Positions 1 through 64,000 of a DNA stretch of 64,000 nucleotides are shown in pieces. Each line of letters starts with the position of its first letter. Position 1 is the first letter of the stretch. This DNA is from Diplonema japonicum. Taxonomy: Eukaryota; Protista; Euglenozoa: Diplonemea. The notes under the pieces were generated by a model. The model did not search any database. It worked only from the letters and a program-made list of their open reading frames with translations, and was not told the origin of the DNA. The DNA is taken from positions 714,127 through 778,126 of the forward strand of contig OZ025663.1 in assembly GCA_964019335.1 (NCBI GenBank). The letters run 5' to 3'. Made by a program: the position numbers and the translations under genes.

Positions 1-620
<620 letters not shown>

Positions 621-1137
621 GACCTCTAAACCGACCATCTCGACTTATTATTCTCATTTTCTTTTTATAGTGTTTTCTCTTTTTTTTTTTTTTTTTATAG
701 TTTCATAAGTTAAATGGTAATTGAAAGAAAAGAATGAAAAGAAAGAAGGGGGAGGCGGAGAGGGTTCCCTCGGAAGAGGCGTTTCGCGATTTGTGCTTCA
801 CACCTGACTCTCTCTCCCTCAGCCGTCTTCTCTTAAGAAGGCGTTGTTGAGACGACCCCCTCTTTTTTTTCTAAAAGAAAAAAGCCCCCCTCCTAGTATG
901 GAAGGGGACAAGACTTGGATTAATAAGATTTTGCTTTCTCCCTTTAAAAAAAAAAGAAATAATAACATCAGAATGACCCAGTTAAAAAAAAAAAAGACAT
1001 CCCCCTCTTCACATTTGCACCTCTCCCCCTAACAGTACCTATATTCTCTCTTAATCTTTAAAAAAAAAAGGAAATCTTTTTTTTTTCCCCCACGTTCGGT
1101 AAAGCACACTATTGTGTCCATTCAGGTGTTTAAAAGC

Positions 1138-1674
1138 ATGAACATATGGAGGCAAGGCGTAGGGCGTCGGTTTTATAATATCATACACAAGCACGAGGGT
1201 GTGCAGCAGGTAAAGCCTGTGAGGATCAACTTAACGGTGGTCAACAGGGATGACGTGGAGAAGGTGGTGGTATCCGCCGCAGTGCAAGACAAGATCAGAG
1301 AGTTGGAACAGATAAGAAGCGATAAGAAGAAGATAGAAGCAGAAAAGGCACAGTGGCACGGCACCTGGGCCATATCCATGCTCTTCGTGATGACCATCTG
1401 GTGGTGGCAAATCGTGGCCCTGAAGGGCGTAGTGGGCAACATTGATACAGCCTTAAGCGACTGCTGCAAGCAGATCAACGACACCGAAACCGTCATCAGA
1501 AAAGCAAAGCGTGTTTGGCTCGATAAGCTTGCCCCTATCAACGAGACCTTACGTGACCTCGAACGGGACAGGGCTATGCGTGCTCGTAAGCTTGACCAGC
1601 TCACAGAAACCCTGCGGAACTCCCTCGTGGCTGTAGGCGAGTGGTCATGGAAGGAGAACAAGAAGATGCAATAA
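1138..1674 (+). CDS. Hypothetical single-pass membrane coiled-coil protein, possibly mitochondrial
   Basis: Intronless ORF after a polypyrimidine tract and TTCAG acceptor (1121-1125); Arg-rich N-terminus; hydrophobic WAISMLFVMTIWWWQIVAL flanked by coiled coil. Confidence 0.6.
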   Translation: MNIWRQGVGRRFYNIIHKHEGVQQVKPVRINLTVVNRDDVEKVVVSAAVQDKIRELEQIRSDKKKIEAEKAQWHGTWAISMLFVMTIWWWQIVALKGVVGNIDTALSDCCKQINDTETVIRKAKRVWLDKLAPINETLRDLERDRAMRARKLDQLTETLRNSLVAVGEWSWKENKKMQ

Positions 1675-3031
1675 TTTTTTTTTCTTTCTTTTCTTTTTGA
1701 CATACTAGCCTTCCCTACCCCCCCTTTTTTTTCTGCAAAATGAAAAAGAAAGAAAGCTCTCATGTACGGCAAAAAAGGCTGTATCCCCCTGTAAGTTGGG
1801 GGGACACATTTTGGGTAAAAACAAAGAGAAAAAAAAGGGGGGGAAAAAGAAAAAGAAAGAAAGAAACGCAGCACACACATACATTTTTTTTTCCCCTTGG
1901 GGTTCTGCACCTTTGACGGGAATGAAACTCAACGAAAAGAAAACGGTGGGGCCATTGAGGCCACAGCACCGCACTGACAGCCCAAGAAAGGGTGTCCTCA
2001 GGGTGCGCTTGCCCTTAAACATCGCCTCTTTTTATTTATTTGTCTCGGTTTTCTATTTTGTTTTGTTTTTTGAGGTTTTTTTAAACCCTTTTGAACACGG
2101 GCAACCATACTTACGTACCAGACGAGGCACAGCCAGCAGGAAGGTCCGTGATAGTGTTGAGCAGACATTCGCTGGGTTGGGAAACTACAAGATTATGCCT
2201 TGGTCGATAACAAGCAACGGTCACCGGGTCACTGGTCACTGGGTTTGTTGAATAGGCGTGTTCTGAAATAATCTTTTTGAAAAGAAGAAAGAAAAGAGAG
2301 AAAGAAAATAGAAACATAAAAGATAAGTTTTCGTTTCACTCATGTACAGCTTACACGTGCTGCTGCGGTAGCAGTGTGAGCCAGACCTCTCTATTGTAAA
2401 AAACGAGTTCGCCTTGTTCACTTTCCTCTGCGAGACATATCTGCAGCGGGAGGGGTGTGCCAACCCCCTCTGCGGATTCTCTCTCTCCCCCCACCCCCTT
2501 CCTTTAAACATGAAAAATCCTTTTTTCCTCCATTGAAAATGAATAGGGGCTTGAGTGCGATGACCAATGTTCATTCCATAACCTGAGGGGTGTTCAGCTA
2601 TACAGACGCGCTCTGATTGGCTCCCTTGGTCGGTCCCCATTATTTCTTTTTTGAAAGACTGAGACACGGGATGCACCGGTCACTGTCTCAAAGGATAAGC
2701 ATCTTAAGGCCATGATGCCTTTTGTGTCCCTTCCCTTCAAACGACCCTTCGCACGTGGCCTTTGCTAGCTATTTGTATTGTATGGATCTCTGCTGTTTCC
2801 CTAGCAGCCGCCCCTTGTAACACCACCGCTCGCCCTGCTGGGCACTCACCACCATGGTATGCGCAGCATCCAACAATGCCGCTTCTCGGCAGCTATACGG
2901 TCCATCCCACCCCGTGAAGCATCATCCCTCTCTCCCTCCATCAAAAGGTTCTGGTCCGTATTTTTTATTTCTTTCTTTTTTTATTCCTTCTTCTCTTAGC
3001 TTTACCCTCACGCCAGGTACACGACGTGCAC

Positions 3032-6000
3032 ATGGTAGGCACCTTAAGGGACCGCTCTCCGATTAGGAACAGGAGGCTCAGCCTCGGTGGCGTGGCGGGT
3101 CCTGCAAGACCAGCCTCAGTGACGACCCCGCGTGTGCAGACACAAACTAGAGCATATGTATCGCCTCCTAGAATGTCACCACCGAGCCCACTGCTTGCAA
3201 GAGGAGACTTTGAGACTCCTGTCTCCGTGGGTACCCCTCTTCTGCGTGGCCTCCCTAATAGAGGGCAGGTCACAGTCGATGCCTCTGCCCTTCGTGCCCT
3301 AGAGGATAACTTGGTCCCCGTCGTGGACGCCCTAGCTGCCGCTGAAGCAGAGAACCAGCGTCTTGAGTCAGCACTGCAAGATACAGCACGCGAGAATAGC
3401 CGAGTCAAGAGGACAGCAGACCTTGCCACTGCCGCAGAGCGAGCGGAGCGCACGCATGTTGCCACCATGCACGCCACGGAGGTGGCGGATCTGAGACGAG
3501 GCTTAGATGAAGCTGACCTGGTGATACGGAAGCTGCAGAACGATCACGAAGACCCCGCCGTCATCAACAGGCTGAAGATGCGAGTTGCAGAGTACGAAGC
3601 CGAAAACACCGCTCTGAAGGCACAGCTGGACGCGCACAAGGTGCAGCTGCAAGAGCTGTCCTTGGAGAACACAACTCTAGCTGACACTATCTCACAGCTG
3701 CGCTTGGACGCAGAACGAGCGCGAGCTGAGACAGAAGAGATGGCCGCACGAAACAACACTTTGCGTGATTCGCTTGCGCTGACAGTTGCCGAGCTCAACG
3801 CGCAAATGCAGCAGTCTGCAGACGGGAATGCTCTGATGGGGATGAAGATTCAAGGGTTGGAGTTTGAGCTACATGACAGAAGCAAAGGTGGCGACGACGT
3901 GAAAAGGCTGAAAGAACTCCTCGAGGAGTCCCAGCAGCACCTGCAGCAGTACGACACCATCAACAAGAACCTCTCGTCCAACGCAGTAAGGTTGATTTCA
4001 CAGAGGTCCAAACAGACACACGAGATGTACTCGAAGGCGAGAACCGAAACGATGAGGCAGGCTTGGTGGAAGATGATTTACTTCTGGATCCTGACGCAGG
4101 GGAAGAAGTACAGGGACGCACAGTACGCGCTGCAGCAGGAGCTGATAAGGCACAGCGAAGAGACCGCAGAAGAGCTCAGCAGGATGCAGACCAATTGCAT
4201 GGAAGAAATCATCAAGCTGCGTGATGACTCGGCCGAACAGATGGCACAGGTACTGGAAACTGCACGAAGGGAGAAGGAGATCTTCGCAAAAGACAAGATG
4301 TTCATTTTCGAGGACCTAGAGGCTGAGAGGCAGCGCAGGCTCGACTGTGAAGCAGCGAACAGCGAGTTGAAGCAGGAGCTGCAAAAAGCTGAATTTGCTA
4401 GGTCCAAGTTACAGAAAGACATGAACAATATGCAAAGAATGCTGGAGGCCGACACCGGGGAGCTGCGGGACGAGTTCCTCAACGGGTACCAAAGGCTCTC
4501 GGACGATCTGGTCATGATGTGGAAGAAGCTCAGAGAGGACCTCAACGGGCAGCTGCGTCGCGTGTGGGAGGAAGACAGAGTCTCAAAGAGGGACCAGGAG
4601 AAGCAGCAAGAGAACAAGGGGCTGGTTGATAGCTTGCAGAAGAAGCTGCTCGAGACAGAGTTAGAGCTCGAGAAATGGAAGGATAAGGCCACAGATGTAT
4701 GTTATACCTTTACCAACACCCGACACAGGGCATTGAGAAGCTGTCGTATGAGATGGATCGTGCCAACAAGAAGTTGATCGAGGAGAATGCTGCTGCTCTG
4801 AAGAAGCTGAACCGCGAACTCTCAGACGAGGTATGATTCTTATAGACTCCAAATGGCACCAGACCGCGCGTGGTAGCAGCAAAGAATGGCGAGTGCAGGA
4901 ACTAGAAGGAAGGATAGATGACCTTAAAGATGAACTGAAGCGTATGGCCGCTAAGATGAAGGAAGAAGAAGAGGCCAATGATGAGGTATGCACCACACTT
5001 TGTGTCTGTAAGCAAACCTAGTTCAAACGAGCCTTGGCAGCAGAGCAAGCGGCAAGGAACAAACTGCAGCATGCAGTCGACAAGCACAGCAAGTCTGAAG
5101 AAGAATACGAGCGCAAGATGGAGGAGATGGAGCAAGCTCACAAGGAGGACATCGATGCCTTGCAGAAGAAGATCAGTGACTTGAAGAAAGGCCAGTCGAA
5201 TATGCAGCATGTGAACAAGGAGCTCGAGAACACTTTGGACGACCTGGACAAGGCGCAGCAGGAAGGTAGTGAGCTCCGTAACCTAATTTCTTCTCTGCGT
5301 GATCAATTGGGCGGCAAGGAGGGCAAAATGCAGGATCTGCTGGATATGATAGACCAGGAGAAAGCTGCCACGAAAAAGGTGGAGAAAGACCTGAAGGACT
5401 CCCAAAAAGCAAAAACCAACTTGGAGTACGAGATCGAAACACTGAAGAAAGAGCTGCAGGATGAAGAGTCCAGGAACAATGATTTCATGAAACAGCTTAA
5501 AGACGCACAGCAGCAGAACAGAAAGCTAAAGGGTGAACACCAAGAAGCGCTGCACGACTTGGAAGCAGAACTAGATGAGGCCAGGGAACACATAAATGAC
5601 GCCTCAAAGCTGAAGCAGGAACTGCAGACGCTGAGGGGGAAGATGGCAGACCTCTTAGATGACAACAGGCGGCTAAGCCAGGATAAGGAGGATCTGGAAG
5701 ATAAGAACAGAAAGTTATCCTTCGAGATGGACCTTGAGAAGCAGCGCAACGCAGCCTCGAAGCGCTACTTGGAGAACGAGGTGGACGACCTGCGCCGTAG
5801 ATTGGACGAAGCAGAGGAAGAGGCACAGGCACAGGCTGCGAAGTTTAAGGCACTGAAAAAGGAGAAGCAGCAGGAGATATCGGACCTCCAAGAGAAGATC
5901 TCCAGACTGGAAGAAGAAGCAAACCAGGCGACAAGCAACTTGAGCAGAGCTAACGATGCACTTACGAAGGACAAGGAAAAGCTGATGAAAGAGAAGCTTA

Positions 6001-9000
6001 AGGCGGAACAGGAAATCCTCGCTCTGAAGGAGCAGTGCGACGATGATGCTAAACTTCGCGACCAGCTGAACAGACTGAAGCAGGAATTCGACAAGGAGCG
6101 TCAGTTCACCAAGAAGCTTCAGAAGGAGGCCGAAGACCACGACGCAGTGGTCAACAAGATGCGTAGGATACAAGACCAGCTGAAGAAGGACTTGGGTGCT
6201 GCGCTGGCTTCCAAGGATGAGGTATGTCGCACAGCACCTAAGCATTGCCGGTAGGATCTGCGTGCAACGAAAGATGATCTTGATAAGAAGTGCCAGGAGC
6301 TGCAAGAGACGGAGTTCGAAAGGGTATGCACGACCACTTGGCTCATGTTCATTACAGGCACGAGCCAGAGCTGACGAAGAGGCAATGAAAAGGAGATACG
6401 AAGAAGAACGATCAAGGGCAGAAAGCGAAAGGGACAGAGCCGACCAGGAATACGACAGTGCGGAGGCCTTGAAGAACAGGTTGTCGACTATGGATGCAAA
6501 CCTCTCAGCGCTCTCGGGAGACAATGCGAGAATGAAGCAAAAGCTCCAGGACGAGGCAAGGGCTGCTGAGGATGCAAACGCGGAGAGTGAAAACCAGCTT
6601 GCGAAGCTGCGGGCTGAGATGACACATGCAAAGAACGCACACAAAAACGCACTGGCCGCTGAGCAGGACCTGCACAGGTCGTTAATGGACGAGCAGCAGC
6701 AGAGCAAAGATCTGGCCGACAAGATTGAGAAGCTCGAGAGGAGATTGCAAGACAGCCAGAGGTTTGCGGAAGAGAGCCGGGCCCTCGCAGAACAAAGGGA
6801 CGAACTCTTGCGCAGACTGCAGAGGGAAGCTGACAAGGTCAACGATCTCGAAAGGGAGATTGATGCGTTGCGTCGCGACAGTAAGAACTTAAAGGATGCC
6901 CACGAGAAGGTAGCTACACTAGAAGCCCAGGTCGATGAACACCGTGCCCAGCAAGAGCAACTACGCCGTGAGGCCGAAAAGGTGGAGGGGCTGCAGAAGC
7001 AGATGAATCACCTGAAGCTTAAGGCGCAGCAGGAGATCGACGAGAGGATGGCTGACGCTGCTAAACAGATGGCTGATCTTCGCCAGCAGAAGGACGAGCT
7101 GGCTGGTGACAAGAGACGACTGTCCGATGATCTGAGGAATGCAAGGGCAAACCAAGACGACGCGGAAAGCATGATCAAGGACCTTGAGCGAGAGCTTGCA
7201 CGACTGCAGGATGATCTGAGGGAGCGTGACAGCAAGCTCCGCAGTGAAAGGCAAGCTTTGAAAAACGCGAACGAAGAAGTGGAAGACCTGAAGGATGAAC
7301 GCGATGTCCTGACGCGAGAGCAGGACAAGCTGCGAGCAGAAATATCTAGCAACAAGGACGAGAGAGACCGCATGAAAGAGCGCCAAGAGTCCATGGCTGA
7401 GACTATAAGGTCGCTGGAGGACCAGTTGTCTGATCTCAGGAAACAGCTGGCAAAGATGAAGCAAGAGAATGAGGACCTCAAGGGCGACGTTGACAGGGGA
7501 CTGAATAACCAGCTGAAGGCACTCCGCAATGAATGCGACGAAGCGAACAGTGAAATCGAACGCTTGAAGGCCAAGATCAAGGACTTGAAGAAGAAGCAGC
7601 AGGACAGGGACATGCTTTCCGACGCGAACCAGACTTTGGAGAGCAATTTGAAGAAAGCCAAAGATGCCAATGAAGACTTGCAAGATACTATCGACAGGAT
7701 GCACAGGGAGTTCAAGGAGAAGGCAGGCGATCAGGCGGCAAGGCTAGCGGATGAGCTGGACGAGATAGCCCGTGAAAGAAATGACCTCAAGCACCAGCTG
7801 GCGATGGAGCAGGAAAGGACTGAAGACTTGCAGAAGAAGCTAGCTAAGCTCGAGAAGAAGCTCGCAGACCACCGCAACATTGATGATAAGTACCAAGAGT
7901 TGGAAGGGAAGTACAACAAGCTGGGCGACAAGTTCAAGGAACTGGAGGCAGCACACGAACAGCTTGGTGCAAAGCACAAGCAGCTAGAGGCTGACTACGC
8001 GGATCTCATGGCAGAGCGTGACTCCTTGCTGAAGGGACAACAGGACTTAGAACGAAAGCTCAGAAACGCGGAAGAAGAAAGAGATGATGCCAAGCGAGCA
8101 GCAGGGAGGCTGAAGCAGGTCCTGGATGACATGGAGGGGAAGCTTGGTGACGAGGAAGATGAAAAAGGCAGAGCAGAGAAAATGGGCAAAAGGTTGAGGC
8201 AGCAGCTCGAGGAAGCACAGAAAGAAGCTGAGGAACTCCGCCAGAAACTTAGAAAGGAAGAGGAGGATAGAGAAGATGCCCAAAGGGAGAAGGAAGAAAT
8301 TCAGAGGAACGCAAAGAAGCTCAAAGCAGAGCTGGAGGAGATGTACGGCGAGTTCGGAGACGAGAAGGGCAAGGTTGAGAAGATGAATAAGAAGCTGAGA
8401 CAGCAGCTCGAAGAAGCTGAACTAGCAGCTGCCGAGCTCCGACAAAAGCTCAAGAGTGAAGAAGAGGAGAGGGAAGAGGCTCAAAGAATTGCGAAGAAGC
8501 TGAAGCAGGAGCTCGACACCATGCAAGGGGAGTTGGGTGACGAGAAGGGCAAGGTAGAGAAGTCAGCAAAGAAGTTGAAGGAAGAGCTCGACGAGCTGCA
8601 GGAGAAGTTTGACCAAGAAGAAGGCGAGAAGGATAAGTGGCAGAAGTCAGCAAAAGACCTGAAAGCAGAGCTTGACGATGCACAAGAGGCAGCGGACAAG
8701 TTGCAGCAAAAGCTTAAGGAAGAGGAAGATGAAAAAGAAGAAGCTCGCCAGGTCTCCAAGAAGCTGAAACAGAAGCTTGACAGTCTTGAAGGGAAGCTGG
8801 ATGACGAGGAGGACGAGAAAGGCAAGGTGGCTAAGTCGGCAAAGAAGCTCAGGGAGGAGCTCGAGGACCTGCTCGAGAAGCTCCAAAACGAGAAGGATGA
8901 ACGAGAGAAGTGGCAGCGGTCCGCAAAGGAGCTTGAAGATAGATTGGAGTCCGCAAACAAGTCGGCAGATGGGCAGCTTGCAGCAAAGACAGAGGCGCAG

Positions 9001-10321
9001 AATGAGCTTGACAGCATGCAGAAAAAGCTGAAGGACAACCTCGAAAAGCAAAAGGAACAAGAAGAGCTGGCGGCCGAACAGGCTCGTGCAAAGAAGTCCT
9101 TGGAAGACGATTTGGAGCAGAAGACCCTTTTGGTGGAGCAGGGAAATGCCCTGAGGGCAGATCTGGCGGGGCACCTCACGAAGGCCAACGAGACTGCCAA
9201 GAAGGCGCGAAAGGAAGCTGCAGAGTACAAAGAAAGGCTGGGGCAGAGCACCGACAAGAGTCAGAGAAACCTGGAGGATGCTGAACAAAAGATCAGGGAA
9301 CAGGAGAGGAAGATCGGCTCGCTGAAGGATAAGATTGACTCGCTGAAGAGGAAGAACGAGGATCTCAAGGCGAGGCTGGCACAGCAAGAGGCAGAGTTGC
9401 GGGATTGCAACAGGTGCCGTGAGAAGCTGGCAGCAAGGGAAAGAGAGCTGGCTGAGAAGAACAAAGAGCTGGCGGAGCTGCGGGCCTTGCAGAGAAAGCT
9501 TGACGAGATGGTCGGGAACGAAGCAGACTACAAACAAAAGCTCGACGATATGCGAGGGGGCCTCGAGAGATGCAAGCAAGAGAACGCTAGGCTGGTGGCG
9601 ATAGAGGAGAAGTCGAAGGATCGTGAGGTGAAGCTGAAGGAGTACGAAGAGCAGTACGACACCTTCCAGTTCGTGGTGCAGTCAAGGTCGCAGCTCATCA
9701 AGCAGATCTACGATATCTACATGGCAGCGAAGCAGGTACAGAAGTGCCACAGAAACAAAGAGAAGCTAGGAGAGAGCATCGAGACTACCGTGAAGATGGG
9801 CAAGTCGCTGATCTGCGACTTCTTCACGCACCCCGAGAAGATGCACTTAGGGCTGTCACCGTCACACTTCCCTCCCACAGTCGCAGCGCTGGGGAACACG
9901 GATGTGCACGCTAGTATTCTTGGTGAAGGGGTATGTCAAAGGTGCTTTAATCACAACCACACAGCATATCCAATCGGTCAGAGAAGGCGCCGACGTCTCA
10001 GCCTTCGAGAATGCGGTCCCTGATGATGGGGAAGAGGGCAGGCCTGTGGTATGACATGATCACCTGTGTTTACAATCTTCAGCAATCCGTGGCAGTACGA
10101 AAAGCTGTCAACAAGTTCCGGACCTCCGCCTCTGCATCCACTCCGAAGAAGAAGGACTATCCTGCGACCACTACAGTATCGGTGTGTTTCCTTTTATTTG
10201 TTTTAAGACCCGGACCGAATTACTCATCCACAGGTCACGAGGCCTAAGTAGGAAAACAGGAAAGAAAAAGAAAAAAGACAAAGGAAAGAAGAGAAATCAA
10301 GCAGCAGTTTTTTTTTTATAA
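3032..10321 (+). CDS. Very large (about 2,300 aa) coiled-coil protein, probably cytoskeletal
   Basis: Track ORFs 3026, 4833, 5034 and 6196 join in frame via introns 4697-4728, 4831-4862, 4986-5021, 6222-6254, 6324-6357, 9931-9964 and one near 10050-10082. E/K/L/Q heptads throughout. 3' end uncertain: 10247 if 10176-10207 is retained, 10321 if spliced. Confidence 0.75.
8100..8950 (+). repeat. Degenerate internal coding repeats (GDE.(E)KGK..K..KKL..QLEEA) in the coiled-coil gene
   Basis: Recurring peptides LGDEEDEKGRAEKMGKRLRQQLEEA, FGDEKGKVEKMNKKLRQQLEEA, LGDEKGKVEKSAKKLKEEL and LDDEEDEKGKVAKSAKKLREEL. Confidence 0.7.
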
Positions 10322-11295
10322 GCTAACTATTTCTTTTTTTTTTTATATGTTCTTTTTGATACAGATGGGGGGGGTTTTTTTTTAAAGTTGGTTTTCTCCT
10401 TCTTCCTTGCTTGTTGTAGACGAAGTCCGCCGCTCCTTTTTTTTTGTTCGAAACCAGAGCGCAACGTTGATTTTTTTGTCTAGCTGCCCGAGAAAAGATA
10501 AAAAAGGAATACTTAGTGGATAAGAGATACAATTAGTGCCCTCCCCTCACCCTCCATTCCCTTTCCCTTCCCCACACTTGTTTTAGAATGTTGTTCATTA
10601 ACCCCCTTCCCCACCCCTTTTTTTTCTGGTAAAAAGAAAAGTGAGTAGGTGTTCCCTCACCTCCCCCCTTCCCCCAAGAATCTTCGTGTTGCCAACAAAA
10701 GAAATAATCTAGATTTAATATCACGTATCTTCCTTCTTTTTTTCATTGCTCCTCTTTTTTTTTTCTCCTTACGTATATTACCCCTTTAAGATTTTTTTTA
10801 GACCCCCGACTCCCCTTTCCCCCCGTTATAAAAGGCTGATTGTAAAAAAAGAAACAAGAATGAAAAATAGCCTTACAGCAATATTTCTTTATTTAATCCT
10901 TTTTGGTTTTCTTCCCTTCTCCTTTCTCTCTCTCACATGCCTGTTTGCCGTTTACACCTATACCTCGGTGGTGCGGGGGGAGGTGTTTACTTGACGCACA
11001 GAGCTTTCTTCTTTTTTTTTTAATTTAGACATTGAAACACTACGTTGAAAGCTCTTTGTAATCTCCCTGTGCTCCGTTCCGAGAGGCACAGTAAGCAGGG
11101 GACCGAGGCCATTCCCACCGAAGGAAACAAGCATTGTAATTCGAAAAAGACCTACCCACCCCCTCCTCCCACTTTTTTTTTTTCAAGGAGAAAAAAAAGA
11201 TTGTCTCTCATTTTATTCATACTTAAGCCCTTCGCCATCACAACTTCACACAGATGGTGTTGCTGTCGTAGGCTTCATTATACAGGGTAGCTACC

Positions 11296-12630
11296 ATGAG
11301 GCTAGACCAAGCTGGAAGAAGGTCCAGGCTTGGCACTCTGAAAGGTCAAGGTGCTGGGAACGACGCGCTTCACAAAAGATGGGGGCGGGGCTGCGAGAAA
11401 CTGTGCAAGCTTTGGGACTGGTTCGGCACCTCAGAGTCGGCGCGTGCGGCCTTCGCAGCCGCGAAAATGACAAGATTTAATATAGAGAATCTTGTTGCCA
11501 TAGAAGGGGAGGTGCTAGACCTTCAAACAGTGGAGGACTACACTAAAGGTTTGGAGGTGAAAATTGAGATACGTGAGAAGCTTCTTTGCAAGCTGCATGA
11601 TCTTTGCGGCAGAACTAATAAGTCAGACGTGGACTCCACTTTCATAAGGAACGAACTGAGGCTCATTATAGGACTCTTACGTGTCAAGACAATCGAGCTA
11701 TACGAGGTGCTGACGCAGATCATGCACTGCCACACGACGACCACCATTCTTGTCCCCTCTCTCAACATCGTTAATGATGTTCACGCAATAGTCACGAACA
11801 CACCTTTAGAGCGCCTCGTGGGTTTCAACACTTTCCGAAACCCCATGCTGCACCCCTCGTGCCCGCCCTGCATCTGCGCAGAGCCCCTTACTCACGTTGA
11901 AGAAAGCCGTGTTTCACGTGTCTTGCTCTCGCTTGGGAAGGCCACTCCTCATGGCGCGGACTGGATCCACCCCTCTGTATTCACAATGTTGAGTGCCGCC
12001 CTCATCATTGTCGTGGATGTTGCGATGAAGGAATTCCTTAAATCTCGTCTCGACACCTATAAAAGCACGGTCGTGAGCCACGTAGACAGAGAGGCAAGAT
12101 CATCCCTCGGCAGCTTGGGAGGTAACAGCCCTTTAGGGCTGTCCCTGCATAGCCCCACCGGATTCAAGCAGCAGCTGCCGCCTTTGATGCACAAATATGA
12201 CCGTCGACCACAGACCACTGAATCACCTCTCATAAAGGCAATCACTACAAAGTCCCTTGCAAAAAGGGCGAAGAGCGCAATGCAGGGGGGCTCACCCAGC
12301 ATTACACCTATCATGTTGCCTCCTGCGGCCTCGACCTCGACTGCATTCCAACCACGCAAGGAAAGCGGCATAATAAAACAGCTCCTTGCACAATCAAGTG
12401 GTCCGGTCAGTACCGTGATGGCAAATGACACGACTGTCACGATGCAGACATTCTCAAACAACCCAAACACCGGCGCCCTCGTGTTGTGCATGTCCGACTG
12501 CAGAGCTAGGCGTGCCCTTACGGACGTCTTGGCAACTGCACCAGCCCCACTTGCTGTACTCTATTCTGTTCTCACTTCAACACACCCCAATAGTAGTGTT
12601 ACAAAGGTACTGCAAGTCTTAGCAGTTTAG
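11296..12630 (+). CDS. Hypothetical protein
   Basis: 444-aa intronless ORF with coding-like composition between AT-rich spacers. No family recognised; true start may be a downstream ATG (11468). Confidence 0.5.
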   Translation: MRLDQAGRRSRLGTLKGQGAGNDALHKRWGRGCEKLCKLWDWFGTSESARAAFAAAKMTRFNIENLVAIEGEVLDLQTVEDYTKGLEVKIEIREKLLCKLHDLCGRTNKSDVDSTFIRNELRLIIGLLRVKTIELYEVLTQIMHCHTTTTILVPSLNIVNDVHAIVTNTPLERLVGFNTFRNPMLHPSCPPCICAEPLTHVEESRVSRVLLSLGKATPHGADWIHPSVFTMLSAALIIVVDVAMKEFLKSRLDTYKSTVVSHVDREARSSLGSLGGNSPLGLSLHSPTGFKQQLPPLMHKYDRRPQTTESPLIKAITTKSLAKRAKSAMQGGSPSITPIMLPPAASTSTAFQPRKESGIIKQLLAQSSGPVSTVMANDTTVTMQTFSNNPNTGALVLCMSDCRARRALTDVLATAPAPLAVLYSVLTSTHPNSSVTKVLQVLAV

Positions 12631-12692
12631 CCATAGCTCGTAGTATTTTTTGGTTGCAACCCGTCATCTACCACAGTTACACATTGTTGCAC

Positions 12693-14152
12693 ATGGGGTG
12701 CTGTGAAAGTAATGCGGCCGCGCCTTCGTCAGCCGAGAGGCCGGTTCCTGCTACAAAGCGTGCTGTAAAAGCTGAACAAGCAAGACCTGATCCGAAGGAT
12801 TACGGTGAGTGGCCCTGGAGCAGGCCGAGTCCCGATGAGAGAAAAACATTTAAAAAGCAGACTGTTGACTTCTATTACTCGAAAGAGTACCTGCAGTCAT
12901 TCAAGATCCTAAACGCTGTCGAGGCCAAGGCATACGAGGCGTACCTGAACGACGACCTGGAGCAGGCACGCAGCATCCTCGACAACAGGGGCGTGTTGTC
13001 GACTCCTGTGGTGTCGCCTTTGCAGGCCGAGTCGCCAGACGATAGTTTCTTGGACGAACAGGTGGAGAGGGTCAGGGGTGGCTCTGTGTCTGCAGTACCT
13101 GACGGCGCAGGTACGTCACGCCAAGGCCACGGTTTGGTGAGCGGACCGACATCACCGAGGACACCTAGGTATGCATGCAGAACACCCCGTATTCCCACAG
13201 GACTGAATCCACCATCATGGCAGCTATCCGAAGGTGCCCGTTGTTCACTCACTTGAGTTCGAACTTTAAAGAGCATGAAGTTGTGGCACAGGTATGAATG
13301 GCAGCACAAGGTACCGCGCACAGAACATGGTGAGGAAGGAATTCCCGTCTGGACACAGCGTCTATACAACAGGTGAGTACCCTTCCGATGATTTACGCTG
13401 CTGGTACGTCGTGATCCAGGGCAAGGGACTCATCAGACGCAGAAAGGTATGCACAAGAGTAAGCTCATGCCTGCAGGTGAAGGAGCTGCGGATGCCCGGC
13501 GATTTCTTCGGTGAGATGCTTGTGACCAACGCCACGTGCAAGAGTAACATCGATGTGAGGGCCTCAGACCAGCCGTTGGTGACCTACTCCTTGGATCATC
13601 ACACATTCAGCAAGGTGCTGTCGAGCATTGCTCATCAGAGGAGAGAGAAATACAAGGAGGAGTTGAGGAAGGTAACTGTGGGGAACAGAAAGCCTTTTGG
13701 AGAGCTGACCGAAGGTGGCTTGGCTCAGCTTGCAGACTGCCTCACAGAACGATCGTACAGGCCAGGAGACAGCATAATAAAGGTATCTGAGGGGACATAA
13801 GAAGGAAGAACCAACACAGTACGGCGAGCCAGGGCGCTTTGCACATATTATCATGAAGGGCAGAGTTTCGGTGATTGGGAGGAAGAATGGCTCGCCATTT
13901 AAGGTTTGCGAGTTTGCGGAAGGTGAAGACCCGATCGGCTTCTTGGAGTTCTTCAGCTCTGAAGAAGAGCTAACCATCGCAGATGTAGTTGCCTCGCCCG
14001 AGAGCAGCAGTAACGTGGTAACGGCGTGCATCAACAAGGAACACTTCGAGAAGTGCATTGGAAGCGTGAAGGAGTTGTTCAAGGACGCTGCAGATACTGA
14101 TCAGGTATACGGCTATTATAGGGACGTAAAGCAGGGTTCTATTCCTGCTTAG
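12693..14152 (+). CDS. PKA regulatory-subunit-like protein with two cyclic-nucleotide-binding-fold domains (kinetoplastid type), N-terminally acylated
   Basis: MGCC start; RVRGGSVSA pseudosubstrate-like linker; introns 13169-13200, 13292-13323, 13447-13476, 13783-13819. CNB motifs PGDFFGEM, LAQLADCL, GFLEFF...IADVVA, HFEKCIG and terminal YGYY. Confidence 0.8.
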
Positions 14153-14346
14153 CTTACAGACTGCAAAGTCTTCCACTCCTGTTTCCGTTCACCAGACGCA
14201 TCACTTTAACAAGTGGGGCACCGGCTAATAACACACTGTACATGACGAACTATACACCGATTATATTTTCGAAGCTATTTTTGTTGCTTGGTACCTAATC
14301 AGATTTAGTATTCAGGGAACAACAAAAAGAAAGAAAAGAAACAACC

Positions 14347-17064
14347 ATGATCCCTGTTTTTCAGCTATCAGGCCCCCCTGGTGTCGGGAAGAGCTCCGTG
14401 GGACGGTGCCTGGCAGAGGCTGGAGGCGTGTTCTTTAGTGGAGGTGATGTGATTAGAAGCAAGTTTGCTACTGGCGAGAGGCCTGTTTTTGAGATGATGA
14501 ACGATGTGATGAAAGCACTGAAGGAGAAGCTCGGCAGTTGGAAGAGAAGCGGTAAGTCTTTCCTCGTACTGGATACCCGTTCCCCTAACCCTCTCGGGAA
14601 GTACTACGAAGACTCTCTTCTGGCGAAGTTTGGTTTTGAGAACCGTGTTGTGATTGAGTTGGAAGCAGCGCACGCTGTGCTGCTGGAGCGCATGCGTGGT
14701 AGAGGGAGAGAAAAAGACGAAGATAAGGTGCTTAAAAGGCTTGAGGAATATGATGCGCCTTTCGTGAAGCAGGGCAGAGCGGAGTTCCAGAACATGCACC
14801 CGAGCAATGTCGTGTGCATCAATGCCGAAGGCACGTTGGCTGATGTTGTCCAGGCTTGCCGCGAGATTGTAAATAATTACGTACAACACCCACCATACAA
14901 GCTGGTGCACACATCTATGCACACCGTGTGCTCATTTGTCGATGACTTCGAGGAGTACCATGCGGTGCTCTCCCAGCTGCATCGTGCGTTTGGGATCAGC
15001 AGCGCTACGCAAGTGGGTGGCTACCTGCTCAACGACAACGGGCACCTCTCAAACCCCACTGCGCGCCGTGGCGAGCCCCTCATGCCTACAGATGACACCT
15101 ACACGGTGTCAAAGAAGCTTGACGGCACGCGATACCTGATGGTCCTGCACAATAGGGTTTTCTACTTGGTGCCAACGCATACCAACGGGTGCTACAAGCT
15201 TAATGTCGACAAGAGGTTCGAATACAACAACAGCCCCCCTCGTAGCACTCTCGTATGCGACTGTGAGCTTGTGCTCCACAGAGATAGCACGTGGGTGCTG
15301 TACGTATTGGATATCATGGCAGACATGGCACCTCCTAAGAAGCGACTTATCGGGAGGAGCGATGGAATGCCCTTGCTGGAGAGAATGAAACATGCTGGAA
15401 AGTATTTTCCTCTTGAAGGAAGTGTGAAGGCCACGCCCTACTCGGCGGACGTGGTTTGCAAGAACTACTACCCCCTCAAGAAGGTGGTTGCACTACTGAC
15501 GGACTTCCACAAGCAGTCTGACTTGTATCCCACCGATGGCTTGATCCTGACTCCCAAGCGGCATTACATCACGAGGACCGACGGGGGTCTTATCAAGTGG
15601 AAGCCAAAGCAACATCTCACCGTCGACCTGCTCTTGCGCAGGGAGGGAAGTGAGGCCAGGCTTTTTTCTCTGACAAGCAACCCCTTTGGCTATAAGCACT
15701 TTGGTGACATATACTTGAGTACAGCGGAGTTGGAAGAGTACAATGGCCGGATTCTGGAATGCTGCAAGAAGGGTGCAGACTGGACGGTGGTGCGCGTCAG
15801 GCATGATAAGATGTACCCTAACTCCGATGAGATTGCGCAAAAGTTAGTCAGCCCCGAGTACGACATACCAGCGAGCCTGCTAGTGCAACTCCTCCCCGAG
15901 ATACTGGACAAAACAGGTTCGCCAATGGAGTTGACTGGACCGTGTATCGAAGGTGTTGTGTGCAGCATGTGCAAGTCAGATATTGAAAAGGGAACATACA
16001 TTCTGACATCGGAGTCAGCGAACATGTGTAGAGTGTGCGTAGAATCATCCTGCCAAGAACGTATCTTCAAAGGTGAGGAAGCACACGCCGACCCTCTTGC
16101 AGAAGGGCGGGGACAGTACAAGAAGAACTGTGAAAAGGAAAGTGATCGCACTACCTCGCAAGATGCATTCAGAGCGTTCAACAACTGGATAAAGCTTGTC
16201 CTCATCATGCTGTGCAAGGGCCGAGGACACGCTGTGCTGGATCTAGGCTGCGGGAAGGGTGGCGATCTGTGCAAGTATCAATACGAAGGGCACCCTTCAG
16301 TGCTCGTGTGCATTGACAGATGTGAGGAGAGCATACGTGCAGCAGTGCAAAGGTACATAACTCTGCGGTTGCCCATTCGCACACAGCTGTGTGTATCGTC
16401 TATTACGAGCAAAAGCCTTTTGGAGAACATCGACAAGTGCAAGTTGTACACAAGAGGCATTGTTTTCGACATGGTGAGTTGTCAGTTCGCTTTGCACTAC
16501 GCATGGGGTTCAGACAATGCAGCAGAGACACTCATCCGTAACGCAAGCGGCAAGCTAGCTACTGACGGAATGTTCATATGCACTACAGTTGATTTTGATG
16601 CAGTGAAGGCTGGTCTGCAGGCACACCGCGGTACCGCTGCCACTCTGCATTTTGGAAAAGGGGTACTAAATGTGTGTAAGGAGGTCGTCGACAGAGTCCT
16701 CAGTGGTGACGAGGGCACCGGTTTGGAATACACGTTCACGTTGCCCGGGTTCGTCGATGGCTATGAGTACCTTGTGTCCCCGTCTTCCTTGGTCGGCACG
16801 TGTAAGTCACATGGTTTAGAGCTCGTTCCTGAGTACTCTCTGAACTTCATGGACTTCAGAGATATGATAATGAGTAAGCACAGCCACATCGGAGAGGAGG
16901 CACGCACAAAGCAGCGCGTCTCCTTCACTGCCGCAGAGGACAAGCAGCACTTCGAGCTGTCATCGCTGTACAAGGTGTACGTGTTTAAGAACACCTGTGA
17001 GCGCGCCTCGGACTGGGAGCCACCCGAGGCTTACCACGACCTGCGTGATGTTATGCGTCAGTAG
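14347..17064 (+). CDS. mRNA capping enzyme fusion: adenylate-kinase-like P-loop domain + guanylyltransferase/OB + C4 Zn finger + cap guanine-N7 methyltransferase
   Basis: Kinase: GPPGVGKS, SGGDVIR. GTase motifs I KLDG (K257), III CDCELV, IIIa YVLDI, IV DGLILTP, V IKWKP, VI RVRHDK.YPN. Linker CSMC-x18-CRVC. MTase: FNNWIK, VLDLGCGKGGDL, SCQFALHY. Intronless. Confidence 0.9.
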   Translation: MIPVFQLSGPPGVGKSSVGRCLAEAGGVFFSGGDVIRSKFATGERPVFEMMNDVMKALKEKLGSWKRSGKSFLVLDTRSPNPLGKYYEDSLLAKFGFENRVVIELEAAHAVLLERMRGRGREKDEDKVLKRLEEYDAPFVKQGRAEFQNMHPSNVVCINAEGTLADVVQACREIVNNYVQHPPYKLVHTSMHTVCSFVDDFEEYHAVLSQLHRAFGISSATQVGGYLLNDNGHLSNPTARRGEPLMPTDDTYTVSKKLDGTRYLMVLHNRVFYLVPTHTNGCYKLNVDKRFEYNNSPPRSTLVCDCELVLHRDSTWVLYVLDIMADMAPPKKRLIGRSDGMPLLERMKHAGKYFPLEGSVKATPYSADVVCKNYYPLKKVVALLTDFHKQSDLYPTDGLILTPKRHYITRTDGGLIKWKPKQHLTVDLLLRREGSEARLFSLTSNPFGYKHFGDIYLSTAELEEYNGRILECCKKGADWTVVRVRHDKMYPNSDEIAQKLVSPEYDIPASLLVQLLPEILDKTGSPMELTGPCIEGVVCSMCKSDIEKGTYILTSESANMCRVCVESSCQERIFKGEEAHADPLAEGRGQYKKNCEKESDRTTSQDAFRAFNNWIKLVLIMLCKGRGHAVLDLGCGKGGDLCKYQYEGHPSVLVCIDRCEESIRAAVQRYITLRLPIRTQLCVSSITSKSLLENIDKCKLYTRGIVFDMVSCQFALHYAWGSDNAAETLIRNASGKLATDGMFICTTVDFDAVKAGLQAHRGTAATLHFGKGVLNVCKEVVDRVLSGDEGTGLEYTFTLPGFVDGYEYLVSPSSLVGTCKSHGLELVPEYSLNFMDFRDMIMSKHSHIGEEARTKQRVSFTAAEDKQHFELSSLYKVYVFKNTCERASDWEPPEAYHDLRDVMRQ

Positions 17065-17274
17065 TTGCAACGCAACGTTTCTATTTAAAGGTTTTTTAAT
17101 CCTACGTTCCAGTAGCGTTTTCGGAACATACTCTAACTCTCAGTTGTGTTTAATTGCTTCGGTGGCTCTCCTATTTCAACTTAATCTTCTTTACCTCTCT
17201 TTTACTTACTACGGCCCCCACAAGAAACTTGGGAAGCTTCGGGACACAAGGGTCACTGTGTCGCAACTTGTTTC

Positions 17275-19197
17275 ATGAAGTATATTGTCACGTTAACTTG
17301 TCATCCAGGTGTTAATAAAAGAATGTACAGTAGAACAGCAGTCCTGACGAGTATTGTTTTCACAATAACAGGAACCTTGTGTTTATTGCTGGTGATAAAT
17401 GCAGTTGGGGTGTTTCAAAAGGGTTCCAAGTCTAGATCAGTGGAGTGCAGCTACGATGGTTGCACTGCTTGTGCGTCTTCTAGGCGCAGCGCACGCCGCA
17501 GGGCAATAAGGGGAAGGGAGAGGAGGAGTGTGTGTGTTCCGACTGATTTGTATTTGGTGCATGACAGCAGCAGCTGGTCTGTATGGAGAGCCTCCAAAGT
17601 ACTGCACTTGTCTGCTCTCGCCGGTCAGGGCGCTTTCCTTTACCTGACAATTTCTACACGCGGAAGCCCTCCTCCAATAGCTTTTAAGACTGGTGCTCTT
17701 GTTTGTTTTGCTTCCTTGTTGGCATTCGTGTTGCAGATTGGTGTCTACCTTACCACAATGGAGCACGTTGGCTACATAATGGCACCTAGATTTGTTAGCA
17801 TCTTGTACAGTGTGTCCCTTTTGCATGTTCTGTACCTCGTGGGGTGTGGTGTGTTTACATTGTGGGAGCCCTTCGCCAAGCTGTACGATGGGCATCGATA
17901 CAGAAAGCACAACGTTGCCCCTTCTGCCACGTCGTGTCTTGGTGCTTGGGTTCTATTAGCGGGAGTAGGCGTGTTCGTTTTGATGCTGATGCCTGTACAT
18001 GAGCCACAGGATGACACAAGCATCGGGGACCTGCTGAGGTCAAGCAGGCATCTTGATCATATCGTCGTGACATGCATCGAGGGACCCGTGGCAACCAAGA
18101 CATTGCGGGTCGCTGTGCTGCTGAAACATTTCGGTGATGCTGCTGCAGCAGCAGGTTTTCTTGCGGGAAGCAAGTGCACACCTGTCTCTGAACTGCAGAG
18201 AATCATCCAGAAGTTGACGCTTACCACAGCTCCGTCGGGGGGTGAGCTAGAGAGTCTTACCCGACAGTACCCACTTGAGCTTTACCCTGACTCCCTGGAG
18301 ATGCATATTATGTATAGCAGGCACCTTCTTAGTGAAGGACGGATCGAAGAGTCAAAAGCACTCCTGAGCATGAAGGGCAACAGGGAGCATCCTGGTGTCG
18401 TGTACACCTTAGCTCTTGCGTCTTTGCACAGCAACATTGAGAATAGTGAGACAGAAGCCGAGAGTCTGAGAGAGTATTCTGACTGGTGTATGCCGATGAT
18501 TGTGTTTAGCAAGCTTTTGATTGGCACCGGAAGGTCTTATGGTGTGTGGTCTAGCAGAGAGGTTCTGAGGCAGAGCTGTCGTAGGTACTGCAGCCTTGAT
18601 GCTGGCAGGGAATGCCGAGCACTGAGCGAGATGGATGTCACCATTGACTATGCGGCCATACAGTTGGGATACGAGCCTGCTTTTAAGGAAAGAAACAACA
18701 TTACTTTTTGCCATGCAGTCCTTCATGCTCCCCTCTTCGTCGTAGAATCTGTGCCACTGCCTGCAGTGTGTGAGGGGGCGTCCCAAAGGCTGCCTTATGA
18801 AGAGATACGAGCCTGGGCTGCGGTGTGCAACACAAGTTCTTTGACCACATTGTGCTCGGAGCACATCAGATCAGAAGCCACAACTCCACAGGTTATACCA
18901 CGCAGCTTGCCCACCTTCAGGGAGTACTGCGCCGCTATGGTATGTTACACATCTTGTTCATTCGCACAGCTCTTGTCCTGTGATGAAGCTCTGCTTGCAC
19001 TACCCCTTCTTGAACAAGCACTTGGCATGAATCCTCGCAAGACGGGCCTTCTGATAGCTGCAGGGAAGGCAAATTTAATGCTTCGCAGGACTGGGATCTC
19101 AGATCTGTGGTACAGCCAGGTAGCACTGCAGATTCGAGAAGGCCCCACGGCCCTGAAGACCAAAGTCAGGTCACTGCTACCCTACAAAGCAAGGTAA
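17275..19197 (+). CDS. Hypothetical multi-pass membrane protein with C-terminal helical (TPR-like) region
   Basis: About five hydrophobic segments in the first 240 aa; later helical-repeat-like motifs (ALPLLEQALGMNPRK). Start may be ATG 17323. Confidence 0.55.
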   Translation: MKYIVTLTCHPGVNKRMYSRTAVLTSIVFTITGTLCLLLVINAVGVFQKGSKSRSVECSYDGCTACASSRRSARRRAIRGRERRSVCVPTDLYLVHDSSSWSVWRASKVLHLSALAGQGAFLYLTISTRGSPPPIAFKTGALVCFASLLAFVLQIGVYLTTMEHVGYIMAPRFVSILYSVSLLHVLYLVGCGVFTLWEPFAKLYDGHRYRKHNVAPSATSCLGAWVLLAGVGVFVLMLMPVHEPQDDTSIGDLLRSSRHLDHIVVTCIEGPVATKTLRVAVLLKHFGDAAAAAGFLAGSKCTPVSELQRIIQKLTLTTAPSGGELESLTRQYPLELYPDSLEMHIMYSRHLLSEGRIEESKALLSMKGNREHPGVVYTLALASLHSNIENSETEAESLREYSDWCMPMIVFSKLLIGTGRSYGVWSSREVLRQSCRRYCSLDAGRECRALSEMDVTIDYAAIQLGYEPAFKERNNITFCHAVLHAPLFVVESVPLPAVCEGASQRLPYEEIRAWAAVCNTSSLTTLCSEHIRSEATTPQVIPRSLPTFREYCAAMVCYTSCSFAQLLSCDEALLALPLLEQALGMNPRKTGLLIAAGKANLMLRRTGISDLWYSQVALQIREGPTALKTKVRSLLPYKAR

Positions 19198-19304
19198 CAC
19201 TACAGTCTATCCCTATTTATGTAGGGTGCCAGTATTCACTTTTCTTCGAAATTCCTATCCAGTGTTTTGCATTCCCCACAACACCCACAACTATCACAGG
19301 TGAG

Positions 19305-20960
19305 ATGAGACTTCAAAAGAGAGCAGTCTCACAGGCGGTGCGGAGGAAGGAGGGCGTGCAAGAGTTTTATTACCCGAAAGAATGGTTTGCTCAGAAGGAG
19401 AGCACTCAGATGACGATGTACCGGGGAACGGAAGAGTGGAAGGAGAAGGCACAACAGCCGTTGGGGAGCGAGCTGAGCATGGATGAAAGACGGAATATGT
19501 TTTGGCGGATGGAAAAGGCAATGACCGATGTTGAGGAGTATAAGAAAGGTGTTGGGATGTTTTTTCTACCATTCCTGGACTGGAGCATCAAGGATGGGTG
19601 TAAGCCTTTCTTGTCACCCGCACACGCGCACAAGCTGTACTCAAACATTCACCAAAGGCATGTTGACGAGCTTGTGAGGTTCACAGCAGGATCCCCCGAG
19701 GAAGCAGCACCCCTCGATGCGCTCATCAGCACCACCTCGTTCGACGCCACTCAGGCATCGATCCACTTCCATGCGTGCATGCATTGGAATATGCTGTTCT
19801 TTTGGAAGTCTATTGTGCCCTTCGGGTCTGTCGACGTCCCCGTTCGCACCAGACAGGCTATCTGGAAGTACTTCAACGACGATGGCCTCAAGCAGCTTGA
19901 GAAAGAGTTTATCTCCGCAGGCATGGACATGGTGGGCAACGGCTTCGTCTGGCTGGTCTGGAACCCCGCGCTGCAGGTGCTCCAGGTCCGGACCACAGAA
20001 AGACACCAATGCCCAAAGGTCTTAGACCTGTACCCATTGCTCTGCTGCAATGTTTGGGACAATGCCATCACGCCAGGTTATGAGCTCAATAAGCTGGAAT
20101 ACTTGCGTCGATTCTGGTTGTGCGTTGACTGGACATGGGTGGATAAGTGCTATGGGTGGCTTTCTACCGAAATACAAGTCTGTTAAATTAGAAAACAAAA
20201 TGTAAAACCAAAATAGGAACTCTCGATCGATGTGCTCGGACAGAGCTCGCCAAAGGAAGTGCACCTGTTCCCAGTCATGCCTAGCTTCAGGGATGAGAGG
20301 TTCATGAAGAACTACGCAAGAGGTTCAAGGGAGGAGCCTTTAGATGGAGTATGCTTGAGCTTCAATAGAAAATGTATTGCCACAGGTGACTAACGAATGG
20401 TCCAACTGGAAGAAGCAAAGAAGTCTTGAGGATCCTGTGGTGTACGGGCCTGGCATGCGGATGGCCAACGAGCAGGACCAGGAGACTGAGTTTTTGTGGA
20501 AAGCTTCGCAGAACTACCATATTCTTTCTGTGCACGCTGGTTTCACAAGCCCGTACCCTTTCCACTACCCCACGTGGGACCAGACTTCGAGGTGGCTTGG
20601 ACAGATGGGCGCAAAGGTATTCCGAGTTAAATATGTGCTTAATTAACTTAATGACAGGCCGAGCTCAGAAGGTCAGCTGTTCACCCACCCAATTCAGGCA
20701 TTATGTGGCCCGAGGAGCCTGGGACAAATTTGCTCTCTGTTGATGTATGAAACTATACACCCACCCACACCGCACAGCCGGAAGAAGACGACGAAATCGA
20801 AGAGTTTGGAGAGGACAGCCCTATGCCTTGGAAGGAGATGCGAGAAAAGTGGTTCCATTCCAATACTCATGAAAAGGAATTTGATTTCTGGAAGAAGCGA
20901 AAGAACCGTGACTGGGACAAGCAGGGCCTGTACTATGGTAGTGTGATGAAGTCCGGTTAG
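19305..20960 (+). CDS. Fe/Mn-SOD-fold protein lacking metal ligands; probable mitoribosomal mS42/mS43-like subunit
   Basis: Arg-rich presequence MRLQKRAVSQAVRRK; SOD-like WNMLFFWKSI, GNGFVWLVW, PLLCCNVWDNA, YLRRFWLCVDW. Introns 20178-20216, 20349-20385, 20617-20657 and 20745-20777 extend the frame to TAG 20958-20960. Confidence 0.7.
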
Positions 20961-21035
20961 ACATCAGAAGTGTAGTGTTAACTTTGCGGATGTAGCTATT
21001 TTTTGAGTAGGTTTACACAAGCAAGCCACACAGAG

Positions 21036-23900
21036 ATGAGGGAGGGAAAGGTGCTATATGATTTCGAAGCAAAGGAAGGAGGACAGCTTTCTGTGGCGGC
21101 AGAGGACCTGGTGAAAGTATTAAAGCCTGATGGGCAATGGACATTTGTTAAACGGTACAGTGATGAGCTGGAGGGGTGGATACCTAGTAGTTACCTGAAG
21201 ATACTTGTAAGTTCGCAACCTCCCCCCCCTCCCCCACCACCCTCGCAGAGATTTGTGAAGGGGCCTTCTCGCCATCCACAGCCACGCTTTAGTGGGCCGA
21301 ATGAAGATGCTATTGCACAGCAGACGAGCCCAATTAAGATGAGCATGCCGAAGCCGGAATCAGTCCAAATTACGAAAGAAGTGGAAGATATATGGAATGC
21401 GACACTTCTTGAGGCACAGTATCAAGTGGCAGCTGAAGGATTTATCGAGCTTCTCCATGAGAGAAGGTATGGATACGCTCACTGTTCTATTCCCACAGCT
21501 TATTAGACTACAAGAAGGCCCAACACACACCTGTTGTCCAGAACGATCGTCGGTATCAACGGTTGAGTGAGTTGTCAAAGAAGGCAGGGCAGGACCTCGT
21601 CCAGAAGTCATACGAACAGTTCCGTGCGGAACGGGGTTATCAGTTATCTGATGATTATGTTATTAGTGATAGTTGCCAACGTCAAGTCTCTTAGGTGGAT
21701 ATGCCGATTTTGCTCCAACGACCGGACAGTGCCAAGAGACGTGCAGCTGAGTGTAGAAAAGGACTGAAAGAGTCGTTACAAGAACTTCGTGCGGAGCTTG
21801 GGGCGCTTGAAAAGCAATCTATCGTTGCACAGCAGAGAGTATCTTCAGCTACCGCCACAAGAGAGCGCGATGTCCTTCTCAGTGCCAGACCGAGCACGGC
21901 CTCTGCACCATCGGCATCGGGCTGGGTGACACCCTCCAATGTGAGTAAGAGAAACAGTCTTCCGAAGCTCAAGGAAGGTGACACCTCACCGTCTCCATCC
22001 CCAGCACCGTCACCCATGAGCGAACGGCAAGAAACACCAGACTCTCCTCAGAAGCCCCCTTTGCCGATTGAGAAGCCTGACTCCGACTTCGAGACGAATG
22101 CCATTTTGCACACGCAGATCAGCGAGCCTCTTAATACTTGCTTCGACAATGTCAAGCAGCTCTTGCGTCAGGTTGCCGACCTCGAAACTGGCGTTCGGGT
22201 GGAGTTCAGCAATTGTTCTATAGCACTTCCCACGTTTCGTAAGGAATTCGAGTGGCTTCTTCCAACCACAAGCTTCAGCACCCCTAAGCTCGTGAGGGAA
22301 GCCGAACTGTGCCTCACAAGGGAGATGGTTTGGGACCTGCAGAGCTGCATCCCAGAAGCGCTAATGACGGAGACGATATGTGCCTCAATGTGTAAGAACA
22401 TCCAATCGGTCAGCACAAGCCAAGGGAAGGGGGAACTGAGAAGGAACAGGTTGATACATGCTCTAAGCTCTTTTAAGGAAATGATGCACACCATCGACCT
22501 GAACGGTCACAGAAGGCACTCGAGGGGTAAGGTCACTGGCAAGGTGTTAAGCCCTCCTGAGTTAGATGTGCTTCTCTTGGAGCTCAACGACTTGCTCTCT
22601 GCGAACCCCTTGACAGCAATGAGATCTGATCTCAATAGAAGTAACATAAAGGTGAAGGCAGGTAATTCTGCAGCAGCTAAGTTAGATCGAAAGAAAACGA
22701 GGCATTTTGAGAGAGGCGAAATGAGCAAAGGAGAGACGTGCATTGTGGATCTGGTGTCGGCTCTTGAGGGCGTAGTAGAAGTGCTCTTGCACAGGATAGA
22801 AGATGTCATCAAGCTGGCACACACCGAGTTATCCTTGTTCGGGCCTTCGCTGGACGAATGGAACGAGAAGGCTCAAAGTCACGTGAAGCGCTACCTGACC
22901 TACCACATCGAGGTCATTGAGAGGTGCTCTCGTGACTGCTCGAAGTTGAAAAAGTTCATCAAATCACAAGAAGAAAAGAAGAGCGAGGTTGAAACGAAGC
23001 TAGACAAGGAACTAGCTGGCATTGCAGTGGAATTAACGAACAACAATACAGAAATCGATGATACTATGGCAATGCTACAGTCGCAGGCCGATAAGCTTTG
23101 CGACCTTGTATTAGCACGCAAGGATCTCTGTGCACAATTCACCGACCGCACAGAGAGCACGAAGCAGCAGGTTGCTTACTTAAGTAAAACTCTGCAGACT
23201 GCTAAGAAGCACATGACTGTATGTGTAGCGGCTTACTTTTACTTTCTATTTCAGGCGCTCCAAGACGTGAAGAGCCACAGCATTGTGTGTGCCAAGTTAG
23301 GAGAGACGGCCATGACAACTATGCAGAAGGGGTATGTTCTTGTATATTATTAGCGCATCTCCAAGATACGAAATCGGAGTGGCAGGTTACCGCCACTTCT
23401 TGAGTGTGTCAGATGCTGCTGAGAAAGAAGACAGGCAGATGGTGGCAAAGGCTGCTGGGATGCAAGCGTCTAATCTTGGAGAGCTGTTGAGCAGAAAAGA
23501 GAACCACATCCAGGAGATAACAACAGAGGTGTGGCAGAAGGTAAGCACTATTCTTTTCTAGATTGAGCGACTCAATTTTACAACGCTAGCATCATCATCG
23601 ACATTGTCGCAAGGGGAGAATACTGAACTGCGCATGGTATGCCCTGCACGCACGCACCTCACACAGCGCTCGCTCGACAACGAACGTAAGGACTTGCAGG
23701 AGGAATGTCTGATATACATGAGCAAGGCAGCAGCCTTGCAAAGCAAATCAGATCAGAGTGATGTTGTTTTGAAAGAGAAGTTCAGCTGCCATGTAAGCCC
23801 TTGGGAGGCATTCTCGAAGAAGCGGTTTGAGATGCAGCAGGAACTAATCAACGTGCAAAAGAGTCACCTATCGAAGGTTGAGTTCTTGTCACAGGCCTGA
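21036..23900 (+). CDS. SH3-domain + paraflagellar rod (PFR) domain protein (PFR5/PFR6-like architecture)
   Basis: SH3 VLYDFEA...EGWIPSSYL and a polyproline tract. C-terminal LGELLSRKENHIQEI...HVSPWE resembles PFR LGQLVYKKEKRLEEI...FVHPAE. Six short introns, e.g. 21467-21498 and 21659-21694. Confidence 0.7.
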
Positions 23901-23993
23901 GGCATTTACATGCTGGCGCCACACGGAAGCCCACAATTTCTTTTTTCTCTCGTTGATATACTACAGTACACTTGCAACACAACACAGGTGCCA

Positions 23994-26183
23994 ATGTCCC
24001 GCGAGGAGAAAGACAGGAGGCGGCGTGGGAATGATGACCGTAGGCATCACGATGATAGAGGCTTTAACCGATACAGGGGCAGACACAGAGATGGTGATCG
24101 AGAATTGGAACGGGAAAAAGAAAGAGAAAAGGAAAAGGAAAGGGACACCGAACGGGATCGGGAAGACCGCGATAGGAGGCGAAGGAGAAGACGCAGCCAC
24201 AGCAACTCAGAAGAGAGAAAACGGGGGGATAGAAAGCAGTTCGATAAGCCTAGTTCGGTACTGAATGATGACAAGAAGGGGGGCTTCAAGCCTGCTCCAT
24301 GGATGAGCTCGTCGGGGCCGCGTCCAGGTGAGAACGTAGAGGCAGCACCGATCAACGAACAAGTTCGTCCTGAGATTTTATTATGCAAAATGAAATGGGA
24401 CGACCCGGTGGCAATGGACAAGCGTGTGGGCGGTCTTGTGCCGCTTACTACAGATAGGTCGCTCAATCAGAGATTCGCAGAGAGGCACGAAGAAGTGAAA
24501 GAAGAAGCCTCAGTGAAGCAGCAGCTAACACATCTCTCGCAACTCCAGCAGCTGGGAGTGCCTGTGGGCCTCCTCTTCCCAACTCTTCCCTCGCTGTGTC
24601 AAGAGCATAGTGTCACTCTCAATGAGTACATTGAAGAAGAAGAAGACAACTACACACCACCCGAGAAAGAAGGGGGCAACAAGGGTGGCAAGGGCCGCCG
24701 CAGCAAGGAGGACAGGGAACTTGAGGCTAAGCTCGAAAACCACTGGCCAGAGCTTCCAACGTGGATGTGGAATAAGCAATGCTCACAGACATACGTTGGG
24801 AACCAACCCTGCCAGGTGCTTCTCCTCTCCTTTGTGCCGGCAGACCAAAACATTGATGAAAGTCTACGGGCACATTTCTGCAAATACGGAACAGTTGAAC
24901 AGGTATGCCTATGGCGTAACGTCGGCCATCACGACAACAGGTCATTTCACGCGTCAACTACCGTGAAGCCCCGCGATTCGTGAAGAACGGTCTCGCACTT
25001 ATCGAAATGGGTTCCGTCACTCACGCCATCTCTGTATGCCCATTTGTGTGCACATAGCTATAACCACAGGCCTACTCTAGCCCTGACCCTGTTTGCGGAA
25101 ACAGATTTATTAAGATCTTTTACGCGCCGGATGATGTAAGAAAGAAGGTGGAGAAGATACGGATAGACAAGATGATGCAGGTATACCTCACAACCACTAT
25201 GACACTTTCGTAGGACCGAAGGGAGCGACAAGAACGGATGAAAGAGCGAGAGGTCAAGGTGCAAGAGGCACAGCAGCGATTGGTCGCTGCGAAAAAGAAG
25301 GTATGATCCTATGCTGAGGTGACTCGTACAGATGACGCAACTGGAGGAGCAAAACAAGCAGCTGCGTGGGAGGATGGAAAGTGTCGAGGGAGATGAGAGA
25401 AAAATGGTATGAAGAAGTCAGTACTTGTGGAGCACCACTGCAGATCGAGCACGGACTGAAGGAGGTGGCTGCAGCGCTGAAAGGAGCAATGGGGGAGGTA
25501 CTAGAGGCCATGGAGATGGTGAAGTCGCTGTCTGATGCTGAAAAGGCAAAGCCTGCATGGCAGCAGAGGTGGCAGCCAAACCACCTGTCGAACTTCTCTA
25601 TCGATACGAGGACATGGTATGCCTGTTGCCATTTTGTAACCTCCTTTGCAGTGTGTTCAGGCTGCCTAACTTGCCAGCGATGTGGTTGAAATCTCCGGCA
25701 AAGTTGCGTCGCGCGATGGAGAGGTATGGGGAAGTGCTGGGGTGCAGCATTGGCGGAACACAAGGTATGCAAACCAATACGGCCTTTTACCTTACCACCA
25801 GGGTATGTGAGATTCAAGAGGCGGTACGAAGCAGAGCGGGCTGTAAGGGCGCTAGAAGAATCGAAACACAAGCCTGTGTGGCTTGAGAAAGAGACATGGG
25901 AAGAGGAGTGGCCACAGGTATCTATCTATCTTGTCATTCATCCATTCCAAAAGGACAACGAGATCGTAGAAGAGGACGAGCCCGTTAAGCCTGAAGTAGT
26001 CCCTGTGGTGGCATCTATCAACCCTGACGACGACGAAGCGCTAGTCGAAGCAGAGCTCGGGTATGCTGTTTGTGGTGGTCCTATCAACACAGACTGCGCA
26101 ACGAGGAAATGATCCCAATCGCCAAAGGTGACGAAGAAGGGGGGGAAGTGGTCGATGAAACAAGTGCAACAATGCAGGAGTGA
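23994..26183 (+). CDS. RBM26/RBM27-like RNA-binding protein (RE/RS-rich N-terminus, two RRMs, coiled coil)
   Basis: After splicing nine short introns: LRAHFCKYG...PVCGNRFIKIFY (cf. RBM26 VLNNRFIKVYW) and a second RRM YVRFKRRYEAERA; TGA 26181-26183. Confidence 0.7.
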
Positions 26184-26714
26184 AGTGTACTCATTGTGGG
26201 GAACGAGGTCAGAGGTGGTTTATTTCATATTTGTCATTTTTTTTTTGAATCGTTTCCCATGTAAGACAGAATCTATTATTAGCCGTCGTTGTCGTTTTTT
26301 TTTTAAAAAGAACACGGACTTAGCAATACCCACACCTTCCCCGAGCTCGCACGAGAAGAGAGCTAGAAAGCCCAGCCGGTCTTTTAACTTTCATAATTTG
26401 GTTAAGTCCCCTCCCTCCCTTCCCCTGAGTCAAGAACAACGCAGCTTCAACCATGGTTTTAATTAAAAGGAAGATAATTGTAGTTTACTAGCAAAAGCAA
26501 AATACAAGAAAAAGGTGAACAAAGTGCGACTGTTTTTTTGTTTCCCTTTGTCATACATGTCTAGAGATAGTGGTTAAGCCATCTAGGGGAAGCAGGAGAA
26601 GTACAGGTGGGTATTTTCCTGGGGGCTTTGACCCGGGTTTTTTTCATGTATGATTTTATATTTTTTTTCACAATGCAAACTTCGTGATTTTCTTGTAAAG
26701 ATGTTGAGCGAAAG

Positions 26715-28349
26715 ATGAATGGCAGAGAATGGTTTACAAGTTGGGTATTGTTGCTCCTGCTACTCCCTGTGTGTACGGGGGATTTTCTTGGTTCGCTGGG
26801 CACGCGCAATGCTGATGGCGTGATAGGACTCGCAGTGAAGAAAGCCGCGTTGTATGCAACAAAGGAGGGAGGTAGCTTCAGCGTGTTCAGCATGACGAAT
26901 AAGAACCGGTTGATAAAGGTAGCGTCCGAGCCCCCCGAGCCAGGGGTGCGGAAAGCCCTCCCGCTCCTCATTGACAAGGGGTTTGGCTACATTGCAGACA
27001 GAAAAGAGCTCCTGTTGTATGATCTGACGGACCCTCGCGACTCTATCCTGATCGGCAGGATGCCATTGGAAGCCCCACCAACTACAGTGACAGTACACAG
27101 GTTCCTCATCTTTATATTCTGCGGCAGCAATGTAACCGTTGCTAATGTCGCGAATCCCGAGGCCCCTCAGCACCTGTACACAGCCACCCTCCAGGACAGT
27201 GTCCTGCACTCCCACGCTGCCGACGGAAACATCTATGCCACTACTTCAAACAGCAAGTTACTTGTTTTCAGTGCCACTTCTTGGAAGGACCTCCCCCTGC
27301 TGTCAACGCATACCCTCAAAGATACGGCGTCCTCCATCAAAGGTGACCAAGGCGTCTTCTTCGTCGCCGTGCAGAGTGAAGTGATTGTGTTTAGCGCCGT
27401 GAGCATGTCGCAGCTGAGCCGGGCAGACGCTACCGACACGGTGGTCGATATGTACATCTGCCTCCCGCACGTTTACCTAGCCACTAGCAGGGGCTTAGGT
27501 GTTATTGACGCCAGCAATCCGAAAGAGATCACATTCATTGCCTCGGTGGACACCCCTTCTGCTGTGTCTGTTGTAGTTCATAACAGCATAGCCTATGTGG
27601 CTGATGGATCAACTATTTACATTTTCGATGTCTTCCAACGTACGGCGGTGCCCACGCCTGCCCCCACTCCTCTTCCCACCCCTGTCCCTACACTTTTACC
27701 CACTCCAATCCCAACACCACTTCCCACCCCTGTACCTACCCCTGTACCCACTCCTCTTCCAACAATGAAGGAGCAAGTAATTTGCGGGCTGCAAGCAGAT
27801 TCACATGTGGACTTCAAGATTACGGCGATGGCCCCTGAGACAGCGGGGTGGCTGTATTTAAGTGAATCGAAGTACATCAACGTCCCCACATGGCTCCAGG
27901 GTAGCGAGGCGTACTTTCCGACGAAGCTCATTGTGGCAGGGACTCGACTCTCCTTGTCCTGCTGTGAAGAGACGTGCGTTGCGAGTGTCGTGCTCGAGTC
28001 GGGTACGTGTGCTGGGTCGGGCGGAGGGCTTAGTCCCGCCCTTGTGGGCTGGAACAGAATTCCCTGTGGACCGCAAATACAGGTCAACATCTATGGCAGA
28101 GCATACGACACTGTGGTGTATACAAGAACACTCAGACAGGGCGGAACCACACATCTTGCTTTGACAGATGATGCTCAGTTCGTGAGTTTCAGCATGATGG
28201 ATGGCGCGTTGTGCAGTGGCCTGGATGAGTTAGCTTGTGCAGGTGTGGCTGCTTGCGCATGGAAGGATTTGGCCTGCACCTTGCAGGAGGCGTCGTGCCA
28301 ATCACACACGTCTCGTCTTGAGGAGCGGTGCGCATCAACCGAGGTTTAG
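26715..28349 (+). CDS. Secreted protein: LVIVD-repeat beta-propeller, Pro/Thr linker, Cys-rich C-terminal domain (paralog 1)
   Basis: Signal peptide [13 protein letters not shown]; repeats [31 protein letters not shown]; (PTP)n at 27650-27762; intronless. Confidence 0.75.
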
Positions 28350-28408
28350 ATTACTAACTATGACATTGAAACTTCTCTTATTCATTTTTTAAACCAACCA
28401 CAGGAGCA

Positions 28409-30079
28409 ATGTTGCAATATGTCTTTGGCATCTTGGCTCTAGTAGTATGCTGTAGCTGCTCGTATCTGGACCCCATCAACAGTGTTCCTTATCAAGGCAT
28501 CGTGCATGTGAAAGAGGCGAAGGGTGTCATGTTCATCTGTAGAAAGTCTAGTATTGCAATGCTTGGGTTAGGGAACTTGAGGATGCCAGTGCCTGTAATA
28601 GTAGGCGCTCTTGATGCAGAGGAGTGCTCTATGCTAGCAGCTAGCAAGGACTATTTGTATGTCGCCGACAAGAGCGAGATGACAGTCTATGACACTCTCA
28701 ACATAAACGAGCCCCTGAAGGTTGGTGGTATGCCTATCAAGAAAGGTACTGTGGACCGCGTACTCATTTCGGGTACCTTTGCCTACATATTCACGTCTGC
28801 TGGTAAGGAGCATGCGGTTGTTGTCGCGAATATCGCTAACCCCGAAGACCCTGTCAAGGTAGGTTCCTTCCCGCTCAAGGGCAAGATCATAAATGCCTGC
28901 ACTGACGGCCGCACTGTGTTCGCCGTCTCTGATACGAGCTTCATCATCGCGCTCGATGCCACGAAAGCTTACGACTTCGTCATCAGGTCTATCGTTCCCC
29001 TACCTGCAGTGCCCACCTGCATCACGATCTTCAGAGAATTTATTTATGTGGGCATCGGCAGCGAGATCAGGTTCTACAACGTCGATAACGTAAAGCAGTT
29101 GGAAGAGGCTGCGAAGATTGACGTGGGCTCGCCTGTTTCCGACTTGGTGTTTACAAGGGGGAATGTGTATGCTGCGACGGCAGCGGGACTGACCGTGATC
29201 GACGTGAAGGACCCCCGCCGTCCATACGAATCGGGTTTCAGGCACATCGCATCACCTGCGAAGAGCATTGAAGTGTTTGTTGACGTGGCGTACATCGTCA
29301 CGAAAGACGAGAAGCTTGTGATGATCGATGTGATACCGCCCCTCGATATCCCCACCCCTGTGCCAACGGAGGTCAAGTTCAAGCTGCGCTATAATAAAGA
29401 TGATCCAGCAGAGCGTGCCAAGGCGACTGTTATAGATACGTTCCCTAAGATTGACCTTGACGCTGTGGAGATTGACGAGAAGATTCAGGCTTGGCGTGAC
29501 ATTGAGGAGAGTATGTTCATGGATATCCCCGAGTGGCTGGTAGGCGGGACTGCCTACGTGACCACGCAGGTCATCAGGCAGGGGTTGCACATACGCTTCT
29601 CGTGTGCTGACGAGGTTTGCAATGCCTTCGTTTTCCTGGAGCACTGCCTTCCGTGCTCCACAGCAAGCAACGGGGGGCTGCCTAGCATTTTAATTACTGA
29701 CGGGTGGGTGCCCTCTTCTTGCGGGCCGAGGTTTAGATTGGCACCAAAAAGAGCACCGCACTCGACCGTGATTTTTAGAAAACAATTCAAGAAGGGTCAG
29801 ATTAGTGTTCTCCCCCCCCTTACAAAGGATGCAAGGTTTGCGTCATTTGCCATTAAGGTAGGGAGGAGGATCTGCAACGAGATTTCTGAGAAGGAGCAGT
29901 GCACGTCGAAGTACCTGCTTTGTGACTGGGACGAAGCGGCTGGTGGGTGTGTCCCGAAGATTAAACGATGCCCGCGAAGGAACACAGTCCCTCAACTCTT
30001 CCTTCAGACAGAAGCATTGAACTGCACAAAGTGTGCTGAGATGGAGCTGAGTGTTGAAGCATTGAGGGATGTAATTTAA
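28409..30079 (+). CDS. Secreted LVIVD-repeat propeller + Cys-rich domain protein (paralog 2)
   Basis: Signal peptide; YLYVAD, VANIANP, LTVIDVKDP; EHCLPCS...NGGLPSIL...GWVPSSCGP; intronless. Confidence 0.75.
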   Translation: MLQYVFGILALVVCCSCSYLDPINSVPYQGIVHVKEAKGVMFICRKSSIAMLGLGNLRMPVPVIVGALDAEECSMLAASKDYLYVADKSEMTVYDTLNINEPLKVGGMPIKKGTVDRVLISGTFAYIFTSAGKEHAVVVANIANPEDPVKVGSFPLKGKIINACTDGRTVFAVSDTSFIIALDATKAYDFVIRSIVPLPAVPTCITIFREFIYVGIGSEIRFYNVDNVKQLEEAAKIDVGSPVSDLVFTRGNVYAATAAGLTVIDVKDPRRPYESGFRHIASPAKSIEVFVDVAYIVTKDEKLVMIDVIPPLDIPTPVPTEVKFKLRYNKDDPAERAKATVIDTFPKIDLDAVEIDEKIQAWRDIEESMFMDIPEWLVGGTAYVTTQVIRQGLHIRFSCADEVCNAFVFLEHCLPCSTASNGGLPSILITDGWVPSSCGPRFRLAPKRAPHSTVIFRKQFKKGQISVLPPLTKDARFASFAIKVGRRICNEISEKEQCTSKYLLCDWDEAAGGCVPKIKRCPRRNTVPQLFLQTEALNCTKCAEMELSVEALRDVI

Positions 30080-30250
30080 GATCTGTAGTTCCTCTTAATT
30101 TTGTCCTGGAAGAAAAGTGTCCCGGAAAAGAAATGTCCGGAAGAACTGTGTACCCTTTTTCTCGGGATGCCATTAAGATATTTACAGTACTTGCATTCTT
30201 TTTATTTTCATGCGTTTCATCTCATCACATGCAGCTTTACCACCAAAGAA

Positions 30251-31165
30251 ATGTTGAAGTATTTGCTCGCAGGCATCCAATGGATGATGAAGAAGATCCT
30301 GAAGATTCCCGTTTTGGGTTACTACTTCGATCTAATCTTCTTAGCGTGCAACTCCATTCTGCCAACAGGTGCCGGAGTGTTTGTTGCAAAAGGTATTGAG
30401 AAGTGTAACAGGCCGAAGAAGATGCTCATCCTGTATGAGTTCGAGGCTTGTCCATTCTGTAGGAAGGTGAGAGAGACCCTGACAGCGCTGGACTTGGACG
30501 TGCTTGTGTACCCTTGTCCTAGGGAGACACTGGCTAGCTACGGGTACGTGAAGGACTCGAGGTACAGGACCGAGGTGCTGAAGTTGGGAGGGAAGGCGCA
30601 GTTCCCTCTGCTCATTGACGAGAACGAGATGGTGGACGGCAAGCCCATGCAGATGTATGACTCAGGGAAGATCGTGGAGTACCTGTGGGAGAAGTACGGC
30701 AATGAAGCTACGAAGCCCCTCAGCTACCGGATGGGAAGCAACTCAAAGCTGGGTTTCATTATAACATTGGTGTTGGTTGTATACAGGGCGCTCCCCGAGC
30801 ACGGGATGCTGAGGATGCCTTCCAAGATGCCGGAGAAGCCCCTTGAGCTGTATTCCTTCGAGTCCTCGCCTTTTGCCAAGAAGGTCCGTGAGGTCCTGTG
30901 CTGTTTGGAACTCCCGCACGTCGTGCGCCACATCGGAAAGGGTTCTAGCAAGAGAGAAGCGTTCAAGGAGCAGTACGGGAAGTACATCAGCAGCACGCGT
31001 AACTCAGTGGGCATGATCATTGTCCCCATGCTGGTTGACCCCAACACTGGCGTCACGATGATTGAGTCAGAGGACATCAAGCAGTACCTTTTGAAAACGT
31101 ATAAAGCAGGTGAGTGTGCTTCCTCATCAATCCTCGAGTACACACAAAAAGGGAAGTCTGACTAG
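30251..31165 (+). CDS. Tandem GST-N/glutaredoxin-like domain protein
   Basis: LYEFEACPFCRKVRE...QFPLLIDEN...YDSGKIVEYL and LYSFESSPFAKKVRE...VPMLVDPNTG...ESEDIKQYL; the second domain lacks CxxC; intronless. Confidence 0.85.
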   Translation: MLKYLLAGIQWMMKKILKIPVLGYYFDLIFLACNSILPTGAGVFVAKGIEKCNRPKKMLILYEFEACPFCRKVRETLTALDLDVLVYPCPRETLASYGYVKDSRYRTEVLKLGGKAQFPLLIDENEMVDGKPMQMYDSGKIVEYLWEKYGNEATKPLSYRMGSNSKLGFIITLVLVVYRALPEHGMLRMPSKMPEKPLELYSFESSPFAKKVREVLCCLELPHVVRHIGKGSSKREAFKEQYGKYISSTRNSVGMIIVPMLVDPNTGVTMIESEDIKQYLLKTYKAGECASSSILEYTQKGKSD

Positions 31166-31556
31166 ACCCGATCTTGAAGCGTTACTGGACACCGGAGCCC
31201 TCCATCCTCTGGACAGTGGGAAGGGCATCGAAGTCTCCAGTTGTCTGCTTCGTTTTTTTTTGCATGTATTGTTTATCTCGCATCGTGTTGATTGTCGCAA
31301 AAGCGTGTGAAAACAAAATTGCCTCGTAATTATTTTTTTGTGGACTCGTCACTCTCTGCGAGTCGCGACATTTTCCCCCTGTTGAGTTAATTTATTTTGA
31401 AGAAACAAGAGAGCAGGAGGGCACAATCTCTTAGCTCATCATTTTTGTTTACCGATGCACACAAACAGACCTTGTGTGCAGTTTCTTTTTTAACCCTTTC
31501 AAGACGCTTTTTTGTTATCCCGAATTTATTACATTAATTCCATCACAGGCCAGTAA

Positions 31557-33356
31557 ATGTCTTCACTCAGCAGGACAGGTGCGTTGTTTGTGTTATGCAC
31601 GCAGGTGGCACTAACTTCGTGTGCGTACCTGGACTTGGCAGGGGAGGTGCCATTCCCGAAGGCAAGGGAGTTGAGGATTGCCGAGCGAAGGTCAGAATTC
31701 ATGCTGTCATGTGGGAATGAGCTGATGCTGCTGGAAATGGGGGACCTCAGGCGGCCTAAACCTGAAGTAGTAAAAAGGGTAGCGTACAGTGCAACAGCCT
31801 TTCGGAATATTGTGGTAAACGAAGACGAGGTTGTCGTGTCAAACGAGCAGACAGTGCTGCTGATGCGTGCAGAGAAGGACGACGTGACTGTAGTGGGCGG
31901 GAGCAGCATCACCGACTCAAAAGTAACAATAGCGGTGTCTGTTGGGGACAAGATCTTTGTCTTCGTCAACAGCAAGGGAGATACACGTGCCAGGGTGGAT
32001 ATCTTCCAGAAGTCAGAGGACGGTGACTTGAAGACATTGAAGGCATCCATCAAGCTCATCGGAGAGGTGATCGACGTTGTGACCAACGAGGCCATGGTTT
32101 ATGCCATTTCCAGCGTTGGTTACATAATGGTCTTCGACTCCACCAAGACAGATGGCTACACGCTGCGCTCCATCACCCCGACGCTTCAGAAGCCCACATG
32201 TCTCACCATGTTCAGGGACTTCATCTACGTTGGTGTAGGTAATGAACTCCGCGCCTACTTCGTGCACCCCACTGGAAACCTGGAGGAGGCCTCGCGGTTT
32301 ACCGTCAACGCTCAAGTGCGGGATGTCGCCTTTACAAGAGGGAACATCTATGCCGCCACATCGGAGGGGCTTACAATCATTGACGTGAAGGACCCCCGCC
32401 GTCCCTACGAGTCGGGATTCAGGCGTATTTCATCACCTGCGAAGAGTATCGAGGTGCACATCGACATTGCGTACATCGTAACTGAGAACGAGCATCTCGT
32501 GATGATTGACGTGGTGCCACCCGTCAACGAGGTACTGCTGGTGGCCACACCCACACCTACTGCGGCACCAAAGAAGGCCGCCGTATGGATCCCCACCAAC
32601 GAGGATGTTTACGAGACGACTGTCTCAGGTAGTGCGCCCTTCACGATGGTAGATGTGGACAATGGCATTGGTGCTTGGAGCGATCTGTTTGGTAGCCAGT
32701 TCTTCGACTTCCCCGAATGGCTCATGGGCAGCAAGGCCTTTGTTGCTCCGAGCTCTATTGCGAAGGACACCAAACTGCACATTGCGTGTGCAGACATAGT
32801 CTGCAACGTGTTTATCTTCTTTGAACACTGCCTGCCGTGCTCGGCCTCGAGTAACGGGGGATTGCCCAGCATCCTAGTGAGCGATGGATGGGTCCCTTCT
32901 TCGTGCGGACCGAAGTTCAGGCTGCGCAAGAACAGCGCACCGCATTCGACCATAATCTTCAGGAAGCAGATACGAAAGGGGACCACTACTGTGCTGCCCG
33001 GTCTTTCAAAGGACGCCCGGTTTGTCGGCTTTGCGGTGAAAGAGGGGAGAACCATGTGCGAAGCAATTAGCTCGGAGGCGGAGTGTAACACAGGGACATT
33101 CTTGTGCAAATGGGACGAGGTGGTTGGGGGCTGCATGCCGAAGGTGACGAGCTGCAAGATTAGTAAGAAAGCTGGTATTACTTTAGCGCCGACGCCACGT
33201 CCGTCAAAGGTGCCAGACGAGCCAGTTAAGCCTGTAGAGGTGCGCGTGAGGGAGGTCAAGGTGCTGGAGGTGGTGCCACCTCGGCAAGCACCACCACCAC
33301 GCCAACCTGCTCCACCACCTTCGGGTGCAACATGCACATGTGCAGCTTTCGAGTAG
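31557..33356 (+). CDS. Secreted LVIVD-repeat propeller + Cys-rich domain protein (paralog 3)
   Basis: Shares FTRGN.YAAT..GLT.IDVKDPRRPYESGFR.I.SPAKSIEV and EHCLPCS..SNGGLPSIL..DGWVPSSCGP with paralog 2; intronless. Confidence 0.75.
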   Translation: MSSLSRTGALFVLCTQVALTSCAYLDLAGEVPFPKARELRIAERRSEFMLSCGNELMLLEMGDLRRPKPEVVKRVAYSATAFRNIVVNEDEVVVSNEQTVLLMRAEKDDVTVVGGSSITDSKVTIAVSVGDKIFVFVNSKGDTRARVDIFQKSEDGDLKTLKASIKLIGEVIDVVTNEAMVYAISSVGYIMVFDSTKTDGYTLRSITPTLQKPTCLTMFRDFIYVGVGNELRAYFVHPTGNLEEASRFTVNAQVRDVAFTRGNIYAATSEGLTIIDVKDPRRPYESGFRRISSPAKSIEVHIDIAYIVTENEHLVMIDVVPPVNEVLLVATPTPTAAPKKAAVWIPTNEDVYETTVSGSAPFTMVDVDNGIGAWSDLFGSQFFDFPEWLMGSKAFVAPSSIAKDTKLHIACADIVCNVFIFFEHCLPCSASSNGGLPSILVSDGWVPSSCGPKFRLRKNSAPHSTIIFRKQIRKGTTTVLPGLSKDARFVGFAVKEGRTMCEAISSEAECNTGTFLCKWDEVVGGCMPKVTSCKISKKAGITLAPTPRPSKVPDEPVKPVEVRVREVKVLEVVPPRQAPPPRQPAPPPSGATCTCAAFE

Positions 33357-33919
33357 CCTCACCAGACACAGCAACGTCAGGATGAGGCTCTGACTACCAT
33401 CACAACCGACTACAACTGCTCTCAATATCACCCCCCCCCCCCCCCCCCCCCCCTCATTAGTACTTGTTGTTTTTGTGCCGAGCATAGTAATTTATTTCAC
33501 TTTCTTTATTATTTTTACATTGTTTTCCTACCTCTCGCACTTTCTTCTTTTTTCTTTTTTTCTTTTTTTTTTTCCCTTTTTTTTTTTTTGCTCGAGCGAA
33601 AAGCAAAAACGACAAGTTCAAAACTATTATTTTACTCCCTCCCGCGTCCCCGCTCTATTCTTCTTGCGTTTATGTTACTCCCATTCCCTATTCTTTTCCC
33701 CTATTTTCACCCCTTTTTTTCCTTTCAAGCTATTCATCGGCGCCTTCAAGCTGATTGAATGCACCTGTTGTCCTCTGCCCGTGCCGCCTTCAGGCGACAC
33801 CCTCGCACAAGGACAGCAGTGCGTTACGGCCTCCGATGCTTAGCAGCGGACGGGGCCCAGAGCTTTTTCCTTTATCTTTTCATATATTCTCTCTTCCCTC
33901 TTTATTATTTTTTTTTATG

Positions 33920-34400
33920 ATCAACTTGGACGGACGAGACATGTGGCACCACCTCATTGTGGTATATTGCCACTCGGGAAGTTACGGCAAACACCAGCGT
34001 GAGTCACTTTTGAACAAGGCGCTGAACGAGATGAGGTGTGCCCTGGGTGATGTTCCTATCATCGTCGCAGGGGACCTAAACACCGAGGTGTCGCAATCAG
34101 GTGTACTACAGCGGTTGGGTGTGACTGGGTGGATGCAGCAGCACTGCAGGCCGAGAAAGACGGGGTAAGGCCGAGCCACACCTTTGTGAGGAGAGCCACT
34201 GACACAAAGACACATGAACCCGATCGCTGCGGCGGAACTACAGAAGGCGTGGGTCCACGACACGGCGTATACCAACGAACACAGATGCTCTCCATCAAAC
34301 TGTATCCCTACTCTCAAGAGCAAGACACGCAAGTACTTCATCCCGAAGGAACTGCCGGACTGCCGGTGTCGACTGCTAGTGATGACCACGTGATTGAGCT
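33920..34400 (+). pseudogene. Degenerate fragment of an APE-type (EEP) endonuclease from a LINE-like retrotransposon
   Basis: HLIVVYCHSG and VPIIVAGDLNT resemble LINE APE motifs (xxxxxY.P, IIxGDFN); the frame breaks shortly after; GC-richer island in an AT-rich spacer. Confidence 0.5.
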
Positions 34401-37400
34401 GCTACACCCGCACACCGAAATTTATCAAAAAAGTTTTTCGTTGCAAATCGTTACCGTATTTTAAAGTATGAAATACTTACGACTGATGTCCCTAAACCGC
34501 CTAAGGCCATAGAGAATATGTTCTGAAAGATGGGTGTCATTCTATACTCTAAAAAAACATGGTTTTTTTCTTCTTCTTTTGCTTTTTCTTTTCGAGTTTT
34601 TTTGAGTCAAGTACTTTACAAGTTTAAAATACGGCAACGAATCTTTTTACCCCCCCCCCCCCCCCACATACTAGTTTAGCGCTTCATTAGTTTGTGCACG
34701 AGACACTAGCAAAATTAAAAAAGAAGATTCTGTATTCCCCCCCCCCCCCCCCCCACCCCCTTCTGAGGGAAAAGGATAAGATGTTCACTCTTAGAACATA
34801 TGAAATGAATAAAAAAGAATTAAAAAAGAAAATAAGAAAATTATTTCAAGGCTGTTTACGGCCTTTTTTTTTTTCTTCCCCCTACTCCCCGAAACAAGAC
34901 ATTCGCTGATCTCAGTTATTTTGCTACACCTGTCATCGCTCTTAGCAGCATGTCATACCACTCTGAGTGATGCCGTTTCCCCCGGACGCCTGCGAAGCAT
35001 TTTACTTAACCCTTCCCGCCTTTTGTTTAGTAGAGATAGTGGCTTTCGTACTTAGAGAGGTCGCTTGCCTCTCCATGCCCCTTACGTGGAAGGATTGGAC
35101 TTTTGTTTTCTAAAAGTAAGGGCGAATACTACTTTAATTCTCACCAATTGCAAATCATCTTTATTTTTATTATTATTTTTTTAAAAATATTTTCATTGTA
35201 GATAACTTAGGAAGAAGGTTTTTATCTTCAATAAAACAGGAATTAAGGTCTTCTTTTTCTCAAAGATTCTTATTGAAGAAGAAAAAATAAGGAAGGGAAA
35301 ACTGGTGCAACTCAAAAAAAAAAAAAAAAAAAAAAAAAAAGAAAATAAAAAGAAGAAGAGGGCATCTTCTTGAAATCAGAACATTGAGCATATTGTCGTC
35401 ATCGAGAAGAGCCTCTTAGCCCAACCATTAGCGTACTTCGTCCATTACAGACAACAGAAAACGTAAATTTTATCATTTTCTTGGGCGATTGTACCAATCA
35501 GACCTACCTTTCCTCTTGAAAAGAAAAGAAAAAAAAAGAAAAGGAAGCTAAAAAGAAGACAAATAAGGATTTATCTTTACTATTAAAAGGAGTATTAGTC
35601 AAACTTTTGATATTTTTTTCAAAGCACATATTGTCTATCAGCCCTTCTGGCTGAAAGAAAAAAGAAGGAAACAAAAGAAAGAAAAGAAAGAAAGAAAGAA
35701 AGAAACTCCAAGCCCCATCATCACAAAATCCGGTCCCCCCCCCCTTTTTTTTACCCCGTCCCTAAGAATGAAAAAGGAAATACAGAATCTCCTTCCCCCT
35801 TCCTTCCCTGCTGTTTATTTTAGAAGAGCGACAAGTTCAAACTATTTTTTTTTTCTAACATACGTACCACCAAACATACAACATCCTTTTTTTTTTCTTC
35901 TTTTTTTTTTTTTTCCCCTTGCTGCAAAGTGAAAAAGTGCAGGACCTAGCAAATGTCCGAGTTTTTTGGGTGTTTGGGAATGAGTCTTGTCGACCAGTTT
36001 CTGTCCGGAGATTCTTCTCAAAGGCTCTGAAGGCCGCTGGAGGAGCTTTTTTTGGGCGTCCGTGAATTTGTTCAAATTTTTCACTTTTCAGTGTGTTCCG
36101 TTCTCAAAGAGAAGACCGATCAATTTTATTTTTTGATGGTTGTCATCATGGTTTTGCAGTGATTATATTTTTTCCAAAGAACGAGACTTGACGTGCCTTT
36201 AGACAGGAAGGGAACGTTGGCTACGTGTTTACTGGGTCGTGCTTCTCCACGCCTACCCCCACCGGCCCACGGCACGTACAGACTAGTTCCTCTTTATTCC
36301 TGTTTAAAGGTAGGGTGCGCCCGTACTTTCCCTCCCCTGTGTCTTCGCCTTTTTTTTTTGAGAGTTAATTCAGCAATACTGTGATAGTTACATAAAAGAT
36401 TTTTTTAAGTCACAAGAAAGAAGAGAAAAAAAGAAAAAAGAAACGCAAAAAAGAAAAGGAGGACAGAAAGAAGAAAAAGAAAGAAAAGAAAAGTGTATCT
36501 ATTTTCTTTGACGGAGGAAGAAGAACTGAGAGTAGCTTGCCCAAAAAACGAAAATGGGCCCTCGAAGAAAAAATAGGAAAATGGGTACAAGCAGATAATT
36601 GCCATGTTCTAGATTTTTTGGCACCCCCCCCCTTTGTTTTGGTATTTTCGTTTTGAAATAAAATGTTGCAAGGAGGTAAGGACAGAGGGGTTCGAAAGCA
36701 CGCACCACCACGTAGAAGTTTTGTAGACAGAACAAGATAAAGGATGACAAATATTTGTTTTTGAGTCTTGTTTTTTTCTTTCGCCCGTGACCTTATACCT
36801 TGCTTGCATTCTGTCTTCCAACTATTTTATTTCAGGTTATTTTCTTTCATCTGCTGGATTTGGGTTTATTATGTACCGTATTAAAATGGACCCTTTTCGG
36901 ATATTTTACAATTTGGGACTTTATACGGTTCATAATCCAAGTCGGTCGTTTATCTCTCTCCTATGCCCTTTGAAAGAAGGAAAGTAGAAAAAGAAAAGCC
37001 CAAAGAAAGAAAGATCTATTTTCTTTTGTGAGTGTCTTTTGTTCCCCCCCCGCTACGAGACTTCTTTTCTTCATTGTTTGAAGGTCAAAGGGATGCCACC
37101 ACGTACTAGTAGTAGTGCAAGAAGTAGTTTATCCCTCTTTTGGTAGGAAGGTCTCTTCCTTTCATCTTCTTGTTTACTGTTGTATTTTTTTCCTTCCCCC
37201 CCCTCTTTTCTTATGTTCTTCCCCATACACTCCTCGTGAGCAATGTCACAAGATACCTTAAGAGTTTCCAAACGAAAGAAGCATTGGTGTAGGTGTGTGG
37301 GACTATGCTCGCCGCAGCCCCCTCCTTCAGTCGGGGAGTTCTCCTTCTGCACCCCCTGAGGAGCCGACTTTCTTGTGCCTCGCTTAAATATACTCGGTAT

Positions 37401-37742
37401 AATAAGGAGGTAGGAGGTCTTTTGGAGCATTCGTTTCTCATTTTCCCGTTTTTTTATGGGGGAATCAGCATCCTTTTATTCATCGAAGGCACTCGGGCCT
37501 CAAGAAGCCACTGTTCTTTAAGTAGATCGCTCAGCACTGGCTTGCTTTTGTGCCCTTGCGAAGTGTCGTTATGTGGGGCTGTGCGAACCCAGGTGCCAGC
37601 ATCTGTGGTATCTTACTTCTGTAGTGTTGCTTCCAACCCTCCCCCCTTCCCCTTCCCCTTCCCCTCCCCTCCTTGTTCACACGCAGTTATGTCGTCGTGT
37701 ACTCTTTTATTCTTTTTTTTCTAGCATCTTTTTGTCAATGCA

Positions 37743-40052
37743 ATGCAGGGAATGGACTCGAGTCTCATGCAGCATGAGGTGAACACGATTGACGGGCAAG
37801 ATTTAAAGTTAAAGGCGTCTCAAAGGCTTGCGAGGGCCAGGCTCAATCGGGACCGCATGTCTGGCAGGGCAGCTTTGGAGCAGAAACGACAGCAGGAGAA
37901 CACGGAGAGCGGGGGTGATGCACCACCTCACGTCACCCTGTCTCAGATCATAGGCACCAGCCCCGCCGTGGGGCCTATGATGTTGGGAGATGTGGATCTG
38001 AAGGAGGGGGAGCGTGTTTACGTAAAGGACAGTGCAAAGGTGATCCGCATGAATTCCCCTAATCTCGACAGGACCAAGGAGCTTTACTGCGGCGAGAAGG
38101 GGCGCATCGTGAAAATGTATCAAATGCTGGACATCCCTGGCGTGGACCTCAAGTTCCCAGATGGCGAGACGCGTTTCTTCACCCTTAACTGCATCGAATT
38201 CGAACCCAAAACAGCAGCAAAAGAAGCGCCTAAGAAGCCTGCCTCTCGAGCGATGCGGACGCCCTCCCCCAACCCTAGGGCCCGCACTGCGCTTAAGGAA
38301 AAGCCGATAGCAAAAGTCGCCCCCACCCCCACCCCCACCACCGCTAGGGGGATTCCCACGACTACTGCTCCTGTAGCATTACCCGCCCCCAATACTGCGA
38401 GGGCACTTCCTACTGCCACAATATCTGCAGCTACCCCCACCCCCACCACGCCTTTGACATCGGCTGCTAAGGCAAAGGCGCGTTCGAAGTCATCCGTGAC
38501 ACCATCTGGAACAAAGGTAGGCCAGAGGATTCTCATTTCCGTGAGCAGCCGTACCATGCAGGCTACGGTAAAGTATGTTGGCCCTACAAGCTTTGCAGAT
38601 GGCGAGTGGGCGGGGCTCGAGCTCAGCACGCCTGACGGCAAGGTATGCAGCAAGAGGAATCTCACTTCACACTATAGAACGATGGGAAGGTAGGTGGTAA
38701 AACGTACTTTAGGTGTAAGCCGAACCATGGCTTGTTTAGGTAATATTCACAATCCATATCCACATCCACACAGGCGGGTGTCAGAGCTCACTCCATCGTC
38801 GAACAACAGGAGTAGTAGTCCGAATTTTAGGAAGCAAGATGCTTCTGCTCCAGTTGTCGAAGCGAAAAAAGAGAGTGCATTGGTGCCTGCAGTGGCGAAG
38901 CCTAGAGTGGCAGCGCTGCCTCGTAAGGTGACAATGCCTGCTACGAAGACAATTAGGCTGTGGGAGAACGGCCAGTACGGGTCGACTGTTGATACCGTTC
39001 CGTACAAGTCTATGATCATCAGGCACTTGCACAAGACCATGAAGGCAGTTCTCAACACCGCCACCCGCGAGCTGGGTTGGCACATTATGAAGAGGTCAGT
39101 CGAGATCCTGTATCTTGATGATGGCACAGAGGTCAGTGATGTCGACAACATTATGAACGGCAGCAACATCATAGCCTCTTGGGGCGATGCCTTCATTAAG
39201 CCCACCATTCCATTGCCCGCCATGAAGCAAGCTCAGAATGACTCAAGCACCCAGGCACCTGCTCCTGCTGCAGCAGTTGTGCCCACACCCACGAAACCCA
39301 AGGCCGTGAACCGGACCAGAAGCCCTCTGCCCCAAGCTAAGACGCGGAGCCCACTAAGTGCGAAGACACAAGGCATCAACAAGATTATCAAGGTGTTCGA
39401 AAACGGCATTTATGGTAGCAAGTGGAGCGACACTATTCCTTGCTACACTGTGACACTCAGGAGTGCTTTCAAGACTGTTAAATCTGTGCAGGTGATGTTA
39501 GCGAGGGAGTTGCAGTGGAACCAATGTGGCCGCAAGGTAGAGGTCATTTATGACACGCTTGGTCGGGAAGTCATGGACCTTACCATGGTGACAGATGGTG
39601 ATGTGCTCATTGCTAGTGCAGGCGATAACTTTGTTCCCCCGCACACAGATGTGAAGGACAGGTTCCCCCTACCAAAGATGGAGGCAGAAGAGGAGCTTAT
39701 CCAACCAAAGATGGTGGCACAAGAGGAACTTGGGGAAGAGCTTGAGTATGAAGAACCTGCAAAGCCCGAAAGGGAGCCTGTGGAGACAGAAACCTCGGTG
39801 TCCTTGGAGGATCGTTCTCAGGCAGATCTCACAGATGAGTTTGACGACATCTACGCAGACCCAAACCTCGACATCGAGAAGCTCATGGCAAGGAGGAGGG
39901 AAAAAAAGGCAAAGCATGCCACCACGCGCAAGGAGAGCGAGCCCTCCAACAAAGACATGATCGCACAGCTAATGGTATGCACCCCAGGTAGCTCTCATAC
40001 ACTACAGTCTGAGATTGCTGATTTAGAGGCATCTGCATCAACAGAATACTGA
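37743..40052 (+). CDS. Microtubule-associated protein with CAP-Gly and two doublecortin-like domains
   Basis: VKYVGPTSFADGEWAGLEL..PDGK|NDGKVGGKTYFRC..NHGLF is restored by intron 38643-38677. Two repeats IRLWENG...LYLDDGTEV...IIASWGDAF and IKVFENG...IYDTLGREV...LIASAGDNF. Confidence 0.8.
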
Positions 40053-40190
40053 CACTTAGATCGCGTTGTTCATAAGAAACATGACCCGCTTGTACACGTG
40101 TACTCCATCCTTGCTTTGTATAGTCATAAAGAAATGCAGTTATTGTCTTTTTTTTCTTTTTTTTCTTTCCACTGTTTCGTTGATACTCAG

Positions 40191-42434
40191 ATGCTACCGG
40201 CACGGAGGATCTTCGCGAAACACATTGTGTTCAGGCAACACAGTAACATGGCGTTCACTTACCCGGAGGCGAGAAGGAGCGATTTCACGGAGGAGTTGCA
40301 TGATGTGACGAGGGCAGACCCCTATAGGTGGATGGAGGACAGCGACTCAAAAGAAGTGAAGGAGTGGGTCGGGCATGAGAACGATCTAGCAAGGTCATTC
40401 ATCGACTCCTATGAGCACAAGGACAAGATTTACTCAAAGATCAAGGAAAGGCTTGACTACGAGAAGCACGGCCTCCCTTGGAGGGAAGGGAAGAAATGGT
40501 ACTATTTCTTCAACACCGGGCTCCAGAACCAATCTGTGCTCTATGTGAAGGATGACATCAACGACAAGGCCGAGAAAGGTAAGGTGTTCCTGGATCCCAA
40601 CACTCTTTCATCGGAAGGGACGTCGGCATTGGGTGCCATGGACTTCACGAGCTCAGGGTCGCACCTCGCATACGGTGTAAAAAAGAAGGGCAGTGACTGG
40701 AGTGTGCTGCATGTCAGGAACTGCGAGACAGGCGAAGACCTTCCCGACAAGGTGGAATGGGTGAAGCACAGTGGGGTGAGTTGGGACGGCGAAGGGAAGG
40801 GTTTTTTCTACTCCAGGTACCCAATCCCCGAGTCCATTAAGGGCAACACTGACCTTGGAAGCGAGACAGACGCTGCAAGGGACCAGAGACTGTGCTACCA
40901 TAAATTGGGGACTCCGCAGAGCGAGGATGTCATCATTTACCACGACCCAGCAACCCCAACCATGATGTACGGGGCAGGGGTGTCCGAGGATGGGAAATAC
41001 TGCATCATCGAGTCCAGCAAGGGATGCCACCCGGAGAACACGGTGTGGTGCATTGAGATGGCCACCTTTGATCCAGCGACTTACAAGCAGGAGAGCATTG
41101 TGAAGGTGATTGATGAGTACAATTGGAACTACTCTTTCATCGGGAACAAAGACACGGTGCTTTACTTCAGGACCACCGAAAACGCCGACAACAAGAAGAT
41201 TGTGACATATGATATGAGCAGCAAGGAATGGAGCGATTTCCTGCCTGAGTCGGAGCATGTCCTGAAGTGGGGTACCATGGGATACGGGGGCATTATGTAT
41301 GTGTGCTACATGCAGGATGTGAAGAAGGTGGTCTACTACTTCCCTTTGTCCGATATTGGGAACAGAACGAAGCTCGAAACCGAGATCGGCAGTGTGTCCA
41401 TGTCCACTTCGCAGAAGCACCCAGAAGTGTTCTACTCGGTCACGTCTTTCATATTTGCAAAGCGGATGTACTACTACAATGCCGAGGAAGGACCCGCTAA
41501 AGCCACGTTGTGGTACGAGGCAAAGGTCAGTGACCATGACTCGTCGAAGTTTGAGGTAGAGCAGGTGTTCTACCCTTCAAAGGATGGCACCAAGGTTCCG
41601 ATGTTCCTCGTGTATAAGAAGGGCATGAAGCGTGATGGAAACAACATGTGCATGCTCTATGGGTACGGAGGCTTCAGGGTGTCGATGGACGTGTCTTTCA
41701 GCACCTCGTTGCTGACGTTCATCAACAACTTCAACGGTGTCTACGCTTTAGCCAACATCAGAGGCGGACTGGAGTACGGTGAGAAGTGGTGGAAGGGTGG
41801 CGCTTTGAAGCAAAAGCAGAATTGCTTCGACGACTTTATGTACGCAGCGAAGTACCTCCAAGAGACCAAGGTATGAGTGGGTTCACATTAGCAACTACAC
41901 AGATCACGTGCCCTGCAAAGCAAATAATTAGGGGTGGCTCCAACGGTGGAACGCTTGTTGCTGCATGTGCAAACCAAGCACCAGAGCTTTTTGGTTGCGT
42001 TATGGCCTCTGTAGGGGTGATGGACATGACGCGGTTCCACAAGTTCACGATTGGCGCTGCGTGGAGGAGCGACTTCGGTGACCCAGGTATACATGTGCAT
42101 GCCACCTGTTGTATTTTAACTTATCACAGACGTGAAGGAGGACTACGACTACATCATGACTTACTCGCCGTACCACAACATTGACGGCACAAAGAAGTAC
42201 CCCGCTATCTTGTGCCAGACAGGTGACCACGATGACCGTGTTGTCCCCCTTCACACATACAAGTATATCGCCGAGATGCAGTACAAGTGTAAAAGCCAAG
42301 AGAATCCCTTCTTCGCACTAGTAGAAGTGGATGCAGGTCACGGTGGAGGTAAACCTACTGAGAAGGTCATCGCAGAGCTGACCGACACATACACATTCAT
42401 GGCAAAGGTTTGCGGCGCTTCCTGGACCGATTAG
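40191..42434 (+). CDS. PREP: Prolyl oligopeptidase (S9A)
   Basis: [35 protein letters not shown]; catalytic GGSNGG, DHDDRV, AGHG; introns 41871-41902 and 42087-42129. Confidence 0.95.
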
Positions 42435-42852
42435 TAGGGCCACTGAACTGGGGCAATAAGGTTGGCGTATTTAGTTGCACACTTAACGCTAGCTCGTGTG
42501 TTGCAATCAAACACCCATTTAATTTCCCCCGTTCTTGCGCTAAGCAAACAACTTCTAATCGAGTTCACTCACCCTCCCTTTTCTGTTTTAACAATCTTAT
42601 ATATATTGTCGAACTAAAACTAGTTGATGGCAGCGTAATGAGCTATATTAGGTAGAATTCCGTTCGTGCGCACAAACAAATGAAGCGCCAAACTAGTCTT
42701 TTCTTTTGCTGCCGTCCCTCGGGTTGGGGACATCTGCTGTAAGGGTGGATAGGGTATTTGGGTATTTGGAGTTTAGAGGGTTGGATTCATTCATATTGTT
42801 CTTCTTTTTTGTTGTTTATTCCTTACAGGATTAATCGAAGATATCAAGAATA

Positions 42853-45405
42853 ATGTTGCGAAAGGGAATCAGGAGACAGGCCTTGAGTGCTGCGCGGAGG
42901 GCCACGCACAACTCGCCTACGCTCCTCAGGGCGCCTGTGCTGAGGGAGACTCCCGGTGAAGACGGTGGACCGACAGAGGTATTTGCTGCTGCTGGTCCGA
43001 TAATCTCGTTAGAGGAGAGGAGATCCTTGGATGATGTGCCTCGGATGCAGGTGTGTTTTTTTCTTGTTTGGATGATATATTTTTTTAGGAGCACGAGAAC
43101 GATCCTGCAGCTTTCGTGCTCTTGCACATGCCTGGGCACGAGATTGTGATGGGATCGTACCACCCTTGCGGCGCTTTATTTGAGTGCACTATCTCCCTAA
43201 ACAGGGCCAGGGAGTGCATTCAGAGGCTGAGGGAGGTTCTTGATGAGAATGGCATCCCAGCACGCACCCTTGGGGAGATCATGCGGATGGGACACTTCAC
43301 CGAGGACAGGGAACAGCTTAAGAAGATGGCCTCAAGTTCGCTGACATACGAAGTGCGCGAGAAGGACGAGCCTTATCTTATGGGGGAAGAGCTGCGTCTT
43401 GCGAGCGACCAGTACAAGAACGACGTGGTGGGCGGGCTGGATGTGCGTGACTTGGTATGTTGTTGTGCCTTTGAGAAGTCTTTATTAACAGGTTGATGTG
43501 ATTGTGACACAGCCGACGGTGTCCCTCGCAAAGAGTGGAAACAACACACCTTTGAAGTCTACTGGGTACAGGTTCGAGCCTCTGTCAAACTTGGTATGTT
43601 TTGTTCACGGAATATTTGTATCCCGCACAGATTTTTACCCGTGACCAGCAGATCGTGACCGCTAAGGGTGCTGTGCTGGCGAACTTGAACTCTGGTCAGA
43701 GGGCCCCAGAAGTGAAGGTGGTGCAGTTTTGCTTGGAGAAGCTTGGGATCAACGTACAGGGCAAGATTGAGGCGCCCGGTACCCTCGAGGGGGGCGACTT
43801 TTTCCCCGCGGGGAGGGATCTGTGCTTCATCGGGATGGGCATCAGGACGAACGATGCCGCTATCCAGCACATGCTGAAAAAGGATATGTTCGGCACTAGG
43901 CGTGTCGCCGTTGTGGCTGATCTGTTCGATCGCAACCAGGCCAGGATGCACTTAGACTGCGTTGCAGGCATTGCTAGTGAGAACTGCATTGTTGTGAGGG
44001 AGTCCATCATCGGGAAGTTGAACCCCAAGAGGAGACTTGTAACCGAATACACGCAGAACGAGCAGACAGGCGAGTACGAGGTGAGTGTTGAGCACATGGA
44101 ATTCGGTGAGTACTTAACTGCCAACGGCTGGCATATCATTCCCGCCTCGGAGCAGATGGCCGACGATCTTGGAATTAACTTCATCAACATGGGCAATGGA
44201 CAGCTCATCTGTACCGACGAGGCCATGGGTGAGACAATTGAGAACTTCCCTCATTTCAGAGGAAAGGTACATGTGATCGACTACAGAGAGATCTGCAAGA
44301 TGTACGGTGCCATCCATTGCACCACGCAAGTGTTCCGCCACGGAATGCCTGATAGCGAGAAGCCCTCGACCGGTGTTACCCCTGACTTCAGCAAGGCTCT
44401 GTCCACCTTCACCGAGAAGGTTCAGTTCATTCCTGATGAAAAGTCGCAGACCACCAACAGCGTGCTCTTGGTGGCCCCTACTCAGTTCGGTCAGAACAAC
44501 GAGACCCTTCAGGACAATGAATTCATGACGCGCGACAAGAAGCACCTGCGCTCGACAGACATCGACGTCATCGACGCCGCTTGCGAAGAGTTCCAAAGTC
44601 TGTACTCGTCCCTCCTGCGCGAGGGTGTCAACATCAAGCTGTACCACCACGAGCCTTACCATGGCACTCCTGATGCTTGCTTCCCTAACAACTGGTTCTC
44701 TACCCACAGGAATGCCAACGGTAGTTCCGAACTTGTACTATACCCCATGGCGCACCCCAGCAGAAGGAGGGAGCGCCGCCCCGACATCTTGAAGTACCTG
44801 AACGGCAGGTGCTCAAACTTGATTGACCTCTCTGACCACGAGGACATGAACATGTTTTTGGAGGGCACTGGCAGCATGGTGCTCGACAGGATCCACAGGA
44901 TCGCCTACGCGGTGGTTTCCTCGCGCACAGACGAGACTGTGTTGGGCAGGTTCTGCGAGCACCTGGGCTTCAAGCCGTTCCCCATCCACACCAAGGGGAA
45001 CATGTACCACACTAACGTGATGATGAGCATCGGGACCAAGTACGCTGCGGTGTGCTTCGACCACCTGAAGGATCAGGAAGAGGTGTCTAGATTGTACAAC
45101 TCGCTGAAGCAGACTGGCAGAACTATTGTGACCCTGTCTGAGGACCAGTGCACTAACATGTGCGGTAACATTCTGGAGTTGAGGTCTGAAAAGGGTGAGG
45201 CGTTCCTTGCCATGTCTGACCGTGCCTACAGCAACTTCAACCCCCAGCAGCTGTACAGTATGCTTCAGTGTGTCGACCACATCGTGCATCCGGACTACGC
45301 GACTATCGAGAACGTATGCTTTTGTTAGAATTTAAAAACATATCTTATTTCACACCACAGCTTGCCGGCGGTTCCGTGCGTTGTTCTATCGCAGAGCTTT
45401 TTTAG
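42853..45405 (+). CDS. Fusion of arginine deiminase (protist type) and CtlX-like amidinotransferase-family hydrolase, with mitochondrial presequence
   Basis: Introns 43051-43088, 43455-43491, 43594-43630, 45314-45360. Domain 1: NLIFTRDQ, LEGGD, MHLDC, YGAIHCTTQ. Domain 2: PDACFPNNWFSTH, LYPM..PSRRRER, FLEGTGSMVLDR, YHTNVMMSIG, GGSVRCSIAELF. Confidence 0.85.
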
Positions 45406-46857
45406 ACACAAACCAGCAGAGATGAAACGTACCTTTCAAAAACGTGATCACTTTTTTTCCCAAAAGCTTTTCGTACATTCTTTCTTCGGACCACCCTCCC
45501 GATCATAGTGATTTTTGCCTTTCTTTTGCTCTTCATTTTCTGAGCCATGCCGTGTGCTTTCGCCTTTATCTCCTACAAGCCGAAGGTAGAATAGACTTCA
45601 GTATGCAGCAGAACTCTGTTGGAACATAATAAAACGTGAATTAAACGTACGCATTGCGTCATGAGGTTTACCCCACCCCCAATCCCCATATCTTTAAGGG
45701 TTCAAAGCACTTTTTTTCTCTTCCTGCTGAACAGCTGCGGAACGGCGGAAGAGACACCTCGCAAGTCGTGACCTCGTGCTTGTGCGTGGCAGTATGAAGC
45801 ACGACATTCGGAAGTTCCCTGTGTAACCCTCAGGACCTTGCTGAACTCTTTAGATATGTGGCTAAAGTTTAAAAAAGAATCATACTTTCTTGCACAACAA
45901 AACGTAGGCTTTTATTTTATTTTATTTTTTATCTATTGCTTGGTGCGTAGCCGTTTCATAGAGCATGGTCAGCTGGACAGAAAGTTGTCATTTCCTTGAA
46001 GGAGGTAGACACAGTTTTTTAATATTTTAATGGCTTTGTTCTTCTTTTTTTTTTTTTTTTACCGTTTGATGAGCTTTCCCTTGTTTTTTATTCTTTCCGC
46101 GATTTTCATTCTGAGACCGGGCACTGATAGAATAGAAAGCGATTGAGGTTCTTGCTCTTTTATTTAAGCCCATTCCTCCCCTTCCTCCGACGAGTGGGAT
46201 GCCGTCTGCACCCCGCCCTTATCTTATTACTTCCTTGACATCATAGTTTCTGGAATTTTTATCTAAGTTCCCCGTTCACCAGAACCAGCAAAGGGTTCAT
46301 AATTAAGAAAGAATCAGATAATATCACGGACAATGTACTTATTTTCCACGGTGAGCACTCCCTTGCACACTGAAACCTTATCGATTATCAATTTTTTTAT
46401 TCTCTTTGCTAGGTCATTATAAAAAGAACAAGAAGCTGTGTACTAGTCATATCAGTAAAATGAAGCAGAAACAAGAAAGAAACAAATAATGAAACGCGTT
46501 TCTTCCCCCCCCTTTTTTTCCTTTTTCATGAGCTACTGCTTCGGAGATCCAATGTGGAATGCTGTACTGCTCTGACGAGAAAGACATTACTACCCTTCGG
46601 TACTTTGCTCCTCAGCCATTAGCACTGGCTACCTCGTGCAAGGCTGCCGTTGGGTTAGTTGTCGTGAAAATGGTAAAGGGCGGAGAGGGAACACGAAAAG
46701 AATGAAATTACTCCGGCGTAAAACATAAGTTTGATTCATCTCACAATAAAGGAAAAAGAAAGAAAAAAAAAGGTCTTGTATCTTGGCATGTTTTTTTCTC
46801 CCCCCCGTCTTTTCGGTATTTTAAGATACACCACGACATACTTACATCAGGACAAGC

Positions 46858-49334
46858 ATGTCGGGTAACACCAATGTACAGGTATTGGTGAGATGCCGCC
46901 CTAAGCTTGCTCATGAGGTGGACTCGCAGTGCAACCTTCTGGAGTGCGATGCGAACACTGTACGGGTGCAACACAACACGTGTACAGACAAGGTCTTCAG
47001 CTTCGACAAGGTTCTAGACGGTGGTGCAGACCAAGATGATGTCTTCGAGTACACGTCACCCCTCATCGACCATGCGTTGGATGGTCTGCACGCCACCATC
47101 TTTGCTTATGGCCAGACAGGCGCGGGCAAGACCTACACCATGGAGGGCTTCGACTACCTTGGTGGCGGCGGGAATTCAGATGCTTCTCAGCACCGGCTGC
47201 GCCCCGTCCTGTCAACTGCGAAACACAAGCACGGTGTCATCCCGCGTGCCATCGAGGCTCTCTTCGACCGTGCGCACCAGAGGATGTCTCATAACCCAAG
47301 AGTGAAATACAAGGTCTGTTTCGTCTTGCAATTAACATTTTTAAATAGATCAAATGCTCTTATTTCCAAATTTATAACGAGAAGGTGACAGACCTCTTGA
47401 ACACATCGTGGAAGAAGGACAAAACAGATAAAGGAGGTTTGCGCATCCGATGGAACAAGGTATGGAGCAGGAGTTCGTTTATTCATTCTAACATTGCAGA
47501 ACAACACATTCTATGTGGAGAATCTTTTTATCTTCGAGTGCGACAGTGCCAATCAGGTCCGCGAGCTGTTCACAAATGGCGTGAAATGTAAGGCTATGGG
47601 TAGTCACCAGATGAACCTTCAGTCAAGTAGGTCGCACGCCATTTTCACGATGTATATTGAGAGCTGGGACCCGCAGGTATGACTGGCAGACACAAGCCAC
47701 TTCCTCAGGCACCAGAATGCGTTATTAAAAGTGAGCTCACGCTGGTCGATCTTGCAGGTTCGGAAAAACTAACTTTGATGTCAAAAAACCCAAGCCAAAA
47801 GCTGCTGCAAGAGTCCATCGAGATCAACGCGTCACTGCTGGCGCTGGGAAAGGTCATTAGTGCTCTGGGAGCGAGCAGCAAGCAGCACGTGCCTTACCGT
47901 GATGCAAAACTCACGAAGCTTCTGAAGCATGCGTTAGGCGGAAACAGCCTGACGCTCATGGTCGCGTGCATCAACCCGTGCGATGCGTACGTCGAGGAGA
48001 CGGTATCGACACTGTTCTACGCAGGTAGGGCGCGCAACATACGCAACGACCCACGTGTTAATGAGGATAGTAAGACATCCTTAATACGTGCACTACGTGC
48101 AGAAATCCAGTCACTAAAGATGGAGCTGAGCCACTTCCGGACGTTGGCCATGAACAACAACAGTGGCATCTCAAAACCAGCGACAGAAATAGATGACAGA
48201 CCCCATACTGCTGAGTCGAGTGGTGACCAGTCACGCGAGGTTGTGTTTTTGGGAGAGAAGTTAGTTGATAGCGTGAAGATGTTGAAAGACATAATTATCG
48301 TTAATGGCCAGCTGCGAGAGGCGTTTGATGAAATTGGACGGAGCAAGCAAGAAGCGGAGGGCAGCTTAACAAATTTGAATGAAGAAAACGTGCTGCTGCG
48401 AGAGCGCATAGAGATGCTCGAGAGTATTGTGATGCAGGAGGCCGAAGACGAGCGCCCACAAAAAACGAAACAAAAGGAGTCGGCGCGCCCCCTTGAAACA
48501 GGGCTGACGTCATCTACAGGACGAGCACAGGCGGCACCGGTGGTGCATAAGGACCCTCCAAGGAAGCCGGCAGTTGGTAAGAAGCTGGAGAAGTACCGCA
48601 GCAGATACAAGCAACACAAAATGCCTAGTTACGATGATTATTACTCTGTAGCTGCCACCAGTAAGCGTACCTCAAGACCTGAGATGAAGCGACAGGGCAA
48701 TCATCAAACACGAGCCTTTGAAGGGCTGAAAGTGAACCAACAAGAACCGCTGTTCACAAAGCGCGCTGACTTAGGGGGACACAACATTCAGGTATGACTA
48801 TGACTGCCGTACTTACAACCACAGTCTGCTGCTGCGATGGCACTTGACTTTTCTCAAGCACGCGGTGCACAACCAAGAAGTAGTGGGGTGTTTAGTTCTG
48901 GCAATGGTGGGATGGCACATAGCAGCCCAACAGCAGAAGTACAGCAAGCGCTCTCCAGCGGCGATTCAGATTTAGAAGCAAGAAGACGTGCACGTGCCCA
49001 GCGTGCAGCTTTGCTGGAAGTTCAGCATAAGCAACTGCAACAACGTCATGTATCAGCTACAGGGGCCACCAGTTTTGCACATCCGCAGCCACTCATGCCC
49101 CAGGTCCCCATAGTGCCACAAATGCAGATGCCCCACGTGAGGCAAACACCGCTGTCAACAACAAAGACTCAGATGCGAAGAGCAACTGAGCCGGTATGAC
49201 AATTGCAACCATGGCAACTACAATAGGATGCCTCAGGACACGAGTACCTTACTCAGGAGGAGGCAAGGTCTTACTTCTCACCAGAGCAGCTCGCCATAAT
49301 TAATAAAAGAAGACAATTAGATAAAACCCACTAA
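46858..49334 (+). CDS. Kinesin motor protein, KIF12/kinesin-16-like
   Basis: IFAYGQTGAGKTYT, QIYNEKVTDLL, SSRSH, LVDLAGSE, HVPYRDAKLT. GLRIRWNK..FYVENL resembles KIF12. Five short introns; TAA 49332-49334. Confidence 0.85.
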
Positions 49335-49410
49335 CCTATGTTAATTAAGCCCAGTCCAATAAGTAGTGTGTTCTTCTGCCTTACCGAGTGAAGCTCTTAC
49401 CTAGGTACAC

Positions 49411-50826
49411 ATGCCTGGTAAAAAAGATAAGAAGAAGAAGCAAGAAGCAGAGCCAGAGCCCCTGAAGCCTGATGATGCTGAGTATGATAAAGAGTCGCTG
49501 AAAGTGAAGATTGCCACCTATGAGATGAAGATTATACGACTGCACAAGGAGACTATTGAGTTGCGGGGAAAGGCAGGGAAGCTGCAGGAAGAGATAGAGG
49601 AGAACACATCGCAGTCTCTGGCGATGTTCAAGAGGCTGACAAAGAGATTGGAGGACAGGGAGAAGGAGATCGCGCGCTTGAGATCAGAGGCAGCAGTCAC
49701 TGAAGAAGAACGGAATAAGGTTGAGACAGAACTGCGTGGGATGCTGAATGGTGAGAAAGAGGAAAAGGAGCTAGAGAGAGAGCGTTTGCGCCAAGAGGTG
49801 GCCGAGTTGCAGCAGAAGCTTGACGAGGTAGCACAGTTCCGACAGCAGAAGGATTCAATGACAAAGAAGGTATTTACTAACAACAACGTAATCATTTCTA
49901 CAGATGCAATTACTAGATGAAGAAGTCGCCCAGCTTGCCATAACCCACGGCAAGGAAATAGAAGGACTTCAGGAAGAACACAAGGAAGAGCGTGATAATC
50001 TGCGTGCCGACATGATCCGCAAGTGGCGAAAGACACGGCTAGAGGTCTACAAGCTCACCGAAGACCATCTGCAGACTAAGACTCAGCAAACTATACAAGA
50101 GAATGAGAAGCTGACGCGAGACCTGGATATATATGCACGTGAGGCCAAGGAGATGATGAAGCACAATACTAAGTTGAAAGAGGAGAACACAGCCATCAAG
50201 AGATCGCTGGAGATTGAGAAGCGAAGTGTTGCTGAACTGATGAAAAAGAGTCAGCAGCAGCAGCGCGCAATAAGAAGCCTAGTGCAGAAGTTGAGAAGCT
50301 ACGAGGATTTGTATGAGAAAAGCCAGCACCAGAAGGACACGGATAGAGCTGAGGGGATTGCTGGACTTGGAGAGACAATCGACAAGCAATATGACATCAT
50401 TTTCGAATTACGAAAGGAACTAGTATGCCAACGAATGACTTTTGTTTTTTTCAACATCACACAGGATGAAGCCAATGAGGAATTGGCACAGTGCCAAGGC
50501 AAGATGCAAGCAGGCAGAAAGGAGTCTGCTGAGAAGTTACTTACACTTACCGAAGCGCAGCAGTTTCTACTGCAATGCGCTGAAGATGTTAAAGTACAAG
50601 TATGCTTCCTTTACCTCTCGTAGACACGGCACAGGCTTCGGCGGCACGGAAGGGGACATCACTAGTCAGTCTTAATTCCGCCGATCGTGCAGAAGCTATC
50701 GATTACCTCCTCCGAAGGTTGGATGGCTTTGAGTCATCAATGTACCCAAGGCCGCCTGACGGTGAGCCTAAAAGGATAACTTCCAACCCACGCCGTCCAC
50801 AGTTACCTGAAATACAGGCGTCGTGA
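49411..50826 (+). CDS. CFAP157-like flagellar coiled-coil protein
   Basis: MPGKKDKKKK start, long coiled coil, TKTQQTIQENEKL motif; three short introns, e.g. 49870-49903. Confidence 0.55.
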
Positions 50827-50886
50827 TATTTTATTTCTTTCCTACAACACGCTAACCAACAGTACCGAACAGGATTACAAAACAAG

Positions 50887-52721
50887 ATGAAAGGCTCCGC
50901 AACAGCTTTGTTTAATTACATAGACTCTAACAAGAGTGGCAAAATCAGTGCAACTGAAATGGCAAGGGCCATGCAGGAAGAGTCGATTAAGAACAGGCTG
51001 AGGTGGCCCGGCACTAGCGACCAGCTGGTGCACTTGCTGTCTGGCGGGGGAAGTCACGTTACAGAAAGCAGGCTCGAGTCATACTTTGAAGTCTTAGAAC
51101 TGTTTTCGTTCATTGATGACAACAACAGCGGCCGGATCAGTCCGTACGAGCTTAAGCGAGCTCTTCAGAAGGACGGAGTTGTGCTTAAGAAGCTGGGTGT
51201 TCCGGCACATCTGTCGAACACATTGTTCTGCCAAATCGATACAAACAACTCAGGGGCGATTTCATTCGTTGAGTTCTACAGGCATTTCACAGCTGCACCA
51301 CTTTCGAAGCCATTCAAGGCTCTAGGCAACTATAGCCAGATTACGGAAGCTCTTTTTAAGAGGATGGACAAAGATAACAGTGGAACCATCACAAAAGATG
51401 AATTCGTAGATGCGCTGCGCAATGACCGCGAGATTCAGTTGGAACTTGGTTGGCCGGCACAGATGGCTAACCATCTATTTACCTTTCTTGACAGTGACAG
51501 GAGTGGAGATGTATGCATACTTCGTTTGATTGTAAAACAAGCACAGGTATCTCGCAAGGAGTTTGCCCTGTTCTGCAAAGCACAGTGGCTTTTCAACACC
51601 ATTGATAAAAACCGCAGTGGCTACATCGACGCCTACGAGCTGGGTGTTGCTTTGGCAGTATGTAGCATAATACAATAGACCAACTAACCACAGAACCCGA
51701 TGCTTGAGAGGGAGTTGAACAGTCATGCTTCTCAGGCAAAGCAGATATTCACCAGGATGGACATCGACGGGTATGTGACAATGAATCTTTTGATTGCATT
51801 TAGGTCTGGAATGGTCAAATTCTCAGAATTCTACCGCTGGATGGCAAACCCGCGTGGTGGATACACTTCTCCTGCACCGCCTAAGATCCCTGAGAACAAG
51901 TGCGACCACTACAAAAACGTTAAGAGGATCGGTCAAGGCAGCTTCGGCGATGTGTGGCTTGTTGACCACTACTCTGGAGAGAGGCTAATCAAGAAGGTGC
52001 CTTTATTGCAGGAAAGTGAGTCGGGAGGTTCTTTCAGGGAGCGCATGGACGAGGTGAGGAGAGAAGCTGAGATGCTAAAGCAGTACAAGCATCCGAACAT
52101 CGTGCGCTACGTTGACTCGTATGAGGAGCCGGTGTCAAAGGACAGGGTTGGTATCATAATCATCACTGAGTTTTGCTCCGGAGGGGACCTCAGGGGATGG
52201 ATGAAGAATCGCAAGCCTGTGGAAAGTGAAGTTGTCCGATTGTTTTCGCAGGTATGTCGGTGAGCCATTGTTGAGACAACACACAGATTTGCGCGGCAAT
52301 TCAATACTTGCATCACGGAAGACTCCTGCACCGTGATCTGAAGCCAGACAACATATTTTTATCTGGAAAACGTGAAACCCCAACAATAAAGGTAGGTGAT
52401 TTTGGATTGGTGAAACAGCTCGGGAAGACGCAGAATGCAGCAGCCACAGTTTGCGGTACCATGCCTTACATGGCCCCAGAGATTTTAGAAGGGAAGACTT
52501 ATGGCAGTGAGAATGATGTCTGGGCCCTCGGGTGCATCCTGTACGAGATGGCAAAATGCGATAAACGTTTGGCATTCCCCAACATCGCAGACACTGTGAA
52601 TTGCAATCTCCCCAGCGGCATTCCCAGCTGGTGTGCACCCACTATCCGTGGTATTCTTGTTGCAAACCCCAAGAATCGCCCGTCTGTAGACAGGTTGGTT
52701 ACGGGTTTGCTCAAGGAGTGA
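50887..52721 (+). CDS. N-terminal multi-EF-hand, C-terminal NEK-like Ser/Thr kinase
   Basis: Seven DxDxSG-type EF loops; kinase IGQGSFG, HPNIVRY, HRDLKPDN, DFG, GTMPYMAPE, DVWALG; introns 51511-51546, 51658-51693, 51771-51803, 52252-52286. Confidence 0.9.
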
Positions 52722-53362
52722 GTCAGATCAGTGTTCTGTGTGTGTTGCCCCCCTCCCCCCTTCACTAGCTGGTGAGCGCGAAAACGCAAACCTTGAATGT
52801 CTAGTTTCTTTCTTTCCTTCATTTCTCGAACGTAATAAGGCGTCAAGACACTTCAGCTCAGAATCATAAATATAAGATGATCAATTGCTTATGTAACAAT
52901 GTGTTCAACAAGTCCTTGTTTCGCATAGGTCACTAAGATAAGGAGCACCATGTAAATTGGATTGTCTGTTTTACTGGGGTTAGAGATGGTTATCGACTTC
53001 GTTTCAATTCGAAGGTCGGGGTGTCGCGATCACCAAAAGTTCGGAGATGAACACCCATGAACGTTCTTCAACAAACGAACGAACTCGGACGAAACGGCCG
53101 TGCACACAAGCAGGACGGAAACAAGAACCTCTTCCTGGCAGAAGGACGGGTCTAGGAAGTTGTCTTAGCGCGTTTTCGGGGGTTGGGTGTGCAAGATGCG
53201 GGAGCACGGTGATAGGCAGCAGACGTCACATTCGTACCTTGCACGCTTGGAGCACTCGCCCACCTTGCACACCCTCGAATTCACTCCTTGTCGCATCGCA
53301 TGGAGCAAGTCACCTCTTCTCGGGGTCTGGGCTCCATTCTTGTCGCCTGGAGGTCACCGTGT

Positions 53363-53592
53363 CCGCAAACCCGCAAACCCGCACGAGAAATAAAGCAATC
53401 ACTTGGTTTTTTAGAATTGTGGGTTTGCGTGTCTGTGTGTGTGTCTGTGCGGGTGCGTGTATGGGTCTGTGTGCTTGCATTTATCTGCGTGGTGTGTCTG
53501 TGCTCGTGCGTGGTCTGTGTGTGTGTCTGTGTGCGTGCGTGTGTTTGTGTCTGTGCCTGTGTGCGTGCATGTGTCTGTGCTTGCGGGTTTGC
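53363..53592. repeat. (CCCGCAAA)n unit, degenerate GT/GTCT microsatellite and inverted TTGCGGGTTTGC
   Basis: GCAAACCCGCAA at 53365-53376 is the exact reverse complement of 53581-53592; TG-rich tract at 53418-53580. Confidence 0.75.
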
Positions 53593-53726
53593 TTTGTGGT
53601 GATGTGTTTTTCCTGTTTTTGATTTTCTTCTTCCCCCGCTCTATGCTTTTTCGCATGGACATTGGTCACTCTGCCCCTTTCCCCTTTGTTGATTCTCCCT
53701 CTTTCCCCCTCCTAAATTTTACCCCC
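53593..53726 (+). repeat. Left 134-bp direct repeat flanking the retrotransposon (probable target-site duplication)
   Basis: Matches 62623-62756 with two mismatches (53666/62696 and 53688/62718). Confidence 0.9.
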
Positions 53727-53761
53727 AACGATTCTAAAGCTACAGTTTCTGTACTTTATTG
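53725..53761 (+). other. Spliced-leader (mini-exon) sequence, diplonemid type, lacking the first 2-4 nt
   Basis: CCAACGATTCTAAAGCTACAGTTTCTGTACTTTATTG versus the diplonemid SL as I recall it, AACCAACGATTTAAAAGCTACAGTTTCTGTACTTTATTG (35/37). The 3' half CAGTTTCTGTACTTTATTG is the conserved kinetoplastid/diplonemid SL end. Confidence 0.9.
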
Positions 53762-56700
53762 GTCGTCTGTGTTTTTGTTGGTGCCTGCTGCGTCCGCTCG
53801 GTGTCCGTTCGTCGTCGTCTGGGGGGGTTGTTTCGGCCCGGCCCGCCTGCCGTTTAGCAAAGGATCCCCTCCCCCCTCAACACAAAAAAAAAAAAAAATA
53901 AAAATGGACCCTAGACGAAACGTCGTCGGAGACCGCCGCCCGCAGGAGGAACGCCTACGAGAGACGCCGACCAAGCCGACCACCCGACCAGACCGAAATC
54001 TGGCCGGGCAGTATGACCCCTCCCCTCCCCTTAGATCCCCTCTAGATGTCGTCAAAAATAATAAAAAACATAAAAACCAGGCAATCTGGTTGGGCACAGA
54101 GACCGCGGTTTTGACCGCCGCTGCTACAACCACGGCCGCCCCAGCCACCCTGAACGCCGCAGCCGACCCTGCCGCCCTAATCGCCGCAACTGAGACCGCC
54201 GCAGCCGCCCCTGCCGCAGCCACGACCGCCGCGACCACGACCCCTGCAGCCGACCCTGCTATTGTTGAAGAGGGAAGAAAAGAGGGAGAAAAAAAGGGGT
54301 GGGTACTGGTGTATGGTGAACACCCTCCCGGGTTGAGGACGGGCCCGGCCCCTGCCTTCCCGAAAGCCCTGCTTTCAGGAAAGTGGGAGGCCCTGTCTGG
54401 GAACTCAGGGAGGGAGACCCTCCAATACGGGTACCGGTGGGAGGGGACGAACGCCAAGGTGCGCCCCACCACGGGGATCCCAGGGGGGGCGGAGGGGTGG
54501 GTGAGGGAGGTGGCCGCCGCCGCAGGGCTCGAGGTGGTCCCCAACCAGGTACTTGTCAACAAGTACAAGTCTGGTTGTGGGATTGCCGCCCACAAGGACG
54601 ACGCGAGGCTGGGACCGATTGTCCTAGTCCTCTCGTACGGAGCCGAGACCACAATGGTCATGAGGAGGGGGGACAGGGTGGCGAAATACCTGGTGCCCCC
54701 CTTCTCATGGGCATTGTTGGAAGGTGAAGCGAGACACCAGTGGACGCACCACATCCCGTCCGGGATGTCCACTGGTGTCAGGGTGTCGATCACCCTGCGT
54801 GCGGTAGGCCCCAAGCTCACCCGCACACCCCAGGAAGACCCATCCCCTGGGTTAACAGACGAACCCCCTTTTTTAGATCCCCTTTTTTGTGGGCAAGGGG
54901 GGGTGGCACTCCCAAGAGAGGATAGTGCCCCACCCGCCCCCCTTTTTTTTTTAGAACCCTCTTCGGAGGAAAACAGACCCTCTTCGGAGGAAAATAGAGA
55001 GAAAGGGGAAGAGGTGGCACTCCCGAGAGAGGGTGGTGCTCCTCCCCCCCATTTGTCCCCCCCTTTTTCATTTTTAGAGCCCTCTCCAGAGGAACCCTCC
55101 ACGGAGGTAAAAAACAGACCCTCTTCGGAGGAAAAAAAGGCAGAGGGAGAGACAGCACGCCCGAGAGAAGGTAGTGCCCCTCCCTCTCTGCCCCCCATTT
55201 TTTCTGGACCCTCTACGGAGGTGTACACCCTGGTCCCCAAGGGCCGGGGGCTTTTTTTGAGGGTGGAAGGGAAAGAAAAAAAAAAAACAAACAAGGAGGA
55301 ACCTTTTTTCTTTTCAAACAACCAGGGGGACCCAGCACCCACCCCCACCGCCCGCCTAGGTGTGGTTGGGGCGGAGGCTGCGAGCGACGTGAGAGCACCA
55401 CTGCACACCCTTGTGAGAAGACAGAAAAGAGCCCCCTGGATTGCCATGGGTGGCAGGGAACCTAAGCCAGCGCCCAAGCGGAAGAAGAACAGGAGGAGGC
55501 ACAGGAGCGAAACGGCCCTTCAGAGGCGTCGGGAGAAGAGGACCAAGGCGAGGGAGGGGGCGAGGGAGGCTGCCAGACAGGAGAAGAAAAGGCACCGTCG
55601 TGCGAGGAAAGAAGGGAGGAGGAGGGCCCGCAGAGAGGAACACGAGGCCGCCCTGGAACAGAAGCCAGATGACCCTGCAATGGGGCTGAAGCGGACCGAG
55701 GTGGGAACGCCTGGAGCCCAACCCCTGGCACCCAGAATCCCGGCACCTGGGGCTGCAACCGGCACAAGGAGGCACCGCAGACGGACGGGACACAGCAAGG
55801 AAGGGGTGAGATGGGAGCACCTGGGGGTGTGGGCCTGGGTCGCCCTGGTCTCCCTCTTGCTGATCCCAGGGGTGAGGCAGGTGCTGGGGGCGGGCATCGG
55901 GATGGCCCCCTCCTTCCTGCATGCGGCAGTGTTGTGGAAGAGGCCGGGGAGCGACAGGAGGACCACCCGCAGGTCAAGGGTACAGGTGGGGCCCCGAGGG
56001 GATGAATGGTCCGCCGGGGAGCTCGCTTGGCTAGCAGTAGGGGGCACTCTGGTGGGAAGCACTTCAGTTTGGATAGGGGGGCTGATGTCGCTCTGGGCCA
56101 TGTCGGAAGTGATGGTGTGGAAAGCTGGTGCTGACCCGGCCCAGAGATTCGGACCGGTAAAGCTGAGGAAGACAAGACGCGGATCGAGAGGTCACTACCT
56201 GCCGGTGTACTTGGGCCCGCCTAGAAGCTCAAGACGCAGAAAAAAGAAGGAAGACGCCAAGCAAGCGGCGAAGGAACGAGCCGAGACGGAGGATAAGCTC
56301 TTTCAGGCCGAACACCTGGACCCCTTTGCGGACTTGACGCTGGCAGGGGACGCGTTGCAAGGAGGTGGTGACCCTCCCCCCATGGATTTGGATGATGAGC
56401 ACATGGAGGCGCAGAAGGAGGGGGAAAAAGAAGGATCAGACAAACATCAATGCCGGATGGAAGACTGCTCTTTCCGCACCAGTGTGGCAAGCTGTCTAGT
56501 TAAACACCTCAATGCGGTCCACCATCATTTTGTGAAACAAGAGCAGGCGAGGAGCATGAAGGTGAACCTCTGTGGAACGTGTGCTGCGGCGTGCTCGTCG
56601 AACCAGACGCACTGTGCACTACACAGGCAGCGGAATCTGTGGAACCCCGACAAACAACCCAGGGCCGGCAAGTCAGTGGACGAGATCATGAAGAGCTTCA

Positions 56701-59700
56701 AGCTGACGAGGAGATCGACGGAGAAGGACGGGAACTGCATGTTCCACGCCCTGGCCGGTTCGCTCGGGGAAGCCTACGGCGACCACACCCACATCAGGAG
56801 CGAGGTTGTAGAATGGATGAAACACCGGGAGGAGCACTATGCCCCGTTTTGCAGTGAGGGTTGGGACCGGTACTTGGAAGGGATGGGCACAGCAGCGACG
56901 TGGGGAGACCACTTGTGCCTGGCAGCCGCAGCACAAGCGTTTGGCCGCACGATACTCGTGGTTGCTGGGGGGAACAACCCAGTCCTGATGATAGGGGAGT
57001 ACAACTCCGACCACGAGAAGGTGGTGGTGCTGGCGTACAACGGCAACCACTACGAGTATGCAGTCGGAGAGGAGGAGTCGATGATGATGCTCCTTGATGA
57101 GTCCCAATCGGTAGCTCTACAAAAGGCAGGTAAGCAACCCTCCGAGGCCCCGGGTGAGGACATCGGGGAGTGGGACATAATAGACCGTGCGATCCCTGGA
57201 TACGGGAAGGCAGGGGTGTTGGACCAGATGGGGGCAAGGAACCAGCAATTCCTGTACTGTCCGGTGGCGAACTGCGCTAGGTCGAAGTGCAAAAGCACGA
57301 CCCCGTTCAACTCGACAAGGGTATGGAAGTGTCACCTGGATGGGCACCTGGAGAGTGATGAGATCCCGGAGAGCGTTCTGAGGAGACTGGACCTCGAGAG
57401 GTGCCTGGTGTGCAGGGGCTGTGTGTGGAAGGGTCAGGGGTGCCACGACGAGTGCAAAAAGGCGGTGCGAAGGGAAGGGGAATACACGACCCCCCCGCCG
57501 GCCCCGACGAGGACCGAGTTACCCAGCCTGGAAACCATAGCCGCCATGAACGTCACGACCATGGGGTCGATCCCGACGAGCCTTCAAAGACTGTGGGGGC
57601 TTACCCTTAAGCACACTCTGGGCCGAGCGGTGAAGGACAACACAGAGGAGGCTTGGCTGCTGGTGGCGATGCTCCCCAAAGCCTGCCTGTGGAAGAAGAG
57701 GGGAGGGAAGAAGCGGGACAAGGAGACGGAGCTGAGTGTCCAGGCCAGATTGGAGGAGTGGGAGAAGGGAAATTACATGGCCCTCTGGAATAAGCTGGAA
57801 TCAGGTGAGAAGGGGGAACCTAAGAACGACGAGGTCTCTAAGGTCGCCAGGGCCACGGAACTGTGCAGCAAAGGGAGGTTCTCGGCAGGAAACGCGGCGC
57901 TTGTAGCCCAGGGGCTGGCGGAAGACAATGAGGATTGCTGGAGAGCGCTGCAGAGCAAACATCCAGAGCCACTACACCCCCAATGGGACAACCCGGCGAA
58001 GACGAAGGAAGCGGTAGAAGTCTTGCCAGAAGAAGTGCTGGACGCAATCAGGGACTTCCCGAGGGGGACTGCTGCGGGACCGACTGGTCTGAGAGCCCAG
58101 CACATCAAGGACGCGGTGGACGGAGCTTTTGAGTCTCAAGGCTGTTTGATGTCGGTGACGAGGGCAGTCAACGCATTAGCTAGAGGCACGGCCCCTAGGG
58201 AGGTGGCTCCGCTGATGGCAGGGGCGAACCTTGTGGCCCTCAAGAAGAACGACAGGGACGTGCGGCCCATAGCCGTTGGGGATGTGCTGCGTCGGCTGGT
58301 GGGGAAATCCCTTGTGAAGAAGATCGCTCCGGAAGTGGCCTCTTCGTACCTGAAGAAAGGCGGCCAGGTGGGGGTATCGGTCCCTGCTGGAATGGAGGCG
58401 GCTATACACACCATCAGGCAGTATGTGGACAGGGAACGGGGCAACAAGCAGGAAAACAAGGTGATCCTCAAGATCGACTACGCCAACGCCTTCAACAGTG
58501 TTTGTCGGAGGCAGCTGTGCTCACAGGCCTATGAGCAAGCGTCGGGGCTGTATGCGTGGGCCGATTGGTGCTACAGGGTGCCCTCCCAATTATACTACAA
58601 CGGAAAGGTGATTAAGTCCCAGGAAGGGGTGCAACAGGGGGACCCGATGGGACCGCTGCTGTTCTCTCTGGCCATCCAACCCCTGGTGAACAAGATAAGT
58701 GAAGACTGCAACCTGGACATCCTCCAGTTCTACCTGGACGATGGCGTCCTTGTGGGGAATGTGGATGAAGTGAGAAAGGCGTACAACATCTTGTGTGAGC
58801 TGAGCGGAATGATAGGGCTGAAAGTGAAACCCCAGAAGTGCGAGCTCATATGGGTTAGTGGCGACCTCCCCCAGACAGTGGAGGACACAGGCTTCGATGG
58901 CCTGACAGAAGAGAATTTCCACAAAGAGAGGAACTTCATGCTCCTGGGGGCGCCGATAGGATCGCCGGAGTACACGCAAGCCTTTCTGAACAAACGCTTG
59001 GACGCGCTGGAAGAGAACTTCGACATGCTGACCAAGGTGGGGAGGCAGACAGGGTACACACTTCTCCGGTATTGCAGCTCATACAGCAAACTGGTGTTTT
59101 ACATGAGAGTGGTCCCAGACTCGCATGTGGGAGGGGTCATGCACAGGTTCGACGAGATGGTGCGGAAGACGATGTCGAAGGTGTGCGGCATGCAGTTCGA
59201 GAACGGGTCGGAAGAATGGCAGCAGGCGAAACTGTCCGTAAAAGTCGGTGGGCTTGGGATGAGGAGCTGCCAGGAGCACCTGCGCGCGGCCAACATGGCT
59301 TCGAGGGCGTCGACGATGAAGCTGTGCAAGGAGCTGGATCCCAAATACGAACATGGGCTGGAAGGGGGTGTATGGGGGAGCTGGCTCGAGTGGTTCAACA
59401 GGACGAAGGGCGGCATGCAGATTACACCCGACATGGTGGCCAAGGCCCCCCACATCTGCAGCCAGAGGTGGCTCTCTAGGGTGCTTGATGAGAAGGCGCT
59501 GGAGGACCTCTTGGCGAAAGCAGATGCACGCTCGAGAGCGAGGTTGATGTCGGAGTCAATGCACTATGCGGGAGCGTGGTTGACGGCGACGCCTGACTTC
59601 TACAACCAGCTGTCGGACAACGAGTTTGGGGCTCTGATCAAGTGGTGGTTGGGGGCTCCGGTCTACAAGCAGGGTGAGAGCTGCCACGACCCGAGGTGCA

Positions 59701-62622
59701 AGACTGAGGGGATGGACGTATGGGGTGACCATGCCCAGGGATGCGGCAACGCCAGGATTGCGAGGCACGACCGGGTGAAGGAGACCATCCACAGACACTG
59801 TCAGTGGGCCGGGGTGAGCGCAACGATGGAGAAGACGGGGCTGATCCCGGGGTCGTCCCAGCGCCCGGCGGACGTGTTCTTCCCAGGTGGGGTGGGGGGT
59901 TCCCGCCCAATGGCTATGGACGTGGTCATCGTGCACCCGAGGAACGAGTCTTGTGTCAACCAGGCGGCGAAGACTGCGGGATACGCAGCGGCGAAGGCGG
60001 AACACTACAAGCGCCAGAAGTATGAGGCGGAGCTCGCCAAGACACGCGTGGCCTTTGTACCTTTCGCGATGGAGACCTTTGGGGGGTTCGGGGAGGCAGC
60101 AGTCTACCTCACGAAGAAACTGTCCAGGAGCATAGCTGCGCGGGCTCACGGGGACAGAGTCTCGATACACAGGCGTGTGGTCCAAGAGGTGTCAACGGCC
60201 ATGATGAGATCGATAGCAGGGGCGCTGTTAGTCAAAGGGCCTGTACAGTTGGATCCAGGGCCCCCGGTACCGGACGGCGAAGAGGAAAAAAAGGACAACG
60301 AGGAAGCGAACAACGAACCCAACACTGAATCCAACACTGACCTCACAGAGGACTCCTTCGGCAATGAAAAAACCACCGAAGCTGAGGAGTCGTCCGAGAG
60401 GGAAGTGAAGGGACAGGGAGGCGGACCCCCAATCACGGTGGCCCACCAGCTGGATGCCCTTCTGGAGCAGACGAAGAAGGACCTGGACGCCCGAATGCAG
60501 CAGCAGCGAAAGGCGGAACCGGTGGAGGGTGGAACACAAGGGAAAGCGGGAGCAGGACTCGAAGCAGCCTCGCCGGGAGGAGAAGACACGGAGATGGTCG
60601 GAACAGGATCCAGCGAGAGGGCTGGGCAGGGAGGGGAGCTTGACCCGAAGGCCCAGGAAGATGGGAAGAGACAAGGGGCGACTGACGCTGCGGTGAACCA
60701 GACCTTGGACCAGTGTCCTAAGGGGGATACGGAGGCCCAGAGGGACTCGAACAAGGGGGACCAGAGTGCGACAACTGCTACGAGGAAGATGACCGTGAGC
60801 GAATTCTGTAGGGAACAAGCTGCGAAGAGACAGGGCGGTGGGAGGACTCTGAAGCCGCAGGCGGATGACGCCCCCGAAGGGACCAAAGAGGGCGGGAACG
60901 CACCGAGCGGAGGCAGCCAGTCGGGGCCTGACACACCTAGGGGTGGGATCCAGACGCCGGAGGGAGATCAGCTGATGGGAGTCGGGGCACCGGAAAGGGA
61001 ACAGCAGGTGGAAGTAGGGGGAGACTTCGTTCAGCTTGACCCGATTGATGTGGTGATGGGCATCCCAATTCCGAGAGCGATGGTGCCACTGAGGGCGAGG
61101 CCGGGGGACCGACTGCTCAAGTTCATCATCCAGTTCGAGGGCCGGGTGGAGATCATCCTTGAAGAAGGAACGGACCCTGGAAGGGAGAGGACTGAGGAGA
61201 TGCTTCTTGCGAAGGCCGAGTCGCTGGGTGTTCCACTGGAGGTGGCTATGGCTGGCCAGATTGGTATCGCTGGACTTGGATACATGATGGTAAAGCAGTA
61301 CTTCGCAAGCTTGGAAGGTGGGTCGGACGGAGAGCGCCGCAGCCGCATTGTGGGTTGTGAGGTGCAGAAGTCGGAAACATACCGCGAGTTCGAGTTCCCG
61401 AGGACGGTCCAGGATTTCCAGATCACGTACGCGTGTGGGTGTTCGGCGGTGCAACCTGTTCGTTTCAAGGGTGGCGTGCTCAAGGGGACTCTGGAAACGG
61501 CATGGAGGGTGGTCAAGTTGCAGACCCGGGGGTGCAGACACCACCCGACACCGGGGAAGGAAGGGGTAGTGGGCATTGCGGCGGGAGCCGGCGCTACCAA
61601 GGTGACACTACGTGAGTTCTTGGAGAGGTGCGACGCAAGGATAAGGGCCCCAGTGGGAAAGGTCAAGGACCTGATCAAAGTGAAGGCGTGGGTGAGGGAT
61701 GGAAGGAAGGTCACCCTCGACGTCTACGAGGGGAGGGGGCCCTGCGAGAAGGAGACGAGGCGCACTGTCCAGGACCATCTGCGGAAGATGGGTGTTGAAG
61801 AGGTCGACCTGCAGTCAGCGGTGGTGACGGTCCCGGGGTTGTTCGAGGACGTCTCCTTTGAGAGGTACCTTGGGCTGTTGGCCCGGAAGAAGGAGGAAGA
61901 CAGGGAGAGGCGGCCTGAGGTGGTTGCCACGGATCTCCCCACCCTGGAAGAGCTGAAGTGGAGCAAGAAGGACAAGAAGCGGGCCCGGGCCCGATCGGCC
62001 AGTACTGACTCGGATTGTGTGGAGGGTGGCTACATCTATCTGAAGGGTACGGGGGCGGATGGCACCGTGGTCGAAGCCAACATATGCAGGGGTGAGCTCA
62101 AGGGGATGACCGGGCCCCAGTTCAAGTTCTTGGCGGAGCACAGGTTGATGGAAGAGCTGGGGAGCGACGACCTGGTGCGGGACACGGTCAAGGTGCGCAA
62201 CAAGGAGAACTGGGCCCCGGTGAACAGTGCGGTGGCTTGGCTGCAGCTCGAGTCGGGGAGGGCACGGGTGGGGCCCATACCCCACAAGAAGAGGTCCAAA
62301 GGCTCGCTGGCCAGATAGGCCAGCGGGGGTGTGGGGGGCTGTTCTCCCCCCCCCCGCCATAGGAAGATGTGAAACTTTTTTTTTTTTTTCTGAGAAAAAA
62401 AAAAAAGGGAAAAATAAAAGAATAGGGAACAGGTGCTACAACGGCCAGGCTAGATAGAACCACTTAGATTTTTTTTTTTTTTCCTTTTTTTTTTTTTCTT
62501 TTTGTTTTTCCTTTTTTTTTTTTTTTTTTTTATTTTTCTGTTTTTCTTTTTCTTTTTCTTTTTGAAGTGGAACCATCTCGGTCGACGTTTTTTTTTTCTT
62601 TTTTTTTTTTTTTCTTTTTTCT
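53727..62622 (+). mobile_element. Full-length CRE/SLACS-like (REL-endonuclease) non-LTR retrotransposon, 8.9 kb
   Basis: Single long ORF with RT and REL domains, bounded by the 134-bp direct repeat, with SL at its 5' end. Confidence 0.9.
53904..62318 (+). CDS. Retrotransposon polyprotein (2804 aa): AlkB-like dioxygenase - hydrophobic segments - Zn fingers - OTU protease - RT - CCHC/REL endonuclease - long C-terminal extension
   Basis: AlkB: NQVLVNKY, HKD, WTHHI, RVSITLR (about 54300-54810). OTU: DGNCMFHAL, WGD, NHY (56727-57053). RT: RPIAVG, KIDYANAFN, QQGDP (58632), YLDD (58731). REL: C-x4-C...H...C, RHD, RPADV, ETFG. First ATG after the SL is 53904. Confidence 0.9.
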   Translation: MDPRRNVVGDRRPQEERLRETPTKPTTRPDRNLAGQYDPSPPLRSPLDVVKNNKKHKNQAIWLGTETAVLTAAATTTAAPATLNAAADPAALIAATETAAAAPAAATTAATTTPAADPAIVEEGRKEGEKKGWVLVYGEHPPGLRTGPAPAFPKALLSGKWEALSGNSGRETLQYGYRWEGTNAKVRPTTGIPGGAEGWVREVAAAAGLEVVPNQVLVNKYKSGCGIAAHKDDARLGPIVLVLSYGAETTMVMRRGDRVAKYLVPPFSWALLEGEARHQWTHHIPSGMSTGVRVSITLRAVGPKLTRTPQEDPSPGLTDEPPFLDPLFCGQGGVALPREDSAPPAPLFFLEPSSEENRPSSEENREKGEEVALPREGGAPPPHLSPPFSFLEPSPEEPSTEVKNRPSSEEKKAEGETARPREGSAPPSLPPIFSGPSTEVYTLVPKGRGLFLRVEGKEKKKTNKEEPFFFSNNQGDPAPTPTARLGVVGAEAASDVRAPLHTLVRRQKRAPWIAMGGREPKPAPKRKKNRRRHRSETALQRRREKRTKAREGAREAARQEKKRHRRARKEGRRRARREEHEAALEQKPDDPAMGLKRTEVGTPGAQPLAPRIPAPGAATGTRRHRRRTGHSKEGVRWEHLGVWAWVALVSLLLIPGVRQVLGAGIGMAPSFLHAAVLWKRPGSDRRTTRRSRVQVGPRGDEWSAGELAWLAVGGTLVGSTSVWIGGLMSLWAMSEVMVWKAGADPAQRFGPVKLRKTRRGSRGHYLPVYLGPPRSSRRRKKKEDAKQAAKERAETEDKLFQAEHLDPFADLTLAGDALQGGGDPPPMDLDDEHMEAQKEGEKEGSDKHQCRMEDCSFRTSVASCLVKHLNAVHHHFVKQEQARSMKVNLCGTCAAACSSNQTHCALHRQRNLWNPDKQPRAGKSVDEIMKSFKLTRRSTEKDGNCMFHALAGSLGEAYGDHTHIRSEVVEWMKHREEHYAPFCSEGWDRYLEGMGTAATWGDHLCLAAAAQAFGRTILVVAGGNNPVLMIGEYNSDHEKVVVLAYNGNHYEYAVGEEESMMMLLDESQSVALQKAGKQPSEAPGEDIGEWDIIDRAIPGYGKAGVLDQMGARNQQFLYCPVANCARSKCKSTTPFNSTRVWKCHLDGHLESDEIPESVLRRLDLERCLVCRGCVWKGQGCHDECKKAVRREGEYTTPPPAPTRTELPSLETIAAMNVTTMGSIPTSLQRLWGLTLKHTLGRAVKDNTEEAWLLVAMLPKACLWKKRGGKKRDKETELSVQARLEEWEKGNYMALWNKLESGEKGEPKNDEVSKVARATELCSKGRFSAGNAALVAQGLAEDNEDCWRALQSKHPEPLHPQWDNPAKTKEAVEVLPEEVLDAIRDFPRGTAAGPTGLRAQHIKDAVDGAFESQGCLMSVTRAVNALARGTAPREVAPLMAGANLVALKKNDRDVRPIAVGDVLRRLVGKSLVKKIAPEVASSYLKKGGQVGVSVPAGMEAAIHTIRQYVDRERGNKQENKVILKIDYANAFNSVCRRQLCSQAYEQASGLYAWADWCYRVPSQLYYNGKVIKSQEGVQQGDPMGPLLFSLAIQPLVNKISEDCNLDILQFYLDDGVLVGNVDEVRKAYNILCELSGMIGLKVKPQKCELIWVSGDLPQTVEDTGFDGLTEENFHKERNFMLLGAPIGSPEYTQAFLNKRLDALEENFDMLTKVGRQTGYTLLRYCSSYSKLVFYMRVVPDSHVGGVMHRFDEMVRKTMSKVCGMQFENGSEEWQQAKLSVKVGGLGMRSCQEHLRAANMASRASTMKLCKELDPKYEHGLEGGVWGSWLEWFNRTKGGMQITPDMVAKAPHICSQRWLSRVLDEKALEDLLAKADARSRARLMSESMHYAGAWLTATPDFYNQLSDNEFGALIKWWLGAPVYKQGESCHDPRCKTEGMDVWGDHAQGCGNARIARHDRVKETIHRHCQWAGVSATMEKTGLIPGSSQRPADVFFPGGVGGSRPMAMDVVIVHPRNESCVNQAAKTAGYAAAKAEHYKRQKYEAELAKTRVAFVPFAMETFGGFGEAAVYLTKKLSRSIAARAHGDRVSIHRRVVQEVSTAMMRSIAGALLVKGPVQLDPGPPVPDGEEEKKDNEEANNEPNTESNTDLTEDSFGNEKTTEAEESSEREVKGQGGGPPITVAHQLDALLEQTKKDLDARMQQQRKAEPVEGGTQGKAGAGLEAASPGGEDTEMVGTGSSERAGQGGELDPKAQEDGKRQGATDAAVNQTLDQCPKGDTEAQRDSNKGDQSATTATRKMTVSEFCREQAAKRQGGGRTLKPQADDAPEGTKEGGNAPSGGSQSGPDTPRGGIQTPEGDQLMGVGAPEREQQVEVGGDFVQLDPIDVVMGIPIPRAMVPLRARPGDRLLKFIIQFEGRVEIILEEGTDPGRERTEEMLLAKAESLGVPLEVAMAGQIGIAGLGYMMVKQYFASLEGGSDGERRSRIVGCEVQKSETYREFEFPRTVQDFQITYACGCSAVQPVRFKGGVLKGTLETAWRVVKLQTRGCRHHPTPGKEGVVGIAAGAGATKVTLREFLERCDARIRAPVGKVKDLIKVKAWVRDGRKVTLDVYEGRGPCEKETRRTVQDHLRKMGVEEVDLQSAVVTVPGLFEDVSFERYLGLLARKKEEDRERRPEVVATDLPTLEELKWSKKDKKRARARSASTDSDCVEGGYIYLKGTGADGTVVEANICRGELKGMTGPQFKFLAEHRLMEELGSDDLVRDTVKVRNKENWAPVNSAVAWLQLESGRARVGPIPHKKRSKGSLAR

Positions 62623-62756
62623 TTTGTGGTGATGTGTTTTTCCTGTTTTTGATTTTCTTCTTCCCCCGCTCTATGCTTTTTCGCATGGACATTGGCCACT
62701 CTGCCCCTTTCCCCTTTTTTGATTCTCCCTCTTTCCCCCTCCTAAATTTTACCCCC
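62623..62756 (+). repeat. Right 134-bp direct repeat
   Basis: Copy of 53593-53726; identity ends at ACCCCC|TGCC versus ACCCCC|AACG. Confidence 0.9.
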
Positions 62757-63976
62757 TGCCCCACTCATTCCTCCCTAGTATGTTTTTGAATTTGCCTCTT
62801 CTTCTTTTAAGCCTTTTTTGAGATTTTTATTTTTGAATTTTTATCATTTGGAGTTGCTTCTTCTTCTTCCCCTCTCCCTCCCATAAAGAAAAAGAGAAAC
62901 CCATGCCTTCCTCCCAGGTTGGAACTTGATTGTCTGTTTTGGAATATTTTTATTTTCTCTTAAGATTTATCGTGCCTTGTGTGTCTTTTGAAGAAAAAAA
63001 AAAAAAAAAAACATTCTCAAGTCCCCCTTTTTAAAAAAACCTACCTCTGCTACCAATAGGAGTTTTCCTTCTACAGATTGTTTGCTGATGGTTTTGAGTT
63101 GATTCTTTTTTATTTTTTATCTTATGGTTTAACTAGAAGTTTTCCTTCTACAGCTTGTTCGCTGACGGGTGGGTTTATCAGGCGGGCTTCCATAGCTGGT
63201 GACCTATGGAAGCCTTCCCAAATTTTTTCTTTTTTTCAGGCCGGGCTGGGGAAGGACGGCAAGACCACCAACGGAGGAGAAACCGCTGCAGAAAGGGGAA
63301 AGGTGCAGGAAGACGAAGAGGACGAGAGGGCGTCTCACAAAGACTCCCTTCAATTCATATATCTTTTATTTTCTTTTTATTTTTCTTTTCTTTATTTTCT
63401 TTCTCCCAACCCTACCCCCCCTCGAAAAAAAAAAGAAAAGAAAAGAAAAGATTCATTCCTCCCTAGTTTATTATATTTTGCATCAGGTTCGCCGAGAAAA
63501 TAAAAGGAAAAACAAGGAAAGAGAACGGCAACCAAATTTTAAATTTTTATTTTATCATCAAAGGAGGTTTGAAAAAAAGAAAAATTAAAGAGAAGAAAGA
63601 GGCCTTTTTCTCCTCTATCGATAAGTGATTCACGAACTCGAATCTTTATCACCACTTTTTTGTGCATGCCAGATTTTTTTTTTCTCCCGCCTTGTTAGAG
63701 AAGTTTTAATTTACTAGTAAAAAAATAAAAAAAGTGAAAAGAGGAGTAGAAGACGATCCGGTGGGGGGCATGGGAACCATAAACCGTGTCTTCCATCGCG
63801 ATCGGCAAGGCGGGGGCTTTTCCGTCCCATGGGTGAAAAGAGGCGGATAAAACCACTATTCCGGACCCCCCCCAACACTGAGCATGCACTTTTTCCCCCA
63901 TACATACCTCTCTTGTTTATCAAAATATCACCAATTTTACGGCGGACGCCAAGAAAAAAAAAAGCCAAGGAGACAC

Positions 63977-64000
63977 CCGCAAACCCGCAAACCCGCAAAC
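63977..64000 (+). repeat. (CCCGCAAA)3 tandem repeat running off the window end
   Basis: CCCGCAAACCCGCAAACCCGCAAAC; same unit as 53363-53383. Confidence 0.75.

Follow-up and report, generated by a model that had tools for sequence, protein, structure and literature searches.

The diplonemid Diplonema japonicum, a single-celled, marine-type protist, harbors a multi-copy element encoding one giant protein. Judging from its sequence, the element is a CRE-type non-LTR retrotransposon, with a reverse transcriptase (RT) and a restriction-like endonuclease, which carries an AlkB-family dioxygenase and an OTU protease in its own open reading frame (ORF). The copy described here lies in a 64,000-nucleotide stretch of contig OZ025663.1 (the window), with all its features on the forward strand. 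As the best explanation overall, we favor, with reasonable confidence, an intact multi-copy CRE-type element with a self-cut polyprotein and an AlkB domain that would clear RT-blocking modified bases. The OTU protease would cut the polyprotein after residue 821, at the end of an LQGG motif; the part thus freed, comprising the Zn-fingers, OTU, RT and endonuclease, would reverse-transcribe the RNA at a nicked repeat; and AlkB, on the N-terminal side of the cut, would oxidize modified bases blocking the RT on the single-stranded RNA or cDNA of the element. In established systems, target-primed reverse transcription is performed by the RT together with the restriction-like endonuclease.

Domain organization and classification of the element

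The ORF (P0001; 53904..62318) translates into 2804 aa without a stop. An earlier note on this DNA had recognized this uninterrupted frame, a complete 2OG-Fe(II) AlkB domain, an OTU domain with its catalytic residues, two Zn-finger clusters, RT and endonuclease, all of which were recovered. The AlkB-family Fe(II)/2-oxoglutarate dioxygenase, of the ALKBH8 type (54372..54806, aa 157–301), contains H230-K-D232 (54591–54599), H283 in WTHH, R293/R299 in RVSITLR and N219-x-Y221, and matches Pfam 2OG-FeII_Oxy_2 (aa 166–299, E 3.6e-13). C-terminal of an Arg/Lys-rich region lies a hydrophobic stretch (55812..55910, aa 637–669) which, by hydropathy (Kyte-Doolittle peak 1.88), is possibly membrane-associated; similar stretches are found at the same place in the families of Diplonema papillatum. 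It is followed by LQGG (56355..56366, aa 818–821), a predicted cleavage site resembling the ubiquitin C-terminus and conserved before the OTU. The earlier note had noticed neither this motif nor the hydrophobic stretch, nor, outside the ORF, the spliced-leader exon, the 134-bp direct repeat and the octamers on both flanks described below. Zn-finger cluster 1 (C2H2 and C2HC; 56451..56615, aa 850–904) and cluster 2 (57258..57455, aa 1119–1184) enclose the OTU cysteine protease (56676..57059), where both the catalytic D-x2-C…H motif (D942, C945, H1049) and the Pfam OTU profile (aa 942–1047, E 5.5e-12) are present. The RT core (58242..58853) has QQGDP at 1577 and YLDD at 1610 and matches RVT_1 (aa 1447–1650, E 2.8e-16); all three Pfam matches are above the gathering scores. 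The CCHC knuckle and endonuclease (59682..60233; CCHC 1927–1947, RHD 1954, RPAD 1987, K2036) follow the pattern RHD..E..RPAD..D..K, with a spacing, C-x4-C-x10-H-x3-C-x6-RHD plus RPAD, slightly outside the ranges printed in the excerpted PMC12857005. The C-terminal region (61044..62315), without assigned function, is modelled poorly (pLDDT 41), with approximately three beta-beta-alpha modules; it has no match in Pfam, among the sequences of relatives compared, or with Foldseek at E≤0.001.

The combination of a single ORF with a YxDD RT, CCHC and endonuclease downstream, Zn-fingers upstream and multiple copies without long terminal repeats is that of CRE-type elements. The trypanosomatid CRE clade (CRE1, CRE2, SLACS and CZAR; PMC12278014, in excerpt) has in common with the window element a single long ORF, N-terminal Zn-fingers, RT, CCHC and endonuclease, a euglenozoan host and a leader exon at the 5′ end. 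By contrast, AlkB, OTU, LxGG and the hydrophobic stretch are additions of the window element, ‘AlkB’ and ‘OTU’ occurring nowhere in the main text of PMC12278014; furthermore, the window copy has no poly(A) and leader remainder at its 3′ side. Thus, of the CRE/SLACS-type label given previously, the CRE part, based on RT and endonuclease, stands, whereas SLACS-like insertion into the leader gene finds no support at the window copy. Our RT tree comprises the 120 best relatives, from diplonemids, sponge, dinoflagellate, one plant-labelled source and unnamed sources, none of them named trypanosomatid; the trypanosomatid CRE/SLACS/CZAR and MoTeR sequences are outside this set. Orthogroup OG0000024 contains 745 D. 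papillatum ‘SLACS’ proteins and three T. brucei proteins (PMC10161547).

The OTU protease, the LxGG motif and relatives in Diplonema papillatum

In the RT tree, the elements with an OTU group in a single clade (17 of 120 rows, SH-like support 100), within which the OTU is an older trait than AlkB. AlkB profile matches were obtained in four of 159 RT-family proteins, all diplonemid, and in none of 57 further cluster members, and neither AlkB nor OTU was detected in 80 metagenome loci, most of which are short. The absence of AlkB outside diplonemids carries little weight, only three of 146 sequences having at least 900 aa upstream of the RT region. The count of zero AlkB carriers among 1309 long proteins (1542–4907 aa) is a false negative: P0159 (2635 aa) is such a carrier, but it is not the representative of its cluster.

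In D. papillatum, AlkB, OTU and RT were matched in one ORF in P0159 (KAJ9442719.1) and P0160, and AlkB and OTU in P0021 and P0158; hence, these sibling families keep the AlkB domain that the earlier note feared might be missing from sibling copies. The domains occur in the same order with all catalytic residues kept, at about 40% identity (AlkB 38.5% over 135 aa, RT-endonuclease approximately 40%, and a linker without BLAST match). Five proteins (KAJ9442719.1, KAJ9464152.1, KAJ9446222.1, KAJ9435373.1 and KAJ9438409.1) share the domain order, LxGG and hydrophobic stretch, and represent a sister RT lineage. They are named ‘Retrotransposable element SLACS 132 kDa protein’ or ‘tRNA (carboxymethyluridine(34)-5-O)-methyltransferase’, NCBI names in which the AlkB/OTU content is unrecognized, and no description of them as AlkB/OTU elements was found in the main text of the genome paper or in the seven supplement files searched. 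D. papillatum families A and B have AlkB domains 99% identical and RT regions 54% alike, suggesting that AlkB was kept or swapped between families. In addition, a USP-type deubiquitinase or a second OTU is present in some relatives; in some D. papillatum proteins the USP domain is C-terminal, where the window element has the region without assigned function.

The motif [LM]xGG is located just upstream of the OTU, or of the Zn-finger-OTU unit, in all eight OTU-bearing families with upstream sequence. LxGG was present in all 13 relatives that have the OTU N-terminally, which are related rather than independent carriers, versus three of 18 without it (seven families); the eighth family, P0343/P0351 (LAGG), surfaced after the motif had been defined. 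L.GG[GA][DE]P, a pattern picked after it had been seen, arises by chance in 0.3–0.6% of 5000 shuffles per protein. Complex prediction for the OTU and a 32-residue peptide ending in LQGG yielded a score of 0.25 against a mark of 0.34 and speaks for neither side. A parallel is offered by coronavirus PLpro, which cuts its own polyprotein at LXGG (PMC7464072, in excerpt). Like PLpro and the viral OTU polyprotein proteases, the OTU would be a protease of deubiquitinase fold embedded in the protein of a mobile element, although PLpro is USP-like and viral, without RT and endonuclease. The DNA transposons Ginger1 and Helitron also carry OTU without RT and endonuclease, and self-cleavage by OTU is not mentioned in the excerpted parts of PMC2836005 and PMC6431247.

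A role for the OTU that the earlier note had not considered is probably the cutting of the polyprotein at LxGG. From motif conservation, we consider cleavage at this site fairly likely, although the cut could also be made by a deubiquitinase of the host. That a non-LTR clade evolved polyprotein cutting by OTU at LxGG in the style of RNA viruses is, taken alone, also somewhat favored, and the chances are about even that the OTU adds deubiquitinase activity on host proteins. A choanoflagellate CRE element with OTU is reportedly listed in Repbase, in which case the OTU part would already be known.

Kinship and possible substrates of the AlkB domain

Modelled by AlphaFold2 from a 124-row alignment (mean pLDDT 85.6), the AlkB part matches AlkB-family structures, and with HxD..H, NxY, RxxxxxR and a predicted double-stranded beta-helix fold the domain has the hallmarks of this family; it is very probably catalytically active. 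Its best PDB sequence match is human ALKBH8 (E 1.9e-9, versus 0.07–0.3 for E. coli AlkB), and it falls far below the NCBIfam cut-offs for E. coli-type AlkB. Stand-alone proteins of at most 300 aa account for 139 of the best 150 relatives. By sequence comparison, the domain is of the ALKBH8 type, its nearest relatives being stand-alone enzymes of microbes and giant viruses; it is neither ALKBH5-like nor close to RNA-virus AlkBs. With stand-alone ALKBH8-type dioxygenases of bacteria, protists and mimivirus (PMC4051686, in excerpt), it shares the RxxQ(Y/W)G lid, NxY, HxD, EGEAR..W.H and RxSxTxR, but in the alignment lacks their first strand-helix, has RET and LGP in place of RRV and FG, and sits within a retroelement ORF. 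FastTree separates the element AlkBs of the two Diplonema species, whereas a quick IQ-TREE tree joins them without support and with a long-branch warning; in rare residues shared with the window AlkB, two of 147 stand-alone proteins equal the D. papillatum AlkB. The 36 ORF differences found among 40 of 139 rows (20 synonymous, 16 not, no stops and none in AlkB) are a weak sign of constraint. Since Foldseek ranks ALKBH6 and NMAD-1 above ALKBH8, the substrate of AlkB does not follow from its subfamily.

For the substrate, we lean, tentatively and at slightly below even chances, towards adducts that block the RT (etheno, m3C, m1A or leader-cap methyls) on the RNA or DNA of the element itself. In DNA, the stand-alone ALKBH8s that have been assayed repair etheno adducts and also some m3C, but they did not rescue MMS-treated RNA phage and mostly failed on m1A (PMC4051686, in excerpt), which weakens simple RNA repair. 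The authors of that study favor an RNA-modifying role, not yet identified, for these enzymes. Accordingly, the AlkB of the same element might be a hydroxylase acting on host RNA like ALKBH8, with a tRNA wobble base of the mcm5U type or similar as substrate, and so adjust how the very long ORF, or genes of host defence, are translated. ALKBH8 being the best PDB sequence match speaks for this, as do the Tetrahymena ALKBH8, whose AlkB domain alone hydroxylates tRNA mcm5U (PMC4051686, in excerpt), and two D. papillatum copies named after the ALKBH8 tRNA enzyme in NCBI. Nevertheless, neither the RRM nor the Zn-knuckle of ALKBH8 adjoins the AlkB domain in Pfam searches, identity to relatives is only 27–48%, and the Foldseek ranking prefers ALKBH6 and NMAD-1, so that we consider this reading unlikely, though the strongest of the alternatives.

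Still less probable is the erasure of silencing or decay marks (m6A in RNA, 6mA in DNA) by AlkB, with the OTU as a counter-defence deubiquitinase without a processing role. A precedent exists in Phalaenopsis Ty3/Gypsy elements, which likewise fixed an AlkB-family dioxygenase with m6A demethylase activity in vitro and for which such erasure has been proposed (PMC9289625, in excerpt), NMAD-1 ranks near the top of the structural comparison, and the USP-type deubiquitinase or second OTU of relatives suggests selection for deubiquitination as such. However, the AlkB of the orchid elements is homologous to ALKBH5 and encoded in a separate ORF2 of an LTR element, whereas the window AlkB, in frame with the RT of a non-LTR element, is ALKBH8-type by sequence, with ALKBH5/FTO absent from the 37 PDB matches at E≤1; the m6A erasing suggested in the earlier note is thus without sequence support. 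Moreover, the conserved LxGG is left unexplained if the OTU acts on host proteins alone.

Similarly improbable in our view is a variant in which self-processing would set free an N-terminal protein associated with membranes and the AlkB of the diplonemid branch would strip base methylations from the leader cap, so that the RT could come close to the very first nucleotide and a copy bearing the leader could be inserted anew. Methylation of cap bases in diplonemids is extrapolated here from trypanosomes. Hints in this direction are leader positions 3–39 in the genomic copy and the fusions of two near AlkB relatives, P0089 to a cap N7-methyltransferase and P0093 to an FtsJ 2′-O-methyltransferase.

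Flanks, copies and origin of the element

Both flanks consist of the (CCCGCAAA)n repeat, a candidate target: TRF identified 2.6 copies of the octamer CCGCAAAC on the 5′ side (53363..53383) and at least 3.2 copies, running off the window, on the 3′ side (63975..64000). A 16-mer of the repeat occurs in the window only at these two flanks (0 expected, 100 shuffles), and two further octamer-element joints were seen in sequencing runs. The C-rich octamer is very deep in runs X3 and X11 (3′-flank bin depth 21034 and 37839, versus 412 in X2). Among the 15 literature matches listed for it, only primer-type ones were found. The 5′ flank folds no better than shuffled sequences (z −0.69). Rfam has no match at gathering score in the window; at E≤5, region 52700–64000 gives 24 weak matches, all below gathering and low-complexity-like, with no ribozyme. 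Telomere-targeting elements of the CRE clade (MoTeR, FoTeR and Cnl1; PMC12857005, in excerpt) have the same RT and endonuclease motif and C-rich short repeats on both sides, few at 5′ and three or more at 3′, a pattern shown by FoTeR junctions with telomere repeats. However, no AlkB or OTU is reported for them (‘OTU’ does not occur in PMC12857005), the 5′ side of the window copy faces single-copy genes and not the chromosome tip, and a telomeric nature of the octamer is conjecture. We give the repeat an even chance of being the target.

Between the 5′ octamers and the ORF lie a GT-rich filler (53418..53592), starting and ending with reverse-complement octamer pieces (GTGGGTTTGCG, GCGGGTTTGC; TRF, motif scan), a 134-bp copy (53593..53726) of the element's own 3′ UTR, 98.5% identical to 62623–62756, and the spliced-leader exon (53725..53761). 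The leader core has its sole window copy there, placed by what we take to be the first bases of the diplonemid leader. It corresponds to positions 3–39 if the exon has the 39 nt given in PMC10161547, and is followed by the element 5′ UTR without a leader intron. The 134-bp repeat was ruled out as LTR, target duplication or leader promoter: its source lies within the 3′ UTR, 1.2 kb short of the element end and at element depth. The 3′ UTR (62319..63973), with T tracts, is at element-level depth in X2, X3 and X11 outside repeat-skipped parts (X2 contig 62693–62863, depth 3111). Most copies continue past 63973 into AGGAGTTTAGGG rather than the octamer (X2, X3 and X6), whereas the window copy ends GAGA-CA-octamer; one low-depth X3 contig has an A run joined to the octamer. 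Run X6 covers the element, and many of its contigs depart from the window sequence at 53761; it is taken as RNA-like solely on account of leader joints and of a contig in which two introns are skipped. Its joints from 53761 to ~53880 and to 55272 are attributed not to splicing of the element but to other mRNAs that carry the leader and match A-rich tracts. That the leader exon was copied from a leader-bearing RNA appears slightly more probable than the opposite.

The leader exon directly upstream and nearest named proteins called ‘SLACS 132 kDa’ might suggest an ordinary SLACS/CRE element in a spliced-leader gene, with AlkB as a recent passenger or assembly join, the more so as no single contig among those listed spans AlkB to RT. 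Yet the leader is not duplicated on both sides of the window copy: its 3′ side shows neither a further piece of the leader nor a leader intron, and the exon is preceded by 3′ UTR sequence of the element itself. With both flanks in the octamer repeat, SLACS-like insertion was not borne out here. As for the AlkB stretch, it is at RT depth in two DNA-like runs, roughly 20–55 times the flanking genes (X2: flank contig 108.7, element contigs 2004–2701, AlkB bins 3197/3168; X3: 18.2, 722–1020 and 1167/1051), and therefore belongs to the repeated unit, which also speaks against the chimeric join raised in the earlier note. Its GC3 of 0.79 resembles the rest of the ORF (0.74–0.79), and D. papillatum has the same arrangement. 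The passenger or assembly-join part is thus largely refuted, and the reading as a whole is very improbable.

Derivation from an RNA-virus replicase is the least credible alternative: AlkB and OTU do exist in RNA-virus polyproteins, which appear in the structural and sequence lists, but Megavirus, Pithovirus and stand-alone AlkBs outrank them, the OTU is nearest to OTUD5/OTUD3 (E 3e-6 for OTUD5 versus ~0.02 for nairovirus OTUs), and the OTU predates AlkB within the RT clade. Since neither kinship is of the RNA-virus type, the likeness to viral replicases noted earlier reflects convergence rather than a common module set.

Full-text literature searches found no AlkB described in a non-LTR retrotransposon, in line with the earlier note, so that, as far as they show, this would be the first one described with AlkB in frame with the RT. 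An LTR-element precedent exists (PMC9289625, in excerpt), of which the present capture, from another subfamily, would be independent. The element also serves as a warning that diplonemid annotations contain some ‘ALKBH8’ gene models which are parts of retroelements. For the old question of what ubiquitin-type proteases do in transposons, the conserved LxGG marks where cleavage should be sought, and D. papillatum being the model species of the group, cleavage, localization and substrate are testable in a natural host.

A multi-copy element with AlkB and OTU domains

The element has a single 2804-aa ORF without a stop (53904-62318, + strand), translation confirming the uninterrupted frame of the earlier note. 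Pfam matches with scores above the curated cut-offs identify an AlkB-type 2OG-FeII_Oxy_2 domain (aa 166-299), an OTU domain (aa 942-1047) and RVT_1 (aa 1447-1650). Inspection of the sequence located every residue named in the earlier note, and motifs of the Zn clusters and the restriction-like endonuclease are present, as is CCHC. The AlphaFold2 model of the AlkB part (pLDDT 85.6) also matches AlkB-family structures. The C-terminal 424 aa of the ORF (61044-62315) are without a known relative; their last module, at about aa 2710-2780, is modelled with a pLDDT of about 85.

The window contains eukaryotic genes, and the long ORFs tested all lie on the + strand. Of the 24 sequencing runs listed, 12 contained at least half of the words sampled, and five runs were compared in detail. 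In the DNA-like runs X2 and X3, neighbouring genes and introns form one 10.5-kb contig with depths of 108.7 and 18.2, respectively, versus 2004-2701 and 722-1020 for contigs of the element, contig depth being a rough guide only. Two AlkB bins have depths of 3197 and 3168 (X2) and 1167 and 1051 (X3), on par with the RT bins. Since a mis-joined single-copy gene would be expected near the flank depth, these rough depths argue against the chimeric join considered in the earlier note. Among the contigs listed, none bridges AlkB and RT in one piece. Contigs of the RNA-like run X6 listed over the element have depths of 9-218, and give neither strand nor level. We conclude that the element is real and multi-copy.

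Just upstream of 54097 (54076-54097), X2 and X3 contigs have a different sequence, and at 54129, 54147 and 54179 the window differs from all four runs; the N-terminal coding stretch of the window copy is a minority or strain variant. Over 56253-56981, X6 contains a variant that differs at several positions and is missing or rare in X2 and X3; it represents a different strain or a subfamily that is transcribed preferentially.

Directly upstream of the element, EF-hand and kinase ORFs (50827-52721) are joined in a single spliced X6 contig that skips 51511-51802 and 52249-52283, and thus form one calcium-binding kinase gene. The window also encodes an adenylate-kinase-like, mRNA guanylyltransferase and cap N7-methyltransferase protein (14299-17064), a tandem-domain arginine deiminase/eukaryotic DDAH-type amidinotransferase (43556-45328) and three LVIVD/beta-propeller proteins (26688-33356), in whose region 29150-29344 and 32331-32525 have 195 bp in common at 76%.

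Element ends and target

A euglenozoan spliced-leader exon (core as printed in PMC7859406) terminates 142 nt upstream of the ATG, at 53761, the base where X6 contigs diverge from the window sequence. Ahead of the exon lies a 134-bp stretch that duplicates part of the element's 3' UTR. With no leader intron behind it and no partner on the 3' side, SLACS-like targeting of leader genes is not borne out at the window copy. If the exon is 39 nt long, its first two bases, counted from what we take to be the diplonemid leader start, are replaced, as expected from reverse-transcribed capped leader-bearing RNA. A length of 39 nt is given in PMC10161547.

Within the window, the octamer CCCGCAAA occurs in tandem solely at the two flanks of the element (53363-53383 and 63975-64000). 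Its bin depth is 21034 in X3 and 37839 in the further run X11; in X2 it is not very deep. There are two extra joints: one leads from the octamer into 62819 (X2, X3 and X6; depth at flank level in the first two), the other from an A run at 63039 into the octamer (X3, depth 4.8). These joints resemble the junctions of FoTeR, telomere-targeting CRE-clade elements (PMC12857005). Two observations oppose the likeness: at 63973 most copies continue into other sequence instead of the octamer, and single-copy genes lie on the 5' side. Possibly, (CCCGCAAA)n serves this diplonemid as a non-standard telomere, or it is a satellite repeat.

Relatives and affinities of the modules

With about 40% identity, proteins of Diplonema papillatum are the element's nearest named relatives; together with the leader exon, they point to another diplonemid as the host. 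An AlkB-domain scan of 1.84 billion representatives gave 1443 matches at E<=0.001; among the best 150, 139 are stand-alone proteins of <=300 aa. Three of the AlkB relatives are D. papillatum proteins. In the corresponding clusters, P0159 (KAJ9442719.1, 2635 aa; family A) and P0160 carry AlkB, OTU and RT in one ORF, so that sibling elements have kept the AlkB segment, and P0021 and P0158 carry AlkB and OTU. P0158 has an identical 629-aa overlap with P0170 (OTU, RT, USP); the two therefore define a second family, B, with AlkB, OTU, RT and a USP deubiquitinase. The AlkB regions of families A and B are 99% identical whereas their RTs are 54% alike, which suggests 5' module swapping between the families. 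Between the element and family A, AlkB is 38.5% identical, about the same as the RT-endonuclease, and the linker gives no BLAST match. Judging from these sequences, the architecture is conserved across two diplonemids.

A FastTree phylogeny built from 120 RT-endonuclease regions unites every OTU-bearing element in a single clade (SH-like 100), whose 17 rows comprise seven from diplonemids and ten unnamed ones from ENA. No AlkB was found outside the diplonemid rows, most other relatives being too short upstream to show one. RET, GIPxG and LGP, motifs picked after the fact, are common to the element AlkBs and occur in 0, 1 and 1 of 147 others; an unbiased rare-residue count was equalled by 2 of the 147. 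One origin of the element AlkBs would be the simplest reading, which the trees do not prove. Sister elements with two deubiquitinases, OTU N-terminal and USP C-terminal, include D. papillatum P0158, P0170, P0177, P0366 and P0367 and ENA P0343 and P0351, the last two with additional RNase H1 N-terminal (Cauli_VI) domains. The P0198-P0200 families have a second, C-terminal OTU.

In sequence, human ALKBH8 (E 1.9e-9) is the closest relative of the AlkB domain with a solved structure, followed by S. pombe Ofd2, with E. coli AlkB at E 0.07-0.3; structural ranking places ALKBH6, NMAD-1 and ALKBH8 on top. Megavirus and Pithovirus proteins head the list of viral models, with RNA-virus domains behind them. 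The OTU is closest to OTUD5 and OTUD3, nairovirus OTUs being at E about 0.02. The resemblance to RNA-virus replicases proposed earlier is therefore convergence.

In the preferred reading, held at somewhat less than an even chance, the AlkB would strip RT-blocking base modifications off single-stranded intermediates of the element itself. Stand-alone ALKBH8-type enzymes act on etheno adducts in preference to methyl lesions and did not rescue MMS-treated RNA phage (PMC4051686). Alternatively, the domain would act in tRNA/RNA modification; two protist enzymes of the same stand-alone type hydroxylate tRNA mcm5U (PMC4051686). As for erasure of m6A/6mA, a further rival reading, ALKBH5/FTO are not among the 37 solved-structure sequence matches. 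Two near AlkB relatives, unnamed or JGI-named, are fused to methyltransferases, P0089 to an mRNA cap N7-methyltransferase and P0093 to an FtsJ 2'-O-methyltransferase, a hint linking this subfamily to cap chemistry.

Predicted self-processing and novelty

LQGG at aa 818-821 is the sole LxGG upstream of RT in the ORF; its equivalents are LAGG in family A and LRGG in family B. All 13 relatives whose OTU is N-terminal have [LM]xGG in their N-terminal part, versus 3 of the 18 that lack such an OTU. Across the seven families aligned it keeps one position, behind a conserved Pro, both in those with a Zn finger next and in those without; LAGG is the form in an eighth family that came up later. P0327, a copy cut just ahead of the OTU, has 150 residues upstream yet no motif; P0367 (family C) begins too late to judge. 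LxGG is the C-terminus of ubiquitin. The site ahead of the OTU resembles the LxGG at which coronavirus PLpro cleaves its own polyprotein (PMC7464072). By this likeness, the OTU would cut its own polyprotein, likely after G821. The part upstream of LQGG includes a region rich in Arg/Lys and a hydrophobic stretch, shared with D. papillatum and with 2 of 5 ENA proteins tested; the N-terminal product would thus be a protein that bears AlkB and possibly binds RNA and associates with membranes.

An OTU is reported in a choanoflagellate CRE element. Ginger1 and Helitron, both DNA transposons, also carry OTU domains (PMC2836005, PMC6431247). In the open full texts searched, an orchid Gypsy family (PMC9289625) was the sole AlkB retrotransposon found; neither AlkB nor an LxGG site turned up in any non-LTR element. 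SLACS-like gene models and, separately, a dozen AlkB genes are named in the D. papillatum genome paper (PMC10161547), and the supplementary text searched shows no link between them. 'AlkB' and 'OTU' are absent from the main text of the trypanosomatid mobilome paper. The element is not described in the literature searched: new in CRE-type elements are AlkB in frame with RT and, likely, a self-processing OTU.
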